Shown here one piece after another: positions 1 through 64,000 of a stretch of 64,000 nt of DNA; the first letter of the stretch is position 1; every line of letters begins with the position of its first letter. The position numbers were made by a program, and so were the translations under genes. The stretch is from the IMG/VR virus record IMGVR_UViG_3300023174_000040, positions 259,268 through 323,267 of that record. One strand, 5' to 3'. The notes beneath the pieces are model-generated. The model searched no databases. It was not told where the DNA came from and saw nothing but the letters and a program-made list of their open reading frames with translations.

Positions 1-2
1 CC

Positions 3-224
3 GGAACTAATTCTAATCAATTTAGAAGTATGCAAGATGTGAATGTCTCTGGCTTTGATGACCAAAAACAAACCTTATTAGCTTCGAGCGATGAGGATCA
101 TAATGCATATATAAGTTATGACTATAGCGAAAATTCATTCATTAAATTCAACGATATAGACTTAACTTTCAAATATATAGGTAATAGACCAAGTGGAAAA
201 CAATGGCTTTCTACCATATATTAA
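3..224 (+). CDS. Partial CDS (5' end outside window), hypothetical, probably structural
   Basis: Frame is open from position 3 to TAA at 222-224; the track's Met at 30 is internal. Confidence 0.6.
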   Translation, partial: GTNSNQFRSMQDVNVSGFDDQKQTLLASSDEDHNAYISYDYSENSFIKFNDIDLTFKYIGNRPSGKQWLSTIY

Positions 225-242
225 TTTATAGGAAAAAATAAA

Positions 243-2582
243 TTGAGTAAACCACCACCAAATATACTGTATCCTAGAAAATATGACTCAGATGAGACTC
301 TTTTTTTAGTTTATAATACATCTGAATCTATACTAATCAAGGACAATCCTCCTTGGTCAGAAACCATAGAAATAAAACCATCTCCTCAAGAGTTATGGGC
401 TAACAATGGATTCGCAAACATAAACGGAGAATTGTTTTATTACAACTCAGTAGAATTAAATTTCAATCCAGAAGTAAATGTATCAAATATTTTACTGAAT
501 TCTTCTGGGGTGTTTGTTAAAGAAAATCACGGATTGATAGATGGTTCTATAGTTAATTTTCAAACAGCAACTAGCTCGTTTTTAGTAGGCACAAATTATT
601 ATGTTGTAGAAGCGACTCAGAATAATTTTAAACTTTCGATCAAAAAGAATGGGTCCGCACTGTCTCCCATAGGCTCATTAAACACCAGCGGAATCGTTCT
701 GGTCGTGGGTAGAGTTTGCAAGTTTAAGGAATGTGTCAGGAACATGGGAGGAAAGCAAACTAAATTAAATTATGCAGGAGCAAAGGTCAGAGGATTTGTA
801 GTGGCAGAACACCACAATCAAATTGTAGATGCAATAATAAGTTTAGAAAACTTTATAGGTTATAATTTTACAGATAATCAATCCACTTTAGATTGGAAAA
901 TAAGAAATTTAAACTCATTGCCCACAATATTTGATGATCATTCTTGCCCAAGCGTCAACTTTACGTTCGATATTATAGATAACAATTTAACCACAGGAAT
1001 AACAGCTCAATATTCTATAACAATAGATAACAGTACGGCAAGTACCAATTTCAGATTAGACTTCGGAGATGGACAATACACCACAACGGAATATCAGGGA
1101 ACACACACTTATTCAATCGGATCTAATTACGATCCCACACTGAGTGTATTTAATAATAATTGCTCACTTACATTGACTCCTACTGAGAGATTAACTCCTC
1201 TAGAGCCGGTGAAGCAGACAATAACAGATGGCTTGGATATACCAGTGCCTCCTCCTCCGCAAATTCCTCCTATACTTATCACTCCATTTCAAGTTGTTCC
1301 AAACAAATATAACATACCTCCAATTGTTTTCCCGTGTTTAGATATAGCTCAGAATACCCCCGGCACCAGTATCCCCAGCAAAATAGAGATAGTACCTCCG
1401 CTGAAGGTTCCATCTTTAATAACCATAACACCAATCAACATACCAGGAAAAATATCAATAACACCAATTAATATACCTGGAAAGGTAGAGATTGTTGTTC
1501 CTACTCCATTTAATATACCAAGTAAAATTGAAATTAGCCCAATTAATATACCGGGAAGAATAAGCATAGATCCAGTTCAAGTGGACATAACATCGAGTGG
1601 AATACCAATACCAAGCACGATAACAATATCTCCTATTAATATACCAAGTCATATAACTGTAGATCCTATATCAATTGATATAAATACAGCCGGAGCGGCT
1701 ATACCTAGTGTGATAAATATAAATCCAATAACTGTAAATGTAGATGTTCAGGACAGCATACCTTCAGTGATAACGGTAAATTCTCCGCTAATATATTTGC
1801 CTGATGTGGTTAACATTAATTACAACGGACCAACTATACCAAGTTCTATAAATATTAATGGAACTTCTTTGCCACCCATAGAAATAGATCCAACTGGTTT
1901 GAACGGAGTCTATATTCCAGTGAGTTGGGGACCGGTGCCAGAACTAAACTGCACCGTTACTGTTCAATGTCCCACAAGTGGCGGCGGATATGGAATGGTA
2001 AAGCCAAATGGCCTAGACGGCATGGATGATAACACAATGGAAATTCAAGTCAGTGACATAGGGATACCGAGTGTCATTAATGTGGTTGCCCCTAAATTCC
2101 CAGACATAAAAATAGACGCATCAGAAATTCCAAGTTCAATAAAAGTTGAAAGAATAGAAGGAATATCGGAAATTAAGATTATTCCTCCTATAATGCCCAT
2201 ACCTTCTGAGATAAAGATAATAAGTGAGGCCAAGATCCCATCTAGCATCCTTTTGGATGCGTCGGAATTACCTAAATCAATTCCAATTGTCAATATGGAT
2301 ATTCCAGAAAGTATAGGATTAAAATTAATTGGGGACTTCCCGTCCGAAATTAAATTGAATGCGGAAGGAATACCTGATACCATTCAGGTCGTAGGAATAC
2401 CTCCGGTAATAGAATTAAAGGGAACAATACCTGATACTATTCAACTTGTAATGCCTGAGAAACCAGAAATAGAAATGGTTTATAAGGGTGCACCAATTGA
2501 TGTTAAAATACAACTTGATATCAGCAAGGTAACTGGCGAAGGTGATAAATTAAATTGCGTCAGCATAGTCCCCTGCAAGTGA
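243..2582 (+). CDS. Large virion/fibre-like protein with a PKD-like domain and ~25 IPSxI repeats
   Basis: LDFGDG...THTY PKD-like motif; repeated IP(S/G)xIxI units; AGGA RBS before a TTG start. Confidence 0.6.
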   Translation: MSKPPPNILYPRKYDSDETLFLVYNTSESILIKDNPPWSETIEIKPSPQELWANNGFANINGELFYYNSVELNFNPEVNVSNILLNSSGVFVKENHGLIDGSIVNFQTATSSFLVGTNYYVVEATQNNFKLSIKKNGSALSPIGSLNTSGIVLVVGRVCKFKECVRNMGGKQTKLNYAGAKVRGFVVAEHHNQIVDAIISLENFIGYNFTDNQSTLDWKIRNLNSLPTIFDDHSCPSVNFTFDIIDNNLTTGITAQYSITIDNSTASTNFRLDFGDGQYTTTEYQGTHTYSIGSNYDPTLSVFNNNCSLTLTPTERLTPLEPVKQTITDGLDIPVPPPPQIPPILITPFQVVPNKYNIPPIVFPCLDIAQNTPGTSIPSKIEIVPPLKVPSLITITPINIPGKISITPINIPGKVEIVVPTPFNIPSKIEISPINIPGRISIDPVQVDITSSGIPIPSTITISPINIPSHITVDPISIDINTAGAAIPSVININPITVNVDVQDSIPSVITVNSPLIYLPDVVNINYNGPTIPSSININGTSLPPIEIDPTGLNGVYIPVSWGPVPELNCTVTVQCPTSGGGYGMVKPNGLDGMDDNTMEIQVSDIGIPSVINVVAPKFPDIKIDASEIPSSIKVERIEGISEIKIIPPIMPIPSEIKIISEAKIPSSILLDASELPKSIPIVNMDIPESIGLKLIGDFPSEIKLNAEGIPDTIQVVGIPPVIELKGTIPDTIQLVMPEKPEIEMVYKGAPIDVKIQLDISKVTGEGDKLNCVSIVPCK

Positions 2583-2585
2583 AAT

Positions 2586-3428
2586 ATGCAAACTAGAACT
2601 AAAAAAATAAAAAACAACGAGTTTATAAAGACTCCAAGTTATAACTTTTGGGTTAGAAACTTTTGTAATTATTCTTGTCCTTACGTTGATATAAATTCCA
2701 CGACATCTGAAAAAGAATACTTTCTTTTTCTTGAGAACGAATTCTACAATAATAAAAACAGATATTCATGGATAGATTCAGAAAATATCTATCACCCAAC
2801 AGTAGCAATAGTATCGGACGGTTATGATTTTGAAAACTCTCATAAAGTCTTAGAAGATCAAAACGTATGCGTGCTTGCAGTAAATGGAACTCTAAAGAAA
2901 TGGAAAAACAATAAATCTCCAAATTATTATGTTGTTAACAATCCATATGATGAATGTTTAAATTATTTGCCAAGAACAAATAGAACTCTCCCCAGATGCA
3001 TAGCTTCAAGCAAGACTAATCATACTTTTTTAGAAAGATACAATGGAATAAAATATAAATACTATGCAGTAAATGAAGAGAGGGTAAACTATAGTGGATC
3101 AAAAGAAAATATGTATCAAATAGATGATTATAGAAATGTAATATGCGCTGCCATTAATCTTGCATATAGATTTCAGTGCAAGAAATTACTGTTGTTATCT
3201 TGTGATGATTCCTTTATTGAAAATAAGCCGGGTAGCGTTAAATTAGAAAGCGGCCTATATTCTTATCCTCAACAAAATTTAATATCAGAAATAATAGATT
3301 GCTGTCTTCACTGGTTAAAGGGTAAAATGGATATAAAATATTATGGGCATTCTAAAAAATTAGATAATGCTGGATACATACAACTTAGTGACGTGAAAGA
3401 ATTTATAACTGATGAAAACACCATTTGA
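2586..3428 (+). CDS. DUF115/MAF (motility-associated factor)-like glycosyltransferase-fold protein
   Basis: VAIVSDG...VLAVN...PNYYV...ICAAINLAYRFQCKKLLLLSCD pattern. Confidence 0.5.
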   Translation: MQTRTKKIKNNEFIKTPSYNFWVRNFCNYSCPYVDINSTTSEKEYFLFLENEFYNNKNRYSWIDSENIYHPTVAIVSDGYDFENSHKVLEDQNVCVLAVNGTLKKWKNNKSPNYYVVNNPYDECLNYLPRTNRTLPRCIASSKTNHTFLERYNGIKYKYYAVNEERVNYSGSKENMYQIDDYRNVICAAINLAYRFQCKKLLLLSCDDSFIENKPGSVKLESGLYSYPQQNLISEIIDCCLHWLKGKMDIKYYGHSKKLDNAGYIQLSDVKEFITDENTI

Positions 3429-3690
3429 CGACAACTTTTCATTTTTGAATGAATTTAATAAGTGGATAAAACAGGACAAAGTTCCCTCTATGCCAAAGCT
3501 CCAAGAAAGAGTCTATCCAAAAAATACAAAAAATCTTGGCACTAAAATAACAATAGACGAGGGAAATCACAAAGAAATAAAAAAAGATTTCATAAGAAGT
3601 GGCGGGACAGTCATAGGTAGTGAGGAAGATCTCCTGAGACTAGAGGTTAACGCAGGAACTTTTTACATAAACAAAAAATACGTTTATTGA
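3412..3690 (+). CDS. Hypothetical protein
   Basis: 92-aa ORF overlapping the upstream gene end. Confidence 0.6.
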   Translation: MKTPFDDNFSFLNEFNKWIKQDKVPSMPKLQERVYPKNTKNLGTKITIDEGNHKEIKKDFIRSGGTVIGSEEDLLRLEVNAGTFYINKKYVY

Positions 3691-4058
3691 ATCGTCCCCT
3701 TCTGGACCATGTTTTTTTGTTTTGGGAAATTGTTTATATTAACAACAACCTGAGGGGTTATAAGTATCATAGGGTTACCATTGACTGGGATATTGGAGTA
3801 TCCTCTGGCTTTTAGATTTAGTTTTATTTCATCAAAAGTTTCGGCAGTCTGGACCCATGGTTCCCAATATATTTTGTTTTGTTCGATGGTATCGGCTATC
3901 TTGCCTTCCCAGCTTGGAGGAAGCCCAAGTATTTTAATACTAGACAAAGCAATTGGATTAATTTCTCTACATAATAATTTGGCTAGTATCTGTACACCTT
4001 TTTTATCTCTCTTTGCCAAATAAAGCCATAAAATTTTAAGATCTTTTTGTTTGTTCAT
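3684..4058 (-). CDS. Hypothetical protein (likely start MNKQK at 4058)
   Basis: Track ORF extends to 4166, overlapping the divergent gene at 4093; ATG at 4058 avoids the overlap. Confidence 0.6.
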   Translation of the reverse strand: MNKQKDLKILWLYLAKRDKKGVQILAKLLCREINPIALSSIKILGLPPSWEGKIADTIEQNKIYWEPWVQTAETFDEIKLNLKARGYSNIPVNGNPMILITPQVVVNINNFPKQKNMVQKGTIQ

Positions 4059-4092
4059 ATAATTTTTTATTTTATTAATATATATAACATAT

Positions 4093-4635
4093 ATGAGTAA
4101 ATTCAAGGTAAAACTAAAGAACGCAGTCCAAGGATTGCTAGATATATATAACGAAGACATAAGCATTCAAAGAAGTATTTATGTTACAGGCCCTCTTGGA
4201 AAGCACAGAGAATTAAAGGATGGTCAAATATTCACAGATTCCAATTACTGGAAAAGATATGCTTATCCACAAGCCAAATTAGAAGATGCGTTCATAGAGG
4301 TGCTAGAGGATGACGGGTCTGTTTATGTTGATAAAACAAATAATAACGCCCCCAGAGTTTACATATTATCAGTAGAGGGAGATTTTGAAAACAATGTAGT
4401 AGACTTGGGTGTTAGTGAATTTGCCGAGTTCGTACAAATATCAAACAGAGGGTCAGATACTGTCAGCGTTAGAATAAATTCATCGAATGATGCAATTTTT
4501 GGACTTTTAGGAAGTGAAACACAAGTCTTTAATACAGGTGATCTAAACATCCAAAAAATAGAATTTTCAAACGATAACCAAGAAACAGTCCCCGTTCAAG
4601 TAATAGCATCGGTGAATGTAGTATCAGGGAGTTAA
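4093..4635 (+). CDS. Hypothetical protein
   Basis: 180-aa ORF with TATATA motif directly upstream. Confidence 0.7.
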   Translation: MSKFKVKLKNAVQGLLDIYNEDISIQRSIYVTGPLGKHRELKDGQIFTDSNYWKRYAYPQAKLEDAFIEVLEDDGSVYVDKTNNNAPRVYILSVEGDFENNVVDLGVSEFAEFVQISNRGSDTVSVRINSSNDAIFGLLGSETQVFNTGDLNIQKIEFSNDNQETVPVQVIASVNVVSGS

Positions 4636-4637
4636 TA

Positions 4638-4868
4638 ATGCCTCAACTCATTAAACCAGGTGATGTAAAAATAATAACAAAGGATGGAGAGGTTAAAATA
4701 TCTATCTCTTTGGATTTGAATATAAATATGGGAGAAATCTCTAGTGGGGTTGGAATATTAAAGAGTAATATTGAAGAAAAAATAAACAAAAAAGAAGAAG
4801 ACAAAGTCCAGTGGGCAATCCCGGATTTTGCACCAACAGAAAAAATTAACTTTGGAAAGGGTGGCTGA
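4638..4868 (+). CDS. Hypothetical protein
   Basis: 76-aa ORF coupled to the upstream stop (TAATAATG). Confidence 0.6.
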   Translation: MPQLIKPGDVKIITKDGEVKISISLDLNINMGEISSGVGILKSNIEEKINKKEEDKVQWAIPDFAPTEKINFGKGG

Positions 4869-5559
4869 TTCAGTGGTTGGGATATATGGAATTAAAAATA
4901 AAATAAACGGAAATATTTATATCGGACAAAGTATAAAAATTGAAAGAAGATGGTCTAAACATAAAACGGAACTAAAGAAAAATAAACATCCAAACCAATA
5001 CCTACTTAATTCATATAACAAATACGGAAAAGATAATTTTGAGTTTTTAATATTAGAAGAATGCGAAAAAGAAAAATTAAATTCCATGGAAGAAAAATGG
5101 ATCAATGTCTTCTCTAGGGAGAAAATATATAATATTAACTTAAATGTAATTGATCTTAATGGAGAGAAAAACCCATTTTTTGGTAAAAAACACAGTATAA
5201 AAACAAAGAAAAAAATGTCAATTTTGAAAAAAAATAATTATAAAGGAGATCTTAATCCAAATTTTGGAAAAAAACAATCAAAAGAATCAAGATTGAAAAT
5301 GACTCTAGGGAGAGCTAAAAGCGGTCTAACAATAGAAAACGTTTTAGAAATAAAACAACTACTGCTATATGGTATAGAACATAAAGTAATAGCAGAAAAA
5401 TTTAAAGTTGGACGAACAGTAATAACTAGAATATCCAACGGTACTAGGTGGACGAATGTTACCGGTGGTCCAGTTGTACCTGTAGTTTATGACACTGATG
5501 GAAGAAGAAGAATTTCTGAGAACCATCGTAAAAACAAAAAAAGAAAAAAGGAGAAATAA
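4861..5559 (+). CDS. Free-standing GIY-YIG homing endonuclease with NUMOD3 repeats and C-terminal HTH
   Basis: GIYGIKNKINGNIYIGQS, RRWSKH, EEKWI, YNI; GEKNPFFGKKHS and GDLNPNFGKKQS; start is GTG 4861 or 4873. Confidence 0.9.
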   Translation: MADSVVGIYGIKNKINGNIYIGQSIKIERRWSKHKTELKKNKHPNQYLLNSYNKYGKDNFEFLILEECEKEKLNSMEEKWINVFSREKIYNINLNVIDLNGEKNPFFGKKHSIKTKKKMSILKKNNYKGDLNPNFGKKQSKESRLKMTLGRAKSGLTIENVLEIKQLLLYGIEHKVIAEKFKVGRTVITRISNGTRWTNVTGGPVVPVVYDTDGRRRISENHRKNKKRKKEK

Positions 5560-5560
5560 A

Positions 5561-6565
5561 ATGGGTATTGGCGCAGATGTTGGAACTTATAATTTAATCA
5601 ATTGCAAAAGGGATGATGCAGGTAATTTTTCTTACAAAAAAGAAGTGAATGCATTCATAGAACTCCCACTAGAGAACCGATTTGTTTTCAATATGATGAA
5701 ACAAGCTGGTGTTCCGTTGATAGAGAGAGCCAATGTAGCCTATGCACTTGGTGAGGCAGCGGTCAACATGGCCTATACCATGAACAGCCTCGAATTAAAA
5801 AGACCGATGGTGGCGGGGTGTGTTAATCCAAAGGAAAAAGATGCTTTTCAAATAATGAGTATTATGATTCATAGTCTAATAGGAGAGGTTTCACAAGATA
5901 AAGAATTACTTTATTACAGTGTTCCTGCGAACGCAATCAATGAAGAGACTGACGCCGATTATCACGGCAAAATCTTAGAAGCCATATTCAAGTCATATAG
6001 ATCAGAGAAGGGCTTCTCAGTCGATCCTAGGCCCATTAATGAGGCATTGGCTATAATATATGCTGAACTGGCTCATAAATCATATACGGGCATAGCAGCA
6101 TCTTTTGGCGGTGGTATGGTAAATGTTTGTTATGCAATGTTTGGCAATCCAATATTTAGCTTCTCGATAGTGAATAGTGGTGACTGGATTGATAAGATGG
6201 CCGGGAAAGCCGTTGGTGAAAGTCCAACTTTTATTAATAAAGAAAAAACAAAAATAGACTTAACAAAACCAGCCACTACTCTTGTTGAGAGAGCAATACA
6301 AACCCAGTACAGATTAATGATAGAACACACTGTAACTGAGATCAAAAAAGGTTTCGCTAATGTTCAGAAAAACGTAAGAACAGAAGACGAAGTAGACTTT
6401 GTCGTTGCCGGTGGAACTGCCACTCCAAACGGATTCAAAGAAATGCTTGGAGAGTGCTTGAAACAAGCAGAAATACCAGTTAAAATAGGACAGATCATTA
6501 AACCAGAAGATAATTTATATTCTGTTGCGAAGGGTTGCTTGTTAGCGGCAGAAAACGCAAAATGA
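5561..6565 (+). CDS. Actin-fold ATPase (ParM/MreB/MamK superfamily)
   Basis: Phosphate-1 GADVGT, connect-1 INEALA, phosphate-2 SFGGGMVNV, adenosine VAGGTA, C-terminal VAKGCLLAA; AAGGAG RBS before ATG 5561. Confidence 0.8.
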   Translation: MGIGADVGTYNLINCKRDDAGNFSYKKEVNAFIELPLENRFVFNMMKQAGVPLIERANVAYALGEAAVNMAYTMNSLELKRPMVAGCVNPKEKDAFQIMSIMIHSLIGEVSQDKELLYYSVPANAINEETDADYHGKILEAIFKSYRSEKGFSVDPRPINEALAIIYAELAHKSYTGIAASFGGGMVNVCYAMFGNPIFSFSIVNSGDWIDKMAGKAVGESPTFINKEKTKIDLTKPATTLVERAIQTQYRLMIEHTVTEIKKGFANVQKNVRTEDEVDFVVAGGTATPNGFKEMLGECLKQAEIPVKIGQIIKPEDNLYSVAKGCLLAAENAK

Positions 6566-6594
6566 TTCATCCGCCATGTGTGGAAGGAAATCTT

Positions 6595-6626
6595 TCATCG
6601 TCCGCAAGGGCGATGATTGCATTTTT
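6595..6626 (+). terminator. Probable intrinsic terminator after the actin-like gene
   Basis: TCATCGTCC-GCAA-GGGCGATGA stem-loop followed by TTGCATTTTT. Confidence 0.6.
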
Positions 6627-6672
6627 AGGCATAAAAAGCACAAAATAAATTTCTTTATAACTATATTATTAC

Positions 6673-7122
6673 ATGGAAAAAAATAAAAGTGTTAGCGACC
6701 TAGGCTCAGCAGCCTATATATTAATGCACAACTATCGTGTTGTTGGGCGCAAAGGCAAAGAAATAATCTTCGAAGTAGAGAATGAAGAGAAATTCGACGA
6801 GCTTTGTTTGGATTATCTTTCTAGCGAATTCCATAGATTTGATAGCTGCATAATGTCGCTCAAAAAGATAAAAGAATATAATTTTGATTCTAGAAATACC
6901 AGATTTGCAACAGATCTGGGTGTTGCTGCTTATATTCTAATGCACAAGTATAAAGTTCTTGGAAAACGTGGAAAATCAATATACTTTGAAGTAGAAAATG
7001 AAGAAGTCAATAGTAAATTTCAAGGTTTGGCCCTAGAGTATCTTTCTAGCGATTTCCACCGATTTGATAGTTGCCTCATGTCTTTAAAGAAAATCGGGGA
7101 ATATATTTCCGAGTCTAATTAA
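6673..7122 (+). CDS. Protein with two tandem copies of a DUF5659-like domain
   Basis: SDLGSAAYILMH...EFHRFDSCIMSLKKI and TDLGVAAYILMH...DFHRFDSCLMSLKKI. Confidence 0.65.
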   Translation: MEKNKSVSDLGSAAYILMHNYRVVGRKGKEIIFEVENEEKFDELCLDYLSSEFHRFDSCIMSLKKIKEYNFDSRNTRFATDLGVAAYILMHKYKVLGKRGKSIYFEVENEEVNSKFQGLALEYLSSDFHRFDSCLMSLKKIGEYISESN

Positions 7123-7135
7123 TATATAAGTTATT

Positions 7136-7879
7136 ATGATAACTGATATTGAAAAGAAAAAATTAGAATTATCCCTTAAAATAGATGAACTAATAAAAGA
7201 ACTCAAAAATAAATTCTTGACATCGGCATCGCCTGTAGCATCAGGCCCCGATGGAAAGATGGGTGTATGGGACCACGTTAAGAATTGGTGGAATAAATTT
7301 AGATATGGTAAATTTGGCAACCTAGCCCAGGTTGAACAGGACCCAGAGGCAAAAAAAGACACAGCAAAGGCTGGGGATGAGCCAAAATCAGAGTGTTATC
7401 AATTTTCTTTTCAAGAATATAGAGCTATTAAAGATAGTTGTGATATCTTAGAGACAATTATAGAAAAAAATCAAGATAGTCTAAATGAGGAAGAGTCGGA
7501 AAATCTCAAGAATCTAAGATTATTCAGAATAATAGATGATTGGGGAAAGAAATTTAAACAAGTAATATTAGATTTGGTTTATTCTGCTGAGTCGACTCCG
7601 GTAGCTCCGGTTGAGGGAGAAGGTGTTAGAAAATCTGAGCCTACGGTGGGCCCATCGGATCCAAAAGAAAAAGAAAAGTCAACAGCATTGGCCCCAGAAG
7701 TTAAGCCCAAGGAGAAAAAGCAAAGAAAACCAAGAGTAAAGAAGTCTAAGGTAAAAGAAAAAGCAGACACTGCGGACTCAACCACAGAAGAAAAAGTTGA
7801 CTCTCCCGAGGCAGTTAAAAAAGCACTAGCTAAATTAAAATCAGAAAATCCAGATCTTGATTTTGATTGGCGTTCGTAG
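7136..7879 (+). CDS. Hypothetical protein with Lys/Glu/Pro-rich C-terminus
   Basis: 247-aa ORF; AATATATAAG motif just upstream. Confidence 0.7.
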   Translation: MITDIEKKKLELSLKIDELIKELKNKFLTSASPVASGPDGKMGVWDHVKNWWNKFRYGKFGNLAQVEQDPEAKKDTAKAGDEPKSECYQFSFQEYRAIKDSCDILETIIEKNQDSLNEEESENLKNLRLFRIIDDWGKKFKQVILDLVYSAESTPVAPVEGEGVRKSEPTVGPSDPKEKEKSTALAPEVKPKEKKQRKPRVKKSKVKEKADTADSTTEEKVDSPEAVKKALAKLKSENPDLDFDWRS

Positions 7880-7888
7880 CCGGTCTAA

Positions 7889-8260
7889 TTACCCCTGTGG
7901 CTTTAAAAGCATATTTAAATTATTAATATCTATATTATCTCCGTTGTTGAAGACTATGTTTTTATCAACTGGCTTTTCAGATTTATTATTATTGAATTCA
8001 CTTATTATTTCCTGATGCTCAGGATTATCTGGGTCTAGTTGCTGCTCTTCGCAGATCCCAACAATATTACTAAAAAAGAAAAAGTTTTTACAACCTGTTA
8101 TTGGGTGCAAGGTTTCTATTCCATCAATATGAACCGATTGACATATGCCAGTAAAATAATCATTGAATTGATTTTCTGTAAACTTCCTTCCTATATGAAC
8201 AGTGAATACAGTTATTGGCTTACCTATAAAATACCTAAATTTTTCCAAGTCCATAATCAA
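7889..8260 (-). CDS. Hypothetical protein (possible Sm-like fold)
   Basis: 123-aa ORF directly downstream of the primase. Confidence 0.6.
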   Translation of the reverse strand: MIMDLEKFRYFIGKPITVFTVHIGRKFTENQFNDYFTGICQSVHIDGIETLHPITGCKNFFFFSNIVGICEEQQLDPDNPEHQEIISEFNNNKSEKPVDKNIVFNNGDNIDINNLNMLLKPQG

Positions 8261-8265
8261 TTCCT

Positions 8266-9324
8266 TTATATTGTTTTGATCTTAAAATAGTCTCCGCCCG
8301 TCCCGAATGGTGCCTGGAAATCTAAATTTTTCCTAGAGGCCAAAATATAATTTTTAAGTATCCTTGGCCCCTCTTTAACATACATTTCATTCCAGTCTTT
8401 ATACAGCTTATGCGGGCTGACAAACATCAGTCTTTGGTCGGATCCATTTGTTTGCATATTCTGGCTAGCCATCATACTCATTGATGTACTGCCCTGGAGA
8501 CCCGCTTTATCATTATCTAAGCAGATTACAATTTTATAGTCTTTTATCAAAGACATTTGTTTTTCGCTAAGGTTTTTTCCACCACATGCAATTGAGTTTA
8601 ACCCAGAGTGGAAAATACTCAAAGCATCAAACTCTCCCTCACACACATAGACGAAATTATCTTTATCGGGCCAACTTCCACCGGCCATAAATAAAACATC
8701 ACCTTTACCAATACCTATACTCTTATCTGGCCCCAGGTATCTGAGGCTAGACTTACCAATATGTCTAGCATTAAAATAGAATAAGTCTCCATCTCTATCA
8801 TAGTAAGGAATAACTATTCTAGCTTTATATGGTGCGGTTCTGCAGATGTATAGGCCATCAGGGGGTATCTTTCTTTTCTCTAGATACTCAACGGCTAAAT
8901 TTCTCCAAAAATTATTTTTTGGCAAACTATTTATTAAGCTACTTCCCTCTGGGAGGGATATTGTCTTTTTTTCTTGAACTTTACTAGGAGATTCCTTGTC
9001 ATCATCCAAATTATCAAAGAAGTCGTAAAGTTTATCCTCCAGCTCTCTTATACTGCTTCTGCCATTTAATGTGAGATAAGCATCTTCATAAGAACACTTA
9101 TCTACTATCTTTATTAATTTTACCAGGCTCCCCTTCTTATCGGTTTTGAAACAATGGAATACCCCATTCTTTCTTTTAGTTTTACCGCCAGAGGGAGAGC
9201 ACCACAAATGGTGCTTTGAATCTTCTGCGAAAACAGAATTAACTCTGATCTCAGATCCGTGAACAACTATATCGCCCAGTGCTTTTTCAGCCCACTTCTT
9301 AAAGTTATCAAAAATATCACTCAT
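8266..9324 (-). CDS. dnaG: DNA primase (DnaG/T4 gp61-like)
   Basis: N-terminal zinc-binding-like region (HLWC...FHCF); RIVIPYY; TOPRIM VCEGEFDALS and CLDNDKAG. Confidence 0.9.
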   Translation of the reverse strand: MSDIFDNFKKWAEKALGDIVVHGSEIRVNSVFAEDSKHHLWCSPSGGKTKRKNGVFHCFKTDKKGSLVKLIKIVDKCSYEDAYLTLNGRSSIRELEDKLYDFFDNLDDDKESPSKVQEKKTISLPEGSSLINSLPKNNFWRNLAVEYLEKRKIPPDGLYICRTAPYKARIVIPYYDRDGDLFYFNARHIGKSSLRYLGPDKSIGIGKGDVLFMAGGSWPDKDNFVYVCEGEFDALSIFHSGLNSIACGGKNLSEKQMSLIKDYKIVICLDNDKAGLQGSTSMSMMASQNMQTNGSDQRLMFVSPHKLYKDWNEMYVKEGPRILKNYILASRKNLDFQAPFGTGGDYFKIKTI

Positions 9325-9349
9325 GTTTAGACTATACTATAATATATTT

Positions 9350-10105
9350 ATGAAAATACAACACATATCAGTTAGCAGAAAACAACTTTGGGATCAATGC
9401 GAACAAGCATACAAATATAAATACCACCTTGAAATCAAGTCACCCGAACCAGAACCAGAGTACTTTTTATACGGAAAACTTGTCCATAAGATAGCAGAAG
9501 AATACGTGAAAAACAAGGGAGAAGTGGAGATAGAGAGTTTTTTACACCCATATTTAAAGGGAGAATTGCTCCTTGAAAATAAGAAAGTAGAACTAACAAA
9601 AGATTATAAAAATAAATTAAAAGAACATCTAGCAAATATTAAAAAATTAAATGACAGAATTGGATTCGATGGAGAAACAGAATACTTTTTTAAGTATGAT
9701 CTCGAGCCACCAAAAGAAAAATTTGTCACAGGTGTCATAGACCGAATCTTAATAAAAGATGAAAAATGTTTTATTATAGATTATAAAACAACAAAAAAAG
9801 GATTTTGGAGAAAGAATTCAGACACCATAAGAAAAGACATCCAGCTTCTTTGTTACGCTAGGGTGGTTCAAAAGAATTTTGGAATAAAACCAGAAAATAT
9901 AAGGGCGGCCCTTTATTATTTGGATGGAGGAGATATAGTTCCAACTAAATTCAATGAAAACATGCTAATAAATGCAGAAAGTTTATTGTTGGATACTTAC
10001 AACAATATAGTGGAGAAAGACCCAGAATTAGTAAGAGGAAGAGTTGGAAATCATTGCAATAGATGCGACTTTAGAAAAATGTGCACTTGGTATAGATCAA
10101 GCTAA
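9350..10105 (+). CDS. PD-(D/E)XK RecB/Cas4-like exonuclease with a 4-Cys cluster
   Basis: QCE, GKLVH, GVIDRI, IIDYKT, QLLCYA, CNRCDFRKMC; likely start MKIQ at 9350. Confidence 0.85.
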   Translation: MKIQHISVSRKQLWDQCEQAYKYKYHLEIKSPEPEPEYFLYGKLVHKIAEEYVKNKGEVEIESFLHPYLKGELLLENKKVELTKDYKNKLKEHLANIKKLNDRIGFDGETEYFFKYDLEPPKEKFVTGVIDRILIKDEKCFIIDYKTTKKGFWRKNSDTIRKDIQLLCYARVVQKNFGIKPENIRAALYYLDGGDIVPTKFNENMLINAESLLLDTYNNIVEKDPELVRGRVGNHCNRCDFRKMCTWYRSS

Positions 10106-10977
10106 AACGCCAACTTTGGCACTAATACCAAATCTTCATTAATTGTTTTTCTATTAAATCCATCTACTATTTTAATCTTCTTTGCATCAGCTCCTACAAG
10201 CAACCAAGAGTACCCATTTTTAGACCAAAAGTCATGTATTACAGATAATGGGGTAAAAAATCCTTGTCCACTTCCATCTATGTCTGTTGTTCCCCAACAA
10301 GTTCCAATGTAATAATCATTATTGTCCATTAATCCACCGCCACTTCTGCCTGGTCTTGGTGAATTCCTAATTGTTACCAAATCTTGGTCTTCAAGCCTTA
10401 CTATTTCAACATTATAGTGAGCAACTTCTTTTGCAGCATCGCAACCAAGAGAGTGAACCATATCGCCCTCTTTATAAACATAATCTTTTGGAGCTATTGG
10501 AAAATATTCAGGCTCCCAATCAGGATGAAAGCTAATAAGCGAAGTATCGCAACCATTCACAAAACTATAAAAGAGTAATTCTGATTCATAGCTTCTTGGA
10601 GATTCTAATTTAGTATCATTGTGATACCAGGTAATAACTTTGCAAGTTATTTTTTTTTCTTTGGCTTTATCAGAGCTTAAAACACCGGGTTGCCACAAAT
10701 GACCACAACTTGCAACATATGCTGTATTATTATTTTTGTCATAAAATATAATGGTACCCGAACCAGCACCATCATTTACACTTATCTTTAAAGAAGCGGA
10801 TAAATATTTCCTATACTCTATTCCTCTTTGTTCTACTGGCGCACCATAGAGTTCTATGGTCCTATTCAAAGGAATAGGCTTGACCAATTGCATGTTGTCA
10901 ATATTGCCTAATTCACGAGCGGCAGCAATATTAAATATATTTAAAATTAAAAATAAGGTTAAAAAGTATTTTTCCAT
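10102..10977 (-). CDS. Secreted trypsin-like serine protease
   Basis: Signal-peptide-like N-terminus; GSGTII, SCGH, CDTSLI, PGRSGGGL. Confidence 0.8.
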   Translation of the reverse strand: MEKYFLTLFLILNIFNIAAARELGNIDNMQLVKPIPLNRTIELYGAPVEQRGIEYRKYLSASLKISVNDGAGSGTIIFYDKNNNTAYVASCGHLWQPGVLSSDKAKEKKITCKVITWYHNDTKLESPRSYESELLFYSFVNGCDTSLISFHPDWEPEYFPIAPKDYVYKEGDMVHSLGCDAAKEVAHYNVEIVRLEDQDLVTIRNSPRPGRSGGGLMDNNDYYIGTCWGTTDIDGSGQGFFTPLSVIHDFWSKNGYSWLLVGADAKKIKIVDGFNRKTINEDLVLVPKLAF

Positions 10978-10992
10978 AATATATTATATATT

Positions 10993-11439
10993 ATGTCACA
11001 AATACTTTCTATTAGCCACAATATATTTCTAGACCGAAATCAAAGATATGACCTTAATAATAAAAAGGCAATAGAAGTAATTGGAAGTAATTTTCCAATT
11101 TGGTTTTCAGGGGAAAAGACGTCGGAACCTGGTAGAGAGATATTTTGCCGGTATCGTATACATCCATATAAAAGTGTTTTTAGAAATATAAAAGTAAATG
11201 GAGATGGTTACGATATCTTTTTATTACAGGAAAAAGAAGATGTTGGGACAATGCCGGCAAAAATTAAAAAGTTTTTTAATAAAACAAGTAATCCCCCAAG
11301 TGTAATATCACTTTTAGACATAAAAGATGGAGGAGCAGAATGGCTATATTTTAGATCATATGATCGAAAATACATAAACCTAATCCATAGTGTAGAAATA
11401 CAAAAAATTGAAAATTTGATGGAATCTTTAATAACATAA
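10993..11439 (+). CDS. Hypothetical protein
   Basis: 148-aa ORF. Confidence 0.65.
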   Translation: MSQILSISHNIFLDRNQRYDLNNKKAIEVIGSNFPIWFSGEKTSEPGREIFCRYRIHPYKSVFRNIKVNGDGYDIFLLQEKEDVGTMPAKIKKFFNKTSNPPSVISLLDIKDGGAEWLYFRSYDRKYINLIHSVEIQKIENLMESLIT

Positions 11440-11459
11440 AAGTCTATATATGTTATATT

Positions 11460-12209
11460 ATGCGTGCAATAATACCAACAAAAAGCGTTACTCTAAAAGA
11501 GCTGTTGTCTTCGGGAGAATATAAAGCCAAACTTTTCACAAACGATCTCGGAGATTGTGAGGACCTGCCTTTGGATTTTGAATTCCAGGAACCAGTTTTT
11601 AATGGATATTCTTCTAAATTATTAAATTCAAATTTATGGAAATTGAATATTGCAGCTAATAATTATTCACAATGCGATTACCAAGAATCTTTAATTTGGG
11701 GAAACACAAATATTGCCCAAAGCGAAGTCATTAATGGATATTTTGTAACCAATGGTAAAAACGAAGTGCTTTGGTTTGGAAAATTTGATAACTCAATAGA
11801 ACTACAACAAAATCAAAAAGTCCTGGTGGATATCAGGGTTTATTTAAATAATTATGATTATCCGAAAAATACAATAACAATAGTGGTCAAAGGAGATATA
11901 GATAAACCACAAAATACTAATATATTTATAGATAATATTAAATGGGGAAGTGTAAGTTATCCTTATGCTTTAATGGATTTGATGGAAAGTGATTGGACCC
12001 CCAATCAAAATATCTTGTGCATAGGTGTTGATAATACAATAAATATTTGCCACGGAGATCCATTGAGTTTTGATATAACTGTGACAGCCATCGGTTATAG
12101 CGAATATAAAGAAAACATAATAATAGAAGAAGTTGGAAATAAATTTATAGAAATTAATCTAACAACCACAACAGAGGAACCAACCACAACAACTCAAGAA
12201 CCTGGCTAA
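11460..12209 (+). CDS. Putative virion protein; paralog of the N-terminal ~240 aa of 12212-14368
   Basis: KAKLFTNDLGDCEDLP vs TAKLFINDLLDCEDIP; Thr-rich tail TTTTEEPTTTTQEPG. Confidence 0.7.
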   Translation: MRAIIPTKSVTLKELLSSGEYKAKLFTNDLGDCEDLPLDFEFQEPVFNGYSSKLLNSNLWKLNIAANNYSQCDYQESLIWGNTNIAQSEVINGYFVTNGKNEVLWFGKFDNSIELQQNQKVLVDIRVYLNNYDYPKNTITIVVKGDIDKPQNTNIFIDNIKWGSVSYPYALMDLMESDWTPNQNILCIGVDNTINICHGDPLSFDITVTAIGYSEYKENIIIEEVGNKFIEINLTTTTEEPTTTTQEPG

Positions 12210-12211
12210 AA

Positions 12212-14368
12212 ATGAGCACAATACCATTAAATTCAAAATTATTAAAAGAATTATTAAATTCAACCAACTTAACCGCAAAATTATTCATAAATGATCTTTT
12301 GGATTGTGAGGATATTCCATCTTCTATTGAATTTGAAGAAGCATCGTTCATTGGTTATTCTCCAAAATTTTTAAATCCACTATTATGGGAACCAACGAAT
12401 CAAACCCCAGCAAATTATATAAAATATAAATATAAAAATAGAATAATATGGAAAAATTTAGGACAAACAGTTAATATCAAAGGATATTATGTAACAAATA
12501 AAGAAAATCAAGTATTATGGTTTGAAAAATTTGATAATGAAATTATATTAGATCAAAACCAAGGTACACTAATAAACATAGAAGTAGAAATGAATAATTA
12601 TGATTTCCCAAAAACAACCATAACACTAGTGGTCAGGAATGACAATAATATCATACCAGAAAATATTTCCGTAGATATACAAAATATAAAATGGGGAGGA
12701 GTAGATTATCCTGATTCATTTTTAGATTTATTAAATAATAATTTTATTCCTCATAACAACATGGTATGCATAGGAGTAAGAGATAGTATAAAACCATGTT
12801 TAGAAGAACCTCTTCAATTTGATTTAATAATATCTGCCGATGGGTTTGAAACATATCAAGAAAACATATCGGTAACCAATCCTGGAAACAATATATTAGA
12901 AATTTATTTAGATCAAGTTATAGTAACAACAACAGTTGGACCACCAATTGTCATAGACACATTCAGAGGATTATTGAGTATCAAGATTCTTGATGATATT
13001 TATGATATAAACACTTCTTCAACATCAGACAAAATATCAATAAAAGTTTACAAGCCAGCATCAGATCAACTACAGAATCTTATGATAAATGATATTAGTT
13101 TTAATTTAACTGGTGACGCAGACTTGCTTACTAATGATTTCCTGCCGAGTCAATTAAAAAATTCAGAAAATTTCACAAAAATGAACGGGAGTTTCTCTTT
13201 CTTTGGAGGAAGCTCGGGTTCATTCACAACAACAAGCATCATAACAATTCCATCCCAAAATGGAAACACAACCTTTTTCAGCGGAACCATGAATGAAGAT
13301 TCAATATTAGGAAGATGGGCTGCTGGAGACGTGTTTTCTGCAGATCTTACTTTTAGTAATTCAGATTTATTAGGTGATATTAATGAAATAATAACTCAAG
13401 CAGATAATTCATTAAATGCTTTAGGCCCATCAGGAGTCACACACTATTTGCTTTTAAATAGTTTTAATTTTATTGTTTCTGGTATCACCTATAGCAGCGA
13501 TAATCAAAATCTCCCTCTTCCGCCGTGCCCAGACGGAGGCCCCAGAAGACCATTGAATATACCGCCAGAATGGGCCGAACCTGGTCAAGAAGGAGAGTGT
13601 TGTCCTCCAGCAGGTGGTTGGGGAGATTGGCAACCGGGCGATCCATGGCCAGACCCTAGTGAAGGTAAAATTCCTGGATATGGGGATTTTCGGCCGGGCG
13701 AGGTAAGTGTTAAAGGTTTCGGATATTCTGAGTGTATGGGCAGGTGTGTCTATTGCAATTATGTCAATGAACTTGGTTCTGCTGTATGGGATGAGTCTGA
13801 GTGTAAGTGTAAGTGTGTATCAAATCCGGATTCTCCAGATTGCAAAAAAATTCTAAATAAAAACTATAAAAAAGATGATTATTGTATGTGCGTGTGTCCC
13901 AAAGATGAAATTAAAGAAAAATGTGAATCTAAAGGATTTAAGTTTGACATAGGAAACTGCGCTTGTGATTGTGATAGCACGGTTTATGCTCCCGGGGCAT
14001 CCAATGCGGTAAGAAAAGAAGACTGTCCGAATGTGGGAGGAAAACCTTTATGGGACGACCTTGATTGTTATTGTCCTTGCGATGAAGCAAAAGACGCATC
14101 TGGGAAGCCCAGATTCCCACCTTGTAAAGAAAATGAAAAACGAGGCAAAGATTGTAAATGTGAAGCCCTCCCACCAGAGTGTCCAGATATGTGCGAATGG
14201 ATATGGAGAATACCTTATATTGGATTCGCACATTGGGAAAGTACTGCTGGCAGTTTGGGTACCGACCGAATGACTTGCTTCTTGGCAGGGTGCGATTGCG
14301 AACCCCCTAGTTATAGTGGAACAGCAAATCTTGAGGTGGGGTTATCTAATTGTTATCAAAGAAGATAA
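12212..14368 (+). CDS. Putative virion/fibre protein with C-terminal Cys-rich CXCXC-like repeats
   Basis: WDESECKCKC, DDYCMCVCP, FDIGNCACDC, WDDLDCYCPC. Confidence 0.7.
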   Translation: MSTIPLNSKLLKELLNSTNLTAKLFINDLLDCEDIPSSIEFEEASFIGYSPKFLNPLLWEPTNQTPANYIKYKYKNRIIWKNLGQTVNIKGYYVTNKENQVLWFEKFDNEIILDQNQGTLINIEVEMNNYDFPKTTITLVVRNDNNIIPENISVDIQNIKWGGVDYPDSFLDLLNNNFIPHNNMVCIGVRDSIKPCLEEPLQFDLIISADGFETYQENISVTNPGNNILEIYLDQVIVTTTVGPPIVIDTFRGLLSIKILDDIYDINTSSTSDKISIKVYKPASDQLQNLMINDISFNLTGDADLLTNDFLPSQLKNSENFTKMNGSFSFFGGSSGSFTTTSIITIPSQNGNTTFFSGTMNEDSILGRWAAGDVFSADLTFSNSDLLGDINEIITQADNSLNALGPSGVTHYLLLNSFNFIVSGITYSSDNQNLPLPPCPDGGPRRPLNIPPEWAEPGQEGECCPPAGGWGDWQPGDPWPDPSEGKIPGYGDFRPGEVSVKGFGYSECMGRCVYCNYVNELGSAVWDESECKCKCVSNPDSPDCKKILNKNYKKDDYCMCVCPKDEIKEKCESKGFKFDIGNCACDCDSTVYAPGASNAVRKEDCPNVGGKPLWDDLDCYCPCDEAKDASGKPRFPPCKENEKRGKDCKCEALPPECPDMCEWIWRIPYIGFAHWESTAGSLGTDRMTCFLAGCDCEPPSYSGTANLEVGLSNCYQRR

Positions 14369-14411
14369 TAATCAATTTTTCGGCCTCAATCGATTTAAAC
14401 ATTGAGTTGGC

Positions 14412-14948
14412 CTAGTAATCATACAGACTAATGCTCATCTCCATAACAACGCTCTCACCAATAGCAACAGAAACTGTTGTTCCCAAAGTAGCAGATGAAA
14501 TCAACTTGCCTCCGCTACCAATAGTTGTTGCTAGAAATATGTTAGTTACAGAGTTCCATCCAGAATTTAGAGATGAAAAAATAACGGGGCCACTTTTTGC
14601 ATAATAAGGAGTAAGAGTCGGTGACGCAGTGGTGGTTGCAGAAGTATTAGGGTTGATTATTTGCCAATTCAAAAAAGAAACGTTCTGTCGCTGATAGTTG
14701 TTTCCTTGAACCAGTGGTTCGCCAATTATATTGCTGAGAGTATCTGTTCTATTTAAGGTGGGTCTGGCGTCCAACCCAATATAATAACCGTTAGTAACCA
14801 GATTCTCTGAACCCTTGAATAAAGCATTGAGGATGTATTCTTCCCCTTGTTGGTGAAAAGTGTTTTTGATATCTCTTTGCTGATATCTAACTTTATTATT
14901 TTTGTCTAAAATTAAAAAATTATCTATCTTCATTAAGTGGAAACTCAT
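14412..14948 (-). CDS. Putative tail/structural protein
   Basis: GEEYILNALF...YYIGL...NYQRQ...GKLISSATL pattern typical of small phage tail proteins. Confidence 0.55.
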   Translation of the reverse strand: MSFHLMKIDNFLILDKNNKVRYQQRDIKNTFHQQGEEYILNALFKGSENLVTNGYYIGLDARPTLNRTDTLSNIIGEPLVQGNNYQRQNVSFLNWQIINPNTSATTTASPTLTPYYAKSGPVIFSSLNSGWNSVTNIFLATTIGSGGKLISSATLGTTVSVAIGESVVMEMSISLYDY

Positions 14949-15214
14949 AAATTTTCTCTCTTTTCTTTTTCTATCATTTCATCTATTACTTGAATAGATT
15001 CTACAGGATATTTATATTTATTACCAGGCTTATTTACTTCCTGTTGTTGTTTTTTTATCTTATTTTTGTTTTTAATATCCAGTTGATTAACATTAGATAT
15101 TAATAATTTAATAGAATGTTTAATATCTTCTGCTTTAAATGAATCTCCGCAATTAGCATAAGCTAAATTTAAATAATAAATAATTTTTTCATAATTAGGA
15201 GTCATATTTACCAT
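14945..15214 (-). CDS. Hypothetical protein
   Basis: 89-aa ORF coupled to the terminase gene. Confidence 0.6.
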   Translation of the reverse strand: MVNMTPNYEKIIYYLNLAYANCGDSFKAEDIKHSIKLLISNVNQLDIKNKNKIKKQQQEVNKPGNKYKYPVESIQVIDEMIEKEKRENL

Positions 15215-16980
15215 CCAAATTCATCAAGTAGTTTTGAATTTTTTCTATAAATATTAATAAGAGTTTCTTCGTCAGCCGAACTTAGACTGTCGTTTGAGGT
15301 GAAACTTATTTCTTCTTCTACAAAATCTTCATAAGAACTATTGAATAGCTCTCTTTTAATTTCTTGATACACATCATCCTGTATTTTATTAAGCATTTCC
15401 TTAGGTGCATCAGCACCAATTGGCACATCGTTTATTAGTTTGTCTCTTACATAAATAGCAGCACAAAGAGCAGTTATGGCATCATCGTGCTTCCCTTTTT
15501 GGGCCTCGGCCTTCTTGGTCACTGGATTGTATTGAAATGTTTGTAATTCTGCAGTGAATCTCGAACTATTTATTTTAATGGCTTTGTTTAAGATTCTGTT
15601 CTGCATAGCCTCAAGCAATAATGGCCTATTAACTCTGTTTACTTTTAAACCAGGAGTTTGAGTGCCACTTTTTTTAGTTTCATAAAATATATTCTCGTAA
15701 TATAAAGTGTTTTCAAGCGAACTTAATACCGCTCCCCCAGGAGACATTGCTTCGACAATAACAAGTGCGGTATTATAATACACACCCACCTCTTTTAATA
15801 TTTGTGCGAATATGTGAGGGGGGACTAAATTACTATAAAACTCAGCAACTTGTTCCAAAGTATCCATCTCAAGAACATGGAAGCAACTACTATCTGCGTT
15901 TTCTCCCATTCCCTCAGCACAGTCTGCTCCTATGATATATTCTTTTCCATCAATAGGCTCTTTCCACACCCAGAGCGCTCCTTTATTATTATCTGCTCCA
16001 TCTAGCTGTGCGGCTCTTCCTGTTTTATTGACCCATTTTGGAAATAACTTTTTAATAGGATTATTGTGAATTGTAAACTCAGACATTTCTCTGATTAGAG
16101 CAGAAGGGATATATGTTTCTCCGGATCCTAAAAATTCTCTAAGAACTTCTTGTAGAAAACCTTTTTCGCCCAATTGAGCTTTTTGCTCTTCAACCCACTT
16201 AGGATCATTATACTCAGGGTGCTCCCAGTAATCCAAATCTATTACATGGAACATATTTCGGCCTTCTCGAGCGTCGTTGTAGGTTTGTTCATACCAATTT
16301 CCAACGCCATTAACAGTAGAAACCAGAGTGCAACTACCACCCGTACTTAATACAGGCCACATAGCCTTCCAATGCTTTTCCATCTCAGGAATAAACGCCG
16401 CTTCGTCTATAATTAAAAATGTTACGCTTTTACCACGAGCAGCTTCCGGAGAATAGAACTTTAAAGCTCCGCCTGTGTCAACAAACATTTTTAAATGATC
16501 ATTCCATTTACTTGTTTTTTTAGGGATCAACCAAACCGGAAGATTTTCTACTGCTCTATCTACTATCATGCCAGTTTCTGTGGCTTCACGATCAGTTTTA
16601 GAAAGAAGCATAACCTGCTGATCGAGTTTAAACATACATCTCCACAAGCCCCACAAGAGAGTGACAGTGGTCAATCCTCCCTGTCTGAACTTAGAGATTA
16701 TATTAAATCTATTATTCTCGTAATCTTTAATTACTTTTCTTTGGTAATTAAACAAAACAAAAGGAACAAGTCCTTTTGTTGGATGTAATATTCTAATATA
16801 TTTGTGACAAAAATATTCAAAACTATCGACACATTTTAAGAGTTCTTTTTTTTGTGTCTCAAGATCATAAAGATTTGTTTCTTCGATTGTCTCTTCAGGA
16901 TTAATTGCTAATTCATAAGGATGAAGAGTGTAATATCTTTTATCGTAAAGCTTATAATAGTATTCGCTATAATCGGCCAT
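15208..16980 (-). CDS. gp17: Terminase large subunit (T4 gp17-like)
   Basis: Walker A-like SKFRQGGLTT, ARGKS, Walker B IIDEAAF, STVNG, nuclease GADCAEG and HDDAI. Confidence 0.95.
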   Translation of the reverse strand: MADYSEYYYKLYDKRYYTLHPYELAINPEETIEETNLYDLETQKKELLKCVDSFEYFCHKYIRILHPTKGLVPFVLFNYQRKVIKDYENNRFNIISKFRQGGLTTVTLLWGLWRCMFKLDQQVMLLSKTDREATETGMIVDRAVENLPVWLIPKKTSKWNDHLKMFVDTGGALKFYSPEAARGKSVTFLIIDEAAFIPEMEKHWKAMWPVLSTGGSCTLVSTVNGVGNWYEQTYNDAREGRNMFHVIDLDYWEHPEYNDPKWVEEQKAQLGEKGFLQEVLREFLGSGETYIPSALIREMSEFTIHNNPIKKLFPKWVNKTGRAAQLDGADNNKGALWVWKEPIDGKEYIIGADCAEGMGENADSSCFHVLEMDTLEQVAEFYSNLVPPHIFAQILKEVGVYYNTALVIVEAMSPGGAVLSSLENTLYYENIFYETKKSGTQTPGLKVNRVNRPLLLEAMQNRILNKAIKINSSRFTAELQTFQYNPVTKKAEAQKGKHDDAITALCAAIYVRDKLINDVPIGADAPKEMLNKIQDDVYQEIKRELFNSSYEDFVEEEISFTSNDSLSSADEETLINIYRKNSKLLDEFGW

Positions 16981-16996
16981 AGAATTATCTATTCAT

Positions 16997-17413
16997 TTAG
17001 TATTCATAATCATCGTCTTCATCTTCATAGTCTTCATCTTCATAGTCCTCTTCGTCTTCATCGTCTTCATCGTCTTCATCGTCTTCATCGTCTTCATCGT
17101 CTTCATCGTCTTCATCGTCTTCATCGTCTTCATCGTCTTTGTACCATTCTTCATCTTCATCTTCATCTTCATCTTCATCTTCATCTAAATATTCGTATTC
17201 ATGATCATCGTCCTCATCCTCATCTTCATCATCCTCTCCTTTATACCACTCGTAATCATATTCCTTATCATCTTCATCATTATCATAATTATCGTCTTCA
17301 TCTTCTTTATACCATTCATCATTATCATCGTAATCATCGTAATCGTCAGAGGCTTCCAAGAAATAACAAAAATTCACAATTTCCATTGTTTCAAAGTCGA
17401 TAACTCTTGCCAT
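16997..17413 (-). CDS. Extremely acidic Asp/Glu/Tyr-rich protein
   Basis: ATG with GAAAGG upstream; after ~20 aa almost only D/E/Y, with three EWYK motifs. Confidence 0.65.
   Translation of the reverse strand: MARVIDFETMEIVNFCYFLEASDDYDDYDDNDEWYKEDEDDNYDNDEDDKEYDYEWYKGEDDEDEDEDDDHEYEYLDEDEDEDEDEDEEWYKDDEDDEDDEDDEDDEDDEDDEDDEDDEDEEDYEDEDYEDEDDDYEY
17053..17186. repeat. 9-nt tandem repeat (CGTCTTCAT x9) plus 6-nt repeat (TCATCT x6)
   Basis: Read directly at 17053-17139 and 17151-17186. Confidence 0.95.
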
Positions 17414-17589
17414 TTCTGCCTTTCTCTTTAATGATTATTAAATTAAAATTAAGTACGATGTCATTTTAACAACTTATTTCTAAAATTCAATATCAAAACA
17501 CTAAGATTAAACTATGTGAATAACTATAAACCCATAGGAATAAAGTAGTTTTGACACAAAATTATATATAGTATGTTTATTTTAAAAAA

Positions 17590-18957
17590 TTAATTTATGA
17601 ATTTCTGGCGGATTAGCTTATTATTTTCAATAACAAACAAGTTATCTATTAGATTTCCCGCACTTAGAGTGTTGAGGCACATAATTGCAATATTGGCATT
17701 CTCTTGAAAATCGTTCCTAACACACAGGGAAACAATGCCATCCTTATTAAATTCTACCCTATTTTCAGAGGGAATCTCGATTTCTAAATCATATAGTTTT
17801 TGATTTAATACCATAGATCTTTCAAAATAATCTGAAATTCTTATTTTCTTTATAGGGTCGGTGGAACTCTGGGCTGATATGTCGCTTAGGGACAAAGATT
17901 TAACATTATTGGATAATATATTTCTTTTTGTAAAAACTCGGGTTAAAATTGATGATAACTTTGATCCGTTATCGGCATCTATAGCTATCATTTTTTGTGC
18001 CAAAGCATCAAACAATCTGTTTGTGATGGGGGTTTGGGATACCGCAGTTACGAAATAATGAAAAGTTATGTTCCTTGCAAATATTAAAGCTTGAATAGGA
18101 GAGGATCCATTTTTGACACTATCGTTATAAATCTCAACTAAACATTCATACCAGGCGCCCGTCCAAACTCTACTAAAACTATGACACTCTCTGCTGAGAA
18201 TGTTATCCGGGGTCTCATTCCTTAAATTTTCAGGGGCAACATAATAAAATTCATTAGCAGCGTCTCTCAATGAATGAGGATTATATCCGCCTTTCCCTTT
18301 TGTTAAATTAAATAAAATCTTTGCAAATTGCTCGGCAAGCTTTGACACTGAGTTGCTTTTAGATAAGTCTCCTTTAGTTTCCTTTATTATATATTTAATA
18401 ACATCTTCATTTTCTAATATGCTTGTTATAGCAACTATATCTCCAAAACTTTCATGTAAAGCCCATATTTCATAAGATTGAACGTTCCAAAAATCTGGGC
18501 GGATAGAGTCTAGTAGAGCGTGACCCAATTCATGAGAAACTATGTCAGCAGAGTCTGCGGAATAGATGTTCTTCTTTGCAACCGGATCAAATTCATAAAA
18601 AAACTTTAAACTTCTTCTATCGTAGAATGCATTTAATTCCTTGCCGGCCACAGGGTAGACAGTTAATTGTTTTGTTGCGGCCCACTTTTGTGGAAATTTT
18701 TTAATCTTTGGAATAATATTGTCCATGGTATTGACTAAAATTCCATAACAACTGGCGGCTCTCCACTCGGGGGTGCCTACTTTATGACCCGAACCCTTAT
18801 ACCCATCGACCTTCATGGGCAAAGAAGGAGTTGAATTAGCCGGTATTTCTTTTACTAGCTCAGGTAAAGTTGGATCATTTACCCAAAATTGAATGGGAGC
18901 GGAAGGATTATCAGAGATTAATTTCTTACCAAATACTTTTTTAAATAAGCCCCACAT
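17590..18957 (-). CDS. Zinc metalloprotease, M4/M36 (thermolysin/fungalysin)-like
   Basis: NAFY, ADIVSHELGHALLD, ALHESFGD; AAGGAG RBS. Confidence 0.85.
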   Translation of the reverse strand: MWGLFKKVFGKKLISDNPSAPIQFWVNDPTLPELVKEIPANSTPSLPMKVDGYKGSGHKVGTPEWRAASCYGILVNTMDNIIPKIKKFPQKWAATKQLTVYPVAGKELNAFYDRRSLKFFYEFDPVAKKNIYSADSADIVSHELGHALLDSIRPDFWNVQSYEIWALHESFGDIVAITSILENEDVIKYIIKETKGDLSKSNSVSKLAEQFAKILFNLTKGKGGYNPHSLRDAANEFYYVAPENLRNETPDNILSRECHSFSRVWTGAWYECLVEIYNDSVKNGSSPIQALIFARNITFHYFVTAVSQTPITNRLFDALAQKMIAIDADNGSKLSSILTRVFTKRNILSNNVKSLSLSDISAQSSTDPIKKIRISDYFERSMVLNQKLYDLEIEIPSENRVEFNKDGIVSLCVRNDFQENANIAIMCLNTLSAGNLIDNLFVIENNKLIRQKFIN

Positions 18958-19028
18958 AGAAAACTCCTTTTTCTAAAGTTGTATATACTTCTATAAATAT
19001 ATAGTTCATATAAATAGAAAAAATTAAA

Positions 19029-19544
19029 ATGAAATTCAATGAACAGGTAATAAAAGAAAAAAGAACAATAGAAGCTGTGAAAAAACAGTTTATGGGAGTC
19101 AATGGAAAGCTATATTTGATAGCCAAAAATGTAGGTGAACCAATTATAAGACATAATGAAGAAAGCAATTATATAATTTATGACAATTTCTGGAACACCA
19201 ATGAAAACGATATAAGAACAATGGACGAAAACGAATACTCAGAATGTATTGGCCACGCTTTTGATGGACTCAGAAATGGATATAATTTAGAAATATTGGC
19301 TTTTAGTGATGATAAATTGATAAAGGTCTTTTATAATTCAAGAAAAGTTTATGAAGAAATCGCAGGTGAACTGGAGAGCTACTACCCAGATGAGGAATGG
19401 GAATCAAAAGTAGAAAAATTATATCTAATAGCAGAGAAGAGAGAAAAAGAATACGAAAAACAGAAAAAAGATATTAGAAAAGAAAAATTTGAAGAAAAGA
19501 AATCAAGTTTAATTAATTATTTGAAAGAAAAATGGAACCTGTGA
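19029..19544 (+). CDS. Hypothetical protein
   Basis: 171-aa ORF. Confidence 0.65.
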   Translation: MKFNEQVIKEKRTIEAVKKQFMGVNGKLYLIAKNVGEPIIRHNEESNYIIYDNFWNTNENDIRTMDENEYSECIGHAFDGLRNGYNLEILAFSDDKLIKVFYNSRKVYEEIAGELESYYPDEEWESKVEKLYLIAEKREKEYEKQKKDIRKEKFEEKKSSLINYLKEKWNL

Positions 19545-19588
19545 TTTTTGATAATTATTACTCTATATATTATAAGAAAAGGAAACAC

Positions 19589-19819
19589 ATGAACGAAAAA
19601 AACAAACCACAAAGAAATTCAAAACCAAAAAAGAACACCGTAGTAAAAGCCCAATCTCTAGAACCAGCAACCAAAAAAGTAGATATGATCAAAAAATTAG
19701 AAGCAAAGGTTGCAGACAAGAAGAAAAGTAAAGATTCATACCCATCGGTAACAGATAAGGTTTTACTTGGCGTGATAGCAGCCCAGATATTGGTCTTAAT
19801 CTACATGCTTATTAAATGA
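19589..19819 (+). CDS. Small basic protein with a C-terminal transmembrane helix
   Basis: AAAAGGAAA RBS before MNEKNK; VLLGVIAAQILVLIYMLI. Confidence 0.55.
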   Translation: MNEKNKPQRNSKPKKNTVVKAQSLEPATKKVDMIKKLEAKVADKKKSKDSYPSVTDKVLLGVIAAQILVLIYMLIK

Positions 19820-19848
19820 ATTTAATATAGACGCTGCATATATACTGC

Positions 19849-20505
19849 ATGAAACTTTTCTCAGAGTGGATAGTAGATAACCACCCAGAGTTTTATGAAA
19901 ACTTTGAGTTCATGCCCCTGGATAGTGGTTTATCCAGGGAAAAAACTAGTCTGTCGAGGAGATCGTCAGCATATCAAAGAACGGATATATCAGACGAAGA
20001 TGCAAAAAGAATGGCCATCTCAATAGGTGATATAGTAGATTTAGGTCCGGAAGTATCGAAGAATCAAATCGCAAAAATAGTAGAAGTAAGAAATTCTACT
20101 GTTAAGGTTCTAAATCTATATAATCAAAGATTAACAATTATATCCATAGATGAACTATACCTAAAAAAAGATCTAATGGGCAGGGAGCTAATACCAAGAG
20201 ATCAACAGCAACTGGATGCAATGGGCGCCAAAAACCTTTGGATTAAATTATCTGAAAGACAATATAAAAAATTTGCAAGTCAATATAAAGAAAAAGAGAT
20301 AGAGGATGTGATTTCAAAACAAAAAGAGATAGATCAAAAACAAATAGATAAATTAAGATCTTGGTTTGCTGCCGCAAGTAAAGAAAAATTAGATACTCGG
20401 GCAGAAGAAGAAGATAGTAGATTAAAAGATATATTTAAATCAGAACAACCAAGTTCAAGTCCGGCACCATTATCGAGATATGTTAAAAAGAAAGAACTAC
20501 CTTGA
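19849..20505 (+). CDS. Hypothetical protein, candidate capsid internal protein
   Basis: N-terminus MKLFSEWI. Confidence 0.65.
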   Translation: MKLFSEWIVDNHPEFYENFEFMPLDSGLSREKTSLSRRSSAYQRTDISDEDAKRMAISIGDIVDLGPEVSKNQIAKIVEVRNSTVKVLNLYNQRLTIISIDELYLKKDLMGRELIPRDQQQLDAMGAKNLWIKLSERQYKKFASQYKEKEIEDVISKQKEIDQKQIDKLRSWFAAASKEKLDTRAEEEDSRLKDIFKSEQPSSSPAPLSRYVKKKELP

Positions 20506-21314
20506 AAAGAACTGCTTTTTGTTTTACGGGAGAAGGAGCTAGAGGAAGTATACAAGCGGGAATAGCTTTATCTCTATATGAGAGTAATATAAAACCAGAA
20601 TTAACAATAGGGATCAGTTCTGGGAGTATATGCGCAGCTAGTTATGCTTATTTGGGGCCACAAGGTGTTGCAGATATGTGGTCTAATATAAAAAACATAT
20701 TTGATGTTTTTGGGATTAATTACTTTCCCTGGAGAAAAACAGGGATGTTAAATCAAAAACCAATGGAAAAAATAGTTTCCAACGCATTAAAGAATACCCC
20801 AGTATGTGAAAGTATAGTTTCTAAGTTAAATATTCATTCTGGGGAGATGATGTATGTTTCCAATAAAGGAATAACAGCAGATGAGTTTAAGGAAAATGTG
20901 CTTTCAAGCGTTGCAATTACAGGACTAGTAGAAGATAGAAACGGCTGGGTTGATGCCGGCAGTCGCCAATTAGCGCCATTAAAACAATGCATAGATTTAG
21001 GATATAACGAAATATATGTGATAATGGGCAGACCTTTAACTCTTTCTTATTGGGAAGGCGCAAAGGGAATTTTAAAGCCATTAGAAATGGCCTTTAGAGC
21101 ACTCGATATTAGTTTGTATGAGATAATGATAAGAGATATAAATCAACATTTAAATAATAATGATATAGAAATTTATTTAGTAGAACCAGATAAACTATTC
21201 TTTGATTCAGTATATTTTAATCAGTGCAAAAATGGTGTACAGTATGGAAGAAAAGAATACACGATACATGACAAAAAATCTTTAAGAAATATTTTGCCCA
21301 AGATAGTCAATTAA
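20502..21314 (+). CDS. Patatin-like phospholipase
   Basis: GEGARG oxyanion motif, GISSG nucleophile elbow, VDAG. Confidence 0.85.
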   Translation: MKRTAFCFTGEGARGSIQAGIALSLYESNIKPELTIGISSGSICAASYAYLGPQGVADMWSNIKNIFDVFGINYFPWRKTGMLNQKPMEKIVSNALKNTPVCESIVSKLNIHSGEMMYVSNKGITADEFKENVLSSVAITGLVEDRNGWVDAGSRQLAPLKQCIDLGYNEIYVIMGRPLTLSYWEGAKGILKPLEMAFRALDISLYEIMIRDINQHLNNNDIEIYLVEPDKLFFDSVYFNQCKNGVQYGRKEYTIHDKKSLRNILPKIVN

Positions 21315-22034
21315 ATCTTTAGAATCTGACAGACCTTTATATTTTTTTTGCTCTTCTGTCATATTATTTATTGTTTTAATCAAGCTTTCTTTGTCTATAT
21401 CCTCTTCATCAATCAGGTACTGTCTTAAAATAAAAAGACAAAAACCCTTATCTGGGAATCCTACGGTGACTTGTCTTTCTATTTTTATAAAAACCTTAGG
21501 TTCATTCTTGTCAAAATTTATGAATGGAAACCTTGGATGATAGTTATATTTCCTCTCATGAACCACACTCCAAAGATATCTTTCAAATATCCCAGAGTTT
21601 ATTATTGCGTTAACTATTTTAGTGCTATTTTTTAAACTCATTGGAACTGGAGAATGCAACTCATCAAAAGACATGCCTATTTTTTCAGCCGGATTCCAAC
21701 TACTGGGGAAGCAGACATGTCCACTAGCCATCCAATCTTTATTATTTTTTATCCTATGAATTATTAGATCTTCATCTATTTCTCTGGCTATATCGATATA
21801 TTTTCTACTCTGTAGACTTATGGGGTAATTATCCAGTATGAACCTTTCGCAGGACTCATATATATCTTCAGATATGTGGTTTTCAAAAAAGAATTCTTGC
21901 TGAGATAGAGCAATTCTTTTTTCTTTTTGTATAAATTCAGAATCTTTTCTGTCTTTTTCAAAGACCTGTTCTGGGTTTATCTTCTTTAAATCAGGTAAAG
22001 TGCTAAACCCCTTAATATAAGCATGATTTACCAT
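21282..22034 (-). CDS. DUF3445 / haem-dependent oxidative N-demethylase alpha-subunit-like protein
   Basis: HVCFPSSWNPAEKIGMSFDELHSPVP; KIERQ...FILRQY. Confidence 0.75.
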   Translation of the reverse strand: MVNHAYIKGFSTLPDLKKINPEQVFEKDRKDSEFIQKEKRIALSQQEFFFENHISEDIYESCERFILDNYPISLQSRKYIDIAREIDEDLIIHRIKNNKDWMASGHVCFPSSWNPAEKIGMSFDELHSPVPMSLKNSTKIVNAIINSGIFERYLWSVVHERKYNYHPRFPFINFDKNEPKVFIKIERQVTVGFPDKGFCLFILRQYLIDEEDIDKESLIKTINNMTEEQKKYKGLSDSKDLIDYLGQNIS

Positions 22035-22507
22035 GCAACTTTGGTTATCCTGTGAGGCCTCTTTAATAATTTACCATCAATTAATTTTTCTTCAGCCATC
22101 CAAATATGACAATAGCCAGAATTCTTTTCTATTCCATAGGCGACTATTCCGTTTTGATCTAATCTAAAAACTTTGAACTTTCCACGATAACCCATTAAAA
22201 TTTTGTCACGTGTTTTATTTTTTAGGTTCGAAGAACCATCTTCATCTTCGTTGTCATCATCGTCTTCATCATCATATTCCTCCACCTCTGTTTTAGAAGA
22301 AGGGCTGTCAGATGTTTTCCATATTGGGCCACCACCCAAAACTTTTATAATGTCTCCGCTTTGGAGCTCCTTCCAGTCTATTCTAGTTGCCTTGGGCTTA
22401 TCTTTTTTTATTTTAAATGCAAAGCCGGCATCACAAAATTTACATCTTCTGGCTCTTACACCATTTTCTTTTTTGCATTTATCACAAATCTTTTTTGGCA
22501 TTTTCAA
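22028..22507 (-). CDS. Zinc-ribbon plus SH3/KOW-like protein with an acidic loop
   Basis: CDKC...CKFC; LQSGDIIKVLGG. Confidence 0.6.
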   Translation of the reverse strand: MKMPKKICDKCKKENGVRARRCKFCDAGFAFKIKKDKPKATRIDWKELQSGDIIKVLGGGPIWKTSDSPSSKTEVEEYDDEDDDDNEDEDGSSNLKNKTRDKILMGYRGKFKVFRLDQNGIVAYGIEKNSGYCHIWMAEEKLIDGKLLKRPHRITKVAW

Positions 22508-22785
22508 CCCTTTATTATACTATTTTTTGCGATTACAACGCCTGTACCGTGCTCTGAGTTATAGACGTTTTTGATATCATCATCTGGCTCGCATGTCAAT
22601 ATCACATGGCTCTTGTGAATCAAATACTTTTCATCTTTCGAGTATGGAATCAAGGGCATACTTGCGATTCCATTCTGGGTCATAAGGAACTTTTGGGGCT
22701 TGATGGCTACATAGAAATCATCTTTTGCCTCCAATGCACATATGAATTCTTCTCCACTCACGAGCTTCAAAACTTTGATCTCCAT
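22504..22785 (-). CDS. Small Sm-like protein of the type conserved in T4-like phages
   Basis: IKVLKLVSGEEFIC...P..Y...V. Confidence 0.6.
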   Translation of the reverse strand: MEIKVLKLVSGEEFICALEAKDDFYVAIKPQKFLMTQNGIASMPLIPYSKDEKYLIHKSHVILTCEPDDDIKNVYNSEHGTGVVIAKNSIIKG

Positions 22786-22868
22786 TTAATTTCTTTCTAT
22801 TTAAAGTATAAATTATTCAATTCACAAATTAGAATACACCACAATTCAATGCTTTTCAATAGCAATTG

Positions 22869-22913
22869 TTTTTTGTCGTAAGTCCTTATTTTAAAAGCAC
22901 TTACGACAAAAAA
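22869..22913. repeat. 15-bp perfect inverted repeat with 15-bp spacer
   Basis: TTTTTTGTCGTAAGT...ACTTACGACAAAAAA. Confidence 0.9.
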
Positions 22914-23009
22914 ATTATTTAATTATATTTAAACATTAAAGTTAATCCCAATAAATCTAAATACAATAGTGTTTTATTCCAGGCTCGATTAAGATATAAT
23001 AGGGAGATC

Positions 23010-23444
23010 ATGAAAATGAAAAATAAATTTACAGATTACAAAGATGTAGTTAAAATTCTTAAAAAGCATTGCCCTTTAGCGTATGAAATCAGCGTTAGAA
23101 GAGTGGCAATGGGAAGATGTCTTGATGGAGATTGTGTAAAATATAAAAAGAAATTCTTTATAAGAATTAACAGAGATCTGCCAGAAGATTCTGCTATAGA
23201 CACTCTTTTACATGAATGGGCACATGCCCGTGCTTGGAATCATCTACTAGATAACTTGGATAGTCAAGACAAATTCGATGATTTTTCCCACGATGCATCA
23301 TGGGGAGTTGCATATAGCGAAGTCTATAGACTATATCAGAGATACTTTCTATTAAGCACAGATGGAATGAGTAACGTAGATGAATCAACCATGTGCAGTA
23401 AAAAAAGATATTGTAGCAGAGGAACAGATCAAGAAATAATATGA
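23010..23444 (+). CDS. HExxH zinc metallopeptidase-like (SprT-like) protein
   Basis: IDTLLHEWAHARAW...HDASWG. Confidence 0.7.
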   Translation: MKMKNKFTDYKDVVKILKKHCPLAYEISVRRVAMGRCLDGDCVKYKKKFFIRINRDLPEDSAIDTLLHEWAHARAWNHLLDNLDSQDKFDDFSHDASWGVAYSEVYRLYQRYFLLSTDGMSNVDESTMCSKKRYCSRGTDQEII

Positions 23445-24244
23445 ATTATTTTGTCTCGGTAGAAGATTCTTACTACCATAATTGGCAACTCGAATTATTG
23501 ATAGAAAGCTTCAAGGTATTGGGTCTAGAGGACAATCTATATATATCGGTGGCTCAGGCAGACAAAGAGTATCTTAAAAATAATAAAAATCTTTCAACAC
23601 ATGCCAATAAATATATTCATAAAAATATAGGCAGAGAAACAGGTATACTCAAATTAAATAAATGGGGTTCTCTTTACACTCTTATGGAGAACAACATACT
23701 AAGTTTACCCGTGACCGTACTAGATCCCGATACAGTCATACAAAAAGATATAAAAATACAAGATAAACAATTTATATTTTCTATTGATCCTGACTTTGTT
23801 TATAATAAAAGATATGCCAAATTAATTAGACTATCAAAAAATGAAATGGATAAATGGCTTAATCTGGGTGAAGTGTTTGTTTTTAATGAATTATCATTAA
23901 ATTTCTTTAAGGATATGGCAATATTATGTCAAATGGTGGGATTGGATCCAAACAAATATCAAGTTGATAAAGCGGCATTATTTGCAACTTTGTGCAAACA
24001 TAAAGTCAGTAAAATATTAGCCAGTAATGATATCGAAGGAAATCTAATAGAGAGTCAATTAAAAGATATAATAAGCTATAGGCATGGAGTTAATCCCATG
24101 TTTAATAAAAAACTATATAAAAGTAATGATATGAATTTCTCCATGGCATCCGATAATCCAATAAATCTTTTATCTAAAATGGACCACACCCCTTCTTTAG
24201 AGTATGTGTCCAAGATTGCAAAGAGAATTATAAACCGAATATAA
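23441..24244 (+). CDS. GT-A-fold glycosyltransferase-like protein (resembles HPAT/SERGT1 O-glycosyltransferases)
   Basis: FVSVEDSYYHNWQLELLIESF; NKW; VLDPD (DxD). Confidence 0.5.
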   Translation: MNYFVSVEDSYYHNWQLELLIESFKVLGLEDNLYISVAQADKEYLKNNKNLSTHANKYIHKNIGRETGILKLNKWGSLYTLMENNILSLPVTVLDPDTVIQKDIKIQDKQFIFSIDPDFVYNKRYAKLIRLSKNEMDKWLNLGEVFVFNELSLNFFKDMAILCQMVGLDPNKYQVDKAALFATLCKHKVSKILASNDIEGNLIESQLKDIISYRHGVNPMFNKKLYKSNDMNFSMASDNPINLLSKMDHTPSLEYVSKIAKRIINRI

Positions 24245-24518
24245 TTGTTTCTGGCTTGTCGTCTATCCAGACATCAATATTCACACCAAGTTTATCGACA
24301 ACATCTTTTTTAGGAAGATGATTGCAGAATATCACATCTTCTATTAATTCCAAAGAAGACCCAAAGCTACCCTGCACTTCATCTATATTTTTTTGTTCTT
24401 CTGTCCGGGCAGTTACACAAAAAACTCGGTGGCCTCTAGAGGTTGCCTTAAGAATAAACCACTTCCAAAATATTGGATCTTCTGTGAAAGTGTTGTCAAA
24501 ATCTAAAGAAAAAACCAT
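24228..24518 (-). CDS. Small HAD-superfamily hydrolase
   Basis: SLDFDNT, VTAR, K, WIDDKP motifs I-IV. Confidence 0.8.
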   Translation of the reverse strand: MVFSLDFDNTFTEDPIFWKWFILKATSRGHRVFCVTARTEEQKNIDEVQGSFGSSLELIEDVIFCNHLPKKDVVDKLGVNIDVWIDDKPETIIFGL

Positions 24519-24943
24519 TATATTCCTTTTAGCATCTGTCTTATCTCATCCAAATCTTTCCTGCTATCTTCCATCTGTTTTTCCAAAAATATAACTACCC
24601 AATAACTATTAAGATCGTTTATTTTTTCAGCATCAGCTATTCTCTGATAATAGTTATTTATAACCTCTTCTTCCATTTTTGCTGCGTATTCTAGAATTTC
24701 TCTTGGATCGCTCAAGGATGGAAAATCATTCGGCACCTTTGCAGGAGAGCCCCCAAGCCCAGTAATAAGATCAGAGAATTGCACGATGTGTTGCATTTCA
24801 CTGGCCGCCTGTTCCAGCAGCCATTCTTTGTATTCTTTTGCGTGCAAACCAACTATGTTGCTTGCATTATGAAGATAAAAACAATGATGTTTCCACTCAT
24901 TTTTAAGGTCTTGATTTATTCTTTCAACCAAAGCATTAATCAT
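24518..24943 (-). CDS. Ferritin/bacterioferritin-like four-helix-bundle protein
   Basis: LKNEW, SEMQH, KMEEE and helix spacing. Confidence 0.75.
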   Translation of the reverse strand: MINALVERINQDLKNEWKHHCFYLHNASNIVGLHAKEYKEWLLEQAASEMQHIVQFSDLITGLGGSPAKVPNDFPSLSDPREILEYAAKMEEEVINNYYQRIADAEKINDLNSYWVVIFLEKQMEDSRKDLDEIRQMLKGI

Positions 24944-25027
24944 AAAATTTTGTTTCTTTCAAAAAATGGATAAAAATTTAGACTAGAGTAGTATATAATC
25001 TATAATCTTTTAATCAAGAGGAATACT

Positions 25028-25546
25028 ATGAAAACATTTAATGAGTTTATTGAACAAAAAAATATCAACACACTAGTTGAGAGTATTGCGGGTCTTATGG
25101 TTGAGATGGACATCAATCCCGCTGAATATATTTTAGAAAATGCTCCTGAGACGGAACTTGATGAAGGTTTCATGGATAGTCTGAAGGCATTTGGTAAAAA
25201 CGCCTGGAGTGCGGCCAAACAATTTGGCAAAAATGTTTGGGACGGTGGCGGTATCAGAGGTGGTGCTGCTCAAGCAGCCGATACATTAGCCGGCCCTGCT
25301 TCGAAGTTTGATTCTGCTGCAAGAGTTTTAACTGATCTTGTGAATCAACTTCAAAAAAATCCACAAACTGCAAGTATGCCATCTTCGACCAATCCAAGAC
25401 AAACAGTCGCTTCTTATCTTGGCGGAATTCTAAAGGGACTAATGAAGGAGAAAGAGAACATTCCAAAAATGCAGGATGCCCAAGTTTCTATGCCAATGGC
25501 TCCAAGAGGTCCAGGTGCTCCCGCTCCTGCCCCTGCAACTCCTTGA
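25028..25546 (+). CDS. Candidate capsid internal protein
   Basis: N-terminus MKTFNEFIE resembles the T4 capsid-targeting sequence MKTYQEFIAE. Confidence 0.7.
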   Translation: MKTFNEFIEQKNINTLVESIAGLMVEMDINPAEYILENAPETELDEGFMDSLKAFGKNAWSAAKQFGKNVWDGGGIRGGAAQAADTLAGPASKFDSAARVLTDLVNQLQKNPQTASMPSSTNPRQTVASYLGGILKGLMKEKENIPKMQDAQVSMPMAPRGPGAPAPAPATP

Positions 25547-26108
25547 TTTTAAACCTATATTTTTCATAACACTCATTTGCTTTTTCAAGAATAGTGTTGC
25601 TGATGTTGAAGTCAGCAACACTATTTTCTTTTCTGATATTGAATTCTTCTTTTAAACCCAAGAACTCTTGAATTTTCTTGTAAGTTTCAGGCAGGGTAAA
25701 CTCCTCGTCAAAATAGACTTTAAAGTTTTGCTTGGGAGTTTTTCTTATCATTTCATAGATCTTGCGAAGCCTAAAACAATAATAGTTTAAACACGACTCT
25801 GAGCTGTACATTTTATTCCCGATTAGATTTGGCATCACTAATCTTGGCTTATTTACAAGATAAATAAATTTACAAAAATTTAATAAAGGAGCAAAACAGA
25901 ATTGATGATTATAATAAAGAGGATCCATATAGATATGAGGATTTTTTCTATATCCGCTTCTAATAGATCCTAGAGAAAAAAGATTATTTATATCTTTGTA
26001 TAACTGCAAGTCTATTTTTTGTATTCTCTTATTAGTGTTCAACGTATCAACTAAAACATTATTTTCTCTATAGTGCGTAATCACCAATAATAGTTCTTTT
26101 TTCTGCAT
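25488..26108 (-). CDS. Hypothetical protein, weakly sulfotransferase-like
   Basis: LLVITHYR...LN...RI and KFIYLVNKPR resemble degenerate PSB/PB motifs; start MQKK at 26108. Confidence 0.4.
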   Translation of the reverse strand: MQKKELLLVITHYRENNVLVDTLNTNKRIQKIDLQLYKDINNLFSLGSIRSGYRKNPHIYMDPLYYNHQFCFAPLLNFCKFIYLVNKPRLVMPNLIGNKMYSSESCLNYYCFRLRKIYEMIRKTPKQNFKVYFDEEFTLPETYKKIQEFLGLKEEFNIRKENSVADFNISNTILEKANECYEKYRFKIKELQGQEREHLDLLEPLA

Positions 26109-26139
26109 AAAATAATAGAGAGAAAACAATAGATAAAAT

Positions 26140-26700
26140 ATGCTTAACTTCAAAACATTCTTAGAAAATCTTGAACATTCAAAAAATGATATTCACAAGA
26201 TCGTTCAATACAGCGAAAAATTATTAGGTATGGTCAAACCCAAAGAGGAACTCGAAGATTGGGTTAAAGCAAAACTAACTCATACCGAGGATTATCTCAA
26301 TACAGTTCTTGATTATTTAAAATACTACAAACAACAAAATGAAGACAATAACAGAATGGCCATGGGAGATCTAAGAAGCATTCATGAAAAAGCAAAAGAA
26401 ATAGAAAAAATACTTAGCAAAGAAAAAGAACTAAAAGACTGGATTAAATCAAAACTAAATTTAGCGGGTGAGTATATGGATGATGTGTTTCATCACCTGG
26501 ATTATAATAAAAAAGAAGGATTCGTAAACCAGAGTATGCCAGATCCAGAAAATGAGCGTGCTCCAAAAGCAAGTGAGTATTCTGCCGATCCCTACATGAG
26601 CATAGATGACCTACCGCCCACACCATTTTCCCGACATCGGGAAAATCTAAAATACAAGAATAAAATGAAGAAAAAAGCCGATCAACTAAAAAATAATTGA
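26140..26700 (+). CDS. Protein with two copies of an L(E/K)DW(V/I)KxK helical domain; candidate internal protein
   Basis: LEDWVKAKLTHTEDYL and LKDWIKSKLNLAGEYM. Confidence 0.7.
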   Translation: MLNFKTFLENLEHSKNDIHKIVQYSEKLLGMVKPKEELEDWVKAKLTHTEDYLNTVLDYLKYYKQQNEDNNRMAMGDLRSIHEKAKEIEKILSKEKELKDWIKSKLNLAGEYMDDVFHHLDYNKKEGFVNQSMPDPENERAPKASEYSADPYMSIDDLPPTPFSRHRENLKYKNKMKKKADQLKNN

Positions 26701-26713
26701 TCGGCCCTGTTCG

Positions 26714-27388
26714 TTATCTTGGCATTAAAATATAGTCTTTGCTATATTCTCTTTGCGACACATTCCTGTCGATTATTGGCAATTCTAATACCCTGTATTT
26801 ATTAGGTATTATGTCTTCTTTTGCATAGATGATAGCTGCCCAGCCATCCCACCTTTTGTTGAACTCGTTCATATTCCAAGTTCTAATCTTAAGTTGTGGA
26901 TCGCTATTATTGATATATTTCACTACTCCGGCCTTTTCATCATAATGAACCATTGTCATCATGTGGCCAGGAACAGCAAAAACAGCGCCTCTACGTTCAA
27001 TTTGGCAGCCTTTTATCAATAAATTCCTATCACCCTTCGTTGTCATTTCATACTTAACGCTAAATCTTTCAAGCATGGCTCTAGCAGCACTAGGGCCTGC
27101 ATAGCTTTGGTATTCTTTCATTCTTGTTAAATCATACAACCGTGTTTCCTTCGCATACCTTGCAATTGTTTCGAAGCTGCACCAAACGCACTGGATACCA
27201 GTTCTGTTTGGCACACGATCTTCGAATGGTATAGGGACCTGAACATTCGAAAGATCTTCATCTTCCTCCCCTTCATAACTAGCAACAGGGTTAATGTTGC
27301 TAGCAAAAAGGGGATTTGGATAAAGACAGTCAAACTGCCCGAGAGACCCTAAAAACAGAATTAATAAAACCCATGAAATCCTTTTCAT
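26714..27388 (-). CDS. Secreted papain-like cysteine peptidase (C39-like)
   Basis: Signal peptide; QCVWCS, PGHMMT, INNSDP; AAGGAGG RBS. Confidence 0.65.
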   Translation of the reverse strand: MKRISWVLLILFLGSLGQFDCLYPNPLFASNINPVASYEGEEDEDLSNVQVPIPFEDRVPNRTGIQCVWCSFETIARYAKETRLYDLTRMKEYQSYAGPSAARAMLERFSVKYEMTTKGDRNLLIKGCQIERRGAVFAVPGHMMTMVHYDEKAGVVKYINNSDPQLKIRTWNMNEFNKRWDGWAAIIYAKEDIIPNKYRVLELPIIDRNVSQREYSKDYILMPR

Positions 27389-27447
27389 AGATCCTCCTTG
27401 ATCTATAATTATTTAGGGTTCTGGGCTTCAAAAAATAATTTTAAGCC

Positions 27448-27729
27448 TTATTTTCCTTGATTTCCTTGATTGGATAGCTTTTTAAAAGCATTTAAGGATC
27501 TGGCCGGGTTCTTGATGAGTTCATCAATAGCCTCATCACCCTTCTTTGTGTTAAGTTTATTCCAGGCGGCCCGCCTTGTTATTAAGCTATATTTCTTAAA
27601 AACACTCTGGAGCTTCTCTGCTAACTCCATTATGGCAGAGTTTTGACTCGTATCATCTTTATCTTTAGACCTCTTGTCAGAATCTTTCTTGGAGCTTTCT
27701 GACAAGAGGTATTCCTTATAACTTTTCAA
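27448..27729 (-). CDS. Candidate capsid internal protein
   Basis: MKSYKEYLLSE. Confidence 0.65.
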   Translation of the reverse strand: MKSYKEYLLSESSKKDSDKRSKDKDDTSQNSAIMELAEKLQSVFKKYSLITRRAAWNKLNTKKGDEAIDELIKNPARSLNAFKKLSNQGNQGK

Positions 27730-28083
27730 TTACATGCCTTTTGGTAGATATTTTGACTCTTCTTCACCATGCATGGAATCATTCTTGTTCTCTGATTCGC
27801 TGTCTTCGACATGCTTCTTAGCAGCCATCTTGAGTTTTGGAAGATTAATATTTGAGATCAATAGTTCCATTTCTGGGTTGTTTGAAGCAATGCCTCTTAG
27901 AGCATTCATAAATCTCTGTGGGTTCTCAGCGATTGCCATATCAACAACCTTCATCATGTGAGTGAGCTGCTCTGCTTCGCTGTTGCTGAAACTAGCGGTG
28001 CCATAGGCTGTTTTTCCAACATTCATACCTGTGACTTCAGAAACACTATTATTATCTTTTAAATATTCTTGAAAACTTTTCAT
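27730..28083 (-). CDS. Candidate capsid internal protein
   Basis: MKSFQEYL; AAAGGA RBS. Confidence 0.65.
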   Translation of the reverse strand: MKSFQEYLKDNNSVSEVTGMNVGKTAYGTASFSNSEAEQLTHMMKVVDMAIAENPQRFMNALRGIASNNPEMELLISNINLPKLKMAAKKHVEDSESENKNDSMHGEEESKYLPKGM

Positions 28084-28249
28084 ATTTTTCCTTTAATTTT
28101 GTTTGTTTAACTAACACTAAAATGTATATATGTTTTTTTGAAAAATTTTTAAAGGCAAAAGTGTATATACATTTAAGGTTTTATTCAACAATATACTAAA
28201 CTAGTATCGAACCTTTTTGCAAAAACAAAATTATCTTAGGGAGAAACTA

Positions 28250-30037
28250 ATGAAGCGTAAATTAATCAATTATGATGAATTCAAGAAAATGGAGAATGAG
28301 TCAGTATCCAGAGTTGAGAAGGAGCTAATCGAAGCTGAGGAGCTTCTTGCAACAATTCTTGAAACAGAAAAACTTGAACTCATGTTCTTTAATGAGTCAG
28401 AAGTTGTTTACAAGACAGTAAACGAAGATATCGTTCGTGCCAACTATAAACTAACCAACGATAATCTTGCTCTAGAAAACATCGAAGAACTAGTAATCGA
28501 TGAAGAGACAGAAAAGAATGAGTCAAAGAAACTCATCTCTGACATGATTGATAATCTTCTTGAGAATAAAGAAGAAGTCGCTTCAGAAGTTCTTAGCGAG
28601 TATCTCAATATGCCATCAGTAAGAAGAAACCTAATTTCAGAAGGTTTCAAAGTTAAGTTAAGCAAGCCAACAGGTGCAAGAAGCAAGCTATTCCACAAGA
28701 AGCAGCCAAGAAGCCTTGTTGCCAAACGTATTCGCTCAATGATGAAAACAAAGAGAAAGCGTGCTAGCCTCAAGAACTATCTCAAGATGAAGACAGCCAG
28801 TGCCAAGCGTCGTCTCAAGAACATCACCAATCCAAGAGCCAGAATTTATGTTGTTAAGACTATGAAGGAATGGACAAGCCTAACAGAGAACGTTCTTGGT
28901 TATGTAAATCACAAAGAAATGGGCCATGTTTACAAAGAATGCATCGTTGAACAAAACGATAAAGGTGATATCGTTGGAATCAAAGTTCCAACAGTAAGCA
29001 AAGTAAATGAAGGCAAAGTATTAAGTTTCGATTGGAAGACTCTCGACACCGAAGTCAAGGTTCTCAGAAGCAAAGGCAAATGCCTTGTAAAGAATGAAAA
29101 CTTCGTCAAGAGTGTTGCTCAAATCAAGAAGTACAACAATATTTCTGATAACAACATGCTTGAGACAAGTTTAGAGAATGCTGTTAAGAATTTTCCAGAA
29201 TTAGTTTATGTCACTCAAGAAGAACTATCTTCAATGGTTAAAGAAGCTCTTGAGACAGTTGGAGCCAGAAATTTTGATGATAATACCTGCAATTTCATTG
29301 CTGAGGGTCTACTAAGAACCGCTCACAATGCTTATTCAGATCGTGTTAACAAAATCACAAATTTAGCTGGTGCCACAGTTTGTGAAGAGTGCGAAGACAA
29401 GTATCCAGGATTCAAAGAAGTTGCCGACAAGTTCTACAAGTATCTTGATGAATCAGCCAGTGCTGATCTCAAGGTTTTCGAAGATCTAGTTGAGGCTCTA
29501 GAGAACCTCAAAGTATTAGCCGAAAAACTTGGCGACAAAGAAGTTGTTGCTGAAGCTTCGGAACTACTCGATGAGTGCATCCTAGTTGTCAACCAAGAAG
29601 AAGAACCAGATGTTCAACTTGCTGAGTTTGTTGCCAACTACCTCAAGGATATCTATGAGAGTAATCTCGGATGCGAAGATTGGGCTGACAGTATGCCAAC
29701 AATGAGTGTTAATGGGGATCACCCATCGCTTAGTGAAAAGGCAAGAAAAAGTTACAGCCCAGCTGCTGATCTTGAGGACAAGAGTGTAGTCGATAGCCCA
29801 GCTCCAGTTAGCGATGGCAAGACTATTGTAAACGATTTAGATGATGAGATGAAAGATAATGGTTGGGGCAACGTTGGTGGTGACCACGTCTATCCATCAT
29901 TAACTAATCCTTATATTCCAAATGCAATGGAATTCACGATGAAGGGCGAAAAAGGAGTTGATAAGGATGGTGAAGATCTCGGAACAAACCAAGGTAAAGA
30001 TACTTGGCCAGGTCTTCAGAATCCTTTTGCCAAATAA
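28250..30037 (+). CDS. Probable prohead core/scaffold-associated protein
   Basis: First gene of the head operon; AGGGAG RBS before ATG 28250; acidic helical sequence with a basic patch reminiscent of gp68. Confidence 0.6.
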   Translation: MKRKLINYDEFKKMENESVSRVEKELIEAEELLATILETEKLELMFFNESEVVYKTVNEDIVRANYKLTNDNLALENIEELVIDEETEKNESKKLISDMIDNLLENKEEVASEVLSEYLNMPSVRRNLISEGFKVKLSKPTGARSKLFHKKQPRSLVAKRIRSMMKTKRKRASLKNYLKMKTASAKRRLKNITNPRARIYVVKTMKEWTSLTENVLGYVNHKEMGHVYKECIVEQNDKGDIVGIKVPTVSKVNEGKVLSFDWKTLDTEVKVLRSKGKCLVKNENFVKSVAQIKKYNNISDNNMLETSLENAVKNFPELVYVTQEELSSMVKEALETVGARNFDDNTCNFIAEGLLRTAHNAYSDRVNKITNLAGATVCEECEDKYPGFKEVADKFYKYLDESASADLKVFEDLVEALENLKVLAEKLGDKEVVAEASELLDECILVVNQEEEPDVQLAEFVANYLKDIYESNLGCEDWADSMPTMSVNGDHPSLSEKARKSYSPAADLEDKSVVDSPAPVSDGKTIVNDLDDEMKDNGWGNVGGDHVYPSLTNPYIPNAMEFTMKGEKGVDKDGEDLGTNQGKDTWPGLQNPFAK

Positions 30038-30055
30038 ATATAAAGGAGAAAAACA

Positions 30056-30745
30056 ATGTCAAAAGATCAAATGCTATTCGTAGATAGCTGCATGGGTGGT
30101 GGGTTCAACATGGACCTAAACGAAAGTGTCACAGATAAAGGGTTAACCAGATTCCGTGGCAAGTTCCAAGAAGCTGAAGCTATTAATAAAAACAAAAGAA
30201 TATATCCTTTTGAAGTTCTCAGTGAGAACGTCAAAAAACTTAACGAATGTGTAAAGCACAGAGGTTTAATTGGTGAGTTAGATCACCCAACCGACAGCAT
30301 TATACATTTTGAAAAGGCTAGCCATGTCATCACCAAGCTTTGGTGGGACGGCAATGTCCTCATGGGCGAAGGCGAAATACTCAACACACCTCACGGAAAA
30401 ATACTGAGAAGTCTTTTGAACGACGGTGTTAGAGTTGGCATTAGCAGCAGAGGCGTTGGTAATGGAAAAGTAAATGAAAATGGAGTATTAGTTATCGGTG
30501 AAAGTTATAAACTTATAACATTCGACGCAGTAGCTGATCCTAGCACTTTCGCAGCTTTTCAAGAGAAGGTTACTGATAAGAAGGATAAGAAAGAAAGTGT
30601 AGAAATTTCTTCTGCGGTGGAAGAAATTCCTGCAAAAAATGAAAGCAGCAGCATATATACTGTTAATAAAGAAGCGTTAATTGCTTGTTTAGGAACAATA
30701 ATCGAAAATTCAACCAATTCATTAAAGCGAGGTTTAGGCTCATGA
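30056..30745 (+). CDS. gp21: Prohead protease (T4 gp21-like, U9)
   Basis: NKNKRIYP, GELDHP, GVRVGISSRGVG, ITFDAVADPS. Confidence 0.95.
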   Translation: MSKDQMLFVDSCMGGGFNMDLNESVTDKGLTRFRGKFQEAEAINKNKRIYPFEVLSENVKKLNECVKHRGLIGELDHPTDSIIHFEKASHVITKLWWDGNVLMGEGEILNTPHGKILRSLLNDGVRVGISSRGVGNGKVNENGVLVIGESYKLITFDAVADPSTFAAFQEKVTDKKDKKESVEISSAVEEIPAKNESSSIYTVNKEALIACLGTIIENSTNSLKRGLGS

Positions 30746-31638
30746 ACAAAATTAAAGAAGCACTAGAAAAACTCTTACCTGCTGATCAGATTCAAGAGGT
30801 AAGCTCAGCAGTCGAAGAAATGTTAAAGGATGCAAAGTCAGAACTAGAGACTGAATTTAATTCCAAATTGGAGGAGGCCTACGCCGAAGTTTCCAATGAA
30901 CTAAAGTCAGCTGAAAAGACAGCAGAAGAAGGTTATACCGAAGCTTATGCTATCATCTCTGAACTCAGAAATCGTCTTGAAGTTCAAGGTGAAGAGTATG
31001 AAGCAGCTCTCGAAGAGGGCTACGAAGAAGCTTATGAAATGCTCAAAGAGGAGAGAAGCAAGAATGGTAGTCTTGAAGTTTCCCTCTATGAAGAATACGA
31101 CAAGAAGCTTGCCGAGATGAAAGAGTACATCGTTGACAAAGTAGATCAATTTCTACAGTTCAAGGGTGCCGAAATCTATGAACAAGCCAAGAAGGATGTC
31201 CTTGCTGATCCAAGAACTGTCGAGCACAGGAATGCTTTCGACAAGATTGTTGATATCACAAGTGAATATCTAAGTGACGAAGATTATGCAAGTGTCAGTT
31301 CTGCTAAGGTTGATGAAGCCAAGAAGCAGATTGATGATCTCAAGGGCCAAATCAAGCTATTAGAGGCCAGAAGCATAAGACTATCGACAGAGAACACAAA
31401 ACTAACCGAGGCTGTTCGCCACGCACAAACAGTTGTGACCGAACAAGTCAAGGCTGTAGAGAATGAAAAACAGGTAAAAACTGTTAATGAAATGAAAGAA
31501 AGAGCTGAAAAGAGCAAGAATGTAATGGGGAGAGGACAAGTAGTCGCTGGTGAAGCTGTTATTGCGGAAAATAACGGTACTCAACACGACTTTAACGATT
31601 TGCACATTTTAGCTGGTATTAAAAAGATCGAAGACTGA
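30742..31638 (+). CDS. gp22: Prohead scaffold protein (gp22-like)
   Basis: Acidic coiled-coil between protease and capsid genes; ATGA overlap at 30742. Confidence 0.8.
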   Translation: MNKIKEALEKLLPADQIQEVSSAVEEMLKDAKSELETEFNSKLEEAYAEVSNELKSAEKTAEEGYTEAYAIISELRNRLEVQGEEYEAALEEGYEEAYEMLKEERSKNGSLEVSLYEEYDKKLAEMKEYIVDKVDQFLQFKGAEIYEQAKKDVLADPRTVEHRNAFDKIVDITSEYLSDEDYASVSSAKVDEAKKQIDDLKGQIKLLEARSIRLSTENTKLTEAVRHAQTVVTEQVKAVENEKQVKTVNEMKERAEKSKNVMGRGQVVAGEAVIAENNGTQHDFNDLHILAGIKKIED

Positions 31639-31682
31639 ACGGATTCTACTGGCTAATCAATTTTTAAAAGAAAGTAAGAAAA

Positions 31683-33107
31683 ATGAATATTAATGCTAAA
31701 TTTCTCAACGAAGCGAAGGAGTTAGAAGGTCGTTGGAAGAAAACCGGCTTGTTGGAGGGCATCGAAGATCGTTACGTCCGATCCACCACAGCTGTTCTTC
31801 TCGAGAACCAGAGACTCATCAATGAAGTTTCAACCGACACAGGTGATGTTGCTCAATTCAAAAGAATCAGCATCCCACTTGTTCGCAGAGTTTACCCACA
31901 GTTGATTGCAAACAAGATCGTCTCGGTCCAGCCATTGCTCGGACCAACCGGTCTAGTTTACTATCTCCGTTTTAGATATGGCAGCAACAAGGGTGCTGTC
32001 CGTGGAGCCGCTAAGGGCGGATTCCCAGGTGATGACGTTAACTCACTACAGCAGTTAGCCGATGGTACAGCCAATCTCGACGTTTTCTACTCTCATCAGT
32101 TCGTTCAGAACGAGAGCCATGCTGACGCCGGTGGCACAACCACAAGTTTCACTGTTGAGCACATTCCAGTTATCGCTGGCACAATGACCGGTACAGTTTA
32201 TGACGGCAACACAGTTGTCAATACTTTCGTTGTTTCAGCTGGCGGCACAATGAGTGTCACCGACGTTGGATCACCAAATCCAAAGGTAACAAGTGGTACA
32301 CTTGATCCTTCAACTGGTGTCGTTAGTCTAACCTGGAACAGTGATCCAAGTGCCAACACCGTAGTTGTATCATATGAGTACAACATGGAAGGCAACAAGG
32401 ATATGCCCGAGATCAATCTAGCCATCGAGAGCGAAGAGATTGCAGCCAAGACTCGTAAACTGAAGGCAGTTTGGAGCTATGAGGCTCAGCAAGATCTACG
32501 TTCACAGCACAACCTCGACGCCGAGGCTGAGCTAACTGCCGTTCTTGCTCAGGAAATCAATCTAGAAATCGACCGTGAAGTTCTAGGTGACCTCCGCAAT
32601 AACGCCGGTACCGTCAGTGCTTGGGACTATAGCACCGCCCTCGGTGATACAGTCAAGGAACGCTACGAGAGTCTATACGTTAAGGTTGTTGAAGTCAGCA
32701 ACGTAATTCATCGTAAGACACTACGTGGTGGTGCCAATTGGTTAGTAACAAGTCCAGAAGTTGCTTCAGTATTCGAAACAGCCACAGCCGGTTTCGCTCC
32801 AGCTCCTTCAGAGACTTTCACTAGCTCACTCGGCATCCAGTATGTCGGAACTGTGAACAATCGTTGGAGACTCTACAAGGACCCACTGTTCCCAACAGGT
32901 CAAATCCTAATGGGATATAAGGGCGACAGCTACATGGACAGCGGATACTTCTACTGCCCATACGTGCCACTCACCCAGACTCCAGTAGTCCTTGATCCAG
33001 ATTCCTTCACACCACGTAAGGGTCTGTTAACAAGGTATGGGAAGAAGTTGCTTAGAGAGGGAGCAAAGTTTTATGCCCGCCTCAACATAGCCAATTTTAT
33101 CGTGTAA
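31683..33107 (+). CDS. gp23: Major capsid protein (T4 gp23-like)
   Basis: TAVLLENQ, PLVRRVYPQLIA, VQPLLGPTG, AKTRKLKAVWS, QEINLEIDRE, YCPYVPL, TRYG. Confidence 0.97.
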   Translation: MNINAKFLNEAKELEGRWKKTGLLEGIEDRYVRSTTAVLLENQRLINEVSTDTGDVAQFKRISIPLVRRVYPQLIANKIVSVQPLLGPTGLVYYLRFRYGSNKGAVRGAAKGGFPGDDVNSLQQLADGTANLDVFYSHQFVQNESHADAGGTTTSFTVEHIPVIAGTMTGTVYDGNTVVNTFVVSAGGTMSVTDVGSPNPKVTSGTLDPSTGVVSLTWNSDPSANTVVVSYEYNMEGNKDMPEINLAIESEEIAAKTRKLKAVWSYEAQQDLRSQHNLDAEAELTAVLAQEINLEIDREVLGDLRNNAGTVSAWDYSTALGDTVKERYESLYVKVVEVSNVIHRKTLRGGANWLVTSPEVASVFETATAGFAPAPSETFTSSLGIQYVGTVNNRWRLYKDPLFPTGQILMGYKGDSYMDSGYFYCPYVPLTQTPVVLDPDSFTPRKGLLTRYGKKLLREGAKFYARLNIANFIV

Positions 33108-33133
33108 TTTTACACCATAATTTGCAAAACAAG

Positions 33134-33170
33134 AACCCTGTGGTCGAAAGATCACAGGGTTTTTTTATTT
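33134..33170 (+). terminator. Intrinsic terminator after the capsid gene
   Basis: AACCCTGTGGTC-GAAA-GATCACAGGGTT followed by a T-run. Confidence 0.9.
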
Positions 33171-33241
33171 TTAGAGACTAGAGCAAAATTCTATTGCGTG
33201 TAATTTTATTTAATGATACTATACTGATATAGGAGAACAGC

Positions 33242-33607
33242 ATGTATCAAATTAAATGTCCTGACTGTGGCGAGGAAAGAACTGTGAAGGCTAAAAAGAA
33301 ATGGATGAAGAATGAGCCTCCATTTTTAAAGATATGTAAAAGTTGTTGCCAGATAGGTAAAGAAAAAACTCCAGAGTGTCGTGCAAAACTTTCTGAGGCT
33401 GTAAAAGCCATTCAAACAGAAGATGTCATTAATAAAAAGAGTCAATTTATGAGAGATCATCCTGAAATCTGGGAGAATAATCTTATTTTTGGATACTCAG
33501 CAGGATGGAATAAAGGCCTAAAGATGCCGAAATCATCAGAAGACAAAAAACAAAAAATATCAGAGTCGATGAAAAACACACTCGAAGAGAAAAAGAAAAA
33601 CAAATGA
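33242..33607 (+). CDS. Zinc-ribbon/NUMOD3-like DNA-binding protein
   Basis: CPDC...CKSC; WNKGLKMPKSSEDKKQKISES. Confidence 0.65.
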   Translation: MYQIKCPDCGEERTVKAKKKWMKNEPPFLKICKSCCQIGKEKTPECRAKLSEAVKAIQTEDVINKKSQFMRDHPEIWENNLIFGYSAGWNKGLKMPKSSEDKKQKISESMKNTLEEKKKNK

Positions 33608-34737
33608 ATATCGAAGAATTTGAAATTAAATACGGAGAATATGGCTTTAGAGACAAAATCTCTATATTTTGCAGCACTGAAGGCTGTGAAAATCATATGT
33701 TAACAAATAAAGACTCGGCTGTCAGAAATATAAAAAAGCATGGAACATTCAAGTGCAGAACTTGTTGTTACACAGAGGACGGAAAAAAAAGAATATCAGA
33801 GTCTACATCTTATAAACGTTCGCCAGAAACATGCAGAAAAATGGCAGAAGCAAAAATAGCTTTTTATCTTACCGAGGAAGGAAAGAAACTTAAGAAGAAA
33901 CTCTCTGTGCTGACGGCGGAAAACCATTCAGTACATAAATATGATAAGTCCAAAAGAAGAGGAGTGTTTGAATCTAAAAAAACGGGCAGGAAACTTTCCT
34001 ATGATTCTTCATATGAGCTCAGGCTTTGCTGGCTCTTGGACTCCGATGAGACAGTATTAGATTTTGAAACTCAACTAGGATTTCAAATAAACGGAAGAGG
34101 TAGATGTTTAGATTGTCTCGTGACTTACAAAAGTGGTAGGAAAAAAGTAATTGAAATGAAGCCTAAACAAAGAATAGATGAGTTTAAAAATCAAATAGAA
34201 GATACCAAAGAATATGCTAATCAAAATAATTGGGACTTTCAATTAATGACAGAAGACGATTTAGGAATGAACTATAAGCAGATTAGATTATGGGCAGATG
34301 ATTATAGAACAGAGAATACCGGAATTGATTATCATGAATATAGAAAAGAAAATAATAGAAAAAAAGCCAAAAAACACTATCACGAAAAAATAGCTTTAGA
34401 TAAAGTTAATGTTTATTGTGAATATTGTAAAGAAAATCATTCTGTTTTAAAGAAAAGCCATGATAGTAATATAAAAAGAAACGGAAAATACATCTGCGAA
34501 AAAGAAGGTGGGCACATATCAGGAAGTAAGCCTAAACCACATTTGATTAAAGAAAATCCTTATGCAAAGGAAGGCAAAAAGCAATGTAAAAAGTGCAACG
34601 AAATTAAATTTTTTGAACTTTTTAATAAAGATAAGTCGAGAAGAGATGGATATAGAGAGTATTGCAAAGATTGCGAATCAATTAAACAAAAAGAAAAGTA
34701 TAAGAAATCTAGGTCAGAGAAACCTACCGCTGATTAA
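33604..34737 (+). CDS. TnsA-like PD-(D/E)XK endonuclease with zinc fingers and NUMOD3 (probable homing endonuclease)
   Basis: YDSSYELR, LDCLVTY, VIEMKP; CKKC...CKDC finger. Confidence 0.75.
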   Translation: MNIEEFEIKYGEYGFRDKISIFCSTEGCENHMLTNKDSAVRNIKKHGTFKCRTCCYTEDGKKRISESTSYKRSPETCRKMAEAKIAFYLTEEGKKLKKKLSVLTAENHSVHKYDKSKRRGVFESKKTGRKLSYDSSYELRLCWLLDSDETVLDFETQLGFQINGRGRCLDCLVTYKSGRKKVIEMKPKQRIDEFKNQIEDTKEYANQNNWDFQLMTEDDLGMNYKQIRLWADDYRTENTGIDYHEYRKENNRKKAKKHYHEKIALDKVNVYCEYCKENHSVLKKSHDSNIKRNGKYICEKEGGHISGSKPKPHLIKENPYAKEGKKQCKKCNEIKFFELFNKDKSRRDGYREYCKDCESIKQKEKYKKSRSEKPTAD

Positions 34738-34836
34738 AAATCAAAAAACGGAATCGAAACCATCAAGTACATCGGACAAAATTGGTAGAAAAATAGTTTT
34801 CAAGCATATATAAATTATCTTATTTTAGGAGTTATT

Positions 34837-35304
34837 ATGAAGAGTTTTAATGAATGGCTAAACGAGAACTATCCACAACAACAAGGTTTTGTAGCCACCA
34901 AACAACCAGCTCAAGGTGGATCCAATACTGATCCCCGATTAAAAGATGCATTTGTAAAGGCTATAGGCGAAAGCAGACAAAGATTAAAAGAACTGGAAAG
35001 AGTTGTAGGTTCAAGTCAAAATCAAGCTAAACCAGATGTTCTTTTAGATCATATAAAAAGAAACTTTAAAATGGTAGCAGAAGATTTAATGCCTTTTGAT
35101 AGAAAGATTACTTTTGCAAATAACGTTGAATTTAGAATAATGAACTCTGCTCTTGGTACTATAGTTGGTGATTTAAGAAGCAATGTTGCACCACAGTGGG
35201 TAGTTAATGACGTTAAACAAGGCGCCTACAATAAAATTGTAGAATACATCACTGGCCTAGAGAGCGAATTAGCAAATTATTATAAATTATCTCAACAATC
35301 TTAA
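34837..35304 (+). CDS. Candidate capsid internal protein
   Basis: MKSFNEWLNE; AGGAG RBS. Confidence 0.65.
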   Translation: MKSFNEWLNENYPQQQGFVATKQPAQGGSNTDPRLKDAFVKAIGESRQRLKELERVVGSSQNQAKPDVLLDHIKRNFKMVAEDLMPFDRKITFANNVEFRIMNSALGTIVGDLRSNVAPQWVVNDVKQGAYNKIVEYITGLESELANYYKLSQQS

Positions 35305-35418
35305 GTTTATTGAAGGCATCCGGCGTAGCAAAAAATAGGGGATGGTGTCGAGATTGCCTTCTTCATCTGCGTTGGTGAAGAGTGGCGGCGATAGATCCAC
35401 AGTGTAAATTATAATATT

Positions 35419-35820
35419 ATGAGCAAACAACCAATGAATCTTGAGAATCTGCCTGGGTACCTGGACTCTCTTAGAAAAAGTGGAGGGACAGACGAAGATC
35501 TTGTTGTTGACATGGGAAGAATAGTGGACTCACCAAAGTCTTCAGTAAATTGGTTTAATCCTCTCTTATTTGCACTCACTTTTTGTTTATTTTTAATTGT
35601 TGGCGTTTCATATAATAGTTCTTCAGAGAGTGTTATGGTTGTTTTAGACAACCCAGATAGTATCTCAGAAATGGTATCGGCCAGTGGAGGAACTGTTGTT
35701 AGTGTTAAACAAAACCCTGCTGGAGGCTATGAAGTTAAGATAGAAAAACTAAAGAATGTTAAGTCTTTTATTGAGAGTTTACGCAAAAACAAAGACGTTA
35801 AAAAGGTAGAGAAAATTTAA
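35419..35820 (+). CDS. Single-pass membrane protein
   Basis: LLFALTFCLFLIVGV transmembrane segment. Confidence 0.6.
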   Translation: MSKQPMNLENLPGYLDSLRKSGGTDEDLVVDMGRIVDSPKSSVNWFNPLLFALTFCLFLIVGVSYNSSSESVMVVLDNPDSISEMVSASGGTVVSVKQNPAGGYEVKIEKLKNVKSFIESLRKNKDVKKVEKI

Positions 35821-35832
35821 TTATCTACTAAT

Positions 35833-36075
35833 TTAGTTCGTGCGGGATTGACATAACGGCCGTGTGCAAGCCTTCCAAGCTTGAAAAACGAGTTCGACTC
35901 TCGTATCCCGCTTTTCACTTTTAGGAATTTCCATATAAATCAAAGCAGCAAGGAATGCGGTGGCTTTCATGACCTTATAAGCCTTATACAAAACAGCGAC
36001 TATAGATAAAATCTTTATTTTAGCACCTTTGTTTCTGGCACGCTCTTCGTTTAAAAAATCTAAAAAATCTCTCAT
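35833..36075 (-). CDS. Possible small protein (3' end runs antisense across the tRNA)
   Basis: MRDFLDFLNE N-terminus fits the internal-protein motif; the overlap with the tRNA lowers confidence. Confidence 0.4.
   Translation of the reverse strand: MRDFLDFLNEERARNKGAKIKILSIVAVLYKAYKVMKATAFLAALIYMEIPKSEKRDTRVELVFQAWKACTRPLCQSRTN
35842..35912 (+). tRNA. trnG: tRNA-Gly(UCC), CCA not encoded
   Basis: GCGGGAT/ATCCCGC acceptor; ACAT/GTGT D-stem; CAAGC-CTTCCAA-GCTTG anticodon arm; ACGAG-TTCGACT-CTCGT T-arm; U discriminator. Confidence 0.95.
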
Positions 36076-36106
36076 ATTTGCTTTGTTAAATTACACTTCT
36101 AGCCAT

Positions 36107-36571
36107 TTACGCATGAGTTGGAGTTGGTGTTGGAGTACTACGAGTTGGAGTTGGAGTAACTGTGCGAGTTGGAGTTGGAGTAACTGTGCGAGTTGGTGTT
36201 GGTGTTGGTGTTGGTGCCATGCAAACCCCGCTTACGCAGGTATATCCTGCTGGACAAGCGTTTCCACAACTTCCGCAATTACTTTCATCGTTTGTTAAAT
36301 TAACGCAAACACTATCACAGAGGGTTTCCGAGTTAGAACAATCTCCTCTTGCTTCAACAAATTCACTTGGAATAATTTGGGCTAAGTATTCTCCTCCATC
36401 AGATACCGTTATTACTTCTCCATCTTTTTTGGAAACAATCTTTTTTCCATCATAATCAACCATATTTAAAGTTCTCTGAATACTGTTTCCGTTTAATATA
36501 GCTGTATCTAATCCGCCTTCCGAGGCTAGGTTTTTGAGTAATGGGCTGAGTTCTAAATTTGAGTCTGACAT
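36107..36571 (-). CDS. Protein with a Stig1-like Cys-rich module and Pro/Thr tail
   Basis: CDSVCVNLTNDESNCGSCGNACPAGYTCVSGVC then (PT)n; AAAGGA RBS. Confidence 0.75.
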   Translation of the reverse strand: MSDSNLELSPLLKNLASEGGLDTAILNGNSIQRTLNMVDYDGKKIVSKKDGEVITVSDGGEYLAQIIPSEFVEARGDCSNSETLCDSVCVNLTNDESNCGSCGNACPAGYTCVSGVCMAPTPTPTPTRTVTPTPTRTVTPTPTRSTPTPTPTHA

Positions 36572-36632
36572 GTTTGTTATTCCTTTATGTTTGTTGGTAT
36601 GACTTATATAGTATTGTTTATAAAATAATTGA

Positions 36633-38966
36633 TCAGGGAGCCACTGTTGTGGTTGTGGGAGCCACTGTTGTTGTTGGGGCCGTCGTGGTGGTTGTCACCG
36701 GTGCAGCAGACACAACCTTTGAAGGATACGAATAAAGCATCTGTGAACAGACCGTTGATGCAGGAATCCATGCTCCCTTCTTTGATGATCCGCTTAGTAC
36801 TCCTGCTTTTAACTTAGTACCTGGATCAATGAACTTCCAAGTCGAACATCCACAAGAATTTAAAGTGGATCCTATTTTTAAATCTTTATTATGCTTCAAA
36901 CATCTTATATTAGTGTTACAAATAGTGCTACCACAAGATTTAGGTTCTTCCGCTACAATAATAAAAGGCTCAGTTATGGTATCTAAGAATTTTTGTGCTA
37001 CATCCCCCATTTCAGATGTCATCATCTGACTTCCGTCGAGTTTAGACATTATTATAGAATATATTTCTTTTCTGTCGCCTATTCCATCAATTGCATGATC
37101 GTCATAATTTGTTGATTCGTCATAAAGATGAGTAATTCCATCGCTGTTGCCTGGAACGATTATTAAATGAGTGGGCGCTACTTCCTCTTGTGCTGCTTCT
37201 ACGGTCTTAGCAAACACAGTGTAATCATTCGATCCAGATATTATTGATAAAACAGCCACTGAATAACTAGTTCCTCCGTCTGCGCCAATATCTCCAGTTA
37301 TACTAAATTGAGTAATGTCTATATTTGTAGCCACTAAAACAAACATACCAGGATACATGGAAGTGAAATATTGACTTCCTTCTCCGAAATAATCTGTTCC
37401 GTCTTCTATTGTGCTGTCGAAATATATTGGTGAATAAATATTCTTTGAAGCACCTCCTGCTGCCCATTGAGGACCAAAAGAAACTTCATTGGGCATCTGG
37501 GTGTGGGTGGAAGGAATGGAAAGATCATAATCTACTTCATCTTCTTTAATATCATCATAGATTTGAGTTAGATTGGTATTAAAGAAATTACCGCCATCAT
37601 ACATATCAAATCCGCCATCATCAATACCGGTTACTAATGGCATATATTCGGATCCAAAGGATCCTGGGGCTCCTGATGAATTTAATTTAACATAGTATCT
37701 TTTTGGTTTAATAAAATATCCACCAATCCATATATCGCCAGAAGATACTTGATATATATCATTTACTGATGGGTAGTATGAATTATTATCTATTTGATTA
37801 CTAGATCGATTATTTCCATAGAAATCATTTGCTCCACCAAAAGAACTGTCTAGTGATCCATCTGAATTAATTTTACAGATGTTATTTCTAACTGATGGTG
37901 TGTCTCCGGGATATCCGAAAGCATTGAAATTACCACCAACAATCATTTTTCCATCATCTAAAAGTTCAATCTTTGTTATATAGGGAGGATAGAAATTTTC
38001 CTCACCATAATATCCAGCTGGGATGTAGTAAGCAATTCCAGGATTTTGTGCTCCTTGTGCGTCTAAACCAAAAGATGTATCTATATAGCCATTTTCATTT
38101 ATTCTACATATGCTATATAGTGTTGTGGTTATTCCAGTATCTGAGATTACACTAAAATTTCCGCCCACTATTATCTTATTATCATCTTGAACCGCAACTG
38201 TTTTCAAGAAACTCTCGTTATTGAAAGCGGGGGGAATAAACGTATCATCTTCAATCCATGTTGAAGTTCCACTATCATATACATATCTGATAATATGTTT
38301 ATCTTCTAAATTATATCCTACTGCAATTAATCTTTCCTCAGAGTCTATTGCAACATCATATACTGCGTCAAAGTTAGAGTTTGCTTCTATCGGGACTTGA
38401 GTTCCATCATCATTTAGGATCATAATTCTAGAAGTGAACCGGCCAGCCACTACCGAAGTATTGTCACTTAAGGCTAGAATTTTATTCACAACTCCATCTA
38501 TTGCGCCATTTAATGTAGAATCAAAACTGGCGTCAAAGACACCATTTGAATCAAATTTGGCAATATAGTGTGAAGTTTGTGTTGTAATAGATCCGTCTAC
38601 AGAATGATTGTAGAACCAACCACCTAATAATATTTTTCCATTAGGTTGGACGGCAACAGTGTAGATAGAATCACTAAATCTTATGGCGGGAAATGTTTCA
38701 TCTCGGACACCGTTTTGGCTTATTTTCAATACCTCTGAGTAGCAACATTCCCAGTTAGCATCTGGTATTCCGTCTACAAACCCTTCTCCGGCCAAAAGCA
38801 TATCTCCATCATCATGCTGGGTAATGCTATTCACTCTACTAGTGTTACATTGACAACTTATGTAGTTTTCAACTTCATCTGTGAAATAATTCAGATCCGG
38901 TGCCATTGCAGTTATTTCTGCGTGATCAGAATTTAGCCTATCTAGTGCGTTCTGTATGTTCAACAT
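36633..38966 (-). CDS. Delta-60 repeat (DUF5122-like) beta-propeller protein with Thr-rich tail
   Basis: TVAVQPNGKILLGGWF, TVAVQDDNKIIVGGNF, LDSSFG; AAAGGAG RBS. Confidence 0.8.
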   Translation of the reverse strand: MLNIQNALDRLNSDHAEITAMAPDLNYFTDEVENYISCQCNTSRVNSITQHDDGDMLLAGEGFVDGIPDANWECCYSEVLKISQNGVRDETFPAIRFSDSIYTVAVQPNGKILLGGWFYNHSVDGSITTQTSHYIAKFDSNGVFDASFDSTLNGAIDGVVNKILALSDNTSVVAGRFTSRIMILNDDGTQVPIEANSNFDAVYDVAIDSEERLIAVGYNLEDKHIIRYVYDSGTSTWIEDDTFIPPAFNNESFLKTVAVQDDNKIIVGGNFSVISDTGITTTLYSICRINENGYIDTSFGLDAQGAQNPGIAYYIPAGYYGEENFYPPYITKIELLDDGKMIVGGNFNAFGYPGDTPSVRNNICKINSDGSLDSSFGGANDFYGNNRSSNQIDNNSYYPSVNDIYQVSSGDIWIGGYFIKPKRYYVKLNSSGAPGSFGSEYMPLVTGIDDGGFDMYDGGNFFNTNLTQIYDDIKEDEVDYDLSIPSTHTQMPNEVSFGPQWAAGGASKNIYSPIYFDSTIEDGTDYFGEGSQYFTSMYPGMFVLVATNIDITQFSITGDIGADGGTSYSVAVLSIISGSNDYTVFAKTVEAAQEEVAPTHLIIVPGNSDGITHLYDESTNYDDHAIDGIGDRKEIYSIIMSKLDGSQMMTSEMGDVAQKFLDTITEPFIIVAEEPKSCGSTICNTNIRCLKHNKDLKIGSTLNSCGCSTWKFIDPGTKLKAGVLSGSSKKGAWIPASTVCSQMLYSYPSKVVSAAPVTTTTTAPTTTVAPTTTTVAP

Positions 38967-39020
38967 ATTGCTCCTTTGTGTATAAATTTATATATTATAC
39001 AATATGTTGAATTTTAAGTT

Positions 39021-39233
39021 TTATTCATCTTTTTTAAGGGTAAGACTTCCCGAAGAAAAGAACATCTCATATATTCTTGAACAACACCTTTGTGGTGTCC
39101 ATTTTAAACTATAGCAATTTTTTATTAATGATTTTATATCTTTATTGATATCTAATACATCGCCCATTGGAGTATATGGATATTCCAAGTTCCAATATTT
39201 TAAAACACTTCTTATGTAAAAATACTCTTCCAC
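39021..39233 (-). CDS. Small hypothetical protein
   Basis: 70-aa ORF with a GTG start. Confidence 0.4.
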   Translation of the reverse strand: MEEYFYIRSVLKYWNLEYPYTPMGDVLDINKDIKSLIKNCYSLKWTPQRCCSRIYEMFFSSGSLTLKKDE

Positions 39234-39254
39234 AAACTAAAATAGTAAAATTAA

Positions 39255-39298
39255 ATAAAAAAAGCCGGTTGAAACCATTTCTAGTTTCAACCGGCTTT
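39255..39298 (-). terminator. Strong intrinsic terminator ending the ncRNA
   Basis: 15-bp perfect stem AAAGCCGGTTGAAAC/GTTTCAACCGGCTTT followed by a U-run on the minus strand. Confidence 0.9.
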
Positions 39299-39299
39299 A

Positions 39300-40110
39300 G
39301 TAGATAGAAGAAGTTTACGATCCACTCATATACAGAGGAATGAATCGTATAAAATAGTCCGTCACTTTAACAGCAGTTCCTATAGGTCTCCTCTACCATT
39401 GGATGTTTTTCATCCACCGTTTTACCTATATGTGACAGTCGTAGTCCGTTCGCCACTCATATTTCTTTTAAAGCTAAACTACCCACAAAATATCACCTGT
39501 TACCAGTGACCCCTTTGGTGGTTGATCTAACAATATCTGGATTTACTCGTACCGAACATTCACCACAACACTCTCATTTGTTTAACGTGTTTGAGCCAAC
39601 ACGTCGTTTCTAGGGTTGTTTTTGCTTTTCAGCACCCAGACTCAATATCACTATTCACCGTCGCCACGGTTGCTCCATAATAAAATAGAGGGGTTGTTAA
39701 AGACACTGCCAGTCTCCTTAACTTATCCCGTGATACTAAGAGGACCGCTACATTTGATTTCAGTGGGATAGTCTTTCTCAAGACTAATGCGTTCCCAAAT
39801 TCCTCAACGTCGTTAGTTCTGACTTCTTGTCTTTAAAAATTATTTCTAATTTTTAAATTTATACAAGTCAAACATCCTCTTACCGAAGCCCACCACAAAG
39901 TTCCGACAAAAAATCCCCCTTGATTTTTTAGTTCAAGGTTTCTTCTTTATCGTATACTACCTCTTTTTGCCTCTCAGCAAACTAGTAATATCCCAACCCT
40001 TCTTTTCACGGATTAGGCTTTTGAGATCGTGGAAGCATTTCTGTTTCCATCGATTGTCCTTGTGGCTTAATTTTTTCGCCAACACATTTCAGTGCTAGCA
40101 AGGACTTTGT
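39300..40110 (-). ncRNA. Large structured non-coding RNA (~800 nt), GOLLD-like candidate
   Basis: No ORF; >12 stems, several GNRA-capped only on the minus strand; own promoter, boxA and terminator; family name not verified. Confidence 0.7.
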
Positions 40111-40117
40111 TTCAAAT

Positions 40118-40129
40118 TGTCAAAGAGCA
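40118..40129 (-). promoter_or_regulatory. boxA antitermination element
   Basis: TGCTCTTTGACA vs rrn boxA TGCTCTTTAACA (11/12). Confidence 0.7.
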
Positions 40130-40173
40130 AGTTTTTTCTTCAACTCATCATTTCCGACGTCGTTGATGGGCTC

Positions 40174-40223
40174 AGTATAGCGACTCCTTGAACCCTCGCA
40201 AGCCCCTATCCAAAAATTTTTTT
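40174..40223 (-). promoter_or_regulatory. Sigma70-type promoter for the ncRNA
   Basis: TTGCGA-16nt-TATACT; A/T-tract upstream; GC-rich GAGCCC discriminator. Confidence 0.7.
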
Positions 40224-40475
40224 GAGCCTATTTTTACGGGTAATTTTGCACTTTTCTTTTTTTTATTTAAAGTTTTTAAAATTTTTTCTTTGGCAAAAGA
40301 AGATAATTTTTTTTTTAAAAAAAATCAGCGGTTCTAGGGCAAATCACAGTCTTCACCGTAGTTGTTAACGTTGAAGCTGGGTCTCCATCGCCGTGGGTTC
40401 TAATTTTAGATTACTGAACATATTTTTCCTTAATTATGTATAGATATATATGTTATTTAATAAAAAGGAATTAAA

Positions 40476-40931
40476 ATGGCAGATATAAAAATATCAGAAT
40501 TACCATTGGGCTCAGCAAATAAAGATGCAGTTGTACCAGCAACAAATGCCGCAGGAACACTAACAGAAAAAATAAAATTAGGAGATATTGCATCTCTCTA
40601 TAAGCCTACAGTGGTAGACCTAGGCGCCGACACATCCATATCAATAAACGCCAGTTCCGGTGACATATTCGACGTAGATGTGGACAACAACGTGACAATA
40701 AGCAACCCGACCTGGACGGGCAGTGCCGTCGACGGAAAAACCATCAAGATAAGAATGAATTGGATAGATGCGGGATATACACTAATATTAGGCAATAAAT
40801 TCGCACTACCAGACGGAGCAACAGATCCTCTTCCGGTTAGCGAAGTCACAGGAAAGACCGATCTGTTTGCGGCCACTTATCATGCCGGCAGAGACAAGTG
40901 GGACGTTGTGGCCTTTATCCCGGGATACTAA
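40476..40931 (+). CDS. Small tail-fibre-related protein
   Basis: MADIKISELP anchor; C-terminal ...WDVVAFIPGY; AAAAGGA RBS. Confidence 0.65.
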   Translation: MADIKISELPLGSANKDAVVPATNAAGTLTEKIKLGDIASLYKPTVVDLGADTSISINASSGDIFDVDVDNNVTISNPTWTGSAVDGKTIKIRMNWIDAGYTLILGNKFALPDGATDPLPVSEVTGKTDLFAATYHAGRDKWDVVAFIPGY

Positions 40932-40938
40932 TTATTTT

Positions 40939-43716
40939 ATGGCAACTCTTTATTATAACAACGCCGTTGGAAACGAAGACTGGTCGACGCTGGGAAACTG
41001 GTGGCTTGATGATTCTTTCTCTACCCCCGCAACCCAGCTTCCAACAAGCAGTGATGATGTGGAGATATACGAATCGCTGACAAGTAATTCAGGAAGCGTG
41101 CCCACTGTCAACAATCTGACAAACAACTCGGAAAACTATAAAGGTCTTCAAACGTCGGTGATTGTTCTTGGAACTGCGACCTTCAATGGTCATAGCTTTG
41201 GTGGGTATGTCGCTGGCCTTCTCCCCACCATAACCGGGAATGCAGTCTTCAACGATTATTCTATGGCAAGCGATTTTCGTATTCATGGAAAAGTCACATT
41301 CAATGACTATTCAGTCGCAGAAGCAAACTTAAATGATGGAGACGACTGGGATCTAGAGGTCGTATTCAATGATTATAGCAGAAAAACGGCGGCTATCCAC
41401 TCGTCGGGCGTTGTCACATTCAATGATTATAGTCGTAATATTAATGGAACTATTAATGGTGGTTTGATTATATTCAATGATAACTCAACCAATGCACAAG
41501 ATTTAACAGCAGAACAATCAACAGTAAATGCGATTTTCAACGACTATTCGTATAACACGGGAACAATATCAGAAAACACAGTTTTCAATGATTATTCAAA
41601 AAATTATGATGGAGTGATATACGTAGACTCAAATAGTGGAGATAATAATAACGACATATCCACACCACAAAGTCCATATAACACAATTCAAAAAGGATTT
41701 GTGACTGCGTATCACTTGGTTCCAAAATTAACAACCGTAGACGGGGTAAAATGTGCTAGTTTCAATGGATCAACAGATTACTTAAATGTTCTTCCTGTGC
41801 AAGGAGCAAACATACAGGAAACTTTTACTGTGGAATTTTGGTTCTATATGAAAAGCGAAACAAGTGGAATCTACACCCTTCTGAGCAACTTGTTTAATCA
41901 AGGATCTAATTCACAAACTCATCCATTATGGAAGGTAAATATCTGCACAAGGACTTATTTGGGCTTTGCAGACGCTCCCGGCGGCAATGTAATTTCTGTT
42001 TCTGGGAAGGTCGTCGCTTCGGATCCCTCAGTTGTAGGAAATACCTTCTCCAACATAGAGTTAAATGAATGGACTCATTTTGCAATGGTTGCAGATGGAG
42101 GAGTGTTTAAGATATACTTAAATGGAAATTTAGAATCAACACATAATTTTACTGGGGGCTATTCTTTTGGAATTGATGAGGGTGATGATCTTAGAAGCGG
42201 ATTAGATATAGGCTACGATTATGATAATGGCGATTTTTTTGACGGATACATAAGCGGAATAAGAATATTCAACGACGCCGCAGTCTACACAAGTACGTTC
42301 ACGCCCAGTTCCCCGGATGATTTTGGATCCACGGTAGGATTACACACAGCCAGCTTTCTGTGGAATTTTGACACTCCCAAGAATTATCTGATAGATGTTA
42401 AGGCCTTGGATCCCCAAGACGATGTCTGGAGCGCAGACGCTGGACCAGGCAGAAATCACGGGGAAGCCACAGAGTGGCCAAACAATATAGCGTTAAGAGG
42501 CAATAATACCAACGCAGATGGATCACCATGGAAAGAAGTAATAATATCAGAAGAAGATCTTCAATATGCCACCGAAGCGGCAGGCGCAAATTTGCTCTCG
42601 GATGGATTCACAACAGATGGAACTTCGAATGGAAAAATTAATTTTATTGGAGCAACCAATCTAGAAAATAAATTTTTACTTAACAATTCGAATACATTCT
42701 CAAATAATAGTTTGCAAGGAGTTTACATTGTAGAGTGGGCCGAAGGGAGCACATCCAAAAAAAGTCGGGCGTATTTGAGTTTTACATCGGGGCCAAATAA
42801 TATAAGCGTGCGTCCTACAAATGACCAATACGGCATCATTAACTTGGCAGGGACATGGAAACTGCCGGCCAAATTTAAACCGGCTTCATCCATGGGCAAT
42901 ATAAATTTCAGTGGACGGGACGCAGTGTGGGATTACGCCGAAGATGTGGCAATAACAACATCAACCAATGGAAGAAAAATAGACATACTAACGTACGGAG
43001 AAGTTATCATAGGCGATATTTCTTCCAACGGGGGCGGGAGGGACGGAGGCGCAGGCCCGGGGAGTGGCGGAGAAGTAAGGATCAACAACGTGATGGCGGA
43101 CAACATCAACGTCAACGGAGGGGACGGAGCTAACTTCGACCCATTCTTTTTGACACAAGGAGGCGGGGGAAATTTCACAGGAATAAATTCAAACGTCAAG
43201 GACATACATTTGAATCCCGGAACAGGGGGCTATGCACAAGATGGAGGAGACATAATCCTCATAGGATCCAAGGCCAAAAACATCTATTCGCACGGAGGAC
43301 TGAGCGCCGACTGCGGCGGCGGCGGAAGTGGCGGCGACCTTTTCATGCTGAACAGCACGGTGGGTGAGGTAGCATGCTACGGCTACCCAGGCGACGGGTG
43401 CGGGTCGGGTGGAAGTAATGGAGGATACGCAACAATAATAAACAGCACGGTGGATTGGCTAAGACTAAACGGAGCGAGCGACGGCACTTCTTACGGGCAA
43501 GGCGGAAATGCGGTGGTCATAGACAGCAGCATCATGCTTGCGGACGTAACCAACTTCGGGCTTCCAAGTGAAATGTGTAATGACATATATGGCCACCCAT
43601 GTGAATCTGAGCAAATTCCGGGCTATGTCGTGGCTCCCAACCATGATTACGACGGCTCAATAAAGACACACACGACAAAGAAGCAGGCAATAAACGGACC
43701 AGGATTCCTCGGATAA
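40939..43716 (+). CDS. Large fibre/adhesin with beta-helix (FNDYS) repeats, LamG domain and Gly-rich region
   Basis: FNDYS repeats; FTVEFW...WTHFAMV...GYISGIRI LamG; likely start 40939. Confidence 0.75.
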   Translation: MATLYYNNAVGNEDWSTLGNWWLDDSFSTPATQLPTSSDDVEIYESLTSNSGSVPTVNNLTNNSENYKGLQTSVIVLGTATFNGHSFGGYVAGLLPTITGNAVFNDYSMASDFRIHGKVTFNDYSVAEANLNDGDDWDLEVVFNDYSRKTAAIHSSGVVTFNDYSRNINGTINGGLIIFNDNSTNAQDLTAEQSTVNAIFNDYSYNTGTISENTVFNDYSKNYDGVIYVDSNSGDNNNDISTPQSPYNTIQKGFVTAYHLVPKLTTVDGVKCASFNGSTDYLNVLPVQGANIQETFTVEFWFYMKSETSGIYTLLSNLFNQGSNSQTHPLWKVNICTRTYLGFADAPGGNVISVSGKVVASDPSVVGNTFSNIELNEWTHFAMVADGGVFKIYLNGNLESTHNFTGGYSFGIDEGDDLRSGLDIGYDYDNGDFFDGYISGIRIFNDAAVYTSTFTPSSPDDFGSTVGLHTASFLWNFDTPKNYLIDVKALDPQDDVWSADAGPGRNHGEATEWPNNIALRGNNTNADGSPWKEVIISEEDLQYATEAAGANLLSDGFTTDGTSNGKINFIGATNLENKFLLNNSNTFSNNSLQGVYIVEWAEGSTSKKSRAYLSFTSGPNNISVRPTNDQYGIINLAGTWKLPAKFKPASSMGNINFSGRDAVWDYAEDVAITTSTNGRKIDILTYGEVIIGDISSNGGGRDGGAGPGSGGEVRINNVMADNINVNGGDGANFDPFFLTQGGGGNFTGINSNVKDIHLNPGTGGYAQDGGDIILIGSKAKNIYSHGGLSADCGGGGSGGDLFMLNSTVGEVACYGYPGDGCGSGGSNGGYATIINSTVDWLRLNGASDGTSYGQGGNAVVIDSSIMLADVTNFGLPSEMCNDIYGHPCESEQIPGYVVAPNHDYDGSIKTHTTKKQAINGPGFLG

Positions 43717-43728
43717 AAAGGACAAAAC

Positions 43729-44001
43729 ATGATCAAATTCGACCCGCCACTAGAAGTGCAAGTAAAAGGAAAGAAAATAAATGTGAGCGAGCTGCCCCTT
43801 GTGGTAATTGACATTCAAAAAACCAAAGTATGCAAGGCGCAATCCTCCCGTTTCTACAAGACATTGACCTTGTGGGAAGGGGCGTCTTACGACGCCATAG
43901 GAAACTACACACAGGAGCAAGCGGAGGCCAGATACCTAGAACTGCTCGGTAGCAAACCAGCAAAAGAACTCGCAAAACTATACGTAGAACCAACCAAATA
44001 A
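43729..44001 (+). CDS. Putative fibre chaperone/accessory protein (paralog of 47988-48278)
   Basis: TLWEGASYDAIGNYTQEQAEARYLELLG. Confidence 0.6.
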   Translation: MIKFDPPLEVQVKGKKINVSELPLVVIDIQKTKVCKAQSSRFYKTLTLWEGASYDAIGNYTQEQAEARYLELLGSKPAKELAKLYVEPTK

Positions 44002-44011
44002 AGTAAAAAAA

Positions 44012-47000
44012 ATGGCAAACCTAGAGCAATACACACCGATATACATAAAATCAAGCGGCAACGACTCCACAGGGGATGGAAGTAGTGGCAATCCATACCT
44101 AACGGCCCAGAAGGCGTTTGAAGTCGCCTATGCGGGAACGGGACTCAAAGTCCTTGATTTCACGGAGGGAAATTTCGGAGGCGTTAATCTAAATGGATTC
44201 AGCGATTGGCCCTCAAGGATTGCTGTTCGTGGGGTAGACAGTCAATCAAGCGTTTTGGGAGGTATAATAGGGGCTTCAAAAAAAATAAGCATAATAAGCG
44301 ACAAAACCGTTGAAATCGGAGAAATAAGTGGCGGATCGACCGTGCTAACGGACTGCAAGGCCGGCAAAGTAAATTCGGCATCAATAAGTTTGATAGACTC
44401 TGATGTGGTGGGATTAAACTCATCAAGAACCTCCTGCTCCGGAAAGGCCAAGGGGCTCGGCGGAGGAAACATACTTGGCCCGAGCAGGACGGAAAAGGTC
44501 TCCTTGCTCCTGCACATGGGTGGCAGCAGGGAAAACATTGCAACATTCACCGATTATTCCATTGACACCAAGAATATAAAAGTCAAGGGAAATACAAGGA
44601 TCATAACTGGAGTTTATACATGTAACGGATCCAGCTGGCCACATTGCGGATATTTCCCGCCGCCGGCTCAGCAGTCCTGCTTCTTCGACGGGAATGGAAG
44701 CTACCTTGAGACGAAGGAAGAAAAGGACTTCGGATTCGGAAGGGGAGACTTCACAATAGAGTCTAAAATATACATCCCATACGACAGCTGGGGCACCACG
44801 GGAACAATATTCAACCTGGGCGGGGGAATAAAACTCAGGACCTATGGCGCAGAAAGCCTGGTGATAGACGGAGAAACATACAACTGGTATCCAGGGGATA
44901 ACATTCCCATCGACCAGGAAGTCCATGTCGCAATGACAAGGAAGGGCGGAGAATTCAACATATTCGTTAACGGAGAAAGGGTCTTCCAGCTCACCGGGGT
45001 CTCGGTGGACCTTGGAAGATCCAACATTCTGAGGATAGGGGCCGGGGAAGAGGACGGAATGGAAGCCTTTTATTTGTACGGATACCTCAGGGAGTTCAGG
45101 GTCGTAAAGGGAAGGGCGGTATACAGTGGTGAATTCCTCCCGCCAACTGAAGCACTTTCCGTGATCGTTGAAGACCACCCATCCTTGGATTCAAGGACGC
45201 TCTACTTCAACAACATCGCCAACGACAACAGTTGGACCAACCTTAATAACTGGTGGTCGGACGAGGCTTGTACCGTGCACAGCAGTTCCTTGCCGGGGGA
45301 GCACGACAAGGTGGTGGTCAGGGGTGCGGCATTCGACGGCATAAACGTAACCGTTCGCAAATTGACCATGTTTGCTGACGGGAATATCCCATCGCACACA
45401 TCATTCAAAAACTCAACCATAAACGCACGTAACGGAATATTTGCAATCACGACAGGTGCGGGATATGTTGAGTCTGGGGGGTCGGGGTTTGCGAGCACAT
45501 GCGCATTGAACGGGAACGTGTTCTTCTTTGAGAGTGATGCAACCCAAGGCACGATGAGCGCACAGGTCGACGGAAACCTTACGGTGGGAGGTTGCGATGT
45601 CGGGGTAAACGTATATGTAAGCGGAAGCGTGATAGTCAAGGGCGACTGTACGAACTTTGGACATGTGGGAAAAAATCTTATAGTTGAACTGGGAGGGTTC
45701 GGAAACGGAAACGGTGCGGTACATCCCACAATTGAAGGCAACGCAATTTTCATTGGCGGCAGGGGACTCGTGGCCACGGCCGATGGGTCGCCCAGCCCTG
45801 GCAATTGGGGGGCGATCAATGGGAATGCCGAATTTTATCTGGGGGCTGTGAACGCAGGAAACGTATATGGAAAAGCATATTTTCACGACAGTTCGAACGG
45901 AGGAACATTGCACAATGGTGCGACCTTCGTAAGCACCGTAGGTGGGGCTGCGATGAATTGGCTTCGTGATGAAAACGGCGAAGGAAGCGGCGCCTTTGGA
46001 CTCATAAACGGAACCACAAAAATATACGGCGCCGGCTACGTTGGGGGCTCCGGAAGTTTCTTTGATGACGTCCACCTGTACGACGGCGTGATCCTAACAA
46101 ATACATTCAAGCCTCCACTCATAGAAGGCAACATATATTGCCACGACAATTCAACGCTGGGAAGCGTAGCATGCCCTAGCGATGTGTATTTCTACGACAA
46201 CTCCCACGGCAACATGAGCTACAGCCCGGGGCTTAATTCAGACTGGCTGCTCGCCACTTACGGAACACCAGACTGGGAGGGATGGAGCGAAGGCCAGTAT
46301 CGTCCGATCAACGGATATGATCCACCCAACCTGAGGTCGGACTTCTACGTTGGTAGCTGCGCCCTCTACGGGAATTCAACCCTTGGAGACTTCCTCGTCC
46401 TTAACGACCTGACGCTCAACGGCGAAAGCGGAATGACCCAGTACAACGTGACTGCCACAACAGGCGGAGATCAAGGTCTACGCCACGGGGTTCTCGAAAG
46501 CGGAACGAGGGTCGAGGGAAGGATAATATGCAACACCACCGGGGACTGCTACCCAGACATACTGAGCCTCACGGTGAACGCAGGCCATACGGGGTACAAG
46601 ACGTTCATAGTGGGTGGATGCTCATATGTAAATGTAAAAATTAATGGAAACATATCAACCATAGAAGGCAGCTCGGTAGATTTGAGCTACATAATAAATC
46701 AATTTGAACTGACGGGTTTTCTAAACATAACCATTCAACCATGTAGTATGGATGGGAATCCTACTTGGGAACGAATAACATCGTTCATTACCTACCAAGC
46801 CCTGAACTTCATCACGGGAGTGGGAAGCCTTAGGGGCATGAACAGAATCGGCACATTAGATCTTATCAACATTCAAAACCCAGAACTGGATGTGTTGAGC
46901 CTGAAGTCGCTTCAAACACTGAATCTGTCGGGGCCAAACATAGCAAGCGTGAACGTAAGCGGACTAAGGAACCTGAGCTACATAGACATTTCAAACAATG

Positions 47001-47296
47001 GCGGGACCCCGTCCCTAGAGTCGGTTTTGGCCTATGGCTTCGGAACATGGGCGGGATACAATGGAAAGGCAAATTTCCGCATAATATACGGTTATGACAA
47101 CAATATGGATATGACTGCGTGGGTGGAATTCTTTGAGTCTCTGGGCGATGGCACCGCCGGCGGAAGTAAGAATTACATCAATGCGTTGACAAGCGGATGC
47201 ACGGTACAAGATGCAATCAACTATATGATAAACAACCACGTCTCCTGGGAGATGGGCGACGTGGGATGGTATATAGAAACGGGGAGCGACTGCTAA
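44012..47296 (+). CDS. Large fibre/adhesin with LamG domain, Gly-rich beta-helix and LRR-like C-terminus
   Basis: GRGDFTIE...HVAMTR...GYLREFRVVKG; LQTLNLSG/LRNLSYIDISNN. Confidence 0.75.
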   Translation: MANLEQYTPIYIKSSGNDSTGDGSSGNPYLTAQKAFEVAYAGTGLKVLDFTEGNFGGVNLNGFSDWPSRIAVRGVDSQSSVLGGIIGASKKISIISDKTVEIGEISGGSTVLTDCKAGKVNSASISLIDSDVVGLNSSRTSCSGKAKGLGGGNILGPSRTEKVSLLLHMGGSRENIATFTDYSIDTKNIKVKGNTRIITGVYTCNGSSWPHCGYFPPPAQQSCFFDGNGSYLETKEEKDFGFGRGDFTIESKIYIPYDSWGTTGTIFNLGGGIKLRTYGAESLVIDGETYNWYPGDNIPIDQEVHVAMTRKGGEFNIFVNGERVFQLTGVSVDLGRSNILRIGAGEEDGMEAFYLYGYLREFRVVKGRAVYSGEFLPPTEALSVIVEDHPSLDSRTLYFNNIANDNSWTNLNNWWSDEACTVHSSSLPGEHDKVVVRGAAFDGINVTVRKLTMFADGNIPSHTSFKNSTINARNGIFAITTGAGYVESGGSGFASTCALNGNVFFFESDATQGTMSAQVDGNLTVGGCDVGVNVYVSGSVIVKGDCTNFGHVGKNLIVELGGFGNGNGAVHPTIEGNAIFIGGRGLVATADGSPSPGNWGAINGNAEFYLGAVNAGNVYGKAYFHDSSNGGTLHNGATFVSTVGGAAMNWLRDENGEGSGAFGLINGTTKIYGAGYVGGSGSFFDDVHLYDGVILTNTFKPPLIEGNIYCHDNSTLGSVACPSDVYFYDNSHGNMSYSPGLNSDWLLATYGTPDWEGWSEGQYRPINGYDPPNLRSDFYVGSCALYGNSTLGDFLVLNDLTLNGESGMTQYNVTATTGGDQGLRHGVLESGTRVEGRIICNTTGDCYPDILSLTVNAGHTGYKTFIVGGCSYVNVKINGNISTIEGSSVDLSYIINQFELTGFLNITIQPCSMDGNPTWERITSFITYQALNFITGVGSLRGMNRIGTLDLINIQNPELDVLSLKSLQTLNLSGPNIASVNVSGLRNLSYIDISNNGGTPSLESVLAYGFGTWAGYNGKANFRIIYGYDNNMDMTAWVEFFESLGDGTAGGSKNYINALTSGCTVQDAINYMINNHVSWEMGDVGWYIETGSDC

Positions 47297-47985
47297 TGAA
47301 CTACTTCAAGACACCAAGCAACAAATACCTCGCCTTTATCCCTAGGTCGGGAAGCACAAGTTTCGCAAGGGCCATAGTAACCCAATTCTATCCGGAACTC
47401 CTTCCGAGGCTCGAGAAAAAACATCCTAACAAAACGGATCCAAAGCCCCAGTTCATCTGCCCGTCCAGCAGCTTTCCTGACGGGGACGCCTATGCCCTCA
47501 TAAGGGACCCGGTGGAAAGGTTCAGGAGCGGATTTTCAAGGGCAAATTTCGGAAGGACCGTGGACGAGGTGATAGAAGACCTTTTCAAGGGCGAATGCAT
47601 AATGAACGTTCACATCGAACCGCAGAGCAACAGGATAAAACACCAAAAGGACATAAAGTGCTTCAAGTTCCCAGAGGGAATAAACGCACTTTCGGAGGCA
47701 CTTGGGATGACGCCACCCGAGCAGGAAAATGAAAGCGAGGACGGCGAGAAGCCGAATCTCACGCAGAAGCAAATAGACAATTTAAGAAAATACTATTTTA
47801 AGGACGTGGAACTGTATGAGAATGCGAGTGTAGAATACACACCAACCACAACAGAACCAACCACAACAGAACCAACCACAACAGAACCAACCACAACAGA
47901 ACCAACCACAACAGAACCAACCACAACAGAACCAACAAACATTAATGATGAAGTGGATATGCCCAGATTATTTAAAGGAAAATAA
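47296..47985 (+). CDS. Sulfotransferase (family-2-like) with a (PTTTE)6 tail
   Basis: FIPRSGSTS 5'-PSB loop; IRDPVERFRSG 3'-PB; HIEPQ; TAATG overlap. Confidence 0.75.
   Translation: MNYFKTPSNKYLAFIPRSGSTSFARAIVTQFYPELLPRLEKKHPNKTDPKPQFICPSSSFPDGDAYALIRDPVERFRSGFSRANFGRTVDEVIEDLFKGECIMNVHIEPQSNRIKHQKDIKCFKFPEGINALSEALGMTPPEQENESEDGEKPNLTQKQIDNLRKYYFKDVELYENASVEYTPTTTEPTTTEPTTTEPTTTEPTTTEPTTTEPTNINDEVDMPRLFKGK
47841..47930 (+). repeat. Perfect 15-nt tandem repeat x6 (ACCAACCACAACAGA)
   Basis: Read directly. Confidence 0.95.
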
Positions 47986-47987
47986 AA

Positions 47988-48278
47988 ATGAAACTACAAA
48001 ATCCAATCACAATAAACATGCCCGACGTAGTGTTAAAAAATGGAAGAAAAAGAAGTATTCCTCCTTTAGTTTTAAAAGAATTAAATATTACAATAATTGA
48101 TAATGAAAATCAAAAAATAGCTAAGGCATCAATACCTCCACTTAAAAAACAAATAGTGTTATGGGAAAATGATTCCTATACTACTGCTGGTGATTATACT
48201 CAAGCACAAGTTGAAGCAAGATTATTGGAAATATTGGGCGATAACCCAACAGTAGTTTTAGAGAATTATTTTAAATAA
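47988..48278 (+). CDS. Putative fibre chaperone/accessory protein (paralog of 43729-44001)
   Basis: VLWENDSYTTAGDYTQAQVEARLLEILG. Confidence 0.6.
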   Translation: MKLQNPITINMPDVVLKNGRKRSIPPLVLKELNITIIDNENQKIAKASIPPLKKQIVLWENDSYTTAGDYTQAQVEARLLEILGDNPTVVLENYFK

Positions 48279-48280
48279 TA

Positions 48281-48955
48281 TTAAAAATAATTATAGAGAT
48301 TTATAACACCATTTTTAACAGTCAAATAATTGCAAGGTAATTCCGTCCAACTTCCGCTATTATAATAACCTGTGTGGGGTTTAGAGTTTGCATAATGCAC
48401 ATGTCCGCAACAAACAACATTGCAGCCTATTTTCTTCATATGTTCAATAGACTTTTTTTCTATGATCTCAGCATTTCTCATAAAAGTTTTACTACTTTTT
48501 TTTGCAAGCTTTGCAAGATAAAAACTTTTATCTATTTTTTGTATCAATTTATAAATTTTATCAGCAAAGTAAACTAACATTGGTTGATTGGATATCACGC
48601 TATCGAATCGGTCTCCATGGAGAACAAGTATCTTTTTATCTCCACTATAAAGAATATATTCTTCTAAAAATTCCACTCCTAATAAATGAGATATAACTTC
48701 TGCTGGCCCGTCATGATTTCCTGCTACCCAAATTATATTAACTTTTTTTGAAAGTTTTCTTATGTAAGATAAAACCCTCCAGTGACTTTTCTTTAATTTT
48801 CTAAAGTCCCAACTATCGAATAAATCTCCATTTAAAATAATAGATTTTGTAGGATTCGTTCCATCCTCAATCGTAGCAAAAAAACTTATCAATTTTTTAG
48901 CTTGACAGACATCACTGCCTAAATGAATATCGCTTATTATAATCGCATCATTCAT
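48281..48955 (-). CDS. Metallophosphoesterase, LpxH (UDP-2,3-diacylglucosamine hydrolase)-like
   Basis: SDIHLG, GDLFD, GNHD, HGD, GHVH, NSGSW. Confidence 0.85.
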   Translation of the reverse strand: MNDAIIISDIHLGSDVCQAKKLISFFATIEDGTNPTKSIILNGDLFDSWDFRKLKKSHWRVLSYIRKLSKKVNIIWVAGNHDGPAEVISHLLGVEFLEEYILYSGDKKILVLHGDRFDSVISNQPMLVYFADKIYKLIQKIDKSFYLAKLAKKSSKTFMRNAEIIEKKSIEHMKKIGCNVVCCGHVHYANSKPHTGYYNSGSWTELPCNYLTVKNGVINLYNYF

Positions 48956-49016
48956 ATAAGTAGATATTAATAATTTTGTTATTTTTTATGTTTGAATTTT
49001 TAATATATAAAGTACT

Positions 49017-49424
49017 ATGAAAAATTTTAAAGAATGGCTAATAAACGAAGAAAAAGACGCTTGTTATTATAAGGTTAAAAGTAGATATTCAGTTTTTCCA
49101 TCTGCATATTCGTCAGGCGCATTGGTCCAGTGTAGAAAAAAAGGAGCCAAAAATTGGGGCAACTCAAAAAATGAAAATCTTGAAGAATCAATTTTCAATA
49201 AAGAAAAAGAACAGGGACTTCATGGTTGGTTCAGCAGAAAAACAGGTGGATGGATAGATTGTAAGGCTAGTAAAAAAGGAAAATTAGTACCTTGTGGAAG
49301 AAAAAAAACAGGCAAAGGAACAGAAAGAGAATATCCTGCGTGCCGACCTGTTTTATCAGCCTGTAATAAAAATAAAAATAAAAAAAAATCAAGTAAAAGA
49401 ATTTCATGGAAAGGCGAGAAATAG
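49017..49424 (+). CDS. Basic Cys-containing protein of a type seen in T4-like phages; candidate internal protein
   Basis: MKNFKEWLINE; DACYYKVKSRY...PSAYSSGALVQCRK. Confidence 0.7.
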   Translation: MKNFKEWLINEEKDACYYKVKSRYSVFPSAYSSGALVQCRKKGAKNWGNSKNENLEESIFNKEKEQGLHGWFSRKTGGWIDCKASKKGKLVPCGRKKTGKGTEREYPACRPVLSACNKNKNKKKSSKRISWKGEK

Positions 49425-49433
49425 GTTTTTTAA

Positions 49434-50654
49434 ATGGCGAACATTGTTTTTAGTGATCCTTTTAATTTAAGAGCGAGATACGGTGCACCCAATTCTTTAT
49501 CCTGGGATCAGAGAAATTTAGATTACATAGCAAAAATTGAATCAGCGAGAAACTACAAAGTATCATCGGCATCTCAAACCGCACCAGGAACACAAAACAG
49601 ATCAAACTACACCAGTTGCGTAGACAATTATCATTGTTTCTGGAATGGGGTAGGATGGACAGTAATACCAGCATGCTCATCCAGTTGGATAGGAGGTATG
49701 ACCTTAATGCAAGTCACTCCCACTCCCACAGTGACAAAAACAAGTACTCCAACTTTAACTCCAACTAAAACGCCTACTCCTACTTTAACAAATACTCCTA
49801 CACCAACCAATACTAAAACATTAACTCCAACTAAAACTTCCACCCCCACTTTAACACCAACCAGAACTTCCACTCCCACCCCAACATCAACCCCAACATT
49901 AACTCCTACCAAAACAAGCACACCCACATTAACCAGCACTCCTACTCTAACAATAGCTCCTCCAGCAATAGTGGAAGCATCCTTGCCATTCTATGATGAT
50001 TTCAACAGACAAAATAACCCTTACATATCAGGTTATTGGCGTGAACGCATAGGAAATTTTATAATATCTAATAATTCTGCGGTGGGCGTGGATCCATCCA
50101 TCTCTTTAATGACACTTAATGGAATAAGAGAAAAAGATTCTTTTATTAGTTGTTATGTGGATTTAATAAATTCATCGATACCTACGGGAGCAGCAAGATC
50201 ATATATGCCTGTGGGTTCAGGAGGAGGAATTATAACTAGATATACAGCCGATCCATATGGAGTATTTGGTGATGGGTATATGTATTTGGGAATGATTGCA
50301 AAAAATGGAACTACATATTACGGTCAAATATGGTCCAACAATGGATCATGGTCATTACTAAGTTCATCACCAATAAATTCTACAAACACCGTAGGCGTAC
50401 TAGCTTTTAAAACATTGGGAAGTTCTTTAACACTGTATTTTAATAATACACAAATAGTTTCTGTCATTAATACAAGCATCCCAGGATATGGTGGTATAGG
50501 CATAAGGGCTTTGGGCGCCAATTGTATTTTCGACAACATGCAGGTTAGTTCAATATCAAATTATAATAGATCTAGAGATATTGATCAAAATTATATTAAT
50601 TGGGGATTATTAAGAATGATAAATCAAAATAATATTTCAGGATGGGGTGAATAA
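49434..50654 (+). CDS. Virion-like protein with a long (TP)n linker and lectin-like beta-sandwich
   Basis: ~80-aa Thr/Pro tract; FYDDFNR...N..G..W start of a concanavalin-like domain. Confidence 0.7.
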   Translation: MANIVFSDPFNLRARYGAPNSLSWDQRNLDYIAKIESARNYKVSSASQTAPGTQNRSNYTSCVDNYHCFWNGVGWTVIPACSSSWIGGMTLMQVTPTPTVTKTSTPTLTPTKTPTPTLTNTPTPTNTKTLTPTKTSTPTLTPTRTSTPTPTSTPTLTPTKTSTPTLTSTPTLTIAPPAIVEASLPFYDDFNRQNNPYISGYWRERIGNFIISNNSAVGVDPSISLMTLNGIREKDSFISCYVDLINSSIPTGAARSYMPVGSGGGIITRYTADPYGVFGDGYMYLGMIAKNGTTYYGQIWSNNGSWSLLSSSPINSTNTVGVLAFKTLGSSLTLYFNNTQIVSVINTSIPGYGGIGIRALGANCIFDNMQVSSISNYNRSRDIDQNYINWGLLRMINQNNISGWGE

Positions 50655-50655
50655 C

Positions 50656-53202
50656 ATGAAAGAAAAAATATATAATTTAGTATTAAAAGACATAAAAGAT
50701 AAGACTTCATTCTTAGATGACATGAAAAAAGACTCGGGAGATGAATATATTCCGGAAAAAAAATGTTTAGCTTTAAATAACACAAATTTACAAAGAAGAG
50801 TTTTATCTTTTAGATTAACAGAAGAAGAAGCAGAAAAACTTGAAAAAGATCCAAGAGTGGAAGCAATTCAACAGAAAATCCCTTATAAAATAAAACCCCT
50901 GATTCTAGATCCTGGTCGTGATTATGGTGAAGAAAAAAATATAAGAATGCAAGCTGCGCCGTCAGATGCAGTAGCAGCAATCTACAGAATACCAACAGGA
51001 GAAGATGTAGATGTTGTTGTAGTAGATGGACACATAGACCCAAATAATCCAGAGTTTGCATTAAGAAAAGATGGAACAGGCGGAAGCAGAGTAAACCAAA
51101 TAGATTGGTTCAATGTTTTATATCCATATGGGGTTCCGGATAATTTCCGGCCATATGAAAAATACAATTATGAACCATATGTAAATCCAGACAATTATCT
51201 AGAAACAGAAGATAACAATCACGGTGCTCATGTAGGAGGAACAATAGCTGGAAATACTCAGGGTTGGGCACCAAAAGCAAATATATATAACATATCACCA
51301 TATCACGCAGAGATGGTCGACGGCCGAGATTGGAGGTCAGATGGTCCGCATGATCTATATTTACATGCTATTAAAGTCTGGCACGAAAATAAACCAGTAA
51401 ATATTAAAAAAGGAACAAAAAATCCCACTATAACAAATCATAGCTACGGGGTTGGCATTGGTGGAATTGATGTCAGAAATATTATAGACGTAACATACAG
51501 AGGCGTAAAATATACTTCTACAAGAAATTATTCTGGGGCCAAGGCAACAACAACTGTTAATTCTGGTAAAGTTATTTCTGGGACCATTACAAATCAGGGA
51601 ACAAATTACACAAATGAACCAACAGTGTCATTTTATGGGGGAGGACAAGCCAGAGCAAAAGCACCAGTCGGAAATGGAACAATATATGAAATAACAATAA
51701 CCGATCCTGGGGAGGGGTATCCTTGCGCTCGCTGCGAGCGATATCCAACTTCATGGGTTGAGTGGGTTCCGATAACATTCAGCCCTGCTCCTGCGGGAGG
51801 TCAAACGGCAATAGGTAGAGGATCGATTAGGATGGTTGAGGGGTCGGGAATTTATTATATAGAGATGCAAAACAGGGGAAGTGGTTATACTACTCCTCCT
51901 ACTATAACTTTCCCTCCTCCTCCAAATGGAGGAAGAACAGCAAAGGCAACATGTAAAATAAAGTCTGGGGTTTTGAATGAACCCATTGTCAATAACGGAG
52001 GATCGGGGTATTTAAATTTTCCAGAAGTTATATTAAGCGGAGGAAATCCTTCCACCCCAGCTCAAATAAGCATACTAGCCTTTGAGGATAATCATAAAGA
52101 TGGTGATTTGAGCACAATTAAAAACGGTGATGTTTTTATAGAATATTACGGTGAACCAACTTATAAAATAGTTCAAGATAATATAAATGGAACAATATAT
52201 GAAAGATATGTTGTTGAAAGTATAAAATACACCTGGTCGTGCGGAGAAGGCTACACCTCCGATCCAATTGTTAGCTTTTATGGCGGAAATTCTGTGGTGG
52301 ATGGAGTTAAAACCGGGAATAAGGTAGAGGCAAGAGCGATTCTGGGTACCGGGGCTAATCAAGGAAAAATTATAGGATTAAATATAACATATCAAGGTTC
52401 AGGCTATACCTCACCACCAAATGTGGTATTTACAAATGGAGGAGGGTTTTCAAAAGAACAATTAAATAATTTTGGATTAATATCTTATGCTTACTCGGAT
52501 CCATTGATGCAAGGTAAAAGATTCATAGACATAGGAATAAGAACTATTACTATGGAAGCAGATTTAACAGACCTGATGAATTCTGGAGTAGTTGTTGTAG
52601 GGGCGGCGGGCAATAATTCCACCAAAATAGATGTGCCAGGAGGACCGGATTATGACAATAAACTAAATGTGGTAGTCCCAGGATTTGGTTGGTATCTACC
52701 AGAAGGAGTGGACCCAATATATTTTACTGAATTCATGTATGAGACGTATTATCACAGAGGATCAAGTCCAACGGCTTGCCCAAATGTAATTAGCGTAGGA
52801 TCTTTAAGTAGATTGGTAGCAGAAACAAAAAATACTTGGAGCAATACAGGACCCAGAGTAGATGTTTATTCACCTGGGGATATGATAGCTTCAACGACAC
52901 ACAGTATTTTTCCCGGATATCCAAGTATTCCTGATATTAGAAGTATCGGAAAACCAATTACATACTATGTGTCAAAATTAAGCGGAACAAGCATGGCTAG
53001 TCCACAAGTATGTGGCATGATAGCATCCCACGCCACAACCAACAGAAATATAAATCAATTAACTGCGATTGAATTTATCAGAAATACCTCCAGAAATACT
53101 GTTAATGATACAGGAGGTAGCTATTCTGATCTCACCTCTTTATTGGGAGGGGCCAACAGATCTGCCTATTTTCCAAATATAAGTTATACCTTGTATAGTT
53201 AA
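50656..53202 (+). CDS. Subtilisin-like (S8) serine protease with inserted structural repeats
   Basis: VVVVDG, HGAHVGGTIAG, AAGN, GTSMASPQV. Confidence 0.9.
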   Translation: MKEKIYNLVLKDIKDKTSFLDDMKKDSGDEYIPEKKCLALNNTNLQRRVLSFRLTEEEAEKLEKDPRVEAIQQKIPYKIKPLILDPGRDYGEEKNIRMQAAPSDAVAAIYRIPTGEDVDVVVVDGHIDPNNPEFALRKDGTGGSRVNQIDWFNVLYPYGVPDNFRPYEKYNYEPYVNPDNYLETEDNNHGAHVGGTIAGNTQGWAPKANIYNISPYHAEMVDGRDWRSDGPHDLYLHAIKVWHENKPVNIKKGTKNPTITNHSYGVGIGGIDVRNIIDVTYRGVKYTSTRNYSGAKATTTVNSGKVISGTITNQGTNYTNEPTVSFYGGGQARAKAPVGNGTIYEITITDPGEGYPCARCERYPTSWVEWVPITFSPAPAGGQTAIGRGSIRMVEGSGIYYIEMQNRGSGYTTPPTITFPPPPNGGRTAKATCKIKSGVLNEPIVNNGGSGYLNFPEVILSGGNPSTPAQISILAFEDNHKDGDLSTIKNGDVFIEYYGEPTYKIVQDNINGTIYERYVVESIKYTWSCGEGYTSDPIVSFYGGNSVVDGVKTGNKVEARAILGTGANQGKIIGLNITYQGSGYTSPPNVVFTNGGGFSKEQLNNFGLISYAYSDPLMQGKRFIDIGIRTITMEADLTDLMNSGVVVVGAAGNNSTKIDVPGGPDYDNKLNVVVPGFGWYLPEGVDPIYFTEFMYETYYHRGSSPTACPNVISVGSLSRLVAETKNTWSNTGPRVDVYSPGDMIASTTHSIFPGYPSIPDIRSIGKPITYYVSKLSGTSMASPQVCGMIASHATTNRNINQLTAIEFIRNTSRNTVNDTGGSYSDLTSLLGGANRSAYFPNISYTLYS

Positions 53203-55709
53203 CCGTCTATAGAGTAGTCTGGATTTTCACTATCCATTTCTGTTTCATAATCCTTTATTTCTAGACCGTATTTTTCAACATCCTGCTTATCTGGTTCTGG
53301 GAGGGGTTTGGCATTATTATCCTCTGAGGTTTCCTCCTCAGATGGAGCGGGCTCTTCTTGAGGAGTTTCAGTTTCAGTTTCTCCACTATCTTCGGAAGGA
53401 GCCTCTAAATTTTGTGCGGGGCCGCCAGGGACTGCGGATAACTCAGTTTCATCTCCGTTATTTTCTTGAGGAATGCCCACCCCCAATAATTGAGGATTTT
53501 GAGATAAAACTTGAATCTTTAATTCTTCTAGTTTTTGAATCTTTAATCTACTAAGCATCTCAGAAGTTTCTTGATCATTGTATTGAAGCCACTGAGTGTA
53601 AATATCATAATCGCTCATTAAATTTGCTGTTTTAAGTTGTGTGGCAACATTTAATCTAGAATTAACAACTTCAGCTCTACTTAATTCTCTCCAATCGCTT
53701 GGAGGAGTCATTTTTATTTTAAGGTCTTTATAGAGTTCTTGCGGAAATCCACGAAGATATAGATGCCTATCTGCTATATCATAGAGGCAATCTTCAAAAG
53801 AAGATTGTAATCTCTCAATCATTCTTGCAAATTTAACATCCTGAGCAGATAAAGTCATTCTTGTAGCATTGACATCTTCTCCACTAAAATAACTTTTTGG
53901 GAAATTCAAACTAACAAAAAGTTTATTTCTAAAATAAACTGCGTCGTCAACTTCACCTAAATTTTGAGCACCAGGAAGAGTTTCTATTCTTGTGTTGCTG
54001 CCCGGTCTTAATGGCAACCAATAGTCTTCATCCACTGCGGGTGGTTGCCACCTTTCATCAACTTGATTAACGCTAGATCCGCTGCCCATGGCCACTTTTC
54101 TTTTTCTAAACTGGTCTTTCATTCTTTCAATTAGACTATCAACTTTAAATGGCGGTAATTGACCAACATCTACATAAAACACTCTTCTCTCAGGTGCTCT
54201 AGCAAGTCTATATGTGACCATGGCATCTTCCATCAATCTTAATTGATGAGCAGGGCTTCTGGCTGGTTCTATCAAGCTAACTCCATAAGGATAAAATAAT
54301 TTTCTATCTTCTCCTATTCTGAAGTGCACAATTTGATTTAAGTTGAATCTTATGGCAGTGGATTTTTGAAGATCGAAATTATCTTGACCCAAAGGTATAG
54401 GGTTCATCAAAGCACTATAGTCCGGTCCTTCTTTACTCTGTTGGAATTCTATTAATTTACCCCGGATAGTTTCTATACGATACATAGTTTCTGCCGGCAA
54501 GGATATAGCCTTGTACAATCCATCCTCAGGATTGTCCGGATCTATTATGAGTTCTAAGAAGTGATCTCCATTCACACAAAGATTCTTAAACCAGCTCCAC
54601 CCATTTTTATTTATATTCAACATCTGTCGATGGAAGAATAAAAATTCTAATTCTTTTCTGATCTCTTCATTTGATATCTCTAGTTTACATATATTGCCTT
54701 CTGTATCTTTTTGGCAATTGTGCAAAACCACACTATCTGTGCAAAAGCACTTGTGTTTTTCTACACTTATATCATATACATTTTCTTCTGTTTCATTTTT
54801 GAAAACACCTATAACTCTGCGGCGGTCTTGTTTCCTGCTTAATCTATGAACTTCAGTGGTAGTGAACCCAATCCTCTTTAGATTAGCAATTACACCCGGA
54901 ACTGTCATTCCAATCAACTCACATGTTTTATTTAAAGCCAATCCTTTACTTAACATATGAAGTATTTTTGATGTCTTTTTATTTTCTTCTTCTACTTTTC
55001 CTGTTCGCCATTCATCAACGAACATTCTCTCGTGAGTCCAACCTTTGTTGTATGTAAATACTCTGGGGAACTGATTTTTATTTAATTTAGTTTGATAATT
55101 ATTTACAGGCAATCTATAGAATGCCATGAGTGTGTCTCCTTCTTTCAAGGAGCCTGTTTCCACCCAATCCCCATTTCGATTTAGAACTTTGTGATCACTA
55201 GTAGCTGTGAATTTGCTTCCATCATCCAATATTATGGTTATTGTTTTCTCTTTCTTAACCAATCTTGGATTATATGCCCAGCCAAGGGTATAATCTTTAG
55301 AAATTTCATCGTAGCAATAAACTAGAAATCTTTCATCTGGACTATTTTTTACCAAGTCTTCAATTTTTTTAAGTCCAAAAGGAGTGCTTATTTCTGTGTT
55401 TCCGCTAACACATGCTTCATCGGATATTACCGTAACAACAGTTTCTATCTCGGGTAGATTTCTAAGCCTCTCATATTCCTTGTATCTAGCAGTTCTATTC
55501 GTTAGGGTGGTTATATCGATCATATCGTTTGTTTGACGATATGCCATCAGTCCACCTGGATTATTAACTACATCATCACCGGCAAATGTCTGCAGGGCAT
55601 CCGCTTGAGCGATGCCTGCCCCAGTAAGATTTTTAGTATCTTGTACCTTAGAACTTGGATCCTTTTGGAAACCAAATGTAAACAATTTAAAATAGTCTGA
55701 CCATGCCAT
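53199..55709 (-). CDS. gp20: Portal protein (T4 gp20-like) containing an intein
   Basis: YGVSLIEPA, LRLMEDAMVTYRLARAPERRVFYVDVG, EDYWLP, IETLPGAQNLG. Confidence 0.95.
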   Translation of the reverse strand: MAWSDYFKLFTFGFQKDPSSKVQDTKNLTGAGIAQADALQTFAGDDVVNNPGGLMAYRQTNDMIDITTLTNRTARYKEYERLRNLPEIETVVTVISDEACVSGNTEISTPFGLKKIEDLVKNSPDERFLVYCYDEISKDYTLGWAYNPRLVKKEKTITIILDDGSKFTATSDHKVLNRNGDWVETGSLKEGDTLMAFYRLPVNNYQTKLNKNQFPRVFTYNKGWTHERMFVDEWRTGKVEEENKKTSKILHMLSKGLALNKTCELIGMTVPGVIANLKRIGFTTTEVHRLSRKQDRRRVIGVFKNETEENVYDISVEKHKCFCTDSVVLHNCQKDTEGNICKLEISNEEIRKELEFLFFHRQMLNINKNGWSWFKNLCVNGDHFLELIIDPDNPEDGLYKAISLPAETMYRIETIRGKLIEFQQSKEGPDYSALMNPIPLGQDNFDLQKSTAIRFNLNQIVHFRIGEDRKLFYPYGVSLIEPARSPAHQLRLMEDAMVTYRLARAPERRVFYVDVGQLPPFKVDSLIERMKDQFRKRKVAMGSGSSVNQVDERWQPPAVDEDYWLPLRPGSNTRIETLPGAQNLGEVDDAVYFRNKLFVSLNFPKSYFSGEDVNATRMTLSAQDVKFARMIERLQSSFEDCLYDIADRHLYLRGFPQELYKDLKIKMTPPSDWRELSRAEVVNSRLNVATQLKTANLMSDYDIYTQWLQYNDQETSEMLSRLKIQKLEELKIQVLSQNPQLLGVGIPQENNGDETELSAVPGGPAQNLEAPSEDSGETETETPQEEPAPSEEETSEDNNAKPLPEPDKQDVEKYGLEIKDYETEMDSENPDYSIDG
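54717..55412 (-). mobile_element. Intein (232 aa, residues 100-331) in the portal
   Basis: DEA|CVSGNT block A; TSDHKV block B; VYDISV block F; VLHN|C block G. Confidence 0.92.
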
Positions 55710-55796
55710 AATGTAATATAGTTATTGGTTTTACGGTAAAAAATAAGAGCAAAAATTGAAAAAAATCGACTCTATTACATAATAAAGTAAAAACTC

Positions 55797-56015
55797 ATGA
55801 AAATTCAAGAAGATTGCTACTTTTATATAGACGAAAACACGGCAAAAGAAAAAAAGATAATGAGTGTTTTATGCGTTAATTGTCATGAAAAGAATCCGTT
55901 GGGCTGGTATTGGCCTGGAAAACTTAAGGGTTACGGACATTTTAATGTTAGCTGTACAGCTTGTAATGCTTTTGTAAATAAAATAGAAGAAGATGAAAGG
56001 CCAAATGAAATCTAG
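55797..56015 (+). CDS. Small zinc-ribbon protein
   Basis: CVNC...CTAC. Confidence 0.6.
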   Translation: MKIQEDCYFYIDENTAKEKKIMSVLCVNCHEKNPLGWYWPGKLKGYGHFNVSCTACNAFVNKIEEDERPNEI

Positions 56016-56736
56016 AAAACTTTCCGATATAATATTAGAAGAAATGCCAGAAAACCATAAGGATCTCATTTATTGCGAGCCTTTTTGCGGATGCTGCAAT
56101 GTGTTTCTCAAAAAAGAAAATTCAGAAATAACAGTATTAAATGATTTAAATAATGGAATAAGTAACTTCTTAACAGTGATGAGAGATGATGGGAAAAAAG
56201 CAATAAGCAAACTTAAAAAAATCAACTATAATCAACAAACTTTCAAAAAAGAATTAAAACGTAATAAGTTTAAGAACAATGTAGATTACGCCATAAATCA
56301 GTATATCCTATACAGAACAAGCAGAGGGGGATTGTGCAAAAACTATTGTTATTCAAAAAATAAAAGAAAAAAAATAGAAGATATTGAAAGCTGGAACACT
56401 AATGTGGAGAACTTGAATCAGATATCTCTAAAATTATCCGACGTTTTTGTTTTTAATAATACGGCTATAGAAATAATTGGAATATTTAATAGCGAGAATG
56501 TTTTGATGTATTGTGATCCACCAAGATATGTTAAAAATAGAAAATCACAGTGTCCATATAAAGATTACATGACAGAAGAAGAGCACATAGACTTATCTAA
56601 AGTTTTAATGAAGTCCAATAGCAAAATAATACTAAGTGGTAGTGATAGTTTATTATATAAAAAGCTATACAAAGATTGGAATAGAAAGAAAATATCTAAC
56701 AAGAATAAAAAAGAATTTATTTGGAAGAATTTTTAA
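55993..56736 (+). CDS. Dam-like (D12) DNA adenine methyltransferase homologue with degenerate motifs
   Basis: EPFCG, LNDL, YCDPP; DPPRY replaces DPPY. Confidence 0.7.
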   Translation: MKGQMKSRKLSDIILEEMPENHKDLIYCEPFCGCCNVFLKKENSEITVLNDLNNGISNFLTVMRDDGKKAISKLKKINYNQQTFKKELKRNKFKNNVDYAINQYILYRTSRGGLCKNYCYSKNKRKKIEDIESWNTNVENLNQISLKLSDVFVFNNTAIEIIGIFNSENVLMYCDPPRYVKNRKSQCPYKDYMTEEEHIDLSKVLMKSNSKIILSGSDSLLYKKLYKDWNRKKISNKNKKEFIWKNF

Positions 56737-56986
56737 GGCCAGTTCTGATGATCTTTTTATTTCTCAAAACTTTTTGATCTCTATCTTCATGCTCTTTAAG
56801 AGCATCTTTTATTTTTTTGTTCCAAGTTGAAATCTTATTTTTAGAAACTCCTAAAAGATCAGATAATCCTTGACTATTATTGATAACCAAAAGAAAATTA
56901 TTCCAAAAGTTTTCATCAACATTTAATCCGGTCAATATAACATTGTGGTCTTTTTTATCTTTAATGTAATCTTTAAACTTTTTCAT
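56717..56986 (-). CDS. Hypothetical protein, candidate internal protein
   Basis: Likely start MKKFKDYI at 56986. Confidence 0.55.
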   Translation of the reverse strand: MKKFKDYIKDKKDHNVILTGLNVDENFWNNFLLVINNSQGLSDLLGVSKNKISTWNKKIKDALKEHEDRDQKVLRNKKIIRTGLKNSSK

Positions 56987-57002
56987 ATGAATATATATTA
57001 AA

Positions 57003-58313
57003 TTATAAATTATTTTTATATACAAAACAATCATCATAAGTTATAAAGTTATTTAAACATTCATGGACAGCCTTTTTTACACCAGGATGATAGTTTTGTT
57101 CACCAGTGTAATAATCGTGACCCGCTAATATTCCATTTTTCTTTACTTTTGGAAGCCAAGCCTTTATATCATTTTTAACATCCTCGTATTCATGAGACGC
57201 ATCTATAAAAACAAAATCTAAAGAATGATCTTGAAATTGATTTGCGGCTTCAATGGAGGGTTTTCTAATTGGAATATAGTATTTTTCTATTGGCCTCATA
57301 TTCTGAATAAAGGTGTCATACAAAGAGTCTATTTCTTTCATTTCTTTATGCTCTGAGCTTCCCATCCAAGTGTCAACACAATAAAATTCTATATTTTTAT
57401 TTGAATTAGCAATTTCTACGGCCATAAAAGCGGAAGATTTTCCTTTCCAAGACCCTACTTCAACAAATCGACTACCAGAGGATGAACTAAGAACCATGTT
57501 TCTATACAGTTTGGTATATGTAAACCAATTTTCACCGAACTGTTGGCCCTCATAAATATGAGGAATTTTTTTAATCATATCATTAAGATTGATATATTGA
57601 CCCTTATTCTTCCACCAATTAATTATCCAATTATAAGAATCCCAGTGATATTCTCCTTGTCCATTTATTTCTGTAGGGTCTTTACCAAGATATGTTGATT
57701 TTACATTTTTTACGTCTTCTACAAATATTGGAATATTATAGACTGTGCCCAACCCAGAAAAAACTATGTTTTCTACAATGGGGATTAAATTATTATTTAT
57801 GTTCAGATTAAATTCATTTTCATTGACATAATAGCTGTCTATTATTTTTTTAACGTAATCTCTTTTTATTAAATACGCTGCTGCGCCCCAATCATCCACC
57901 AGTCTTTGTCTAAGTTCTATATCAATGTTATTTGGACGTATCCAAGATAATTGAACGCATTCCCAATTATTTGGAAGACTATCGATAAACTCTTCCCATG
58001 TAAAGCTCCAATAAGACACAGGTTCTAATGAAAGATCATCTTCACAAAAAAATGCATAATCTTCTTTTGTAGAGTCATACCATTTTTTTAGAGCTTTGAT
58101 GTGAGATGTTATGGGGCCTTTACTATTTTCATGTAATTTATCAACAAGTTGTCCATTCAACTTAAAATTATATTCATGATACCTTTTAAATATATGAGGA
58201 ATTAAATTTGTTATTCCATAACTAGAAAATTGTTTTTTAAGATTTTCTCTTCTTTCTAAGGATTCTTCAATACCAATAAAATTAACAGGACCTATTCCTT
58301 TTAGTTTATTAAT
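57003..58313 (-). CDS. GT25-like glycosyltransferase fused to a class I SAM methyltransferase; frame opens at the A11 tract without an ATG
   Basis: KLKGIGPVNFIGIEESLERR upstream of the track's TTG; SHIKA, EDD, WGAAAYLI; VEVGSWKG, DFVFIDASH, AGHDY. Confidence 0.75.
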   Translation of the reverse strand: MNKLKGIGPVNFIGIEESLERRENLKKQFSSYGITNLIPHIFKRYHEYNFKLNGQLVDKLHENSKGPITSHIKALKKWYDSTKEDYAFFCEDDLSLEPVSYWSFTWEEFIDSLPNNWECVQLSWIRPNNIDIELRQRLVDDWGAAAYLIKRDYVKKIIDSYYVNENEFNLNINNNLIPIVENIVFSGLGTVYNIPIFVEDVKNVKSTYLGKDPTEINGQGEYHWDSYNWIINWWKNKGQYINLNDMIKKIPHIYEGQQFGENWFTYTKLYRNMVLSSSSGSRFVEVGSWKGKSSAFMAVEIANSNKNIEFYCVDTWMGSSEHKEMKEIDSLYDTFIQNMRPIEKYYIPIRKPSIEAANQFQDHSLDFVFIDASHEYEDVKNDIKAWLPKVKKNGILAGHDYYTGEQNYHPGVKKAVHECLNNFITYDDCFVYKNNL

Positions 58314-59562
58314 TTTTTTTTTTAAGCATTATATCTTTAGCTAAATTAATTTCATTCTTAGGAGTAGAAATTAATTTTTTTAATATTGAATTATCAATTA
58401 AATCTTTATGAACCCACCAATCTTCAAAACTACAATCTTCATGAGGAGATACATCATTAAAAACAAGAGTATATCCCATACTTCTCAAATATCTTCTAGA
58501 TTTATCTCTGAAGCTTCTTGTTATGTCAACATAGTGATCGTGTTCATATGTTATTACTTTGAACTTATATTTATCGAATGGAATTAATAGTAATGCTTCA
58601 AATGTGTTTTTACAAGGTTCAATATCTATTTGTAAATAATCAATAACATTATTGGAAAAATTATTTCTCAAAAGTTCTTCATAATTTATCTTTAGAGCAT
58701 TTTCGCATAAAACTTTATTGGTTCTTTCTCTATCATGCATATCAACTAACTCACGTTTCATCTCTATGCCAACGCCAGTCCATCCAAATTCTCTTTCCAG
58801 TAAAGCTGTGTTACTATTATGAAGAGAATGGGCAGAACCTATCTCTAAGTAGGTTCCATTTTTCTTTCCATTCAAAGCAGCAAGAACAAAAAGATCTTGA
58901 TAAACCTGAGAGAAATTTCTTTCAATATTGTCAGATCCTTCAAACTTAAAACTCAAATCAAAATCAGAATTTTTGGAATAAGTAGCAGAACTCTGCTCAA
59001 CAGAGCCAGAGCCCAATGTGATCAGGTTGGTTTCTACCAACTTTAAATAAGTTTCATTAAGTTGATCTCCATATTCATCTTTTAATTTTCTAAGAAGTTT
59101 TCTTGCTTCTTTTGGCTTTCCATACCACCAAGAACAAACCGCCTTTTGAAAAACAAGCATGTATTTTGATGAATACTCAAAAGTAGTTATTAAATTAGAA
59201 GGGAGACAATCTGTAGTCTCCAGAGCTATCGAAGCATATAAGTACCCATCCATCCAATTTTGTTTTCTTTCAAAAAATTGACTTAAGAAAAAATATGCCT
59301 CTGGGCTTTTTGGCTTCAAATTAATAGCACTTTTTAATAAATTTTCACAAGTATAATCTCTATTTGATAAATTAGAGTAACACAAATAAAGTCTTAATAA
59401 GCATTCATACGCTAAATTTTCATCTTTAGTAAGTTCTGCGCACCTTAAATAATAACTACAGGCCGGTGCAAGGTGTTTTTGGTTTTCATACCACAATGCT
59501 AGATTAAAATTAGTTTTATCGTTATCAGAGTCTTTTATGTAATCTAATAATTCTTTATTCAT
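58309..59562 (-). CDS. TPR-domain plus FkbM-like methyltransferase protein
   Basis: Helical TPR-like N-half; QVYQDLFV, YLEIGS, IDYLQID, ITYEHD, FEDWW. Confidence 0.75.
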   Translation of the reverse strand: MNKELLDYIKDSDNDKTNFNLALWYENQKHLAPACSYYLRCAELTKDENLAYECLLRLYLCYSNLSNRDYTCENLLKSAINLKPKSPEAYFFLSQFFERKQNWMDGYLYASIALETTDCLPSNLITTFEYSSKYMLVFQKAVCSWWYGKPKEARKLLRKLKDEYGDQLNETYLKLVETNLITLGSGSVEQSSATYSKNSDFDLSFKFEGSDNIERNFSQVYQDLFVLAALNGKKNGTYLEIGSAHSLHNSNTALLEREFGWTGVGIEMKRELVDMHDRERTNKVLCENALKINYEELLRNNFSNNVIDYLQIDIEPCKNTFEALLLIPFDKYKFKVITYEHDHYVDITRSFRDKSRRYLRSMGYTLVFNDVSPHEDCSFEDWWVHKDLIDNSILKKLISTPKNEINLAKDIMLKKKN

Positions 59563-60535
59563 AAGTTTTTAAAAATTTTCCTAATATATTTTTTGGCATT
59601 CCCAAAATATAGGCCGCATTATCTTGAAATCCAAAAGTTATTAATAATTTATCTTTATAGTCGGCCATGCCACAACAGAATTCAATTTTTGCCCCCATAA
59701 ATGAAAAAGAATCTGAGATCTCAATAATTTCGAAATCTTTATTCCACACAACAAATCTATGTGTGTATATTGCATTTTTTCTTCCAGCTTCTGAGCTATA
59801 TAAATTTACTTCATGAACTATAGCTAAATAATTATCGTTTAAAAATAAAAGCTGCGAGCCGCCTCTAAGATCCATAGTTTCTAATTTTTTGTATTCATTT
59901 AATACGATTGTTTTGCATGTTTTATCTTCGGGATTTACTTCAACAACTTCTGTTGGGTTTGTCCATTTGACATAAGTGTACTTTTTATTTAAAACCGGCA
60001 TCCAATTTTTTTCACAATAACTATTGTCCATTCCGGGCGCAGGAATACGTAATCTGCTTTTTTCTATTACCTTATCTTTTTTATAAACTATCTCAGATAA
60101 CTCCATTCTTCCAACGCCATTCACCGTAGTATCTCTTCTGACTCCGCTCAAAAATAACTTATCATCCCACTCAACTAATCTTCCATCTTCTAGCCCAACG
60201 AATTCCCACATAGGATTTTCATCCAAAAAAGTGGTGTCTATAATTTTACTATCTTTTATATTAAAGTTTTCATCTAATTTGCATAAAATATTGTTTGTCA
60301 CCAACCTTTGATCATTTTCTTGATGAAGATAACAAAGTGGTCCCCAACTGTGCTCAAAAACTCCACTCTCACTATGATATAACACATAATTAAGATTCCT
60401 GAGGTTGACAAGAATCTCTCCAATTTTATTAATATATATAGTAGGATTGGTTAATGATGGACCTATCATAGAATCAATAGGAACAATCAAAGGAGCTATA
60501 AAGCCCCCATTCTCTACACAGTTTTTAACTAACAT
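59555..60535 (-). CDS. Five-bladed beta-propeller glycosidase/phosphorylase-like protein
   Basis: NPTI, GLEDGRL, EKNWMP, LRGGS, IEFCCG. Confidence 0.7.
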   Translation of the reverse strand: MLVKNCVENGGFIAPLIVPIDSMIGPSLTNPTIYINKIGEILVNLRNLNYVLYHSESGVFEHSWGPLCYLHQENDQRLVTNNILCKLDENFNIKDSKIIDTTFLDENPMWEFVGLEDGRLVEWDDKLFLSGVRRDTTVNGVGRMELSEIVYKKDKVIEKSRLRIPAPGMDNSYCEKNWMPVLNKKYTYVKWTNPTEVVEVNPEDKTCKTIVLNEYKKLETMDLRGGSQLLFLNDNYLAIVHEVNLYSSEAGRKNAIYTHRFVVWNKDFEIIEISDSFSFMGAKIEFCCGMADYKDKLLITFGFQDNAAYILGMPKNILGKFLKTYE

Positions 60536-60537
60536 AA

Positions 60538-61002
60538 TTATTGACCAAGCTCAGGTGGTTCAGTAGCAGGTGGTTCAGTAGCAGGTGGTTCAGTAGCAGG
60601 TGGTTCAGTAGCAGGTGGTTCAGTAGCAGGTGGTTCAGTAGCAGGTGGTTCAGTAGCAGGTGGTTCAGTAGCAGGTGGTTCTACAGTTACAGTTCCATCT
60701 TCATTATAAGAAAAACTTCCAACTAAAGACAAACCTTCAGATATATCTTCTGGTTTTATAGACCATAATAATTGCCCTAATTTACCATGAAGTTCAAAAA
60801 CTTCTTTTGCATCTTTGCCTAAAGCTGTAGTTATTTCTATTGGTGGTAATCCTCGTGGATTTCGCCAAAATATCCTGGCTCCTTCGTTAAAAGCATTTAC
60901 CATCATAACATATGTTTGGCGAGTTTGATTTTTAATTCTATTCGCAACCATCTCTGAAAGTGGCGTAGATGGTTGCTGGCTGTTGTTATCTAATATTCCC
61001 AT
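60538..61002 (-). CDS. Hypothetical protein with a (PPATE)8 tail
   Basis: 154-aa ORF coupled to the sulfotransferase. Confidence 0.7.
   Translation of the reverse strand: MGILDNNSQQPSTPLSEMVANRIKNQTRQTYVMMVNAFNEGARIFWRNPRGLPPIEITTALGKDAKEVFELHGKLGQLLWSIKPEDISEGLSLVGSFSYNEDGTVTVEPPATEPPATEPPATEPPATEPPATEPPATEPPATEPPATEPPELGQ
60553..60681 (-). repeat. Perfect 15-nt tandem repeat x8
   Basis: AGGTGGTTCAGTAGC units on the + strand. Confidence 0.95.
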
Positions 61003-61003
61003 A

Positions 61004-61804
61004 TTAATTTCTCCATATTTCTAAATTAGAGTATTTGTTTAATAAAAAATTTCCTAAAACTTTGTCAGCATCACTGGGCACCGGATTCAAAACGGGTCTT
61101 ATGTTATGCAAACCCGGTATTCTATGAACACCGGAATCATCCTCTTTTGTCACCTGTACTATGTTAGTAAAATTGTGAATATAATATGGCAACTCTAAAT
61201 AATCATAAATTTTCTTCATAGTTTGACCTGGGTAGTTGGTCAACTCCTCAAATTCCAAAAATAAAATATCATTTTTATAACCTCTTGATATAGCATCTTT
61301 AATTCTATTGTAAGCTAATCCTACAGGTTGAGCCGCACTGCTCCATATTTCACATCGTCCCTCTACAGTTTGAGCTTTAAAATATTCATTTTGTTCAAAA
61401 TTCCACTGAGAAAATCCTGTGCTTTTTCTCCATAATTTTTCAAAACTAGACAGTATATCGCTTATATTTCTTACCGGGGCTATTATTTTAGGTTTTTCAT
61501 CAGTAATGAATTGCACCATCTCTATAAGACTAAGCCAACCTCTTCCTTTATCTATTATATAATTTTTATCACTTATATGATAATTATCTAAAATTGATTT
61601 TAAAACTCTTTTCAACTGATTGTGATTAACACCTTCTGCTTGGTGCTCTATCAATTTATCCCATTGGTTTCTGACACCAAAAAGAACATCGTGACAGCCG
61701 CTGGTGGCTTTGCTAACAAAAAGATCGTTATTTTGTGCCAATATATTACATAAAAGAGTGCTACCACTTCTTGGTAGACCACTTATAAAACTAAATTTTT
61801 TCAT
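61004..61804 (-). CDS. Sulfotransferase (family-3-like)
   Basis: ISGLPRSGSTLL, DKGR, VRNISDILSS, FEEL. Confidence 0.85.
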   Translation of the reverse strand: MKKFSFISGLPRSGSTLLCNILAQNNDLFVSKATSGCHDVLFGVRNQWDKLIEHQAEGVNHNQLKRVLKSILDNYHISDKNYIIDKGRGWLSLIEMVQFITDEKPKIIAPVRNISDILSSFEKLWRKSTGFSQWNFEQNEYFKAQTVEGRCEIWSSAAQPVGLAYNRIKDAISRGYKNDILFLEFEELTNYPGQTMKKIYDYLELPYYIHNFTNIVQVTKEDDSGVHRIPGLHNIRPVLNPVPSDADKVLGNFLLNKYSNLEIWRN

Positions 61805-62022
61805 AATATTCTGAGATGTGTTTAAGCTATTATAGTATTATTGATCATTTTTTAAAGATTCTAAATAATTACCAACCACCTCATTTACTTCTTCTTGTGT
61901 CGGATAGTGATCAAATCTGAAGAATTGACTAGAATTTTCATCAATAACCACTCTTGTCCTATATTTATTGGCTTCATCAAGAAAGACTTCAGTAATTTTA
62001 TAATCCATATTTCACCTCATAT

Positions 62023-63999
62023 TTATATTTGTATTATAGTAAGATCATCAACATACCCAGTAAATGTACTTCCTCCCCAGCACTCTGCTAATATTTCAAC
62101 AACACCGGCCTCAGTAGGGGTAAAACTTAAAGAAACTTGCTCCCAAGTATCCGCCACAGTCATATAACCCGTAACATCATTGGTTACTCCTGCTATTTGC
62201 CCACCCTTAACCCTTAATCTCATCACTAATCCAAAGGCACTTCTTCTCATCCAAGCCTTGACAGTAACCTGACTATTAGCACTCACAGCAACTGTTGCTA
62301 GACTAAGATCTAAAGGAAAGTTAATTGATCTTACGTTAACGTGCGTAGGAGCCATCGCCCAGGCTATTCCATTATTGCTGTATCTCACTGATGTTGTGCT
62401 ATAAATTAAACCAAAATCACACCATATATAGTGAAGATTGGCAGTTTGGTCATGATTATGAGAGAATACCTTAGAGTTACTGCCGTATCCTGGACTTGCA
62501 ACCGCAACTTCAGTAGTATCATTCAGAGCGCAATTAATAAAGTATGTCGGCCCTCCATTGTTAGTCCTATGAGATGCTGTGGTGTTTGTTGAAAACGTTA
62601 CATTTTTGAAAACATTGCTATGTCCAAGAGTATTATTATCCACTCCATATTGCCAACTATCAGATATTGTTCCATTGTTTGCAGTTAAATTATGGCCAGA
62701 AATAAAACCGATCCCATTGATATTATTTTTAATTGTGAAAGTATCTAGTGTATTAGAAAGAGCATTGTAGTATGTGATACCTGCTCCATTGTTGCTACAT
62801 ATAATCATATTTCTAAGTGTACTTTGTCCTAATTGATTGAATGCAAAAACTCCACCAGCAGAAGAATAGCAACAATAAATTGTATCATATGTAAAACGTA
62901 TATGTTCTCTAGCATACAAACCATATTGATCACAATTATTACAATGACAGTTAGTAGCTGTGGAATACATATTGCCCGGCAAGAATAGTCCATAATAAAA
63001 TCTAACAAAGCAAACTCTATCTACTGTAAGGTTTCCACCACCAGCAAGATAATAAGAATAATTTCCATATCCATATCCATTTCTTCCATCAAACCAACTT
63101 TCTCCTGTTCTGGTGCTCATATCTGTTCTATTCCAACCAAAAGAGTAAATTATTGGATTGCCAACTCCAGCGGACTGTGGTGATCGGCCTCCTATTTGAA
63201 AATTCAATAAAGATGTTGTTGTAGCTGTGGCGGTCGCCGCCAATGGTGCCTTTATTGTTTCTCTTTTATATGTTGTTACTGTTTCACTAGTTCCGTAATA
63301 TCCTGGTATCTGTATGCTTGATGACCCAATCGTGACAGGTCCAAATTGTCCACCAGTATCAAGCATGACTCTTGTTCCGTTAATACTTTGGATGCCGCAC
63401 CAAGTTTCTCCGCTTGTATTCTTGCCAATCAATGAACAAAGATTAAGACTATCGGCACTAGAACTTGCCTTGCAAGCAATAACATTAGACAACACGAATG
63501 TTTGAGCACCGTTGTCAGTATTCACATAGAATCCTATACTCTGAATACTTGATCCTAAGTTAGTAGCAAGATCTATGGTTATTGGAGTCCATCTATTAAG
63601 TACGGTCAGGTTTTCAATGTTGAAGGTGTTTACCGCTGTTGCCCCAGCCGCATCGGAACATAATTTCAGGGACAAAGATGAGGATGCTCCGATTGTGCCT
63701 GATATTTGTTTTATCCAGAAACTGATCTGTTGGTATCCGCTAAGATTCAAAGTTCCGGTAGCTTTGTATGCGGCCAATCCTGTGGTGAAGTTTGCTCCAA
63801 CCGCTATGGAATCTGAGCAGTCACCCTCTTTAATGCCACCCAAAACATCAGTAGTGGCCAAAGATGTTATTACGTCGGCAGTCTGTGCTGTCCACGCTGT
63901 TCGTCCATTTCCTCTGTTTCCGTGACTGGCAATATTAACTATTGGGGATGATGCCAATATTACTCTTTGATTGGAAACTTTTCTTAAAAATCCGGCAGC
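62023..63999 (-). CDS. Partial large virion/fibre protein with parallel beta-helix repeats (start outside window)
   Basis: Frame is open to the window edge; (C/N)NN..YG repeats; C-terminal carbohydrate-binding-like domain. Confidence 0.7.
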   Translation of the reverse strand, partial: AAGFLRKVSNQRVILASSPIVNIASHGNRGNGRTAWTAQTADVITSLATTDVLGGIKEGDCSDSIAVGANFTTGLAAYKATGTLNLSGYQQISFWIKQISGTIGASSSLSLKLCSDAAGATAVNTFNIENLTVLNRWTPITIDLATNLGSSIQSIGFYVNTDNGAQTFVLSNVIACKASSSADSLNLCSLIGKNTSGETWCGIQSINGTRVMLDTGGQFGPVTIGSSSIQIPGYYGTSETVTTYKRETIKAPLAATATATTTSLLNFQIGGRSPQSAGVGNPIIYSFGWNRTDMSTRTGESWFDGRNGYGYGNYSYYLAGGGNLTVDRVCFVRFYYGLFLPGNMYSTATNCHCNNCDQYGLYAREHIRFTYDTIYCCYSSAGGVFAFNQLGQSTLRNMIICSNNGAGITYYNALSNTLDTFTIKNNINGIGFISGHNLTANNGTISDSWQYGVDNNTLGHSNVFKNVTFSTNTTASHRTNNGGPTYFINCALNDTTEVAVASPGYGSNSKVFSHNHDQTANLHYIWCDFGLIYSTTSVRYSNNGIAWAMAPTHVNVRSINFPLDLSLATVAVSANSQVTVKAWMRRSAFGLVMRLRVKGGQIAGVTNDVTGYMTVADTWEQVSLSFTPTEAGVVEILAECWGGSTFTGYVDDLTIIQI

Positions 64000-64000
64000 T

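What the first reader, a model, noticed from the sequence alone, without database searches (positions are those of the whole stretch)
40118..40223. The ncRNA is wired like an rRNA operon
Minus-strand order: A/T UP-like tract, TTGCGA-16-TATACT, GC-rich discriminator GAGCCC, a CATCA/TGATG hairpin (40146-40168, boxB position), then boxA TGCTCTTTGACA. This is the promoter-boxB-boxA layout of rrn leaders. It suggests the phage recruits host sigma70 and NusB/NusE antitermination and folding machinery for this RNA, independent of its late promoters, possibly under stringent control.
Basis: partly seen in the sequence, partly recalled or inferred. Interest (0 to 1): 0.7.

Follow-up and report, generated by a model that had tools for sequence, protein, structure and literature searches.

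The report
rRNA-style promoter and leader on phage RNA
A huge freshwater phage carries a self-contained gene for an abundant, highly folded ~760-nt non-coding RNA whose promoter and 50-nt leader (5' hairpin, then a boxA-like block) are laid out like a bacterial rRNA operon and are conserved in five phage lineages, but the leader is missing from the RNA that accumulates, so its function is still inferred.

Summary
The motifs are at the stated coordinates on the minus strand. I found five related cassettes in other phage contigs (five lineages in all, 57-66% identical between lineages). All keep:
- an A/T tract
- TTGnnn, 16-17 nt, TAnAnT
- a GCCC discriminator and +1 A
- a 5'-terminal hairpin with a GNRA loop
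- a boxA-like block, invariant .G.UC.UUGACAAUU

The conserved one is UCAAC/GUUGA around CGUCG-GAAA-UGAUG (40166-40140).

Six lake metatranscriptomes cover only this RNA, and no contig includes boxA. Three contigs stop at exactly 40117, the base after boxA. Four end at 39357-39360. These ends bracket a covarying terminal helix, AGUCC/GGACU.

The best reading is a sigma70-type start near 40167, a leader that acts during transcription (probably loading NusB-S10), and trimming of leader and trailer to a ~760-nt stable RNA.

Not shown: the start site, Nus binding, stringent control, and the host.

The RNA matches no Rfam family. The layout claim is supported and the mechanism is plausible. This is a new variant of a known kind.

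The parts
40210..40262 (-). A/T-rich upstream tract. The conserved core CAAAAAAATTTTTGG (40224-40210, about -57 to -43) is UP-element-like.
   Evidence: The core A-run/T-run is conserved in all five lineages. L007 carries a 39-nt deletion further upstream (40282-40320) that leaves the core intact.
40196..40201 (-). -35-like hexamer TTGCGA
   Evidence: Homologs have TTGCGG, TTGTAA, TTGCAA and TTGTGT at the same place.
40174..40179 (-). -10-like hexamer TATACT, after a 16-nt spacer
   Evidence: Homologs have TATACT, TACAAT and TAGACT. T1, A2, A4 and T6 are invariant. The spacer is 16 nt, 17 in L118.
40168..40173 (-). GC-rich discriminator GAGCCC; GCCC is invariant
   Evidence: 4 of 6 columns invariant. 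For comparison, E. coli rrnH P1 has GCGCCTCC.
40167..40167 (-). Predicted transcription start (A), 7 nt after the -10. Not observed directly.
   Evidence: Inferred from promoter geometry and from the transcribed-type covariation that starts at +2. No RNA contig reaches it, and no RNA run was listed for 40105-40215.
40140..40166 (-). 5'-terminal leader hairpin in the boxB position: outer stem UCAAC/GUUGA, inner stem CGUCG/UGAUG, GAAA tetraloop
   Evidence: Each lineage folds the same way. Compensatory changes: inner C-G to U-A (L118); G.U to G-C (L007, L128, L118); outer A-U to G-C (L133). The loop is always GNRA (GAAA, or GAGA in L136).
40130..40139 (-). A-rich linker, variable in length and sequence
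   Evidence: 0 of 10 columns invariant; 5-7 nt shorter in L118, L133 and L136.
40115..40129 (-). boxA-like block TGCTCTTTGACA plus ATT
   Evidence: Unique exact match in the genome. Variants are UGUUCUUUGACA (L128), UGAUCAUUGACA (L118, L133) and CGAUCUUUGACA (L136). 12 of 15 columns are invariant. 16 of 18 bases match the E. coli rrnH TGCTCTTTAACAATTTAT. No conserved pairing partner was found.
40117..40117 (-). 5' end of the RNA that accumulates, most likely a processing site
   Evidence: Whole contigs from three metatranscriptome runs stop at exactly this base (X16, X18, X19). X20 stops at 40107. X15 and X17 run into adapter at 40084 and 40089.
39357..40117 (-). Mature structured RNA of about 760 nt, in no Rfam family
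   Evidence: RNA-only coverage at depth 10-155 with silent flanks. Fold z-score -10.8. 261 consensus pairs, 113 with compensatory pair types, 92% canonical against about 40% in slid controls. No Rfam match for any homolog.
40102..40106 (-). 5' strand (AGUCC) of the terminal closing helix
   Evidence: Pairs with GGACU at 39360-39356. L136 has GAUCC/GGAUC, which is two compensatory pairs.
39356..39360 (-). 3' strand (GGACU) of the closing helix, and the main 3' end of the accumulated RNA
   Evidence: Contigs end at 39360 (three runs, adapter joined there in X17) and at 39357 (one run).
39299..39355 (-). 3' trailer with a conserved hairpin. It is kept in a minority of transcripts.
   Evidence: The X15 and X18 contigs run on to 39292 and 39307. 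The hairpin covaries.
39251..39298 (-). Intrinsic terminator: 17-bp stem, loop, T-run
   Evidence: Five consecutive stem pairs are exchanged in L118 while the loop is kept. It is also present in L133.

Best explanation
The region is the control end of a self-contained stable-RNA gene carried by a huge T4-like freshwater phage.

Proposed mechanism (steps marked shown or inferred):
1. Host RNA polymerase with its housekeeping sigma factor starts at about A40167. The promoter has an upstream A/T tract, a TTGCGA/TATACT pair with a short 16-nt spacer, and a GC-rich discriminator (inferred).
2. The first 50 nt form a leader. A GNRA-capped hairpin starts at +2, followed by an A-rich linker and a single-stranded boxA-like block (anatomy shown by conservation).
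3. I think the block most likely loads the host NusB-S10 pair onto the elongating polymerase, as in rRNA operons (inferred).
4. That would make the polymerase resistant to termination across about 0.9 kb of untranslated RNA. It would also keep the 5' end tethered until the distant 3' strand of the terminal helix, AGUCC/GGACU about 750 nt apart, is made (inferred).
5. Transcription stops at the intrinsic terminator at 39298-39261 (predicted, and conserved).
6. The leader is cut off right after boxA, at 40117, and most of the trailer is removed at about 39357. This leaves a ~760-nt RNA that accumulates far above the neighbouring phage genes (RNA ends shown; cleavage inferred).

Shown here: the anatomy, its conservation, the RNA's abundance and its ends.
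Inferred: the start site, Nus binding, and any growth-rate or stringent control.
For: - All motifs are present.
- The cassette sits in the longest ORF-free gap of the genome. It is bounded by a strong terminator.
- It occurs in different gene contexts in L128 and L118. It is absent from the same intergenic site in kin phage L060 and from other kin records.
- Five lineages at 57-66% identity keep the A/T tract, -35, spacer, -10, GCCC, +1 A, hairpin and boxA-like block in register.
- The hairpin shows compensatory changes, so the leader is selected as RNA.
- boxA plus 3 nt is 12 of 15 invariant although it is absent from the mature RNA.
- Its invariant C4 and U6 are the positions whose mutation kills boxA function in E. 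coli. Its variable position 2 spans what real rrn boxAs use.
- The E. coli rrnH leader fetched for comparison shows the same UP, -35, 16-nt spacer, -10 and GC-discriminator build, and TGCTCTTTAACAATTTAT.
- B. subtilis rrn transcripts likewise begin with a small 5' hairpin followed at once by boxA.
- Six RNA runs cover only 39292-40117.
- The RNA ends bracket a covarying closing helix.
- The adapter orientation in X15 and X17 fits a minus-strand RNA if the libraries are dUTP-stranded.
Against: - No RNA contig contains the leader, so the start at 40167 is unproven.
- The best-conserved part of the block is its 3' half plus AAUU (UUGACAAUU), next to the cut. The 5' half GCUCUUU, which matters most for NusB-S10, is less conserved.
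- Two lineages have A at position 5 (GAUCAUU), which fits no boxA consensus I could cite.
- No GU-rich boxC is conserved.
- The RNA is G-rich and C-poor with no C>G stretch, so it is a poor Rho substrate and may not need antitermination.
- The A/T tract lies about 3 nt further from the -35 than the consensus UP distal subsite.
- The host is unknown, and its sigma specificity and its own boxA could not be compared.
- The closing helix is only 5 bp, and its covariation comes from one lineage.
Confidence: 0.55

Rival explanations
1. The boxA-like block is mainly a processing or maturation signal, not a Nus-factor site. It would be a single-stranded recognition sequence for the endonuclease, or another protein, that cuts after ...UUGACA to create the mature 5' end. 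The match to rrn boxA would then be partly coincidental.
For: - The stable 5' end falls at exactly the 3' edge of the block in three runs.
- The invariant core is UUGACAAUU, which straddles the cut. The 5' half varies at two positions.
- The cut is followed by AUU, which fits the U at +2 preference of RNase E (my own knowledge of the RN/WUU rule).
- The RNA has no obvious Rho loading region.
Against: - A cleavage signal does not explain why the variable positions stay within what real boxAs use while C4 and U6 stay fixed.
- It does not explain why the block comes with an rrn-style promoter and 5' hairpin.
- The two roles are not exclusive.
Confidence: 0.25
2. The hairpin and block form a nut-like site for a phage-encoded antiterminator. 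An N-like protein would bind the GNRA-capped hairpin and work with or without host Nus factors.
For: The hairpin is a short stem with an invariant GNRA loop, conserved more strictly than an rrn boxB would need to be. Lambda boxB folds like a GNRA loop and binds N (my own knowledge). The phage record is only 64% complete and most of its proteins are unannotated.
Against: The order is hairpin then boxA, as in rrn leaders, not boxA then boxB as in lambda nut sites. No candidate protein was identified. A 5'-terminal hairpin is also explained by 5'-end protection and by the B. subtilis rrn precedent.
Confidence: 0.1
3. Transcription starts at 40117, downstream of the boxA-like block. The upstream hexamers, hairpin and block would then be DNA-level or unrelated elements.
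For: Three independent RNA contigs begin at exactly 40117 and none extends upstream. No RNA run was listed for the leader.
Against: - No -10 element is possible: the would-be -11 base is an invariant G and the hexamers read TGCTCT, TGTTCT, TGATCA and CGATCT.
- The region that would hold a -35 has a 5-7 nt length difference between lineages.
- The phage's own promoter motif is absent there.
- The upstream hairpin covaries as RNA does.
- A well-placed sigma70-type promoter is conserved 50 nt upstream.
Confidence: 0.07

Closest known systems
E. coli rrn operon P1 promoter and leader (boxB-boxA-boxC, Nus-factor antitermination complex)
   Same: A/T tract upstream of the -35. A 16-nt spacer, GC-rich discriminator and +1 A. 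A hairpin followed by boxA. 16 of 18 bases of TGCTCTTTAACAATTTAT are shared. The leader is removed from the mature RNA, and the ends of the mature RNA pair with each other.
   Different: The product is not rRNA (no Rfam SSU or LSU match). There is one promoter, not two. No conserved boxC. Position 8 is G. The cut is at the 3' edge of boxA, not in a long leader-trailer RNase III stem. The gene is carried by a phage.
Bacillus subtilis rrn leaders (5'-terminal hairpin followed by boxA-like AUGAUCUUUGAAA, which binds BsNusB; PMC13753749)
   Same: A small hairpin at the very 5' end, followed closely by a boxA with G at position 8. A at position 2 is as in L118, L133 and L136 (GAUCUUUGA in L136).
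   Different: An A-rich linker of 3-10 nt separates hairpin and block. Two lineages have A at position 5. Binding to any NusB is untested.
boxA elements outside rRNA: suhB 5' UTR and CRISPR-array leaders (PMC5725501; cited in PMC13753749)
   Same: A boxA placed at the start of a transcript that is not an rRNA. In CRISPR arrays the transcript is long and untranslated and needs protection from premature termination.
   Different: Those are chromosomal genes of gamma-proteobacteria. Here the boxA heads a phage-encoded large structured RNA and comes with an rrn-type promoter and hairpin.
Lambdoid phage nut sites (boxA-spacer-boxB with N protein)
   Same: A phage uses a boxA and a GNRA-like hairpin in a transcript leader.
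   Different: The order is reversed (hairpin first). The target is a single non-coding RNA gene that ends at its own terminator, not read-through of downstream operons. No N-like protein was found.
Large ornate RNAs often carried by phages (GOLLD, ROOL; PMC12286853)
   Same: Several hundred nucleotides, many covarying helices, phage-borne, found in lake metagenomes, very abundant.
   Different: No covariance-model match to GOLLD, ROOL, OLE or any other Rfam family, even at E up to 10.

Membership tests
rrn-type Nus-factor antitermination leader (boxB-boxA) | boxA sequence fitting the consensus (GYUCUUUAANA in gamma-proteobacteria; UGAUCUUUGAAA in Bacillus), with C4 and U6 intact | tested here: met
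   The window has GCUCUUUGACA, 10 of 11 to the gamma-proteobacterial consensus, with G8 as in Bacillus. C4 and U6 are invariant in five lineages. L118 and L133 deviate at position 5.
rrn-type Nus-factor antitermination leader (boxB-boxA) | boxA lies in the transcribed leader, downstream of the start site | tested here: inconclusive
   Promoter geometry and RNA-type covariation of the hairpin place it at +39 to +50. No RNA contig contains it, and the stable 5' end is at 40117.
rrn-type Nus-factor antitermination leader (boxB-boxA) | Hairpin upstream of boxA (the boxB position) | tested here: met
A GNRA-capped hairpin at +2 to +28 in all lineages, with compensatory changes.
rrn-type Nus-factor antitermination leader (boxB-boxA) | Conservation of boxA upstream of homologs | tested here: met
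   12 of 15 columns invariant across five lineages at 57-66% overall identity; top 2.5% of windows.
rrn-type Nus-factor antitermination leader (boxB-boxA) | GU-rich boxC after boxA | tested here: not met
   UGUGUUGG at 40087-40080 is one arm of a covarying hairpin and is not conserved in L118, L133 or L136. To my knowledge boxC is dispensable for antitermination in E. coli.
rrn-type Nus-factor antitermination leader (boxB-boxA) | Binding of NusB-S10 and resistance to termination | not testable with these tools
   Needs binding assays or a reporter. The complex predictor gives no verdict for RNA partners. The phage record encodes no NusB of its own.
rrn P1-type sigma70 promoter (UP element, short spacer, GC-rich discriminator) | -35 and -10 hexamers with a 16-17 nt spacer, conserved in place | tested here: met
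   TTGCGA-16-TATACT, with TTG and T1, A2, A4, T6 kept in all lineages.
rrn P1-type sigma70 promoter (UP element, short spacer, GC-rich discriminator) | A/T-rich UP element at about -60 to -40 | tested here: inconclusive
   A conserved A-run/T-run at -57 to -43. Function is untested.
rrn P1-type sigma70 promoter (UP element, short spacer, GC-rich discriminator) | GC-rich discriminator, and control by ppGpp/DksA | tested here: inconclusive
   GCCC is invariant before +1. Regulation cannot be tested here.
Ribosomal RNA gene | Match to SSU, LSU or 5S covariance models | tested here: not met
   No rRNA hit in the window or in any homolog, even at E up to 10.
Lambda-type nut site | boxA upstream of boxB, with an N-type antiterminator | tested here: not met
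   The order is hairpin then boxA. No N-like protein was sought beyond the Pfam and PHROG scans of neighbouring genes.
Known large structured RNA families (GOLLD, ROOL, OLE, HEARO and others in Rfam 15) | Covariance-model match | tested here: not met
   Searches gave only sub-threshold hits to unrelated small-RNA models, the best ones on the terminator hairpin.

The most novel reading that the evidence does not exclude
The phage borrows the host's ribosome-biogenesis transcription machinery, the boxA-loaded Nus complex that acts as an RNA chaperone, to make and fold a non-ribosomal giant RNA. Tethering of the 5' end to the polymerase would be what lets the 750-nt-distant terminal helix close. 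A bolder version is that heavy transcription of this boxA leader also drains NusB, S10 and SuhB from host rrn operons during infection.
Probability: 0.15. Interest if true: 0.85.

Novelty: new variant of a known kind. Interest (0 to 1): 0.6.

Why it matters
boxA-driven Nus complexes are known for rRNA, for lambdoid nut sites and for a few chromosomal targets such as suhB and CRISPR arrays. A phage-encoded large structured RNA headed by a full rrn-style promoter, hairpin and boxA module would be a new use of that machinery.

It would give a testable link between the chaperone role of the antitermination complex and the folding of a non-ribosomal RNA. It would also give a practical handle for expressing and studying a new, highly abundant class of huge-phage RNA, since the promoter, leader, ends and terminator are now mapped.

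The block is as conserved as the best parts of the RNA yet absent from the mature molecule. Whatever its partner is, it must act during synthesis or maturation.

Tried and rejected
- **Known families.** Rfam at gathering score and at E up to 10, on the window and all homologs, found no family. An rRNA origin is rejected; the AGTGGCGAACGG resemblance to 16S is a short isolated match.
- **GenBank phages.** blastn of the region found no match.
- **Synteny.** Relatives of the neighbouring 151-aa protein and of the major capsid protein do not carry the RNA next to them.
- **Pattern scans.** The metagenome and genome scans with a 19-mer gave only the known contigs plus random hits.
- **Relatives.** `genome search` cannot draw relatives for a virus record.
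- **HP2.** This was a pairing of GUUGAAGA with the 3' half of boxA, predicted by RNAalifold. I rejected it because the same 5' arm forms the covarying outer stem of the 5' hairpin in L133, and boxA has no consistent partner.
- **Leader-trailer duplex.** A long RNase III-type duplex was sought with RNAduplex. The best duplexes fall at different places in different lineages, so it is not conserved.
- **Start at 40117.** A Bacteroidota-type (TAnnTTTG) or sigma70 promoter for a start at 40117 does not fit.
- **TTGACA as a -35.** TTGACA inside boxA would need a start near 40088, but no -10 follows it and contigs reach 40117.
- **Genome-wide motifs.** Canonical sigma70, T4-late and Bacteroidota motifs are not enriched upstream of genes. 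The phage has its own motif instead.
- **Phage-encoded factors.** No NusB, sigma70 region 2 or T7-like RNA polymerase was found in the 64%-complete record. The RNA polymerase control search rang nowhere, so that result is uninformative.
- **Literature.** No paper describes this RNA, and none mentions LR756511.
- **Host.** It was not identified. Shine-Dalgarno motifs peak at -12 to -9 in about 37% of genes. The phage tmRNA tag is GTVNYAMAA. Neither settles it.

Full report
**What is in the sequence.**
- An A/T tract, with core CAAAAAAATTTTTGG at 40224-40210.
- TTGCGA at 40201-40196, a 16-nt spacer, and TATACT at 40179-40174.
- GAGCCC at 40173-40168.
- CATCA at 40168-40164 and TGATG at 40150-40146.
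- TGCTCTTTGACA at 40129-40118.

The consensus scan finds the same hexamer pair. The number of promoter-like sites in the region (4) is below the shuffle mean (6.3), so the hexamers alone prove nothing. The exact boxA string is unique in the 323-kb genome. Composition predicts about 0.12 copies per genome and about 1e-5 per 60-nt leader. All five one-mismatch copies lie inside long ORFs.

**Setting.** The window is the last 64 kb of a 323,267-bp virus record from a lake metagenome, estimated 64% complete. It is a tailed phage with a T4-type major head protein, a large terminase and a portal. Its nearest GenBank relative is a 595-kb uncultured phage. The motifs sit at the upstream end of the longest ORF-free stretch of the genome, window 38967-40475. 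A strong intrinsic terminator lies on the same strand at 39298-39261. The 916 nt between the predicted start and the terminator fold far better than shuffles (z = -10.8).

**Expression.** Each of six lake metatranscriptome runs yields exactly one contig on this region, about 98% identical (the L007 variant). The contigs cover only 39292-40117 at word depths of 10-155. The flanking genes have no coverage, whereas DNA runs cover everything evenly.
- The upstream ends are 40117 in three runs (X16, X18, X19), 40107 in one, and 40089 and 40084 in two where the contig runs into an Illumina adapter.
- The downstream ends are 39360 in three runs (with adapter in X17), 39357, 39307 and 39292.
- No contig contains boxA or any base up to 40167.
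- A search for RNA runs holding 40105-40215 listed none.
- In X15 and X17 the read-2 adapter sits at the high-coordinate end, and in X17 the read-1 adapter at the low-coordinate end. This fits a minus-strand RNA if the libraries are dUTP-stranded.

So the RNA is real and very abundant. Its stable 5' end is the base immediately after the boxA-like block.

**Homologs.** Sequence searches of GenBank phages and of neighbours' relatives found nothing beyond a near-identical contig, L007.
- In kin phage L060 the two flanking genes lie about 100 bp apart with no RNA gene between them.
- Pattern scans seeded from the RNA body, a covariance model of one domain (R1), and a final pattern scan recovered L128, L118, L133 and L136.
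- L128 is 91-93% identical to the window. L118, L133 and L136 are 57-66% identical to it.
- Together with the window and L007 this makes six sequences in five lineages.
- In L128 the flanking genes are rearranged. In L118 they are unrelated to this genome.
- Homology starts in the A/T tract and ends after the terminator T-run.

The unit therefore behaves as a self-contained cassette. A consensus fold has 261 pairs, 113 of them with compensatory pair types. It is 92% canonical, against 36-44% when partners are slid by 1-3 columns. No member matches any Rfam family.

**Promoter conservation.**
- The -35 reads TTGCGA, TTGCGG, TTGTAA, TTGCAA and TTGTGT.
- The spacer is 16 nt, 17 in L118.
- The -10 reads TATACT (three lineages), TACAAT and TAGACT, with T1, A2, A4 and T6 invariant.
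- GCCC lies before an invariant +1 A.
- An A-run/T-run lies at about -57 to -43.

The E. coli rrnH control region, fetched for comparison, has the same build: an A/T tract, TTGTCT, 16 nt, TATAAT, GCGCCTCC, then A. The phage's own promoter-like motif, GTTTCCYTYYGGTACGGT, has 69 copies, nearly all on one strand between 33 and 184 kb. It is absent from the cassette. The RNA gene is therefore wired differently from most phage genes.

**Leader anatomy, revised.**
- The CATCA/TGATG pairing is not conserved. 40150 T>C in L007 and L128 removes its closing pair, and the other lineages cannot form it.
- Every lineage instead forms a hairpin that starts at +2. It has an outer stem UCAAC/GUUGA, an inner stem CGUCG/UGAUG and a GAAA loop.
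- Compensatory changes support it. The inner C-G becomes U-A in L118. Two G.U pairs become G-C. The outer stem becomes UCAGCC/GGCUGA in L133 and UCAA/UUGA in L136. The loop is always GNRA (GAGA in L136).
- An RNAalifold suggestion that the 3' half of boxA pairs with GUUGAAGA is rejected. That arm belongs to the covarying outer stem, and boxA has no consistent partner.

The leader is therefore a 5' hairpin, a variable A-rich linker, then a single-stranded conserved block.

**The boxA-like block.** The variants are:
- UGCUCUUUGACA (window, L007)
- UGUUCUUUGACA (L128)
- UGAUCAUUGACA (L118, L133)
- CGAUCUUUGACA (L136)

All are followed by AUU. The invariant pattern is .G.UC.UUGACAAUU, with 12 of 15 columns invariant. 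Only 22 of 893 windows of 15 nt in the transcription unit do as well.

In the numbering of Baniulyte et al. (consensus GYTCTTTAANA), C4T/T6C and C4A abolish function (PMC5725501), and C4 and U6 never vary here. Position 2 is C, U or A. The B. subtilis rrn boxA is AUGAUCUUUGAAA and binds its NusB. Those rrn transcripts also begin with a small 5' hairpin immediately before boxA (PMC13753749). The window shares 16 of 18 bases with E. coli TGCTCTTTAACAATTTAT.

Against a pure Nus reading:
- Position 5 is A in two lineages.
- The most conserved part is the 3' half next to the cut.
- No boxC is conserved.
- The RNA is G-rich with no C>G stretch for Rho to load on.

**Ends and maturation.** A start at 40117 has no usable promoter. 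The base at the would-be -11 is an invariant G, the -35 region varies in length by 5-7 nt, and the phage motif is absent. The upstream hairpin covaries as transcribed RNA does. I therefore read 40117 as a processing site.

A scan for pairings between the 5' and 3' ends that hold in all sequences found AGUCC (40106-40102) pairing with GGACU (39360-39356). In L136 these are GAUCC and GGAUC, which is two compensatory pairs. The contig ends at 40117/40107 and 39360/39357 bracket this helix. The mature RNA is then about 760 nt, closed by a terminal helix. The 50-nt leader and most of the ~100-nt trailer are removed, and two runs retain the trailer. The helix is short and its covariation rests on one lineage, so I hold it with moderate confidence.

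**Mechanism.**
- Shown: the anatomy, its conservation, the abundance, the ends.
- Inferred: a housekeeping-sigma start at about 40167, the boxA block loading NusB-S10 and so a termination-resistant, chaperone-like elongation complex, endonucleolytic removal of leader and trailer, and possible growth-rate or stringent control from the short spacer and GC-rich discriminator.

One appeal of this model is that the block lies 12 nt upstream of the 5' strand of a helix whose partner emerges about 750 nt later. That is the situation in which the rrn complex is thought to help (PMC10250234 and PMC8632103, listed). The main rival is that the block is chiefly a maturation signal, and the two are compatible. 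Lesser rivals are a nut-like site for a phage antiterminator and a true start at 40117.

**Comparison and novelty.** In layout the cassette works like an rrn promoter and leader, but it is not an rRNA operon. It is not a lambda nut site either, because the element order is reversed. boxA outside rRNA is known for suhB and CRISPR arrays. A phage-borne large RNA with the whole rrn-style module appears not to have been described. I class it as a new variant of a known kind. The RNA it drives is an uncatalogued class.

**Limits.** Only assembled contigs, not reads, were available for the RNA runs. The host is unknown. The scans of bacterial genomes were exhausted before host rrn leaders could be compared. 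The family has only five lineages. No binding or activity can be computed here.

Noticed in passing
window 39357-40117 (minus strand); homologs L118:4405-5335, L128:3062-3985, L133:1290-2205 (minus), L136:1331-2255: The RNA is a large, heavily covarying structured RNA of about 760 nt when mature. It matches no Rfam family and far outweighs neighbouring phage genes in lake metatranscriptomes. It is known so far from only five lineages of huge freshwater phages.
   Followed up: partly
G000:C1:33629-184274 (outside the window): A 20-nt motif, GTTTCCYTYYGGTACGGT(T/A), occurs 69 times, 68 of them on the + strand, mostly just upstream of genes and tRNAs. It looks like the phage's own early or middle promoter for a phage-directed polymerase specificity.
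   Followed up: partly
G000:C1:113483-113842 (outside the window): ARAGORN calls a phage-encoded tmRNA with tag GTVNYAMAA next to a tRNA-Leu. It also calls six further tRNAs, including one with an odd anticodon loop at 118976-119043.
   Followed up: no
window 40310-40420: Between the cassette and the 151-aa gene (40476-40931, + strand) lies a GC-richer segment (GAACCCACGGCGATGGAGACCC...GAACCGCTGA) followed by T8A10. It is conserved in L007. It may be a structured 5' UTR or a bidirectional terminator. No Rfam match.
   Followed up: no
window 40459-40502: In two DNA metagenomes, short contigs at 4-10 times the local depth match only the first ~44 nt of the 151-aa gene. This stretch is therefore shared by many other genomes or copies. 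Relatives of this protein occur in at least 31 viral contigs.
   Followed up: no
window 40282-40320: A 39-nt A/T-rich stretch upstream of the cassette is deleted in L007 and in a contig of DNA run X13. The conserved A-run/T-run nearer the promoter is untouched.
   Followed up: partly
window 36633-38966 (minus strand) and G000:C1:193-201 kb: The 777-aa beta-propeller protein (DUF5122 repeats) downstream of the RNA has several paralogs elsewhere in the genome. In L128 the paralogs flank the RNA cassette in a different order.
   Followed up: no
window 43000-48000: A GC-rich island (0.47-0.53 against 0.36 for the genome) covers the 1094-aa virion structural gene at 44012-47296.
   Followed up: no

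Follow-up and report, generated by a model that had tools for sequence, protein, structure and literature searches.

In aquatic T4-like phages the fibre genes lie in hypervariable islands known to gather accessory genes, and in the host recognition cluster, or 'LPS genes', of cyano- and pelagimyophages the tail fibres are mixed with glycosyltransferases and sugar enzymes that have been assigned to modification of the host O-chain or cell wall (PMC7029224, PMC12801897). The locus studied here is likewise hypervariable and contains direct homologues of gene pairs from two cultured Synechococcus phages, S-SCSM2R (ORF194/195) and DSL-LC02 (beta-mannosyltransferase and FkbM). However, the present reading of the enzymes differs from the published one, the phage is far larger (>323 kb) and of lake origin, and neither the propeller/TPR-methyltransferase/collagen-like fibre cassette nor the fibre/sulfotransferase/partner cassette is described in those two papers.

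In mycobacteriophages, soluble phage glycosyltransferases encoded beside structural genes, as they are here, glycosylate the phage's own virion proteins at the C-termini of capsid and tail tube (Freeman et al. 2023, cited in PMC12619734). In the work as cited, modification of these C-terminal tails is experimentally shown, whereas the present case concerns tail fibres and is predicted from the genes; the enzyme families also differ from those cited, and methyl- and sulfotransferases are added. Mimivirus (L230, R699, R655; PMC9546862) combines collagen-like proteins with its own collagen-modifying glycosyltransferases, and R655 and human COLGALT1 are structurally nearest to the glycosyltransferase domain described below. 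The Mimivirus enzymes act on hydroxylysine, however, whereas the phage repeats hold almost no Lys or Pro, a lysyl hydroxylase is not among the linked genes, and the structural match has a TM of ~0.45. Sulfotransferase operons were predicted by Iyer et al. 2010 to modify tail-collar and collagen-like proteins (PMC2938197); there, as here, fibre-like or collagen-like proteins share a genomic neighbourhood with the sulfotransferase and are its proposed substrates, but 2OG-Fe(II) hydroxylases, which supply the hydroxyl for sulfation, are at the core of those operons, whereas the operon here contains no hydroxylase. The GH130 phosphorylases and the GT108 mannosyltransferase-phosphorylases of Leishmania appear, from modelling, to share a five-bladed propeller fold with one product of the operon (59555..60535), although the pairing with TPR-methyltransferases beside fibre genes is not a known feature of these families. 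Two more distant systems, with hosts, enzyme families and linkages unlike those here, serve as leads only: chlorovirus PBCV-1 A064R, a GT-GT-methyltransferase fusion that builds methylated glycans on a virion (capsid) protein, and Bacillus anthracis BclA, whose Thr-rich collagen-like repeats bear O-glycans with a methylated sugar.

Genomic setting and organization of the operon

The window, meaning the whole stretch of 64,000 nucleotides that was analysed, is the final 64 kb of a 323-kb record from a T4-like freshwater phage; the record is ~64% complete, and psbA was not found in the part it covers. The features of the operon and its surroundings are as follows.

62023..63999, minus strand: 3' part of a beta-helix fibre-like gene, 5' end cut by the contig end (Beta_helix 4e-5, slightly below cut-off)
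61004..61804, minus strand: soluble PAPS-type sulfotransferase (PF13469 3.6e-14, PF00685 3.6e-12, phrog_27463 8e-57)
60538..61002, minus strand: sulfotransferase partner, a ~105-aa domain ending N-E-D-G-T-V-T-V, then a (PATEP)x9 tail
59555..60535, minus strand: five-bladed propeller of the GH130/GT108 kind (AF2 model, pLDDT 82, pTM 0.86; Foldseek)
58309..59562, minus strand: TPR repeats and a C-terminal FkbM-like methyltransferase domain (TPR_14 1.7e-4; PF05050 1.2e-3 and 0.023; both below Pfam cut-offs)
58313..58323, minus strand: A11 homopolymer (T11 on the plus strand) at the junction of the TPR-FkbM and GT25 frames, which are one base out of register
57003..58327, minus strand: GT25-like glycosyltransferase and Methyltransf_24 (phrog_2835 1.1e-33; PF13578 5.7e-22)
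55993-56736: Dam-type methylase adjoining the operon
53199..55709, minus strand: T4-type portal (gp20) with intein (Portal_T4 3e-76, Intein_splicing 1e-11)

The core operon genes and the upstream fibre-like gene are co-directional, and the portal, whose closest relative (51% identity) belongs to a 595-kb uncultured phage, provides the structural context downstream. The frame of the fibre-like gene is open up to the window end; in a 97%-identical relative (L006) its full homologue has 1055 aa, is 91% identical, and lies downstream of a 353-aa gene and a (GLQGTQ)n collagen-like fibre gene. The initial annotation had described one operon behind a fibre gene, holding a sulfotransferase, a glycosidase-like propeller, a TPR/FkbM methyltransferase and a GT25/methyltransferase. 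The four assignments were largely borne out, by two Pfam matches above cut-off for the first (PF13469, PF00685), by the modelled fold for the second, by sub-cut-off Pfam matches and the FkbM annotation of the DSL-LC02 homologue for the third, and by PHROG, profile, fold and Pfam matches for the last. The co-directional arrangement behind a fibre gene also held, but the description as one operon had to be corrected because the 148-nt 'gap' ahead of the last ORF is coding sequence shifted one base. Comparison with ~130 related loci (IMG/VR for the propeller loci) further changed the interpretation: the operon consists of two cassettes, each tied to tail-fibre genes in many other aquatic phages as well, joined at what would be the enzyme-bearing end of a tail-fibre ('host recognition') module.

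The sulfotransferase cassette

The PAPS-loop residues P11, R12, G14, S15 and T16 of the sulfotransferase are invariant in the family comparison, and its nearest solved relatives are tyrosylprotein sulfotransferases, with a match limited to residues 4-55 (the PAPS loop). The partner belongs to no Pfam or PHROG family, its sole match being the low-complexity Extensin_1, yet a homologue lies immediately 3' of the sulfotransferase in 19 of 24 sulfotransferase loci. Twenty-one sulfotransferase loci have upstream sequence, and in 17 of them a fibre protein whose tip domain is conserved is encoded directly 5' of the sulfotransferase and its 110-aa partner; in the remaining four a fibre gene is at most two genes away. 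Members of this tip-domain (receptor-binding) fibre family carry Collagen (2e-50) or Mtd_N (1.2e-15) domains. A GT8-Methyltransf_24 fusion adjoins the sulfotransferase pair at one locus (L046).

The propeller and TPR-methyltransferase cassette

The propeller has no Pfam match, and as PF04041 does not hit it, no sequence-family membership is detectable. Its top Foldseek matches are 5b0p, 6q4z, 9erg, 4udg and 9fj8 (TM up to 0.6), the model being closest to GH130 beta-mannoside phosphorylases and Leishmania GT108 mannosyltransferases. Homologues form 5487 protein clusters, mainly viral; 98 alignment columns are invariant, many of them charged, and the homologues of cultured phages carry the annotations 'MGP' and 'beta-mannosyltransferase'.

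The TPR-methyltransferase is present in 74 of 80 IMG/VR propeller loci, mostly immediately 3' of the propeller, and the GT25-methyltransferase in 27. The most frequent additional neighbour is a collagen-like tail-fibre gene (58/80; Pfam Collagen 6.5e-51; PHROG tail fibre), which is immediately upstream of and co-directional with the cassette in 30 of the 80 loci. Dereplication at 80% identity leaves 50 groups; the fibre gene is immediately upstream in 16 of these, and at most eight genes upstream in 31 of the 48 groups having upstream sequence. In the synteny counts of both cassettes shared ancestry is not fully corrected for. Downstream flanks vary among lineages. Collagen-like repeats occur in 12 of 12 long records with the propeller and 2 of 5 without (Fisher ~0.015, from a small 2x2 table); they are Thr/Ser/Gln-rich, with T 30% and S 15% at position X and Q 64% and T 18% at position Y, and essentially lack Lys and Pro. 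P4H-type oxygenases were found in 8 of the 80 propeller loci.

The GH130 fold, the position amid fibre genes and a weak sequence similarity to Photorhabdus propeller lectins (E 0.04-0.14) could instead suggest that the propeller, and perhaps other products, are non-biosynthetic, acting as a virion-borne or released receptor-binding lectin or depolymerase for a host surface beta-mannoside. However, the propeller is a stand-alone protein of 326 aa without a fibre-attachment domain, and its neighbours or fusion partners are nearly always SAM methyltransferases and glycosyltransferases, which require cytoplasmic cofactors; phosphorolysis would require phosphate, and synthesis a sugar-1-phosphate or GDP-sugar donor. 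We regard this explanation as highly improbable.

The GT25-methyltransferase and the A11 frameshift

The listed ORF 57003-58160 begins at TTG, but its frame is open further upstream and encodes the N-terminal part of the family, with no start codon in that upstream part (to 58327). The two distal ORFs of the operon are one protein of ~850 aa in relatives and are split here by a one-base shift in the A11 run. The run is one letter shorter in contigs from three other lake metagenomes, giving a single 852-aa ORF; it has the same length as in the window in two further sequences (X1 and X3) and is one letter longer in X6 (depth 32) and L006. At another locus (L043) the TPR-FkbM-GT25-methyltransferase fusion is uninterrupted and has no A11 run, and multidomain fusions of 650-1478 aa are numerous in other loci.

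Within the GT25-like domain E40-D41-D42 are invariant. The Pfam GT25 model does not match 57003-58160, but a profile match to the solved GT25 8xlz was obtained (9e-4), and the top fold matches were Mimivirus R655, human COLGALT1 and bacterial GT25, all with TM ~0.45.

The C-terminal domain is matched by phrog_2675, labelled 'DNA methyltransferase', and with the Dam-type methylase next to the operon this might indicate that the glycosyltransferase and methyltransferases decorate phage DNA bases and so evade restriction, as phage glycosyltransferases often glycosylate DNA (cited in PMC12619734). Yet the PHROG label is generic, and the cassettes keep company with fibre genes rather than with genes of replication or nucleotide metabolism. 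Methyltransf_24 is of the small-molecule or sugar O-methyltransferase type, and we know of no role in DNA modification for a sulfotransferase, a mannoside propeller or TPR repeats, so that DNA hypermodification seems extremely unlikely.

Proposed target of the enzymes

As relatives keep the enzymes beside fibre genes, the enzymes may decorate fibres rather than the host surface. Our tentative explanation, to which we give a probability of roughly 0.45, is that the soluble enzymes equip the phage's own fibres with a methylated, possibly sulfated glycan; we infer the target, chemistry and timing. Active in the cytoplasm late in infection, cassette 1 would contribute the PAPS-type sulfotransferase with its small partner protein, and cassette 2 the mannose-handling GH130/GT108-fold propeller and the TPR-methyltransferase, to which the GT25-like glycosyltransferase and another SAM methyltransferase are joined here. 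The enzymes would draw on SAM, PAPS and the host's nucleotide sugars or sugar phosphates, and would add a short hexose glycan, O-methylated and possibly sulfated, to fibre proteins before assembly. The TPR domain could be the protein-recognition part, and the acceptors could be Thr/Ser of the proline-poor collagen-like (G-T/S-Q) shafts or of the fibre tips.

Several lines of evidence favour modification of the fibres. Enzyme families or folds, domain fusions and fibre-gene synteny are directly observed: both cassettes immediately follow tail-fibre genes on the same strand in diverged phages with differing other flanks, fusions tie the enzymes to one another, and no transmembrane segment was predicted in any operon enzyme. 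The collagen-like shafts are Thr/Ser-rich, and by analogy the nearest solved relatives, which include the protein-modifying R655, COLGALT1 and TPST, point the same way. Precedents are the mycobacteriophage virion glycosylation and the prediction of Iyer et al. described above. Against it, the fold matches are modest (TM 0.45-0.6), the TPST match covers the PAPS loop alone, the repeats lack the Lys required for collagen-type Hyl glycosylation, the GT25-methyltransferase part is out of frame in the window, and the GH130 enzymes among the fold matches have free or lipid-linked glycans rather than proteins as substrates. To our knowledge the same is true of characterised bacterial GT25 enzymes. 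The hypervariability of aquatic T4-like fibre regions also counts against it.

According to the published reading, the enzymes serve during infection to remodel the host's LPS O-chain, capsule or EPS precursors; the possible gains are a superinfection block or changed grazing or adsorption, and a plastic island alone would account for the fibre proximity. GT25, GH130, FkbM and many sulfotransferases act on bacterial polysaccharides or LPS. In S-SRM01 a sulfotransferase homologue is grouped with a glycosyltransferase and a nucleotide-sugar epimerase, four more GT2 genes are scattered over the rest of the present record, and cyanophage and pelagiphage homologues are annotated and discussed in this sense (PMC12801897 for S-SCSM2R ORF194/195; PMC7029224). 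Nevertheless, host-envelope modification leaves unexplained why two unrelated cassettes stay directly 3' of fibre genes while other flanks change, it does not account for the TPR fusion and the dedicated small partner, and the operon contains no flippase, polymerase, lipid-carrier or membrane-anchored enzyme. We regard it as a strong rival, though less likely than modification of the fibres. The earlier proposal that the enzymes act on virion proteins and not on the host surface gains comparative support from the fibre synteny.

Thr/Pro tracts and peripheral genes

The initial annotation had suggested a glycan coat carried by mucin-like Thr/Pro tracts in numerous putative virion proteins, and had pointed to further glycosyltransferase and sulfotransferase genes. 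The relevant features, besides the partner gene at 60538, are as follows.

2586..3428, plus strand: MptE-like/DUF115 protein, putative glycosyltransferase (PF01973 4.2e-6, 27 bits against a 34.6-bit cut-off)
11460-12209, plus strand: Thr/Pro-tract ORF
23441..24244, plus strand: GT-A-fold glycosyltransferase (Atlas structure matches, TM 0.75-0.78, to HPAT, GT7C and O-FucT/GlcNAc-transferase clusters)
36107-36571 and 36633-38966, minus strand: Thr/Pro-tract ORFs
47296..47985, plus strand: possible second sulfotransferase with a C-terminal (TTTEP)x6 tail (PAPS-loop-like I-P-R-S-G-S-T-S; Sulfotransfer_2 E 0.012, weak)
49434..50654, plus strand: Thr/Pro-tract protein with a TPT-type linker of ~75 residues (phrog_15511)

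The glycosyltransferase at 23441 matched no Pfam, PHROG or NCBIfam family, and its structural look-alikes are protein or peptide O-glycosyltransferases; the peripheral assignments at 23441, 47296 (five homologous clusters in all) and 2586 are weaker than those of the core operon. All six tract ORFs of the window were found, the record contains at least 17, and Thr runs reach 30.

In favour of a methylated, sulfated coat on these tracts are their abundance, the resemblance of the 23441 enzyme to hydroxyproline O-arabinosyltransferases, the sole prolyl-hydroxylase-type oxygenase, which abuts a tract ORF, and the three sulfotransferase-like genes, all fused to or within 0.5 kb of a tract ORF (a post hoc count, with one tract under a different criterion). 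However, the co-occurrence check proposed with that idea, run on 17 long related records, gave no relation: pattern counts ranged from 0 to 67 irrespective of sulfotransferase or propeller presence, neither the HPAT-like glycosyltransferase nor the oxygenase tracked with tracts, and one complete 160-kb genome with a sulfotransferase pair has zero tracts. The genome-wide spatial test was also null, with 2-3 of 11 enzyme units within 1-2 kb of a tract (p ~0.5), and one tract sits on an enzyme (47296). The coat on tracts thus found no support and is judged improbable. As most tracts connect modules (RCC1 propellers, M43 peptidase plus Fn3, DUF5122, YHYH), they look like ordinary linkers; paralogues of 49434..50654 elsewhere in the record have its end modules in common.

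Some tails are encoded by perfect 15-bp tandem repeats (TRF), one at 47841-47936 inside the 47296 ORF and another at 60552..60681 on the minus strand (8.7 copies, 100% matches), which encodes the PATEP tail of the sulfotransferase partner. All 47 clusters of the partner family have a variable P/E/T/S/A tail of 5-45 aa, and in close relatives the PATEP repeat has ~1, 6 and 8 copies. The PATEP tract is also a point where assemblies break.

Genes of the operon and their likely target

The simplest account of the operon is that its enzymes act on the fibre proteins made beside them, a tentative reading to which we assign a probability of roughly 0.45. It is favored by the presence of two unrelated cassettes, each lying immediately behind fibre genes across wide divergence, and by the nature of the enzymes, which occur as fusions with each other and with a TPR domain, are soluble and need cytoplasmic cofactors. 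Transmembrane segments were found in none of the operon enzymes. Behind a fibre-like gene on the minus strand, the operon consists of the following genes:

61004-61804, minus strand: sulfotransferase, matching PF13469 (54 bits, cut-off 27) and PF00685 (46.7 bits, cut-off 22)
60538-61002, minus strand: partner ORF, 154 aa, comprising a conserved domain (about 105 aa) followed by nine PATEP repeats
59555-60535, minus strand: propeller, 326 aa, with no Pfam family; structure model pLDDT 82
58309-59562, minus strand: TPR and FkbM-like ORF, 417 aa, with weak matches to TPR and FkbM
57003-58160 as originally listed, minus strand: GT25-like and Methyltransf_24 ORF, matching phrog_2835 and PF13578

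When the five proteins were searched by sequence against solved structures, the results were not usable on their own.

Sulfotransferase cassette

The sulfotransferase gene reported in the initial annotation was confirmed, as both Pfam cut-offs are cleared and the PAPS loop is invariant: residues P11, R12, G14, S15 and T16, within the motif P-K/R-x-G-S/T-T near the N-terminus, are retained in all 13 homologues. By sequence the protein belongs to the PAPS-dependent sulfotransferase family (Sulfotransfer_1/_3), with sulfate transfer as its predicted activity. No APS kinase is encoded in the record, which covers about 64% of the genome, and host PAPS would therefore be needed. Assignment to the tyrosylprotein sulfotransferases (TPST/RaxST type) was rejected, since the profile match to TPST1/2 (1e-4) spans residues 4-55 only. 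A conserved acidic-flanked tyrosine serving as substrate of such an enzyme was likewise discarded, because the partner residue preceding N-E-D-G varies among homologues (Y, M, I or L).

Forty-seven clusters make up the partner family, which always ends in a variable tail rich in Pro, Glu, Thr, Ser and Ala. Underlying the PATEP repeats is a perfect 15-bp tandem repeat (60552-60681) whose copy number differs among close strains (about 1, 6, 8 or 9), and assemblies break at this repeat. Fold comparison gave no recognisable match for the partner (Atlas pLDDT 0.5), and a complex prediction with the sulfotransferase scored 0.00, a value that counts neither for nor against pairing. A second perfect 15-bp tandem repeat in the window, TTTEP x6 (47841-47936), also accompanies a sulfotransferase-like gene, as does PATEP x9.

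Across 24 sulfotransferase loci, including locus L046, the partner follows the sulfotransferase in 19. Upstream sequence is available for 21 loci; in 17 of them the gene directly before the sulfotransferase encodes a long fibre protein of a single family, and a fibre gene lies within two genes in the remaining four. A C-terminal tip domain of about 250 aa is conserved throughout this fibre family, whose members also bear collagen repeats or, N-terminally, a domain of the Bordetella-phage tropism determinant. In phage S-SKS1 the gene that follows the sulfotransferase was considered as a partner homologue and rejected, as the two are not homologous. In L006, a near-identical relative of the window, a collagen-like fibre gene, a 353-aa gene and a 1055-aa beta-helix fibre gene precede the sulfotransferase, and the window contig ends inside the homologue of the last of these.

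Propeller cassette

The glycosidase-like propeller noted previously is upheld by its structure model, which folds as a propeller with GH130 and GT108 structures as its top Foldseek matches (E 8e-9 to 1e-6, TM 0.5-0.66). The best of these are GH130 beta-mannoside phosphorylases and Leishmania GT108 GDP-mannose-dependent mannosyltransferases, and the protein is thus modelled as a five-bladed beta-propeller of the GH130/GT108 clan by fold. Its sequence has no Pfam match even at E 10, including PF04041 and PF12141; PF04041 or BMT was seen only in neighbouring Atlas clusters, in a minority of members. Its many invariant charged residues include D117, R119, R133, R134, D135, E175, K176, H241 and D305. 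The family comprises 5487 protein clusters, mostly viral.

A scan of IMG/VR identified at least 585 propeller loci, 80 of which were kept for comparison. A homologue of the TPR-methyltransferase is present in 74 of the 80, mostly as the next gene, and the GT25-methyltransferase in 27; the domains often occur in multidomain fusions in shuffled order. The commonest other neighbour is a collagen-like tail-fibre gene (58/80), which lies directly upstream on the same strand in 30 loci, while the downstream flanks fall into several unrelated sets. When the propellers were collapsed at 80% identity into 50 groups, a collagen-like fibre gene was directly upstream in 16. Of the 48 groups for which upstream sequence exists, 31 have it no more than eight genes upstream. 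Among 17 long records, collagen-like repeats were found in all 12 that carry the propeller and in two of the five complete genomes that lack it. Oxygenases of the P4H type occur in only 8 of the 80 loci. In the cultured phage DSL-LC02 the propeller/TPR-methyltransferase pair, annotated there as beta-mannosyltransferase and FkbM, lies between a collagen-like protein gene and tail-fibre genes, and in S-SCSM2R (ORF194/195), also cultured, it follows a baseplate gene.

A predicted four-domain enzyme with a variable junction

For the two remaining genes, described initially as a TPR/FkbM methyltransferase and a GT25/methyltransferase, the Methyltransf_24 assignment is clear, whereas the TPR and FkbM matches are weak and PF01755, the Pfam family of GT25, is unmatched in the last ORF. 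The FkbM family (PF05050) matches the 417-aa ORF at E 1.2e-3 (16.6 bits) and 0.023, against a cut-off of 22.7 bits; its homologue in DSL-LC02 is annotated as FkbM. A second, clear FkbM gene is located elsewhere in the record. Residues 233-350 of the last ORF match PF13578 with 79 bits (cut-off 26.3), which identifies a predicted class I SAM methyltransferase of the Methyltransf_24 family. Its N-terminal part matches phrog_2835 (1.1e-33), whose cyanophage members are annotated as GT25, and a 24-sequence profile matches the solved GT25 structure 8xlz at 9e-4. The domain model (pLDDT 88) resembles R655, COLGALT1 and 8xlz with a TM of only about 0.45, and an acidic metal-binding motif (E40-D41-D42) is invariant; the model thus assigns this part to the GT-A fold.

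The last ORF does not begin at its listed TTG: the frame is open for about 55 codons further upstream, and these encode the GT25-family N-terminal part without a start codon. This frame meets the TPR-FkbM frame inside a run of eleven A residues (58313-58323, minus strand), and removal of one A yields a single ORF of 852 aa. An A10 form with the 852-aa ORF in frame was found in contigs from three other lake metagenomes, while the A11 form recurs at a depth of 36 in the source sample and in one other sample. L006 and the lake-sample contig X6 (depth 32) have a run of 13 with a changed flank, a form that is one base longer and out of frame. L043, a more distant relative of 487 kb, carries an uninterrupted fusion without the homopolymer. 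The A10 contigs, the L043 fusion and the differing run lengths indicate from sequence that the TPR, FkbM, GT25-like and Methyltransf_24 domains form one predicted enzyme in relatives, with a length-variable homopolymer as the junction. Phase variation, rescue by transcriptional slippage or a homopolymer sequencing error could each account for the A11 junction.

Thr/Pro tracts and peripheral genes

The Thr/Pro tracts of all six ORFs listed in the initial annotation (11460, 36107, 36633, 47296, 49434 and 60538) are real, and at least 17 ORFs of the whole record bear such tracts. A degenerate DNA pattern for the tracts gave 144 matches in 26 clusters in the record and none in a shuffle, and 0 to 67 matches in 17 related records. 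The proposal of a glycan coat on these tracts gained no support, as glycan enzymes are no closer to them along the 323-kb record than expected by chance and the expected co-occurrence was not seen: across the 17 records, tract counts are unrelated to the sulfotransferase, the propeller, the HPAT-like GT or the oxygenase (P4H). A single hint in its favor, noted post hoc, is that each of the three sulfotransferase-like genes is fused to a tract ORF or lies next to one. The tract proteins are modular, with RCC1, M43 plus Fn3, DUF5122, YHYH and LamG-like modules, and by sequence the tracts are read as probable linkers or tails.

Among the peripheral genes proposed earlier, the 23441 ORF is modelled as a GT-A-fold protein resembling protein O-glycosyltransferases, whereas the evidence is weak for the sulfotransferase at 47296 and the GT-like gene at 2586. 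Pfam matches to GT4, GT8 or HPAT were absent from the record. The third sulfotransferase-like ORF (genome 55548-56402, minus strand; 757-1611 of L129, a stretch of the same record outside the window) carries T-P-R-S-G-S as its PAPS-loop motif, falls below the cut-off in its match to Sulfotransfer_3 (E 5e-3) and lies 287 bp from a divergent Thr/Pro-tract ORF. The sole 2OG-Fe(II) oxygenase of prolyl-hydroxylase type in the record (genome 210347-210982, plus strand; 1204-1839 of L127, another such stretch; PF13640, 9.6e-9) is tail-to-tail with a 984-aa ORF bearing a very long TPT-type tract. The tract proteins at 49434-50654, L127:1843-3333 and L129:1898-3058 are paralogues whose end modules are shuffled: the first 95 aa of the 49434 protein resemble the C-terminus of the 984-aa ORF, and its C-terminal motif N-W-G-L-L-R...G-W-G-E is common to the third.

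Fibres or the host envelope

As to whether the enzymes serve the virion rather than the host surface, their placement behind fibre genes speaks for the virion, and the lack of any link between the enzymes and the Thr/Pro tracts makes that part of the original proposal unlikely. In the published reading, such genes modify the host O-chain or cell wall (PMC7029224, PMC12801897). Two points favor this alternative: fibre regions are known to act as islands that collect genes, and enzymes of these families typically work on polysaccharides. We regard it as a serious competitor, though less probable than action on the adjoining fibres. DNA modification by the operon enzymes was ranked low. For action on the fibres we infer what is attached (mannose or hexose, O-methyl, sulfate), which residues accept it and that this happens late.

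A fuller version, which we consider distinctly improbable as a whole, is that the fibres are glycoproteins bearing a cassette-made methylated, sulfated O-glycan whose glycoform varies as the poly-A run switches the distal half of the enzyme. Across a very large assemblage of aquatic T4-like phages, the tail fibres would then be glycoproteins, the propeller family alone exceeding 5000 protein clusters. The mannose-handling propeller, the TPR-methyltransferase and the GT25-like GT, together with the sulfotransferase and its partner, would place the methylated, sulfated O-glycan on the fibres, with Thr/Ser-rich collagen-like shafts or fibre tips as possible acceptors. In this lineage the hypervariable run at the domain junction would turn the distal GT-methyltransferase half on or off, so that fibre glycoforms might vary between virions or strains, and with them adsorption or escape from recognition by host or grazer.

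Promoter and terminator scans of 55500-64000 gave 51 sites versus 41 +/- 7 in shuffles, which is not above expectation. The T4 late-promoter word TATAAATA occurs 16 times in the window versus 8.9 +/- 3.1 expected, a number reached in 2 of 100 shuffles; as this enrichment is only marginal, we continue to infer the timing of expression. One copy of TATAAATA (62020-62027, minus strand) overlaps the stop codon of the fibre gene, 216 nt upstream of the sulfotransferase start.

Relation to known systems

Virion glycosylation by phage enzymes is established in mycobacteriophages (Freeman et al. 2023, as cited in PMC12619734). In systems of that type the GT genes adjoin the genes of the modified virion proteins; here the enzymes are conserved directly downstream of fibre genes. 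Viral enzymes are also established to glycosylate collagen in Mimivirus (PMC9546862). Collagen hydroxylysine glycosylation of the COLGALT/LH3 or Mimivirus L230/R699 type involves Lys/Hyl acceptors and a linked lysyl hydroxylase, and was rejected: Lys is not among the ten commonest X/Y residues in 5623 triplets, and the operon encodes no hydroxylase. The phage collagen-like repeats are poor in Pro and Lys and rich in Thr, Ser and Gln. Glycosylated Thr stabilises triple helices in some invertebrate collagens, and glycosylation might likewise stabilise these proline-poor, Thr/Ser/Gln-rich shafts.

Already known are the enzyme families, virion glycosylation as such and the presence of GTs beside fibre genes in aquatic myophages, and sulfation of tail-collar and collagen-like proteins has been predicted (PMC2938197). 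In the literature searched, no description was found of the collagen-like fibre/propeller/TPR-methyltransferase cassette, the fibre/sulfotransferase/partner cassette or the homopolymer-split four-domain enzyme. Marine and freshwater T4-like phages carry GTs in their fibre regions that have long been filed as 'LPS genes' altering the host; if fibres are the target, the host range, adsorption and virion stability of some exceptionally abundant aquatic viruses would be reinterpreted. The range of virion glycosylation would widen from actinobacteriophage capsids to the fibres of Gram-negative and cyanobacterial myoviruses, and sulfation and O-methylation would join the known virion chemistries. 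Direct tests are possible, since two cultured Synechococcus phages (S-SCSM2R and DSL-LC02) carry the core cassette.

Phage and genomic setting

The IMG/VR record (323,267 bp, 64% complete by CheckV), of which the window is the final 64 kb (G+C about 36%), represents a very large T4-like freshwater phage, as indicated by its T4-type portal, its size and the lake or freshwater DNA metagenomes that are the source of all public runs containing the window stretch. The absence of psbA from the record (about 64% of the genome) leaves a cyanobacterial host unsupported for that part. The portal gene (53199-55709, minus strand) contains an intein, and its product is closest to that of a 595-kb uncultured phage (51% identity); Flavobacterium and cyanobacterial myoviruses come next, with about 30%. 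The intein-in-portal arrangement is also present in the 595-kb relative LR756511.1 and in locus L044. The T4-type portal, fibre-flanked enzymes and varying neighbourhoods characterize a T4-like genome with a variable region mixing fibre genes and glycan enzymes, as in the host recognition cluster of aquatic T4-like myophages.

A DNA adenine methyltransferase of Dam type (D12 class; 55993-56736, plus strand) separates the operon from the portal gene and is oriented opposite to both. An 851-aa protein (50647-53202, plus strand) combines a subtilase (S8) domain with repeats matching PHROG baseplate-wedge, tail-fibre and virion-structural families, and S-SCSM2R has a similar S8 gene near its homologous propeller/TPR-methyltransferase pair. 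A G+C-rich island (42000-48000; 0.46-0.50 versus about 0.35 elsewhere) spans the large ORFs 40867-43716 and 44012-47296, the latter with a LamG-like domain and matches to PHROG 'virion structural protein' families. A tandem array with a 9-bp period (17004-17233; about 14 copies, 86% matches) is located inside ORF 16997-17413 on the minus strand.

What the first reader, a model, noticed from the sequence alone, without database searches (positions are those of the whole stretch)
58160..58330. A11 tract frameshifts the glycosyltransferase module: possible phase-variable switch
The TPR/FkbM ORF ends ATG CTT AAA AAA AAA AAT TAA (T11 at 58313-58323 on +). The +1 frame opens right there with no ATG and reads KLKGIGPVNFIGIEESLERRENLKKQF, a GT25-type N-terminus that the predicted TTG start at 58160 would omit. 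With A10 the two ORFs fuse into one ~850-aa enzyme. This fits slipped-strand phase variation, transcriptional slippage or +1 frameshifting toggling the glycan, as at bacterial GT contingency loci.
Basis: partly seen in the sequence, partly recalled or inferred. Interest (0 to 1): 0.7.

Follow-up and report, generated by a model that had tools for sequence, protein, structure and literature searches.

The report
Slippery poly-A tract splits phage enzyme
An eleven-A run, the longest homopolymer in this 323-kb freshwater T4-like phage genome, carries one A too many and so splits a four-domain sugar-modifying enzyme that many relatives encode as one protein; the same run varies from 9 to 21 As across relatives and is out of frame in about half of them, which is the pattern of a mutational on/off switch of a kind recently described in phages.

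Summary
On the minus strand ATG CTT A11 TT AAT AAA (A11 = 58313-58323) ends a 417-aa TPR/FkbM-like ORF. The +1 frame opens there, and GT25 homology begins about 40 codons before the first canonical start (TTG 58160).

A11 is not an assembly error. A second assembler gives A11 at 36x, and a 2025 sample of the identical strain also gives A11.

- **Fused form is common:** 846-852-aa TPR-FkbM-GT25-MT24 proteins exist with linker M[LV]KKK[IV]NKL, which is A10 in several alleles. Near-identical strains carry A10 in frame.
- **The tract is unstable:** 15 natural alleles span A9-A21, 8 in frame and 7 out of frame, the latter in both shift directions. Every break lies at or next to the tract.
- **The downstream half is kept:** all broken alleles retain it with no internal stop, 425-428 codons in the five that reach their natural stop. 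Among those five, dN/dS is about 0.1, as in fused alleles.
- **The genome otherwise avoids A9:** only 3 of 37 KKK windows are all-AAA, against 12.4 expected.

Best reading: a hypermutable poly-A contingency-type locus, here in the OFF state and probably leaky through slippage. Within-population switching and RNA-level slippage could not be tested. This is a new member of a known kind (poly-A loci of T2/T4; poly-G tracts of Campylobacter phages).

The parts
58313..58323 (-). A11 homopolymer (T11 on + strand). It encodes the oligo-lysine linker and carries one A more than the in-frame A10 allele.
   Evidence: Read directly. Longest homopolymer of the genome. A11 confirmed by Logan's independent assembly of the source run X1 at depth 36 and by run X4, a different sample from 2025. 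Alleles A9-A21 at the same site in relatives.
58309..59562 (-). Upstream ORF, 417 aa: all-alpha TPR-like region (about residues 1-183, 59014-59562) plus FkbM-like methyltransferase region (about residues 215-400, 58363-58920). It ends ...DIMLKKKN*.
   Evidence: Pfam TPR and Methyltransf_21 (FkbM) hits are all below cut-off. The model of the fused homologue shows helical repeats then an alpha/beta fold, and Foldseek hits TPR proteins such as OGT and SPY. Many stand-alone homologues of 411-420 aa end at the same boundary.
57003..58328 (-). Downstream open frame, 441 codons: GT25-like glycosyltransferase domain (residues about 14-258, 57555-58289) plus Methyltransf_24 sugar-O-methyltransferase-like domain (residues 289-406, 57111-57464). 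No canonical start codon before codon 57.
   Evidence: Methyltransf_24 E 6.6e-22. PHROG 2835 E 5e-41, residues 4-258. tblastn to cyanophage GT25 genes. Profile hit to solved GT25 8xlz. Best structural match of the model is the sugar methyltransferase MeT1, 6g80; the matched residues were not listed, and I assign the match to the C-terminal methyltransferase domain by inference.
58160..58162 (-). TTG, the first canonical start codon in the downstream frame. Using it would delete 56 residues, including invariant GT25-domain residues.
58309..58311 (-). TAA stop of the upstream ORF, reached two codons after the last full AAA codon of the tract because of the extra A.
58293..58295 (-). ATA (Ile12 of the downstream frame). 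It is ATG in alleles L025, L066 and L067. The SD-like AAGGA (58300-58296) abuts it with no spacer.
   Evidence: In this genome SD-like motifs sit 5-8 nt before starts.
59555..60535 (-). Conserved 326-aa partner ORF that overlaps the start of the enzyme gene by 8 nt. No family hit.
   Evidence: The same 325-327-aa ORF precedes the enzyme gene in L001, L002, L022, L023, L024, L065, L066, L068 and L070.

Best explanation
The two ORFs are the halves of one four-domain glycan-modifying enzyme: TPR, FkbM-like methyltransferase, GT25-like glycosyltransferase and Methyltransf_24 sugar-O-methyltransferase. The halves are joined by an oligo-lysine linker that is encoded almost entirely by AAA codons. 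This poly-A run is an insertion/deletion hot spot, through slipped-strand mispairing at replication.

This genome carries a genuine +1 A allele: A11 instead of the in-frame A10 that reads KKK-I-N-K-L. Translation therefore stops after ...MLKKKN. That yields a 417-aa TPR-FkbM protein resembling the many natural stand-alone versions, while the GT25-MT24 half has no start codon of its own.

The locus thus behaves as a phage contingency-type switch, and this genome sits in the OFF position for the glycosyltransferase half.

Because the run has 11 As, some full-length 852-aa protein is probably still made. RNA polymerase slippage giving A10 or A13 transcripts, or ribosome sliding on the lysine codons, would supply it, so OFF is likely leaky rather than absolute.

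**Shown:** the anatomy, the reality of A11, in-frame alleles in near-identical strains, the length polymorphism, the confinement of all breaks to the tract, and purifying selection on the downstream half.

**Inferred:** DNA slippage as the mutational mechanism, reversibility, leakiness, and any benefit of switching.
For: 1. **A11 is real.** The independent Logan assembly of source run X1 matches with 0 differences at depth 36. Run X4, another study from 2025 with the identical strain, also gives A11.

2. **In-frame alleles exist in close relatives.**
- L025 (97% aa) has A10 and reads ...DIMLKKKINKLKEMGPVNF... in one frame.
- Runs X2, X6 and X12 each have one letter left out at 58313.

3. **The fused architecture is common.**
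- L002, L022 and L023 have single ORFs of 848-851 aa in conserved synteny.
- Eleven further database clusters of 846-852 aa cover 100% of the query.
- Their linker consensus is M[LV]KKK[IV]NKL.
- Homologues with the two halves in reverse order, again as one 841-851-aa ORF, show the four domains belong together.

4. **The tract is hypervariable.** The 15 alleles are listed in the full report. Eight are in frame and seven are out of frame. A stand-alone homologue pair also differs, A10 against A12.

5. **All seven breaks lie at or within about 5 nt of the tract.** No broken allele has an internal stop downstream. The five complete downstream halves run 425-428 codons to their natural stop, L065 is cut by its contig end and L074 holds an assembly gap. 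OFF-OFF pairwise dN/dS, computed for WIN, L001, L065, L066 and L068, is 0.06-0.12 at dS 0.28-2.3, the same as ON-ON pairs.

6. **The genome otherwise avoids A9 in coding sequence.** Three of 37 KKK windows are all-AAA, against 12.4 expected. The tract is the only long run at which two long frames abut.

7. **There is precedent.**
- Poly-A runs of about 9 act as reversible contingency loci in T2/T4, including the glucosyltransferase gene agt (bioRxiv 10.1101/2025.10.21.683753).
- Bacterial RNA polymerase slips on runs of 9 As or Ts, and ribosomes shift and slide on A runs (PMC5009743).
- E. coli RNA polymerase needs at least 7 Ts or 8 As to slip detectably (PMC6260861).
Against: - No within-sample length distribution could be obtained, since only contigs were served. 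High-frequency, reversible switching, the defining property of a contingency locus, is therefore untested.
- The identical strain shows A11 in 2018 and in 2025, so the consensus allele is stable over years.
- Three related OFF alleles (L001, L065, L066) share the same shift register over dS above 1. Persistent decoding of an out-of-frame gene fits that as well as, or better than, repeated switching.
- L066 and L067 have an ATG at codon 12 that could start the downstream half independently.
- Several allele calls come from low-depth contigs (3-6x). L074 has an assembly gap next to its A21.
- The function of the enzyme, and any benefit of turning it off, are unknown.
Confidence: 0.5

Rival explanations
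1. Programmed recoding is the normal mode of expression. The out-of-frame junction is decoded at a set efficiency by RNA polymerase slippage or ribosomal frameshifting on the A run. The phage then makes both a short TPR-FkbM protein and the full-length enzyme in a fixed ratio, as in dnaX or the phage tail chaperone G/GT, and genomic tract length tunes that ratio.
For: - Seven of 15 alleles are out of frame, yet all keep the downstream frame free of internal stops, and the five compared have dN/dS about 0.1.
- L001 (A13), L065 (A10) and L066 (A10) share the same register although their tracts differ by 3 nt and their downstream halves differ by dS 1.0-1.7.
- Runs of 9 or more As are known slippage sites (PMC5009743).
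- The short product matches natural stand-alone TPR-FkbM proteins.
Against: - Eight of 15 alleles, including near-identical strains, are simply in frame, so recoding is not required by the family.
- OFF alleles need shifts in both directions (+1 in three, -1 in four).
- No stimulatory RNA structure follows the tract (z +0.78), and no SD-like element precedes it.
- No RNA or protein data exist.
Confidence: 0.2
2. It is ordinary gene decay at a mutational hot spot. The A run is merely the most mutable site of the gene, and this phage has recently lost the GT25-MT24 half. The loss has no adaptive role and no compensating expression, and the downstream frame has simply not yet had time to accumulate further damage.
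For: - The break is a single-base insertion in the longest homopolymer.
- Stand-alone TPR-FkbM genes without any GT25 partner are very common, so the short form is viable.
- A11 is fixed at consensus level in two samples.
Against: - Seven independent OFF alleles in several clades have exactly one lesion each, always at the tract, and none shows a second frameshift or stop downstream.
- Pairs of OFF alleles diverged to dS above 1 still show dN/dS about 0.1.
- All 15 alleles keep at least A9 at this site, while this genome itself avoids A9 about four-fold.
Confidence: 0.2
3. The two ORFs are separately translated genes. The GT25-MT24 half is initiated on its own, by termination-reinitiation at a near-cognate codon: ATT 58313-58311, which overlaps the stop, or ATA 58295-58293.
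For: - Genes of this operon are tightly coupled, for example by an 8-nt overlap at 59555-59562.
- The reverse-order homologues start the GT25 domain with ATG exactly where the window has ATT AAT AAA CTA.
- OFF alleles L066 and L067 have ATG at codon 12, and a gene caller used it in L066.
Against: - The window has no ATG, GTG or TTG before codon 57.
- ATT is the Ile codon of the conserved fused linker KKKINKL, and it is AAT in the other OFF allele L001.
- AAGGA touches ATA with zero spacing, whereas genes here place SD-like motifs 5-8 nt upstream.
- Near-cognate starts are very inefficient in bacteria (my own knowledge, not checked here).
Confidence: 0.06
4. It is an assembly or sequencing artefact. 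The true genome has A10, and the extra A comes from homopolymer error.
For: Illumina and PCR errors rise in long homopolymers, and metagenome consensus can be wrong at low depth. This rests on my own knowledge.
Against: - Two assemblers agree on A11 at depth 36 for the source run.
- An unrelated 2025 sample gives A11 with 0 differences over 329 nt.
- A 97% relative from yet another project has A11 (L067).
- Other samples reproducibly give A10 or A13 for their own strains.
Confidence: 0.03

Closest known systems
Phage contingency loci in T2/T4: poly-A simple sequence repeats, e.g. the A9 run in the alpha-glucosyltransferase gene agt (Gomez, Barrick & Waters, bioRxiv 10.1101/2025.10.21.683753)
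   Same: Both involve a T4-like phage and a mononucleotide A run of 9 or more inside a sugar-transferase gene. In both, +/-1 indels in the run switch the gene off and on.
   Different: - There, reversion rates about 1000-fold above a point mutant and read-level heterogeneity were measured. Here only between-strain and between-sample polymorphism is seen.
- Here the run sits in an inter-module linker, so OFF removes only the C-terminal two domains and leaves a natural-looking short enzyme.
- The run is conserved and expanded (A9-A21) across a whole family of uncultured freshwater phages.
- The enzyme is GT25-like with two methyltransferase domains, not a DNA glucosyltransferase.
Phase-variable bacterial glycosyltransferase genes: Neisseria lgtA/C/D poly-G tracts, Haemophilus lic2A (a GT25 member) tetranucleotide repeats, Campylobacter poly-G LOS/CPS genes (PMC2651432, PMC8355987, listed; the gene names are from my own knowledge)
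   Same: In each, a simple repeat within the coding sequence of a surface-glycan enzyme toggles the reading frame, and strain-to-strain repeat numbers differ. lic2A belongs to the same CAZy family as the domain broken off here.
   Different: - Those are cellular genes with the repeat near the 5' end, giving complete ON/OFF.
- They use poly-G or tetranucleotide repeats rather than poly-A.
- Their switching rates and phenotypes have been measured.
Hypermutable poly-G tracts in Campylobacter phage receptor-binding genes (referred to in PMC10877375 and PMC8713573; the primary paper was not read here)
   Same: A phage-encoded homopolymer gives frame-dependent expression variants within phage populations.
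   Different: Those are poly-G tracts in tail-fibre/receptor-binding genes of cultured phages, with the phenotype shown. Here it is a poly-A tract in an enzyme gene, known from metagenomes only.
Rescue of poly-A frameshifts by transcriptional slippage or ribosome sliding: endosymbionts Buchnera/Blochmannia, Shigella, E. coli reporters (reviewed in PMC5009743; PMC6260861)
   Same: An A run of 9 or more at a genomic frameshift, with the downstream coding sequence kept intact under purifying selection. This is the situation in which polymerase infidelity restores some full-length product.
   Different: No RNA data are available here. In the endosymbionts the frameshifts are fixed degenerative lesions, whereas in this phage family in-frame and out-of-frame alleles coexist among close relatives.

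Membership tests
Contingency locus (SSR-mediated phase variation) | A simple sequence repeat long enough to be hypermutable lies inside or next to the coding sequence | tested here: met
   A11, the longest homopolymer in 323 kb. All 15 alleles have at least A9.
Contingency locus (SSR-mediated phase variation) | Repeat number differs between closely related genomes and changes the reading frame | tested here: met
   A10 (in frame), A11 and A13 (out of frame) occur among alleles 94-98% identical at protein level (X12, also A10, is about 93% identical at DNA level). The wider family spans A9-A21, with 8 ON and 7 OFF.
Contingency locus (SSR-mediated phase variation) | High-frequency, reversible switching within a clonal population | not testable with these tools
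   All runs were served as assembled contigs, which drop minority variants. The same strain shows A11 in 2018 and 2025.
Contingency locus (SSR-mediated phase variation) | ON and OFF states give different, selectable phenotypes | not testable with these tools
   The phage is uncultured, and the enzyme's substrate is unknown.
Programmed transcriptional slippage or programmed ribosomal frameshift | The out-of-frame arrangement is conserved among homologues | tested here: not met
   Eight of 15 alleles are in frame. OFF alleles need +1 in three cases and -1 in four.
Programmed transcriptional slippage or programmed ribosomal frameshift | A slippery homopolymer or heptamer lies at the shift site | tested here: met
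   A11 allows perfect re-pairing of Lys-tRNA and exceeds the 8-9 nt needed for bacterial RNA polymerase slippage (PMC5009743; PMC6260861).
Programmed transcriptional slippage or programmed ribosomal frameshift | A stimulatory element is present (downstream structure or upstream SD-like sequence) | tested here: not met
   The 98 nt after the tract fold no better than shuffles (z +0.78). No SD-like motif lies just upstream.
Programmed transcriptional slippage or programmed ribosomal frameshift | Heterogeneous mRNA or a trans-frame protein is observed | not testable with these tools
Glycosyltransferase family 25 (Pfam PF01755) | Significant match to the family profile or to a member of known structure | tested here: inconclusive
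   - The window's own protein gets no PF01755 hit, even at E up to 10.
- The 57% homologue P0005 scores 25.8 bits against a cut-off of 24.
- Many homologues carry precomputed PF01755 hits.
- The family profile hits solved GT25 8xlz at E 1.5e-5.
- PHROG 2835 matches at E 5e-41.
- Conclusion: a divergent GT25-like domain.
Glycosyltransferase family 25 (Pfam PF01755) | Acidic DXD-type motif of GT-A enzymes is conserved | tested here: met
   E96-D97-D98 (FFCEDDL) is invariant in the 12-sequence alignment and aligns to EDD of 8xlz. Its catalytic role is inferred, not tested.
FkbM-type methyltransferase (PF05050) with TPR repeats | Match to the family profiles above the curated cut-off | tested here: not met
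   - Methyltransf_21 scores 16-19 bits against a cut-off of 22.7, and the TPR families are all below cut-off.
- The model shows helical repeats followed by an alpha/beta fold, and Foldseek hits TPR proteins.
- These labels are plausible but weak.
Methyltransf_24 (PF13578) class I SAM methyltransferase | Match above the curated cut-off | tested here: met
   78.8 bits against a cut-off of 26.3, residues 289-406. The best structural match of the model is sugar O-methyltransferase MeT1, 6g80, E 2.6e-8; which residues matched was not listed.

The most novel reading that the evidence does not exclude
The poly-A junction is not an on/off switch but a heritable rheostat. In this phage family the out-of-frame state is a long-lived, functional configuration. 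RNA polymerase slippage or ribosome sliding on the A run sets the ratio of a short TPR-FkbM enzyme to the full four-domain enzyme, and changes of genomic tract length (A9 to A21, in either register) retune that ratio. This would explain two observations: half of the natural alleles are out of frame, and their downstream halves have stayed under purifying selection as strong as in fused alleles over dS above 1.
Probability: 0.2. Interest if true: 0.7.

Novelty: new member of a known kind. Interest (0 to 1): 0.5.

Why it matters
Contingency loci in phages were demonstrated only very recently, and only in laboratory coliphages. This locus would show the same principle at work in nature, in uncultured freshwater jumbo T4-like phages.

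It comes with a ready-made natural allele series (A9, A10, A11, A13, A17, A21) and a clear molecular read-out: a 48-kDa product against a roughly 99-kDa one.

It also affects annotation. Automatic gene calling gives a truncated glycosyltransferase starting at TTG 58160, or two unrelated 'hypothetical proteins', where the biological unit is one four-domain enzyme.

If the enzyme modifies a virion or host surface glycan, the switch would create phage subpopulations with different glycans. That bears on host defence evasion and on how metagenomic 'strain' variation is read.

Tried and rejected
- **Raw-read length distribution.** Every run found is kept only as Logan contigs, so searches give one consensus length per strain and sample, not a distribution.
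- **More alleles by DNA pattern in IMG/VR**. Only contigs already known were found, plus one new in-frame A9 allele (L077).
- **Structure of the fused homologue**. Mean pLDDT is 62. The TPR, FkbM-like and MT24 parts are usable, but the GT25 part and the linker (residues 401-463) are below 50. The claim that the tract lies in a flexible linker therefore rests on domain boundaries in alignments and on the reverse-order homologues, not on the model.
- **Pfam GT25 on the window's own protein.** No hit.
- **Frameshift stimulator.** No structure downstream.
- **Internal promoter.** A 10/12 sigma-70-like match has its TATAAT at 58333-58328, just 5' of the tract. The number of such matches equals that in shuffles, and the hexamer is not conserved in relatives. 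Rejected as chance.
- **ATT 58313 as a relic start codon.** Rejected: it is the Ile codon of the conserved fused linker KKKINKL.
- **Other long A/T runs of the genome as further switches.** The three 10-nt runs are intergenic, and the 9-nt runs lie in frame within single ORFs.
- **First simulation of run-length expectation.** It timed out and was replaced by extrapolation from short runs.
Full report
**What the window is.** It is the last 64 kb of a single 323,267-bp contig with GC 35.8%. It carries a T4-type portal gene interrupted by an intein, a Dam methylase, one tRNA and large lectin-domain proteins. The most similar cultured phages are T4-like cyanophages, and only at protein level. Public runs that hold the locus are lake and freshwater metagenomes. 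It is therefore an uncultured freshwater jumbo T4-like phage.

**The observation.** Read on the minus strand, the sequence is ...GAT ATA ATG CTT AAA AAA AAA AAT TAA TAA ACT AAA AGG..., with eleven As at 58323-58313.
- The 417-aa ORF 58309-59562 ends ...DIMLKKKN*.
- The frame one base further on is open from 58328 to 57003. It reads CLKKKINKLKGIGPVNFIGIEESLERRENLKKQF..., with no ATG, GTG or TTG until TTG 58160 at codon 57.

**Homology starts at the tract, not at the TTG.**
- tblastn finds about a hundred cyanophage genes annotated as GT25 or glucosyltransferase, aligning from residues 14-18.
- PHROG 2835 aligns residues 4-258, E 5e-41.
- A 12-sequence family alignment has invariant residues E21 E22 S23 R26 R27 K48 E52 ahead of codon 57. 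It also has the GT-A type acidic motif E96 D97 D98.
- The profile of that alignment hits the solved GT25 protein 8xlz from profile position 15, E 1.5e-5.
- Pfam's GT25 model misses the window's own protein. It catches a 57% homologue just above cut-off and many further homologues. 'GT25-like' is the fair label.
- The C-terminal domain is a clear Methyltransf_24. The best structural match of the model is the sugar O-methyltransferase MeT1, which I assign to this domain by inference because the matched residues were not listed.
- The upstream ORF is all-helical (TPR-like) and then alpha/beta (FkbM-like). All its Pfam scores are below cut-off.

**A11 is real.**
- Logan's independent assembly of the probable source run gives a 12.7-kb contig. 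It is identical over the stretch at word depth 36.
- A run from a different study and year (2025) contains the identical strain. It again gives A11, with 329 nt and no differences.
- A 97% relative from a third project also has A11 (L067).

**What relatives look like.** In the orthologous position, after the same 326-aa ORF and before the Dam and portal genes, several phages encode one continuous ORF of 848-851 aa: L002, L022 and L023. The protein database holds eleven more clusters of 846-852 aa that cover the whole fused query. Their linker reads M[LV]KKK[IV]NKL. Where the DNA was read this is encoded as CTT/GTT A10 T(T)..., for example in L025, L069 and L070, or as A9 followed by G. The window is thus the in-frame allele plus one A.

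A second group (L024, L003, P0019-P0030) has the two halves in the opposite order, GT25-MT24-TPR-FkbM, again as one ORF of 841-857 aa. Its initiator Met sits exactly where the window has the Ile after the lysines. The four domains therefore belong together, and the tract marks a true module boundary.

Stand-alone TPR-FkbM proteins of 411-420 aa ending at that same boundary are also very common. The short product of the window is thus a natural-looking protein.

**The tract is unstable.** Junctions were read from 15 different contigs or strains (plus runs).

| State | Alleles |
|---|---|
| In frame (8) | A9: L002, L023, L071, L077; A10: L025 (= X2/X6; X12 also has A10), L069, L070; A17: L022 |
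| Out of frame, needs +1 shift (3) | A11: window (= X1, X4), L067; A21: L074 (assembly gap nearby) |
| Out of frame, needs -1 shift (4) | A13: L001 (= X7, depth 32); A10 plus a missing base just after the run: L065, L066; A9: L068 |

- Out-of-frame alleles occur in at least three clades.
- Two near-identical stand-alone genes differ by A10 against A12 at their very end.
- Within the window's closest group (94-98% protein identity), A10, A11 and A13 all occur.

**Selection.** In all seven broken alleles the only lesion is at the run or within about 5 nt of it.
- No broken allele has a stop or a second frameshift downstream. The five that reach their natural stop (WIN, L001, L066, L068, L074) run 425-429 codons; L065 is cut by its contig end and L067 by its short contig.
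- Pairwise Nei-Gojobori dN/dS among five of them (WIN, L001, L065, L066, L068) is 0.06-0.12 at dS 0.28-2.3. That is no different from fused pairs, 0.05-0.10.
- For the window against L001, both broken and in different registers, there are 56 synonymous and 31 non-synonymous differences. The site counts are 241 synonymous and 1040 non-synonymous.
- The downstream half is therefore not decaying. Either the OFF states are short-lived on an evolutionary scale, or the downstream half is still expressed from OFF genomes.
- The genome as a whole avoids the sequence. Only 3 of 37 Lys-Lys-Lys windows are AAA AAA AAA, against 12.4 expected from codon use. Long A/T runs are several-fold rarer than extrapolation from short runs predicts. 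No other run of 9 or more has two long frames abutting. Against that background, at least A9 at this site in every relative examined stands out.

**Mechanism.** The simplest account is slipped-strand mispairing in the A run during replication, giving heritable +/-1 (and larger) length changes. This is a contingency-type locus.
- The OFF state truncates the enzyme to TPR-FkbM and removes GT25-MT24.
- The same mechanism was demonstrated experimentally for A runs of about 9 in T2/T4. That work included the glucosyltransferase gene agt, with about 1000-fold elevated reversion and read-level heterogeneity of about 7e-4 (bioRxiv 10.1101/2025.10.21.683753).
- Bacterial RNA polymerase slips on runs of 9 As or Ts, and ribosomes shift and slide on A runs (PMC5009743; PMC6260861).
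- An A11 template is therefore likely to yield some A10 or A13 transcripts, and so some 852-aa protein. This leakiness is inferred, not shown.

**Alternatives weighed.**
- *Obligatory programmed frameshifting* is disfavoured. Eight of 15 alleles are in frame, OFF alleles need shifts of both signs, and there is no stimulatory structure. The shared register of L001, L065 and L066 keeps a 'rheostat' version alive.
- *Independent initiation* is unlikely in this genome. There is no canonical start. ATT 58313 is the conserved linker Ile codon and is absent from L001. AAGGA abuts ATA 58295 with no spacer, whereas SD-like motifs here sit 5-8 nt from starts. L066 and L067 do have ATG at that codon.
- *Plain decay* is hard to reconcile with seven single-lesion alleles and dN/dS of 0.1.
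- *Assembly error* is excluded for practical purposes.

**Limits.**
- No raw reads or RNA could be laid, so within-population heterogeneity, reversibility and slippage are untested.
- Some allele calls rest on contigs of 3-6x depth.
- Recombination is evident: the window and L001 differ by dS 0.034 upstream of the tract but 0.278 downstream. This prevents a clean count of independent switching events.
- The enzyme's substrate is unknown.

**Verdict.** That fits a phage contingency locus, and the OFF state is probably leaky. It is a new natural example of a recently recognised kind rather than a new kind.

Noticed in passing
window 53199-55709 (-): The T4-type portal (gp20) gene is interrupted by an intein (Pfam Intein_splicing, residues 115-331, then Portal_T4). 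A portal gene with the same intein hit is recorded beside the enzyme gene on a contig carrying the L068-type allele, and ORFs of the same length (836-838 aa) sit there in L001 and L002.
   Followed up: partly
window 60538-61002 (-), repeat 60552-60681: A 154-aa ORF ends in nine PPATE units encoded by a perfect 15-nt tandem repeat (8.7 copies, 100% matches). L001 has the same repeat. This Thr/Pro-rich tail sits in the same operon as the sulfotransferase and the GT/MT enzyme and could be their glycosylation substrate, which is speculation.
   Followed up: partly
window 38967-40475: A 1.5-kb stretch has no ORF longer than 51 aa, in an otherwise densely coding phage genome. It holds a T10 run (40307-40316) and has no Rfam match.
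   Followed up: partly
window 42000-48000: A GC-rich island (46-50% against 35.8% for the genome) covers two very large ORFs, 40867-43716 (949 aa) and 44012-47296 (1094 aa). Both have Laminin_G_3 lectin domains and may be fibre or receptor-binding proteins of foreign origin.
   Followed up: partly
L024 3001-5556; L003 1604-4129: These homologues carry the same four domains in reverse order (GT25-MT24-TPR-FkbM) as a single 841-851-aa ORF. This is a swap of the two halves around the same module boundary that holds the poly-A run in the window's clade.
   Followed up: yes
window 57003-59562 versus L001 2736-5296: Divergence is mosaic. The upstream half has dS 0.034 and the downstream half dS 0.278 between the window and L001. 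This implies a recombination breakpoint near the poly-A junction.
   Followed up: partly
L072 3668-3745; L073 3662-3740: Two near-identical stand-alone TPR-FkbM genes with no GT25 partner end in A12 against A10 (KKKNN* against KKK*). The same C-terminal poly-A run is thus length-variable even where it has almost no coding consequence.
   Followed up: partly
window 61004-61804 (-) and 62023-63957 (-): A sulfotransferase gene (Pfam Sulfotransfer_3/1) and a 644-aa protein with a weak right-handed beta-helix match (below Pfam's cut-off) lie upstream on the same strand. The locus looks like a glycan-tailoring cassette next to structural genes.
   Followed up: no
whole genome (G000): Coding sequence avoids AAA AAA AAA: 3 of 37 KKK windows against 12.4 expected. 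A/T runs of 9 or more are several-fold rarer than extrapolated from shorter runs.
   Followed up: yes
window 50647-53202 (+): An 851-aa ORF with a C-terminal subtilase (Peptidase_S8) domain lies next to the portal gene.
   Followed up: no
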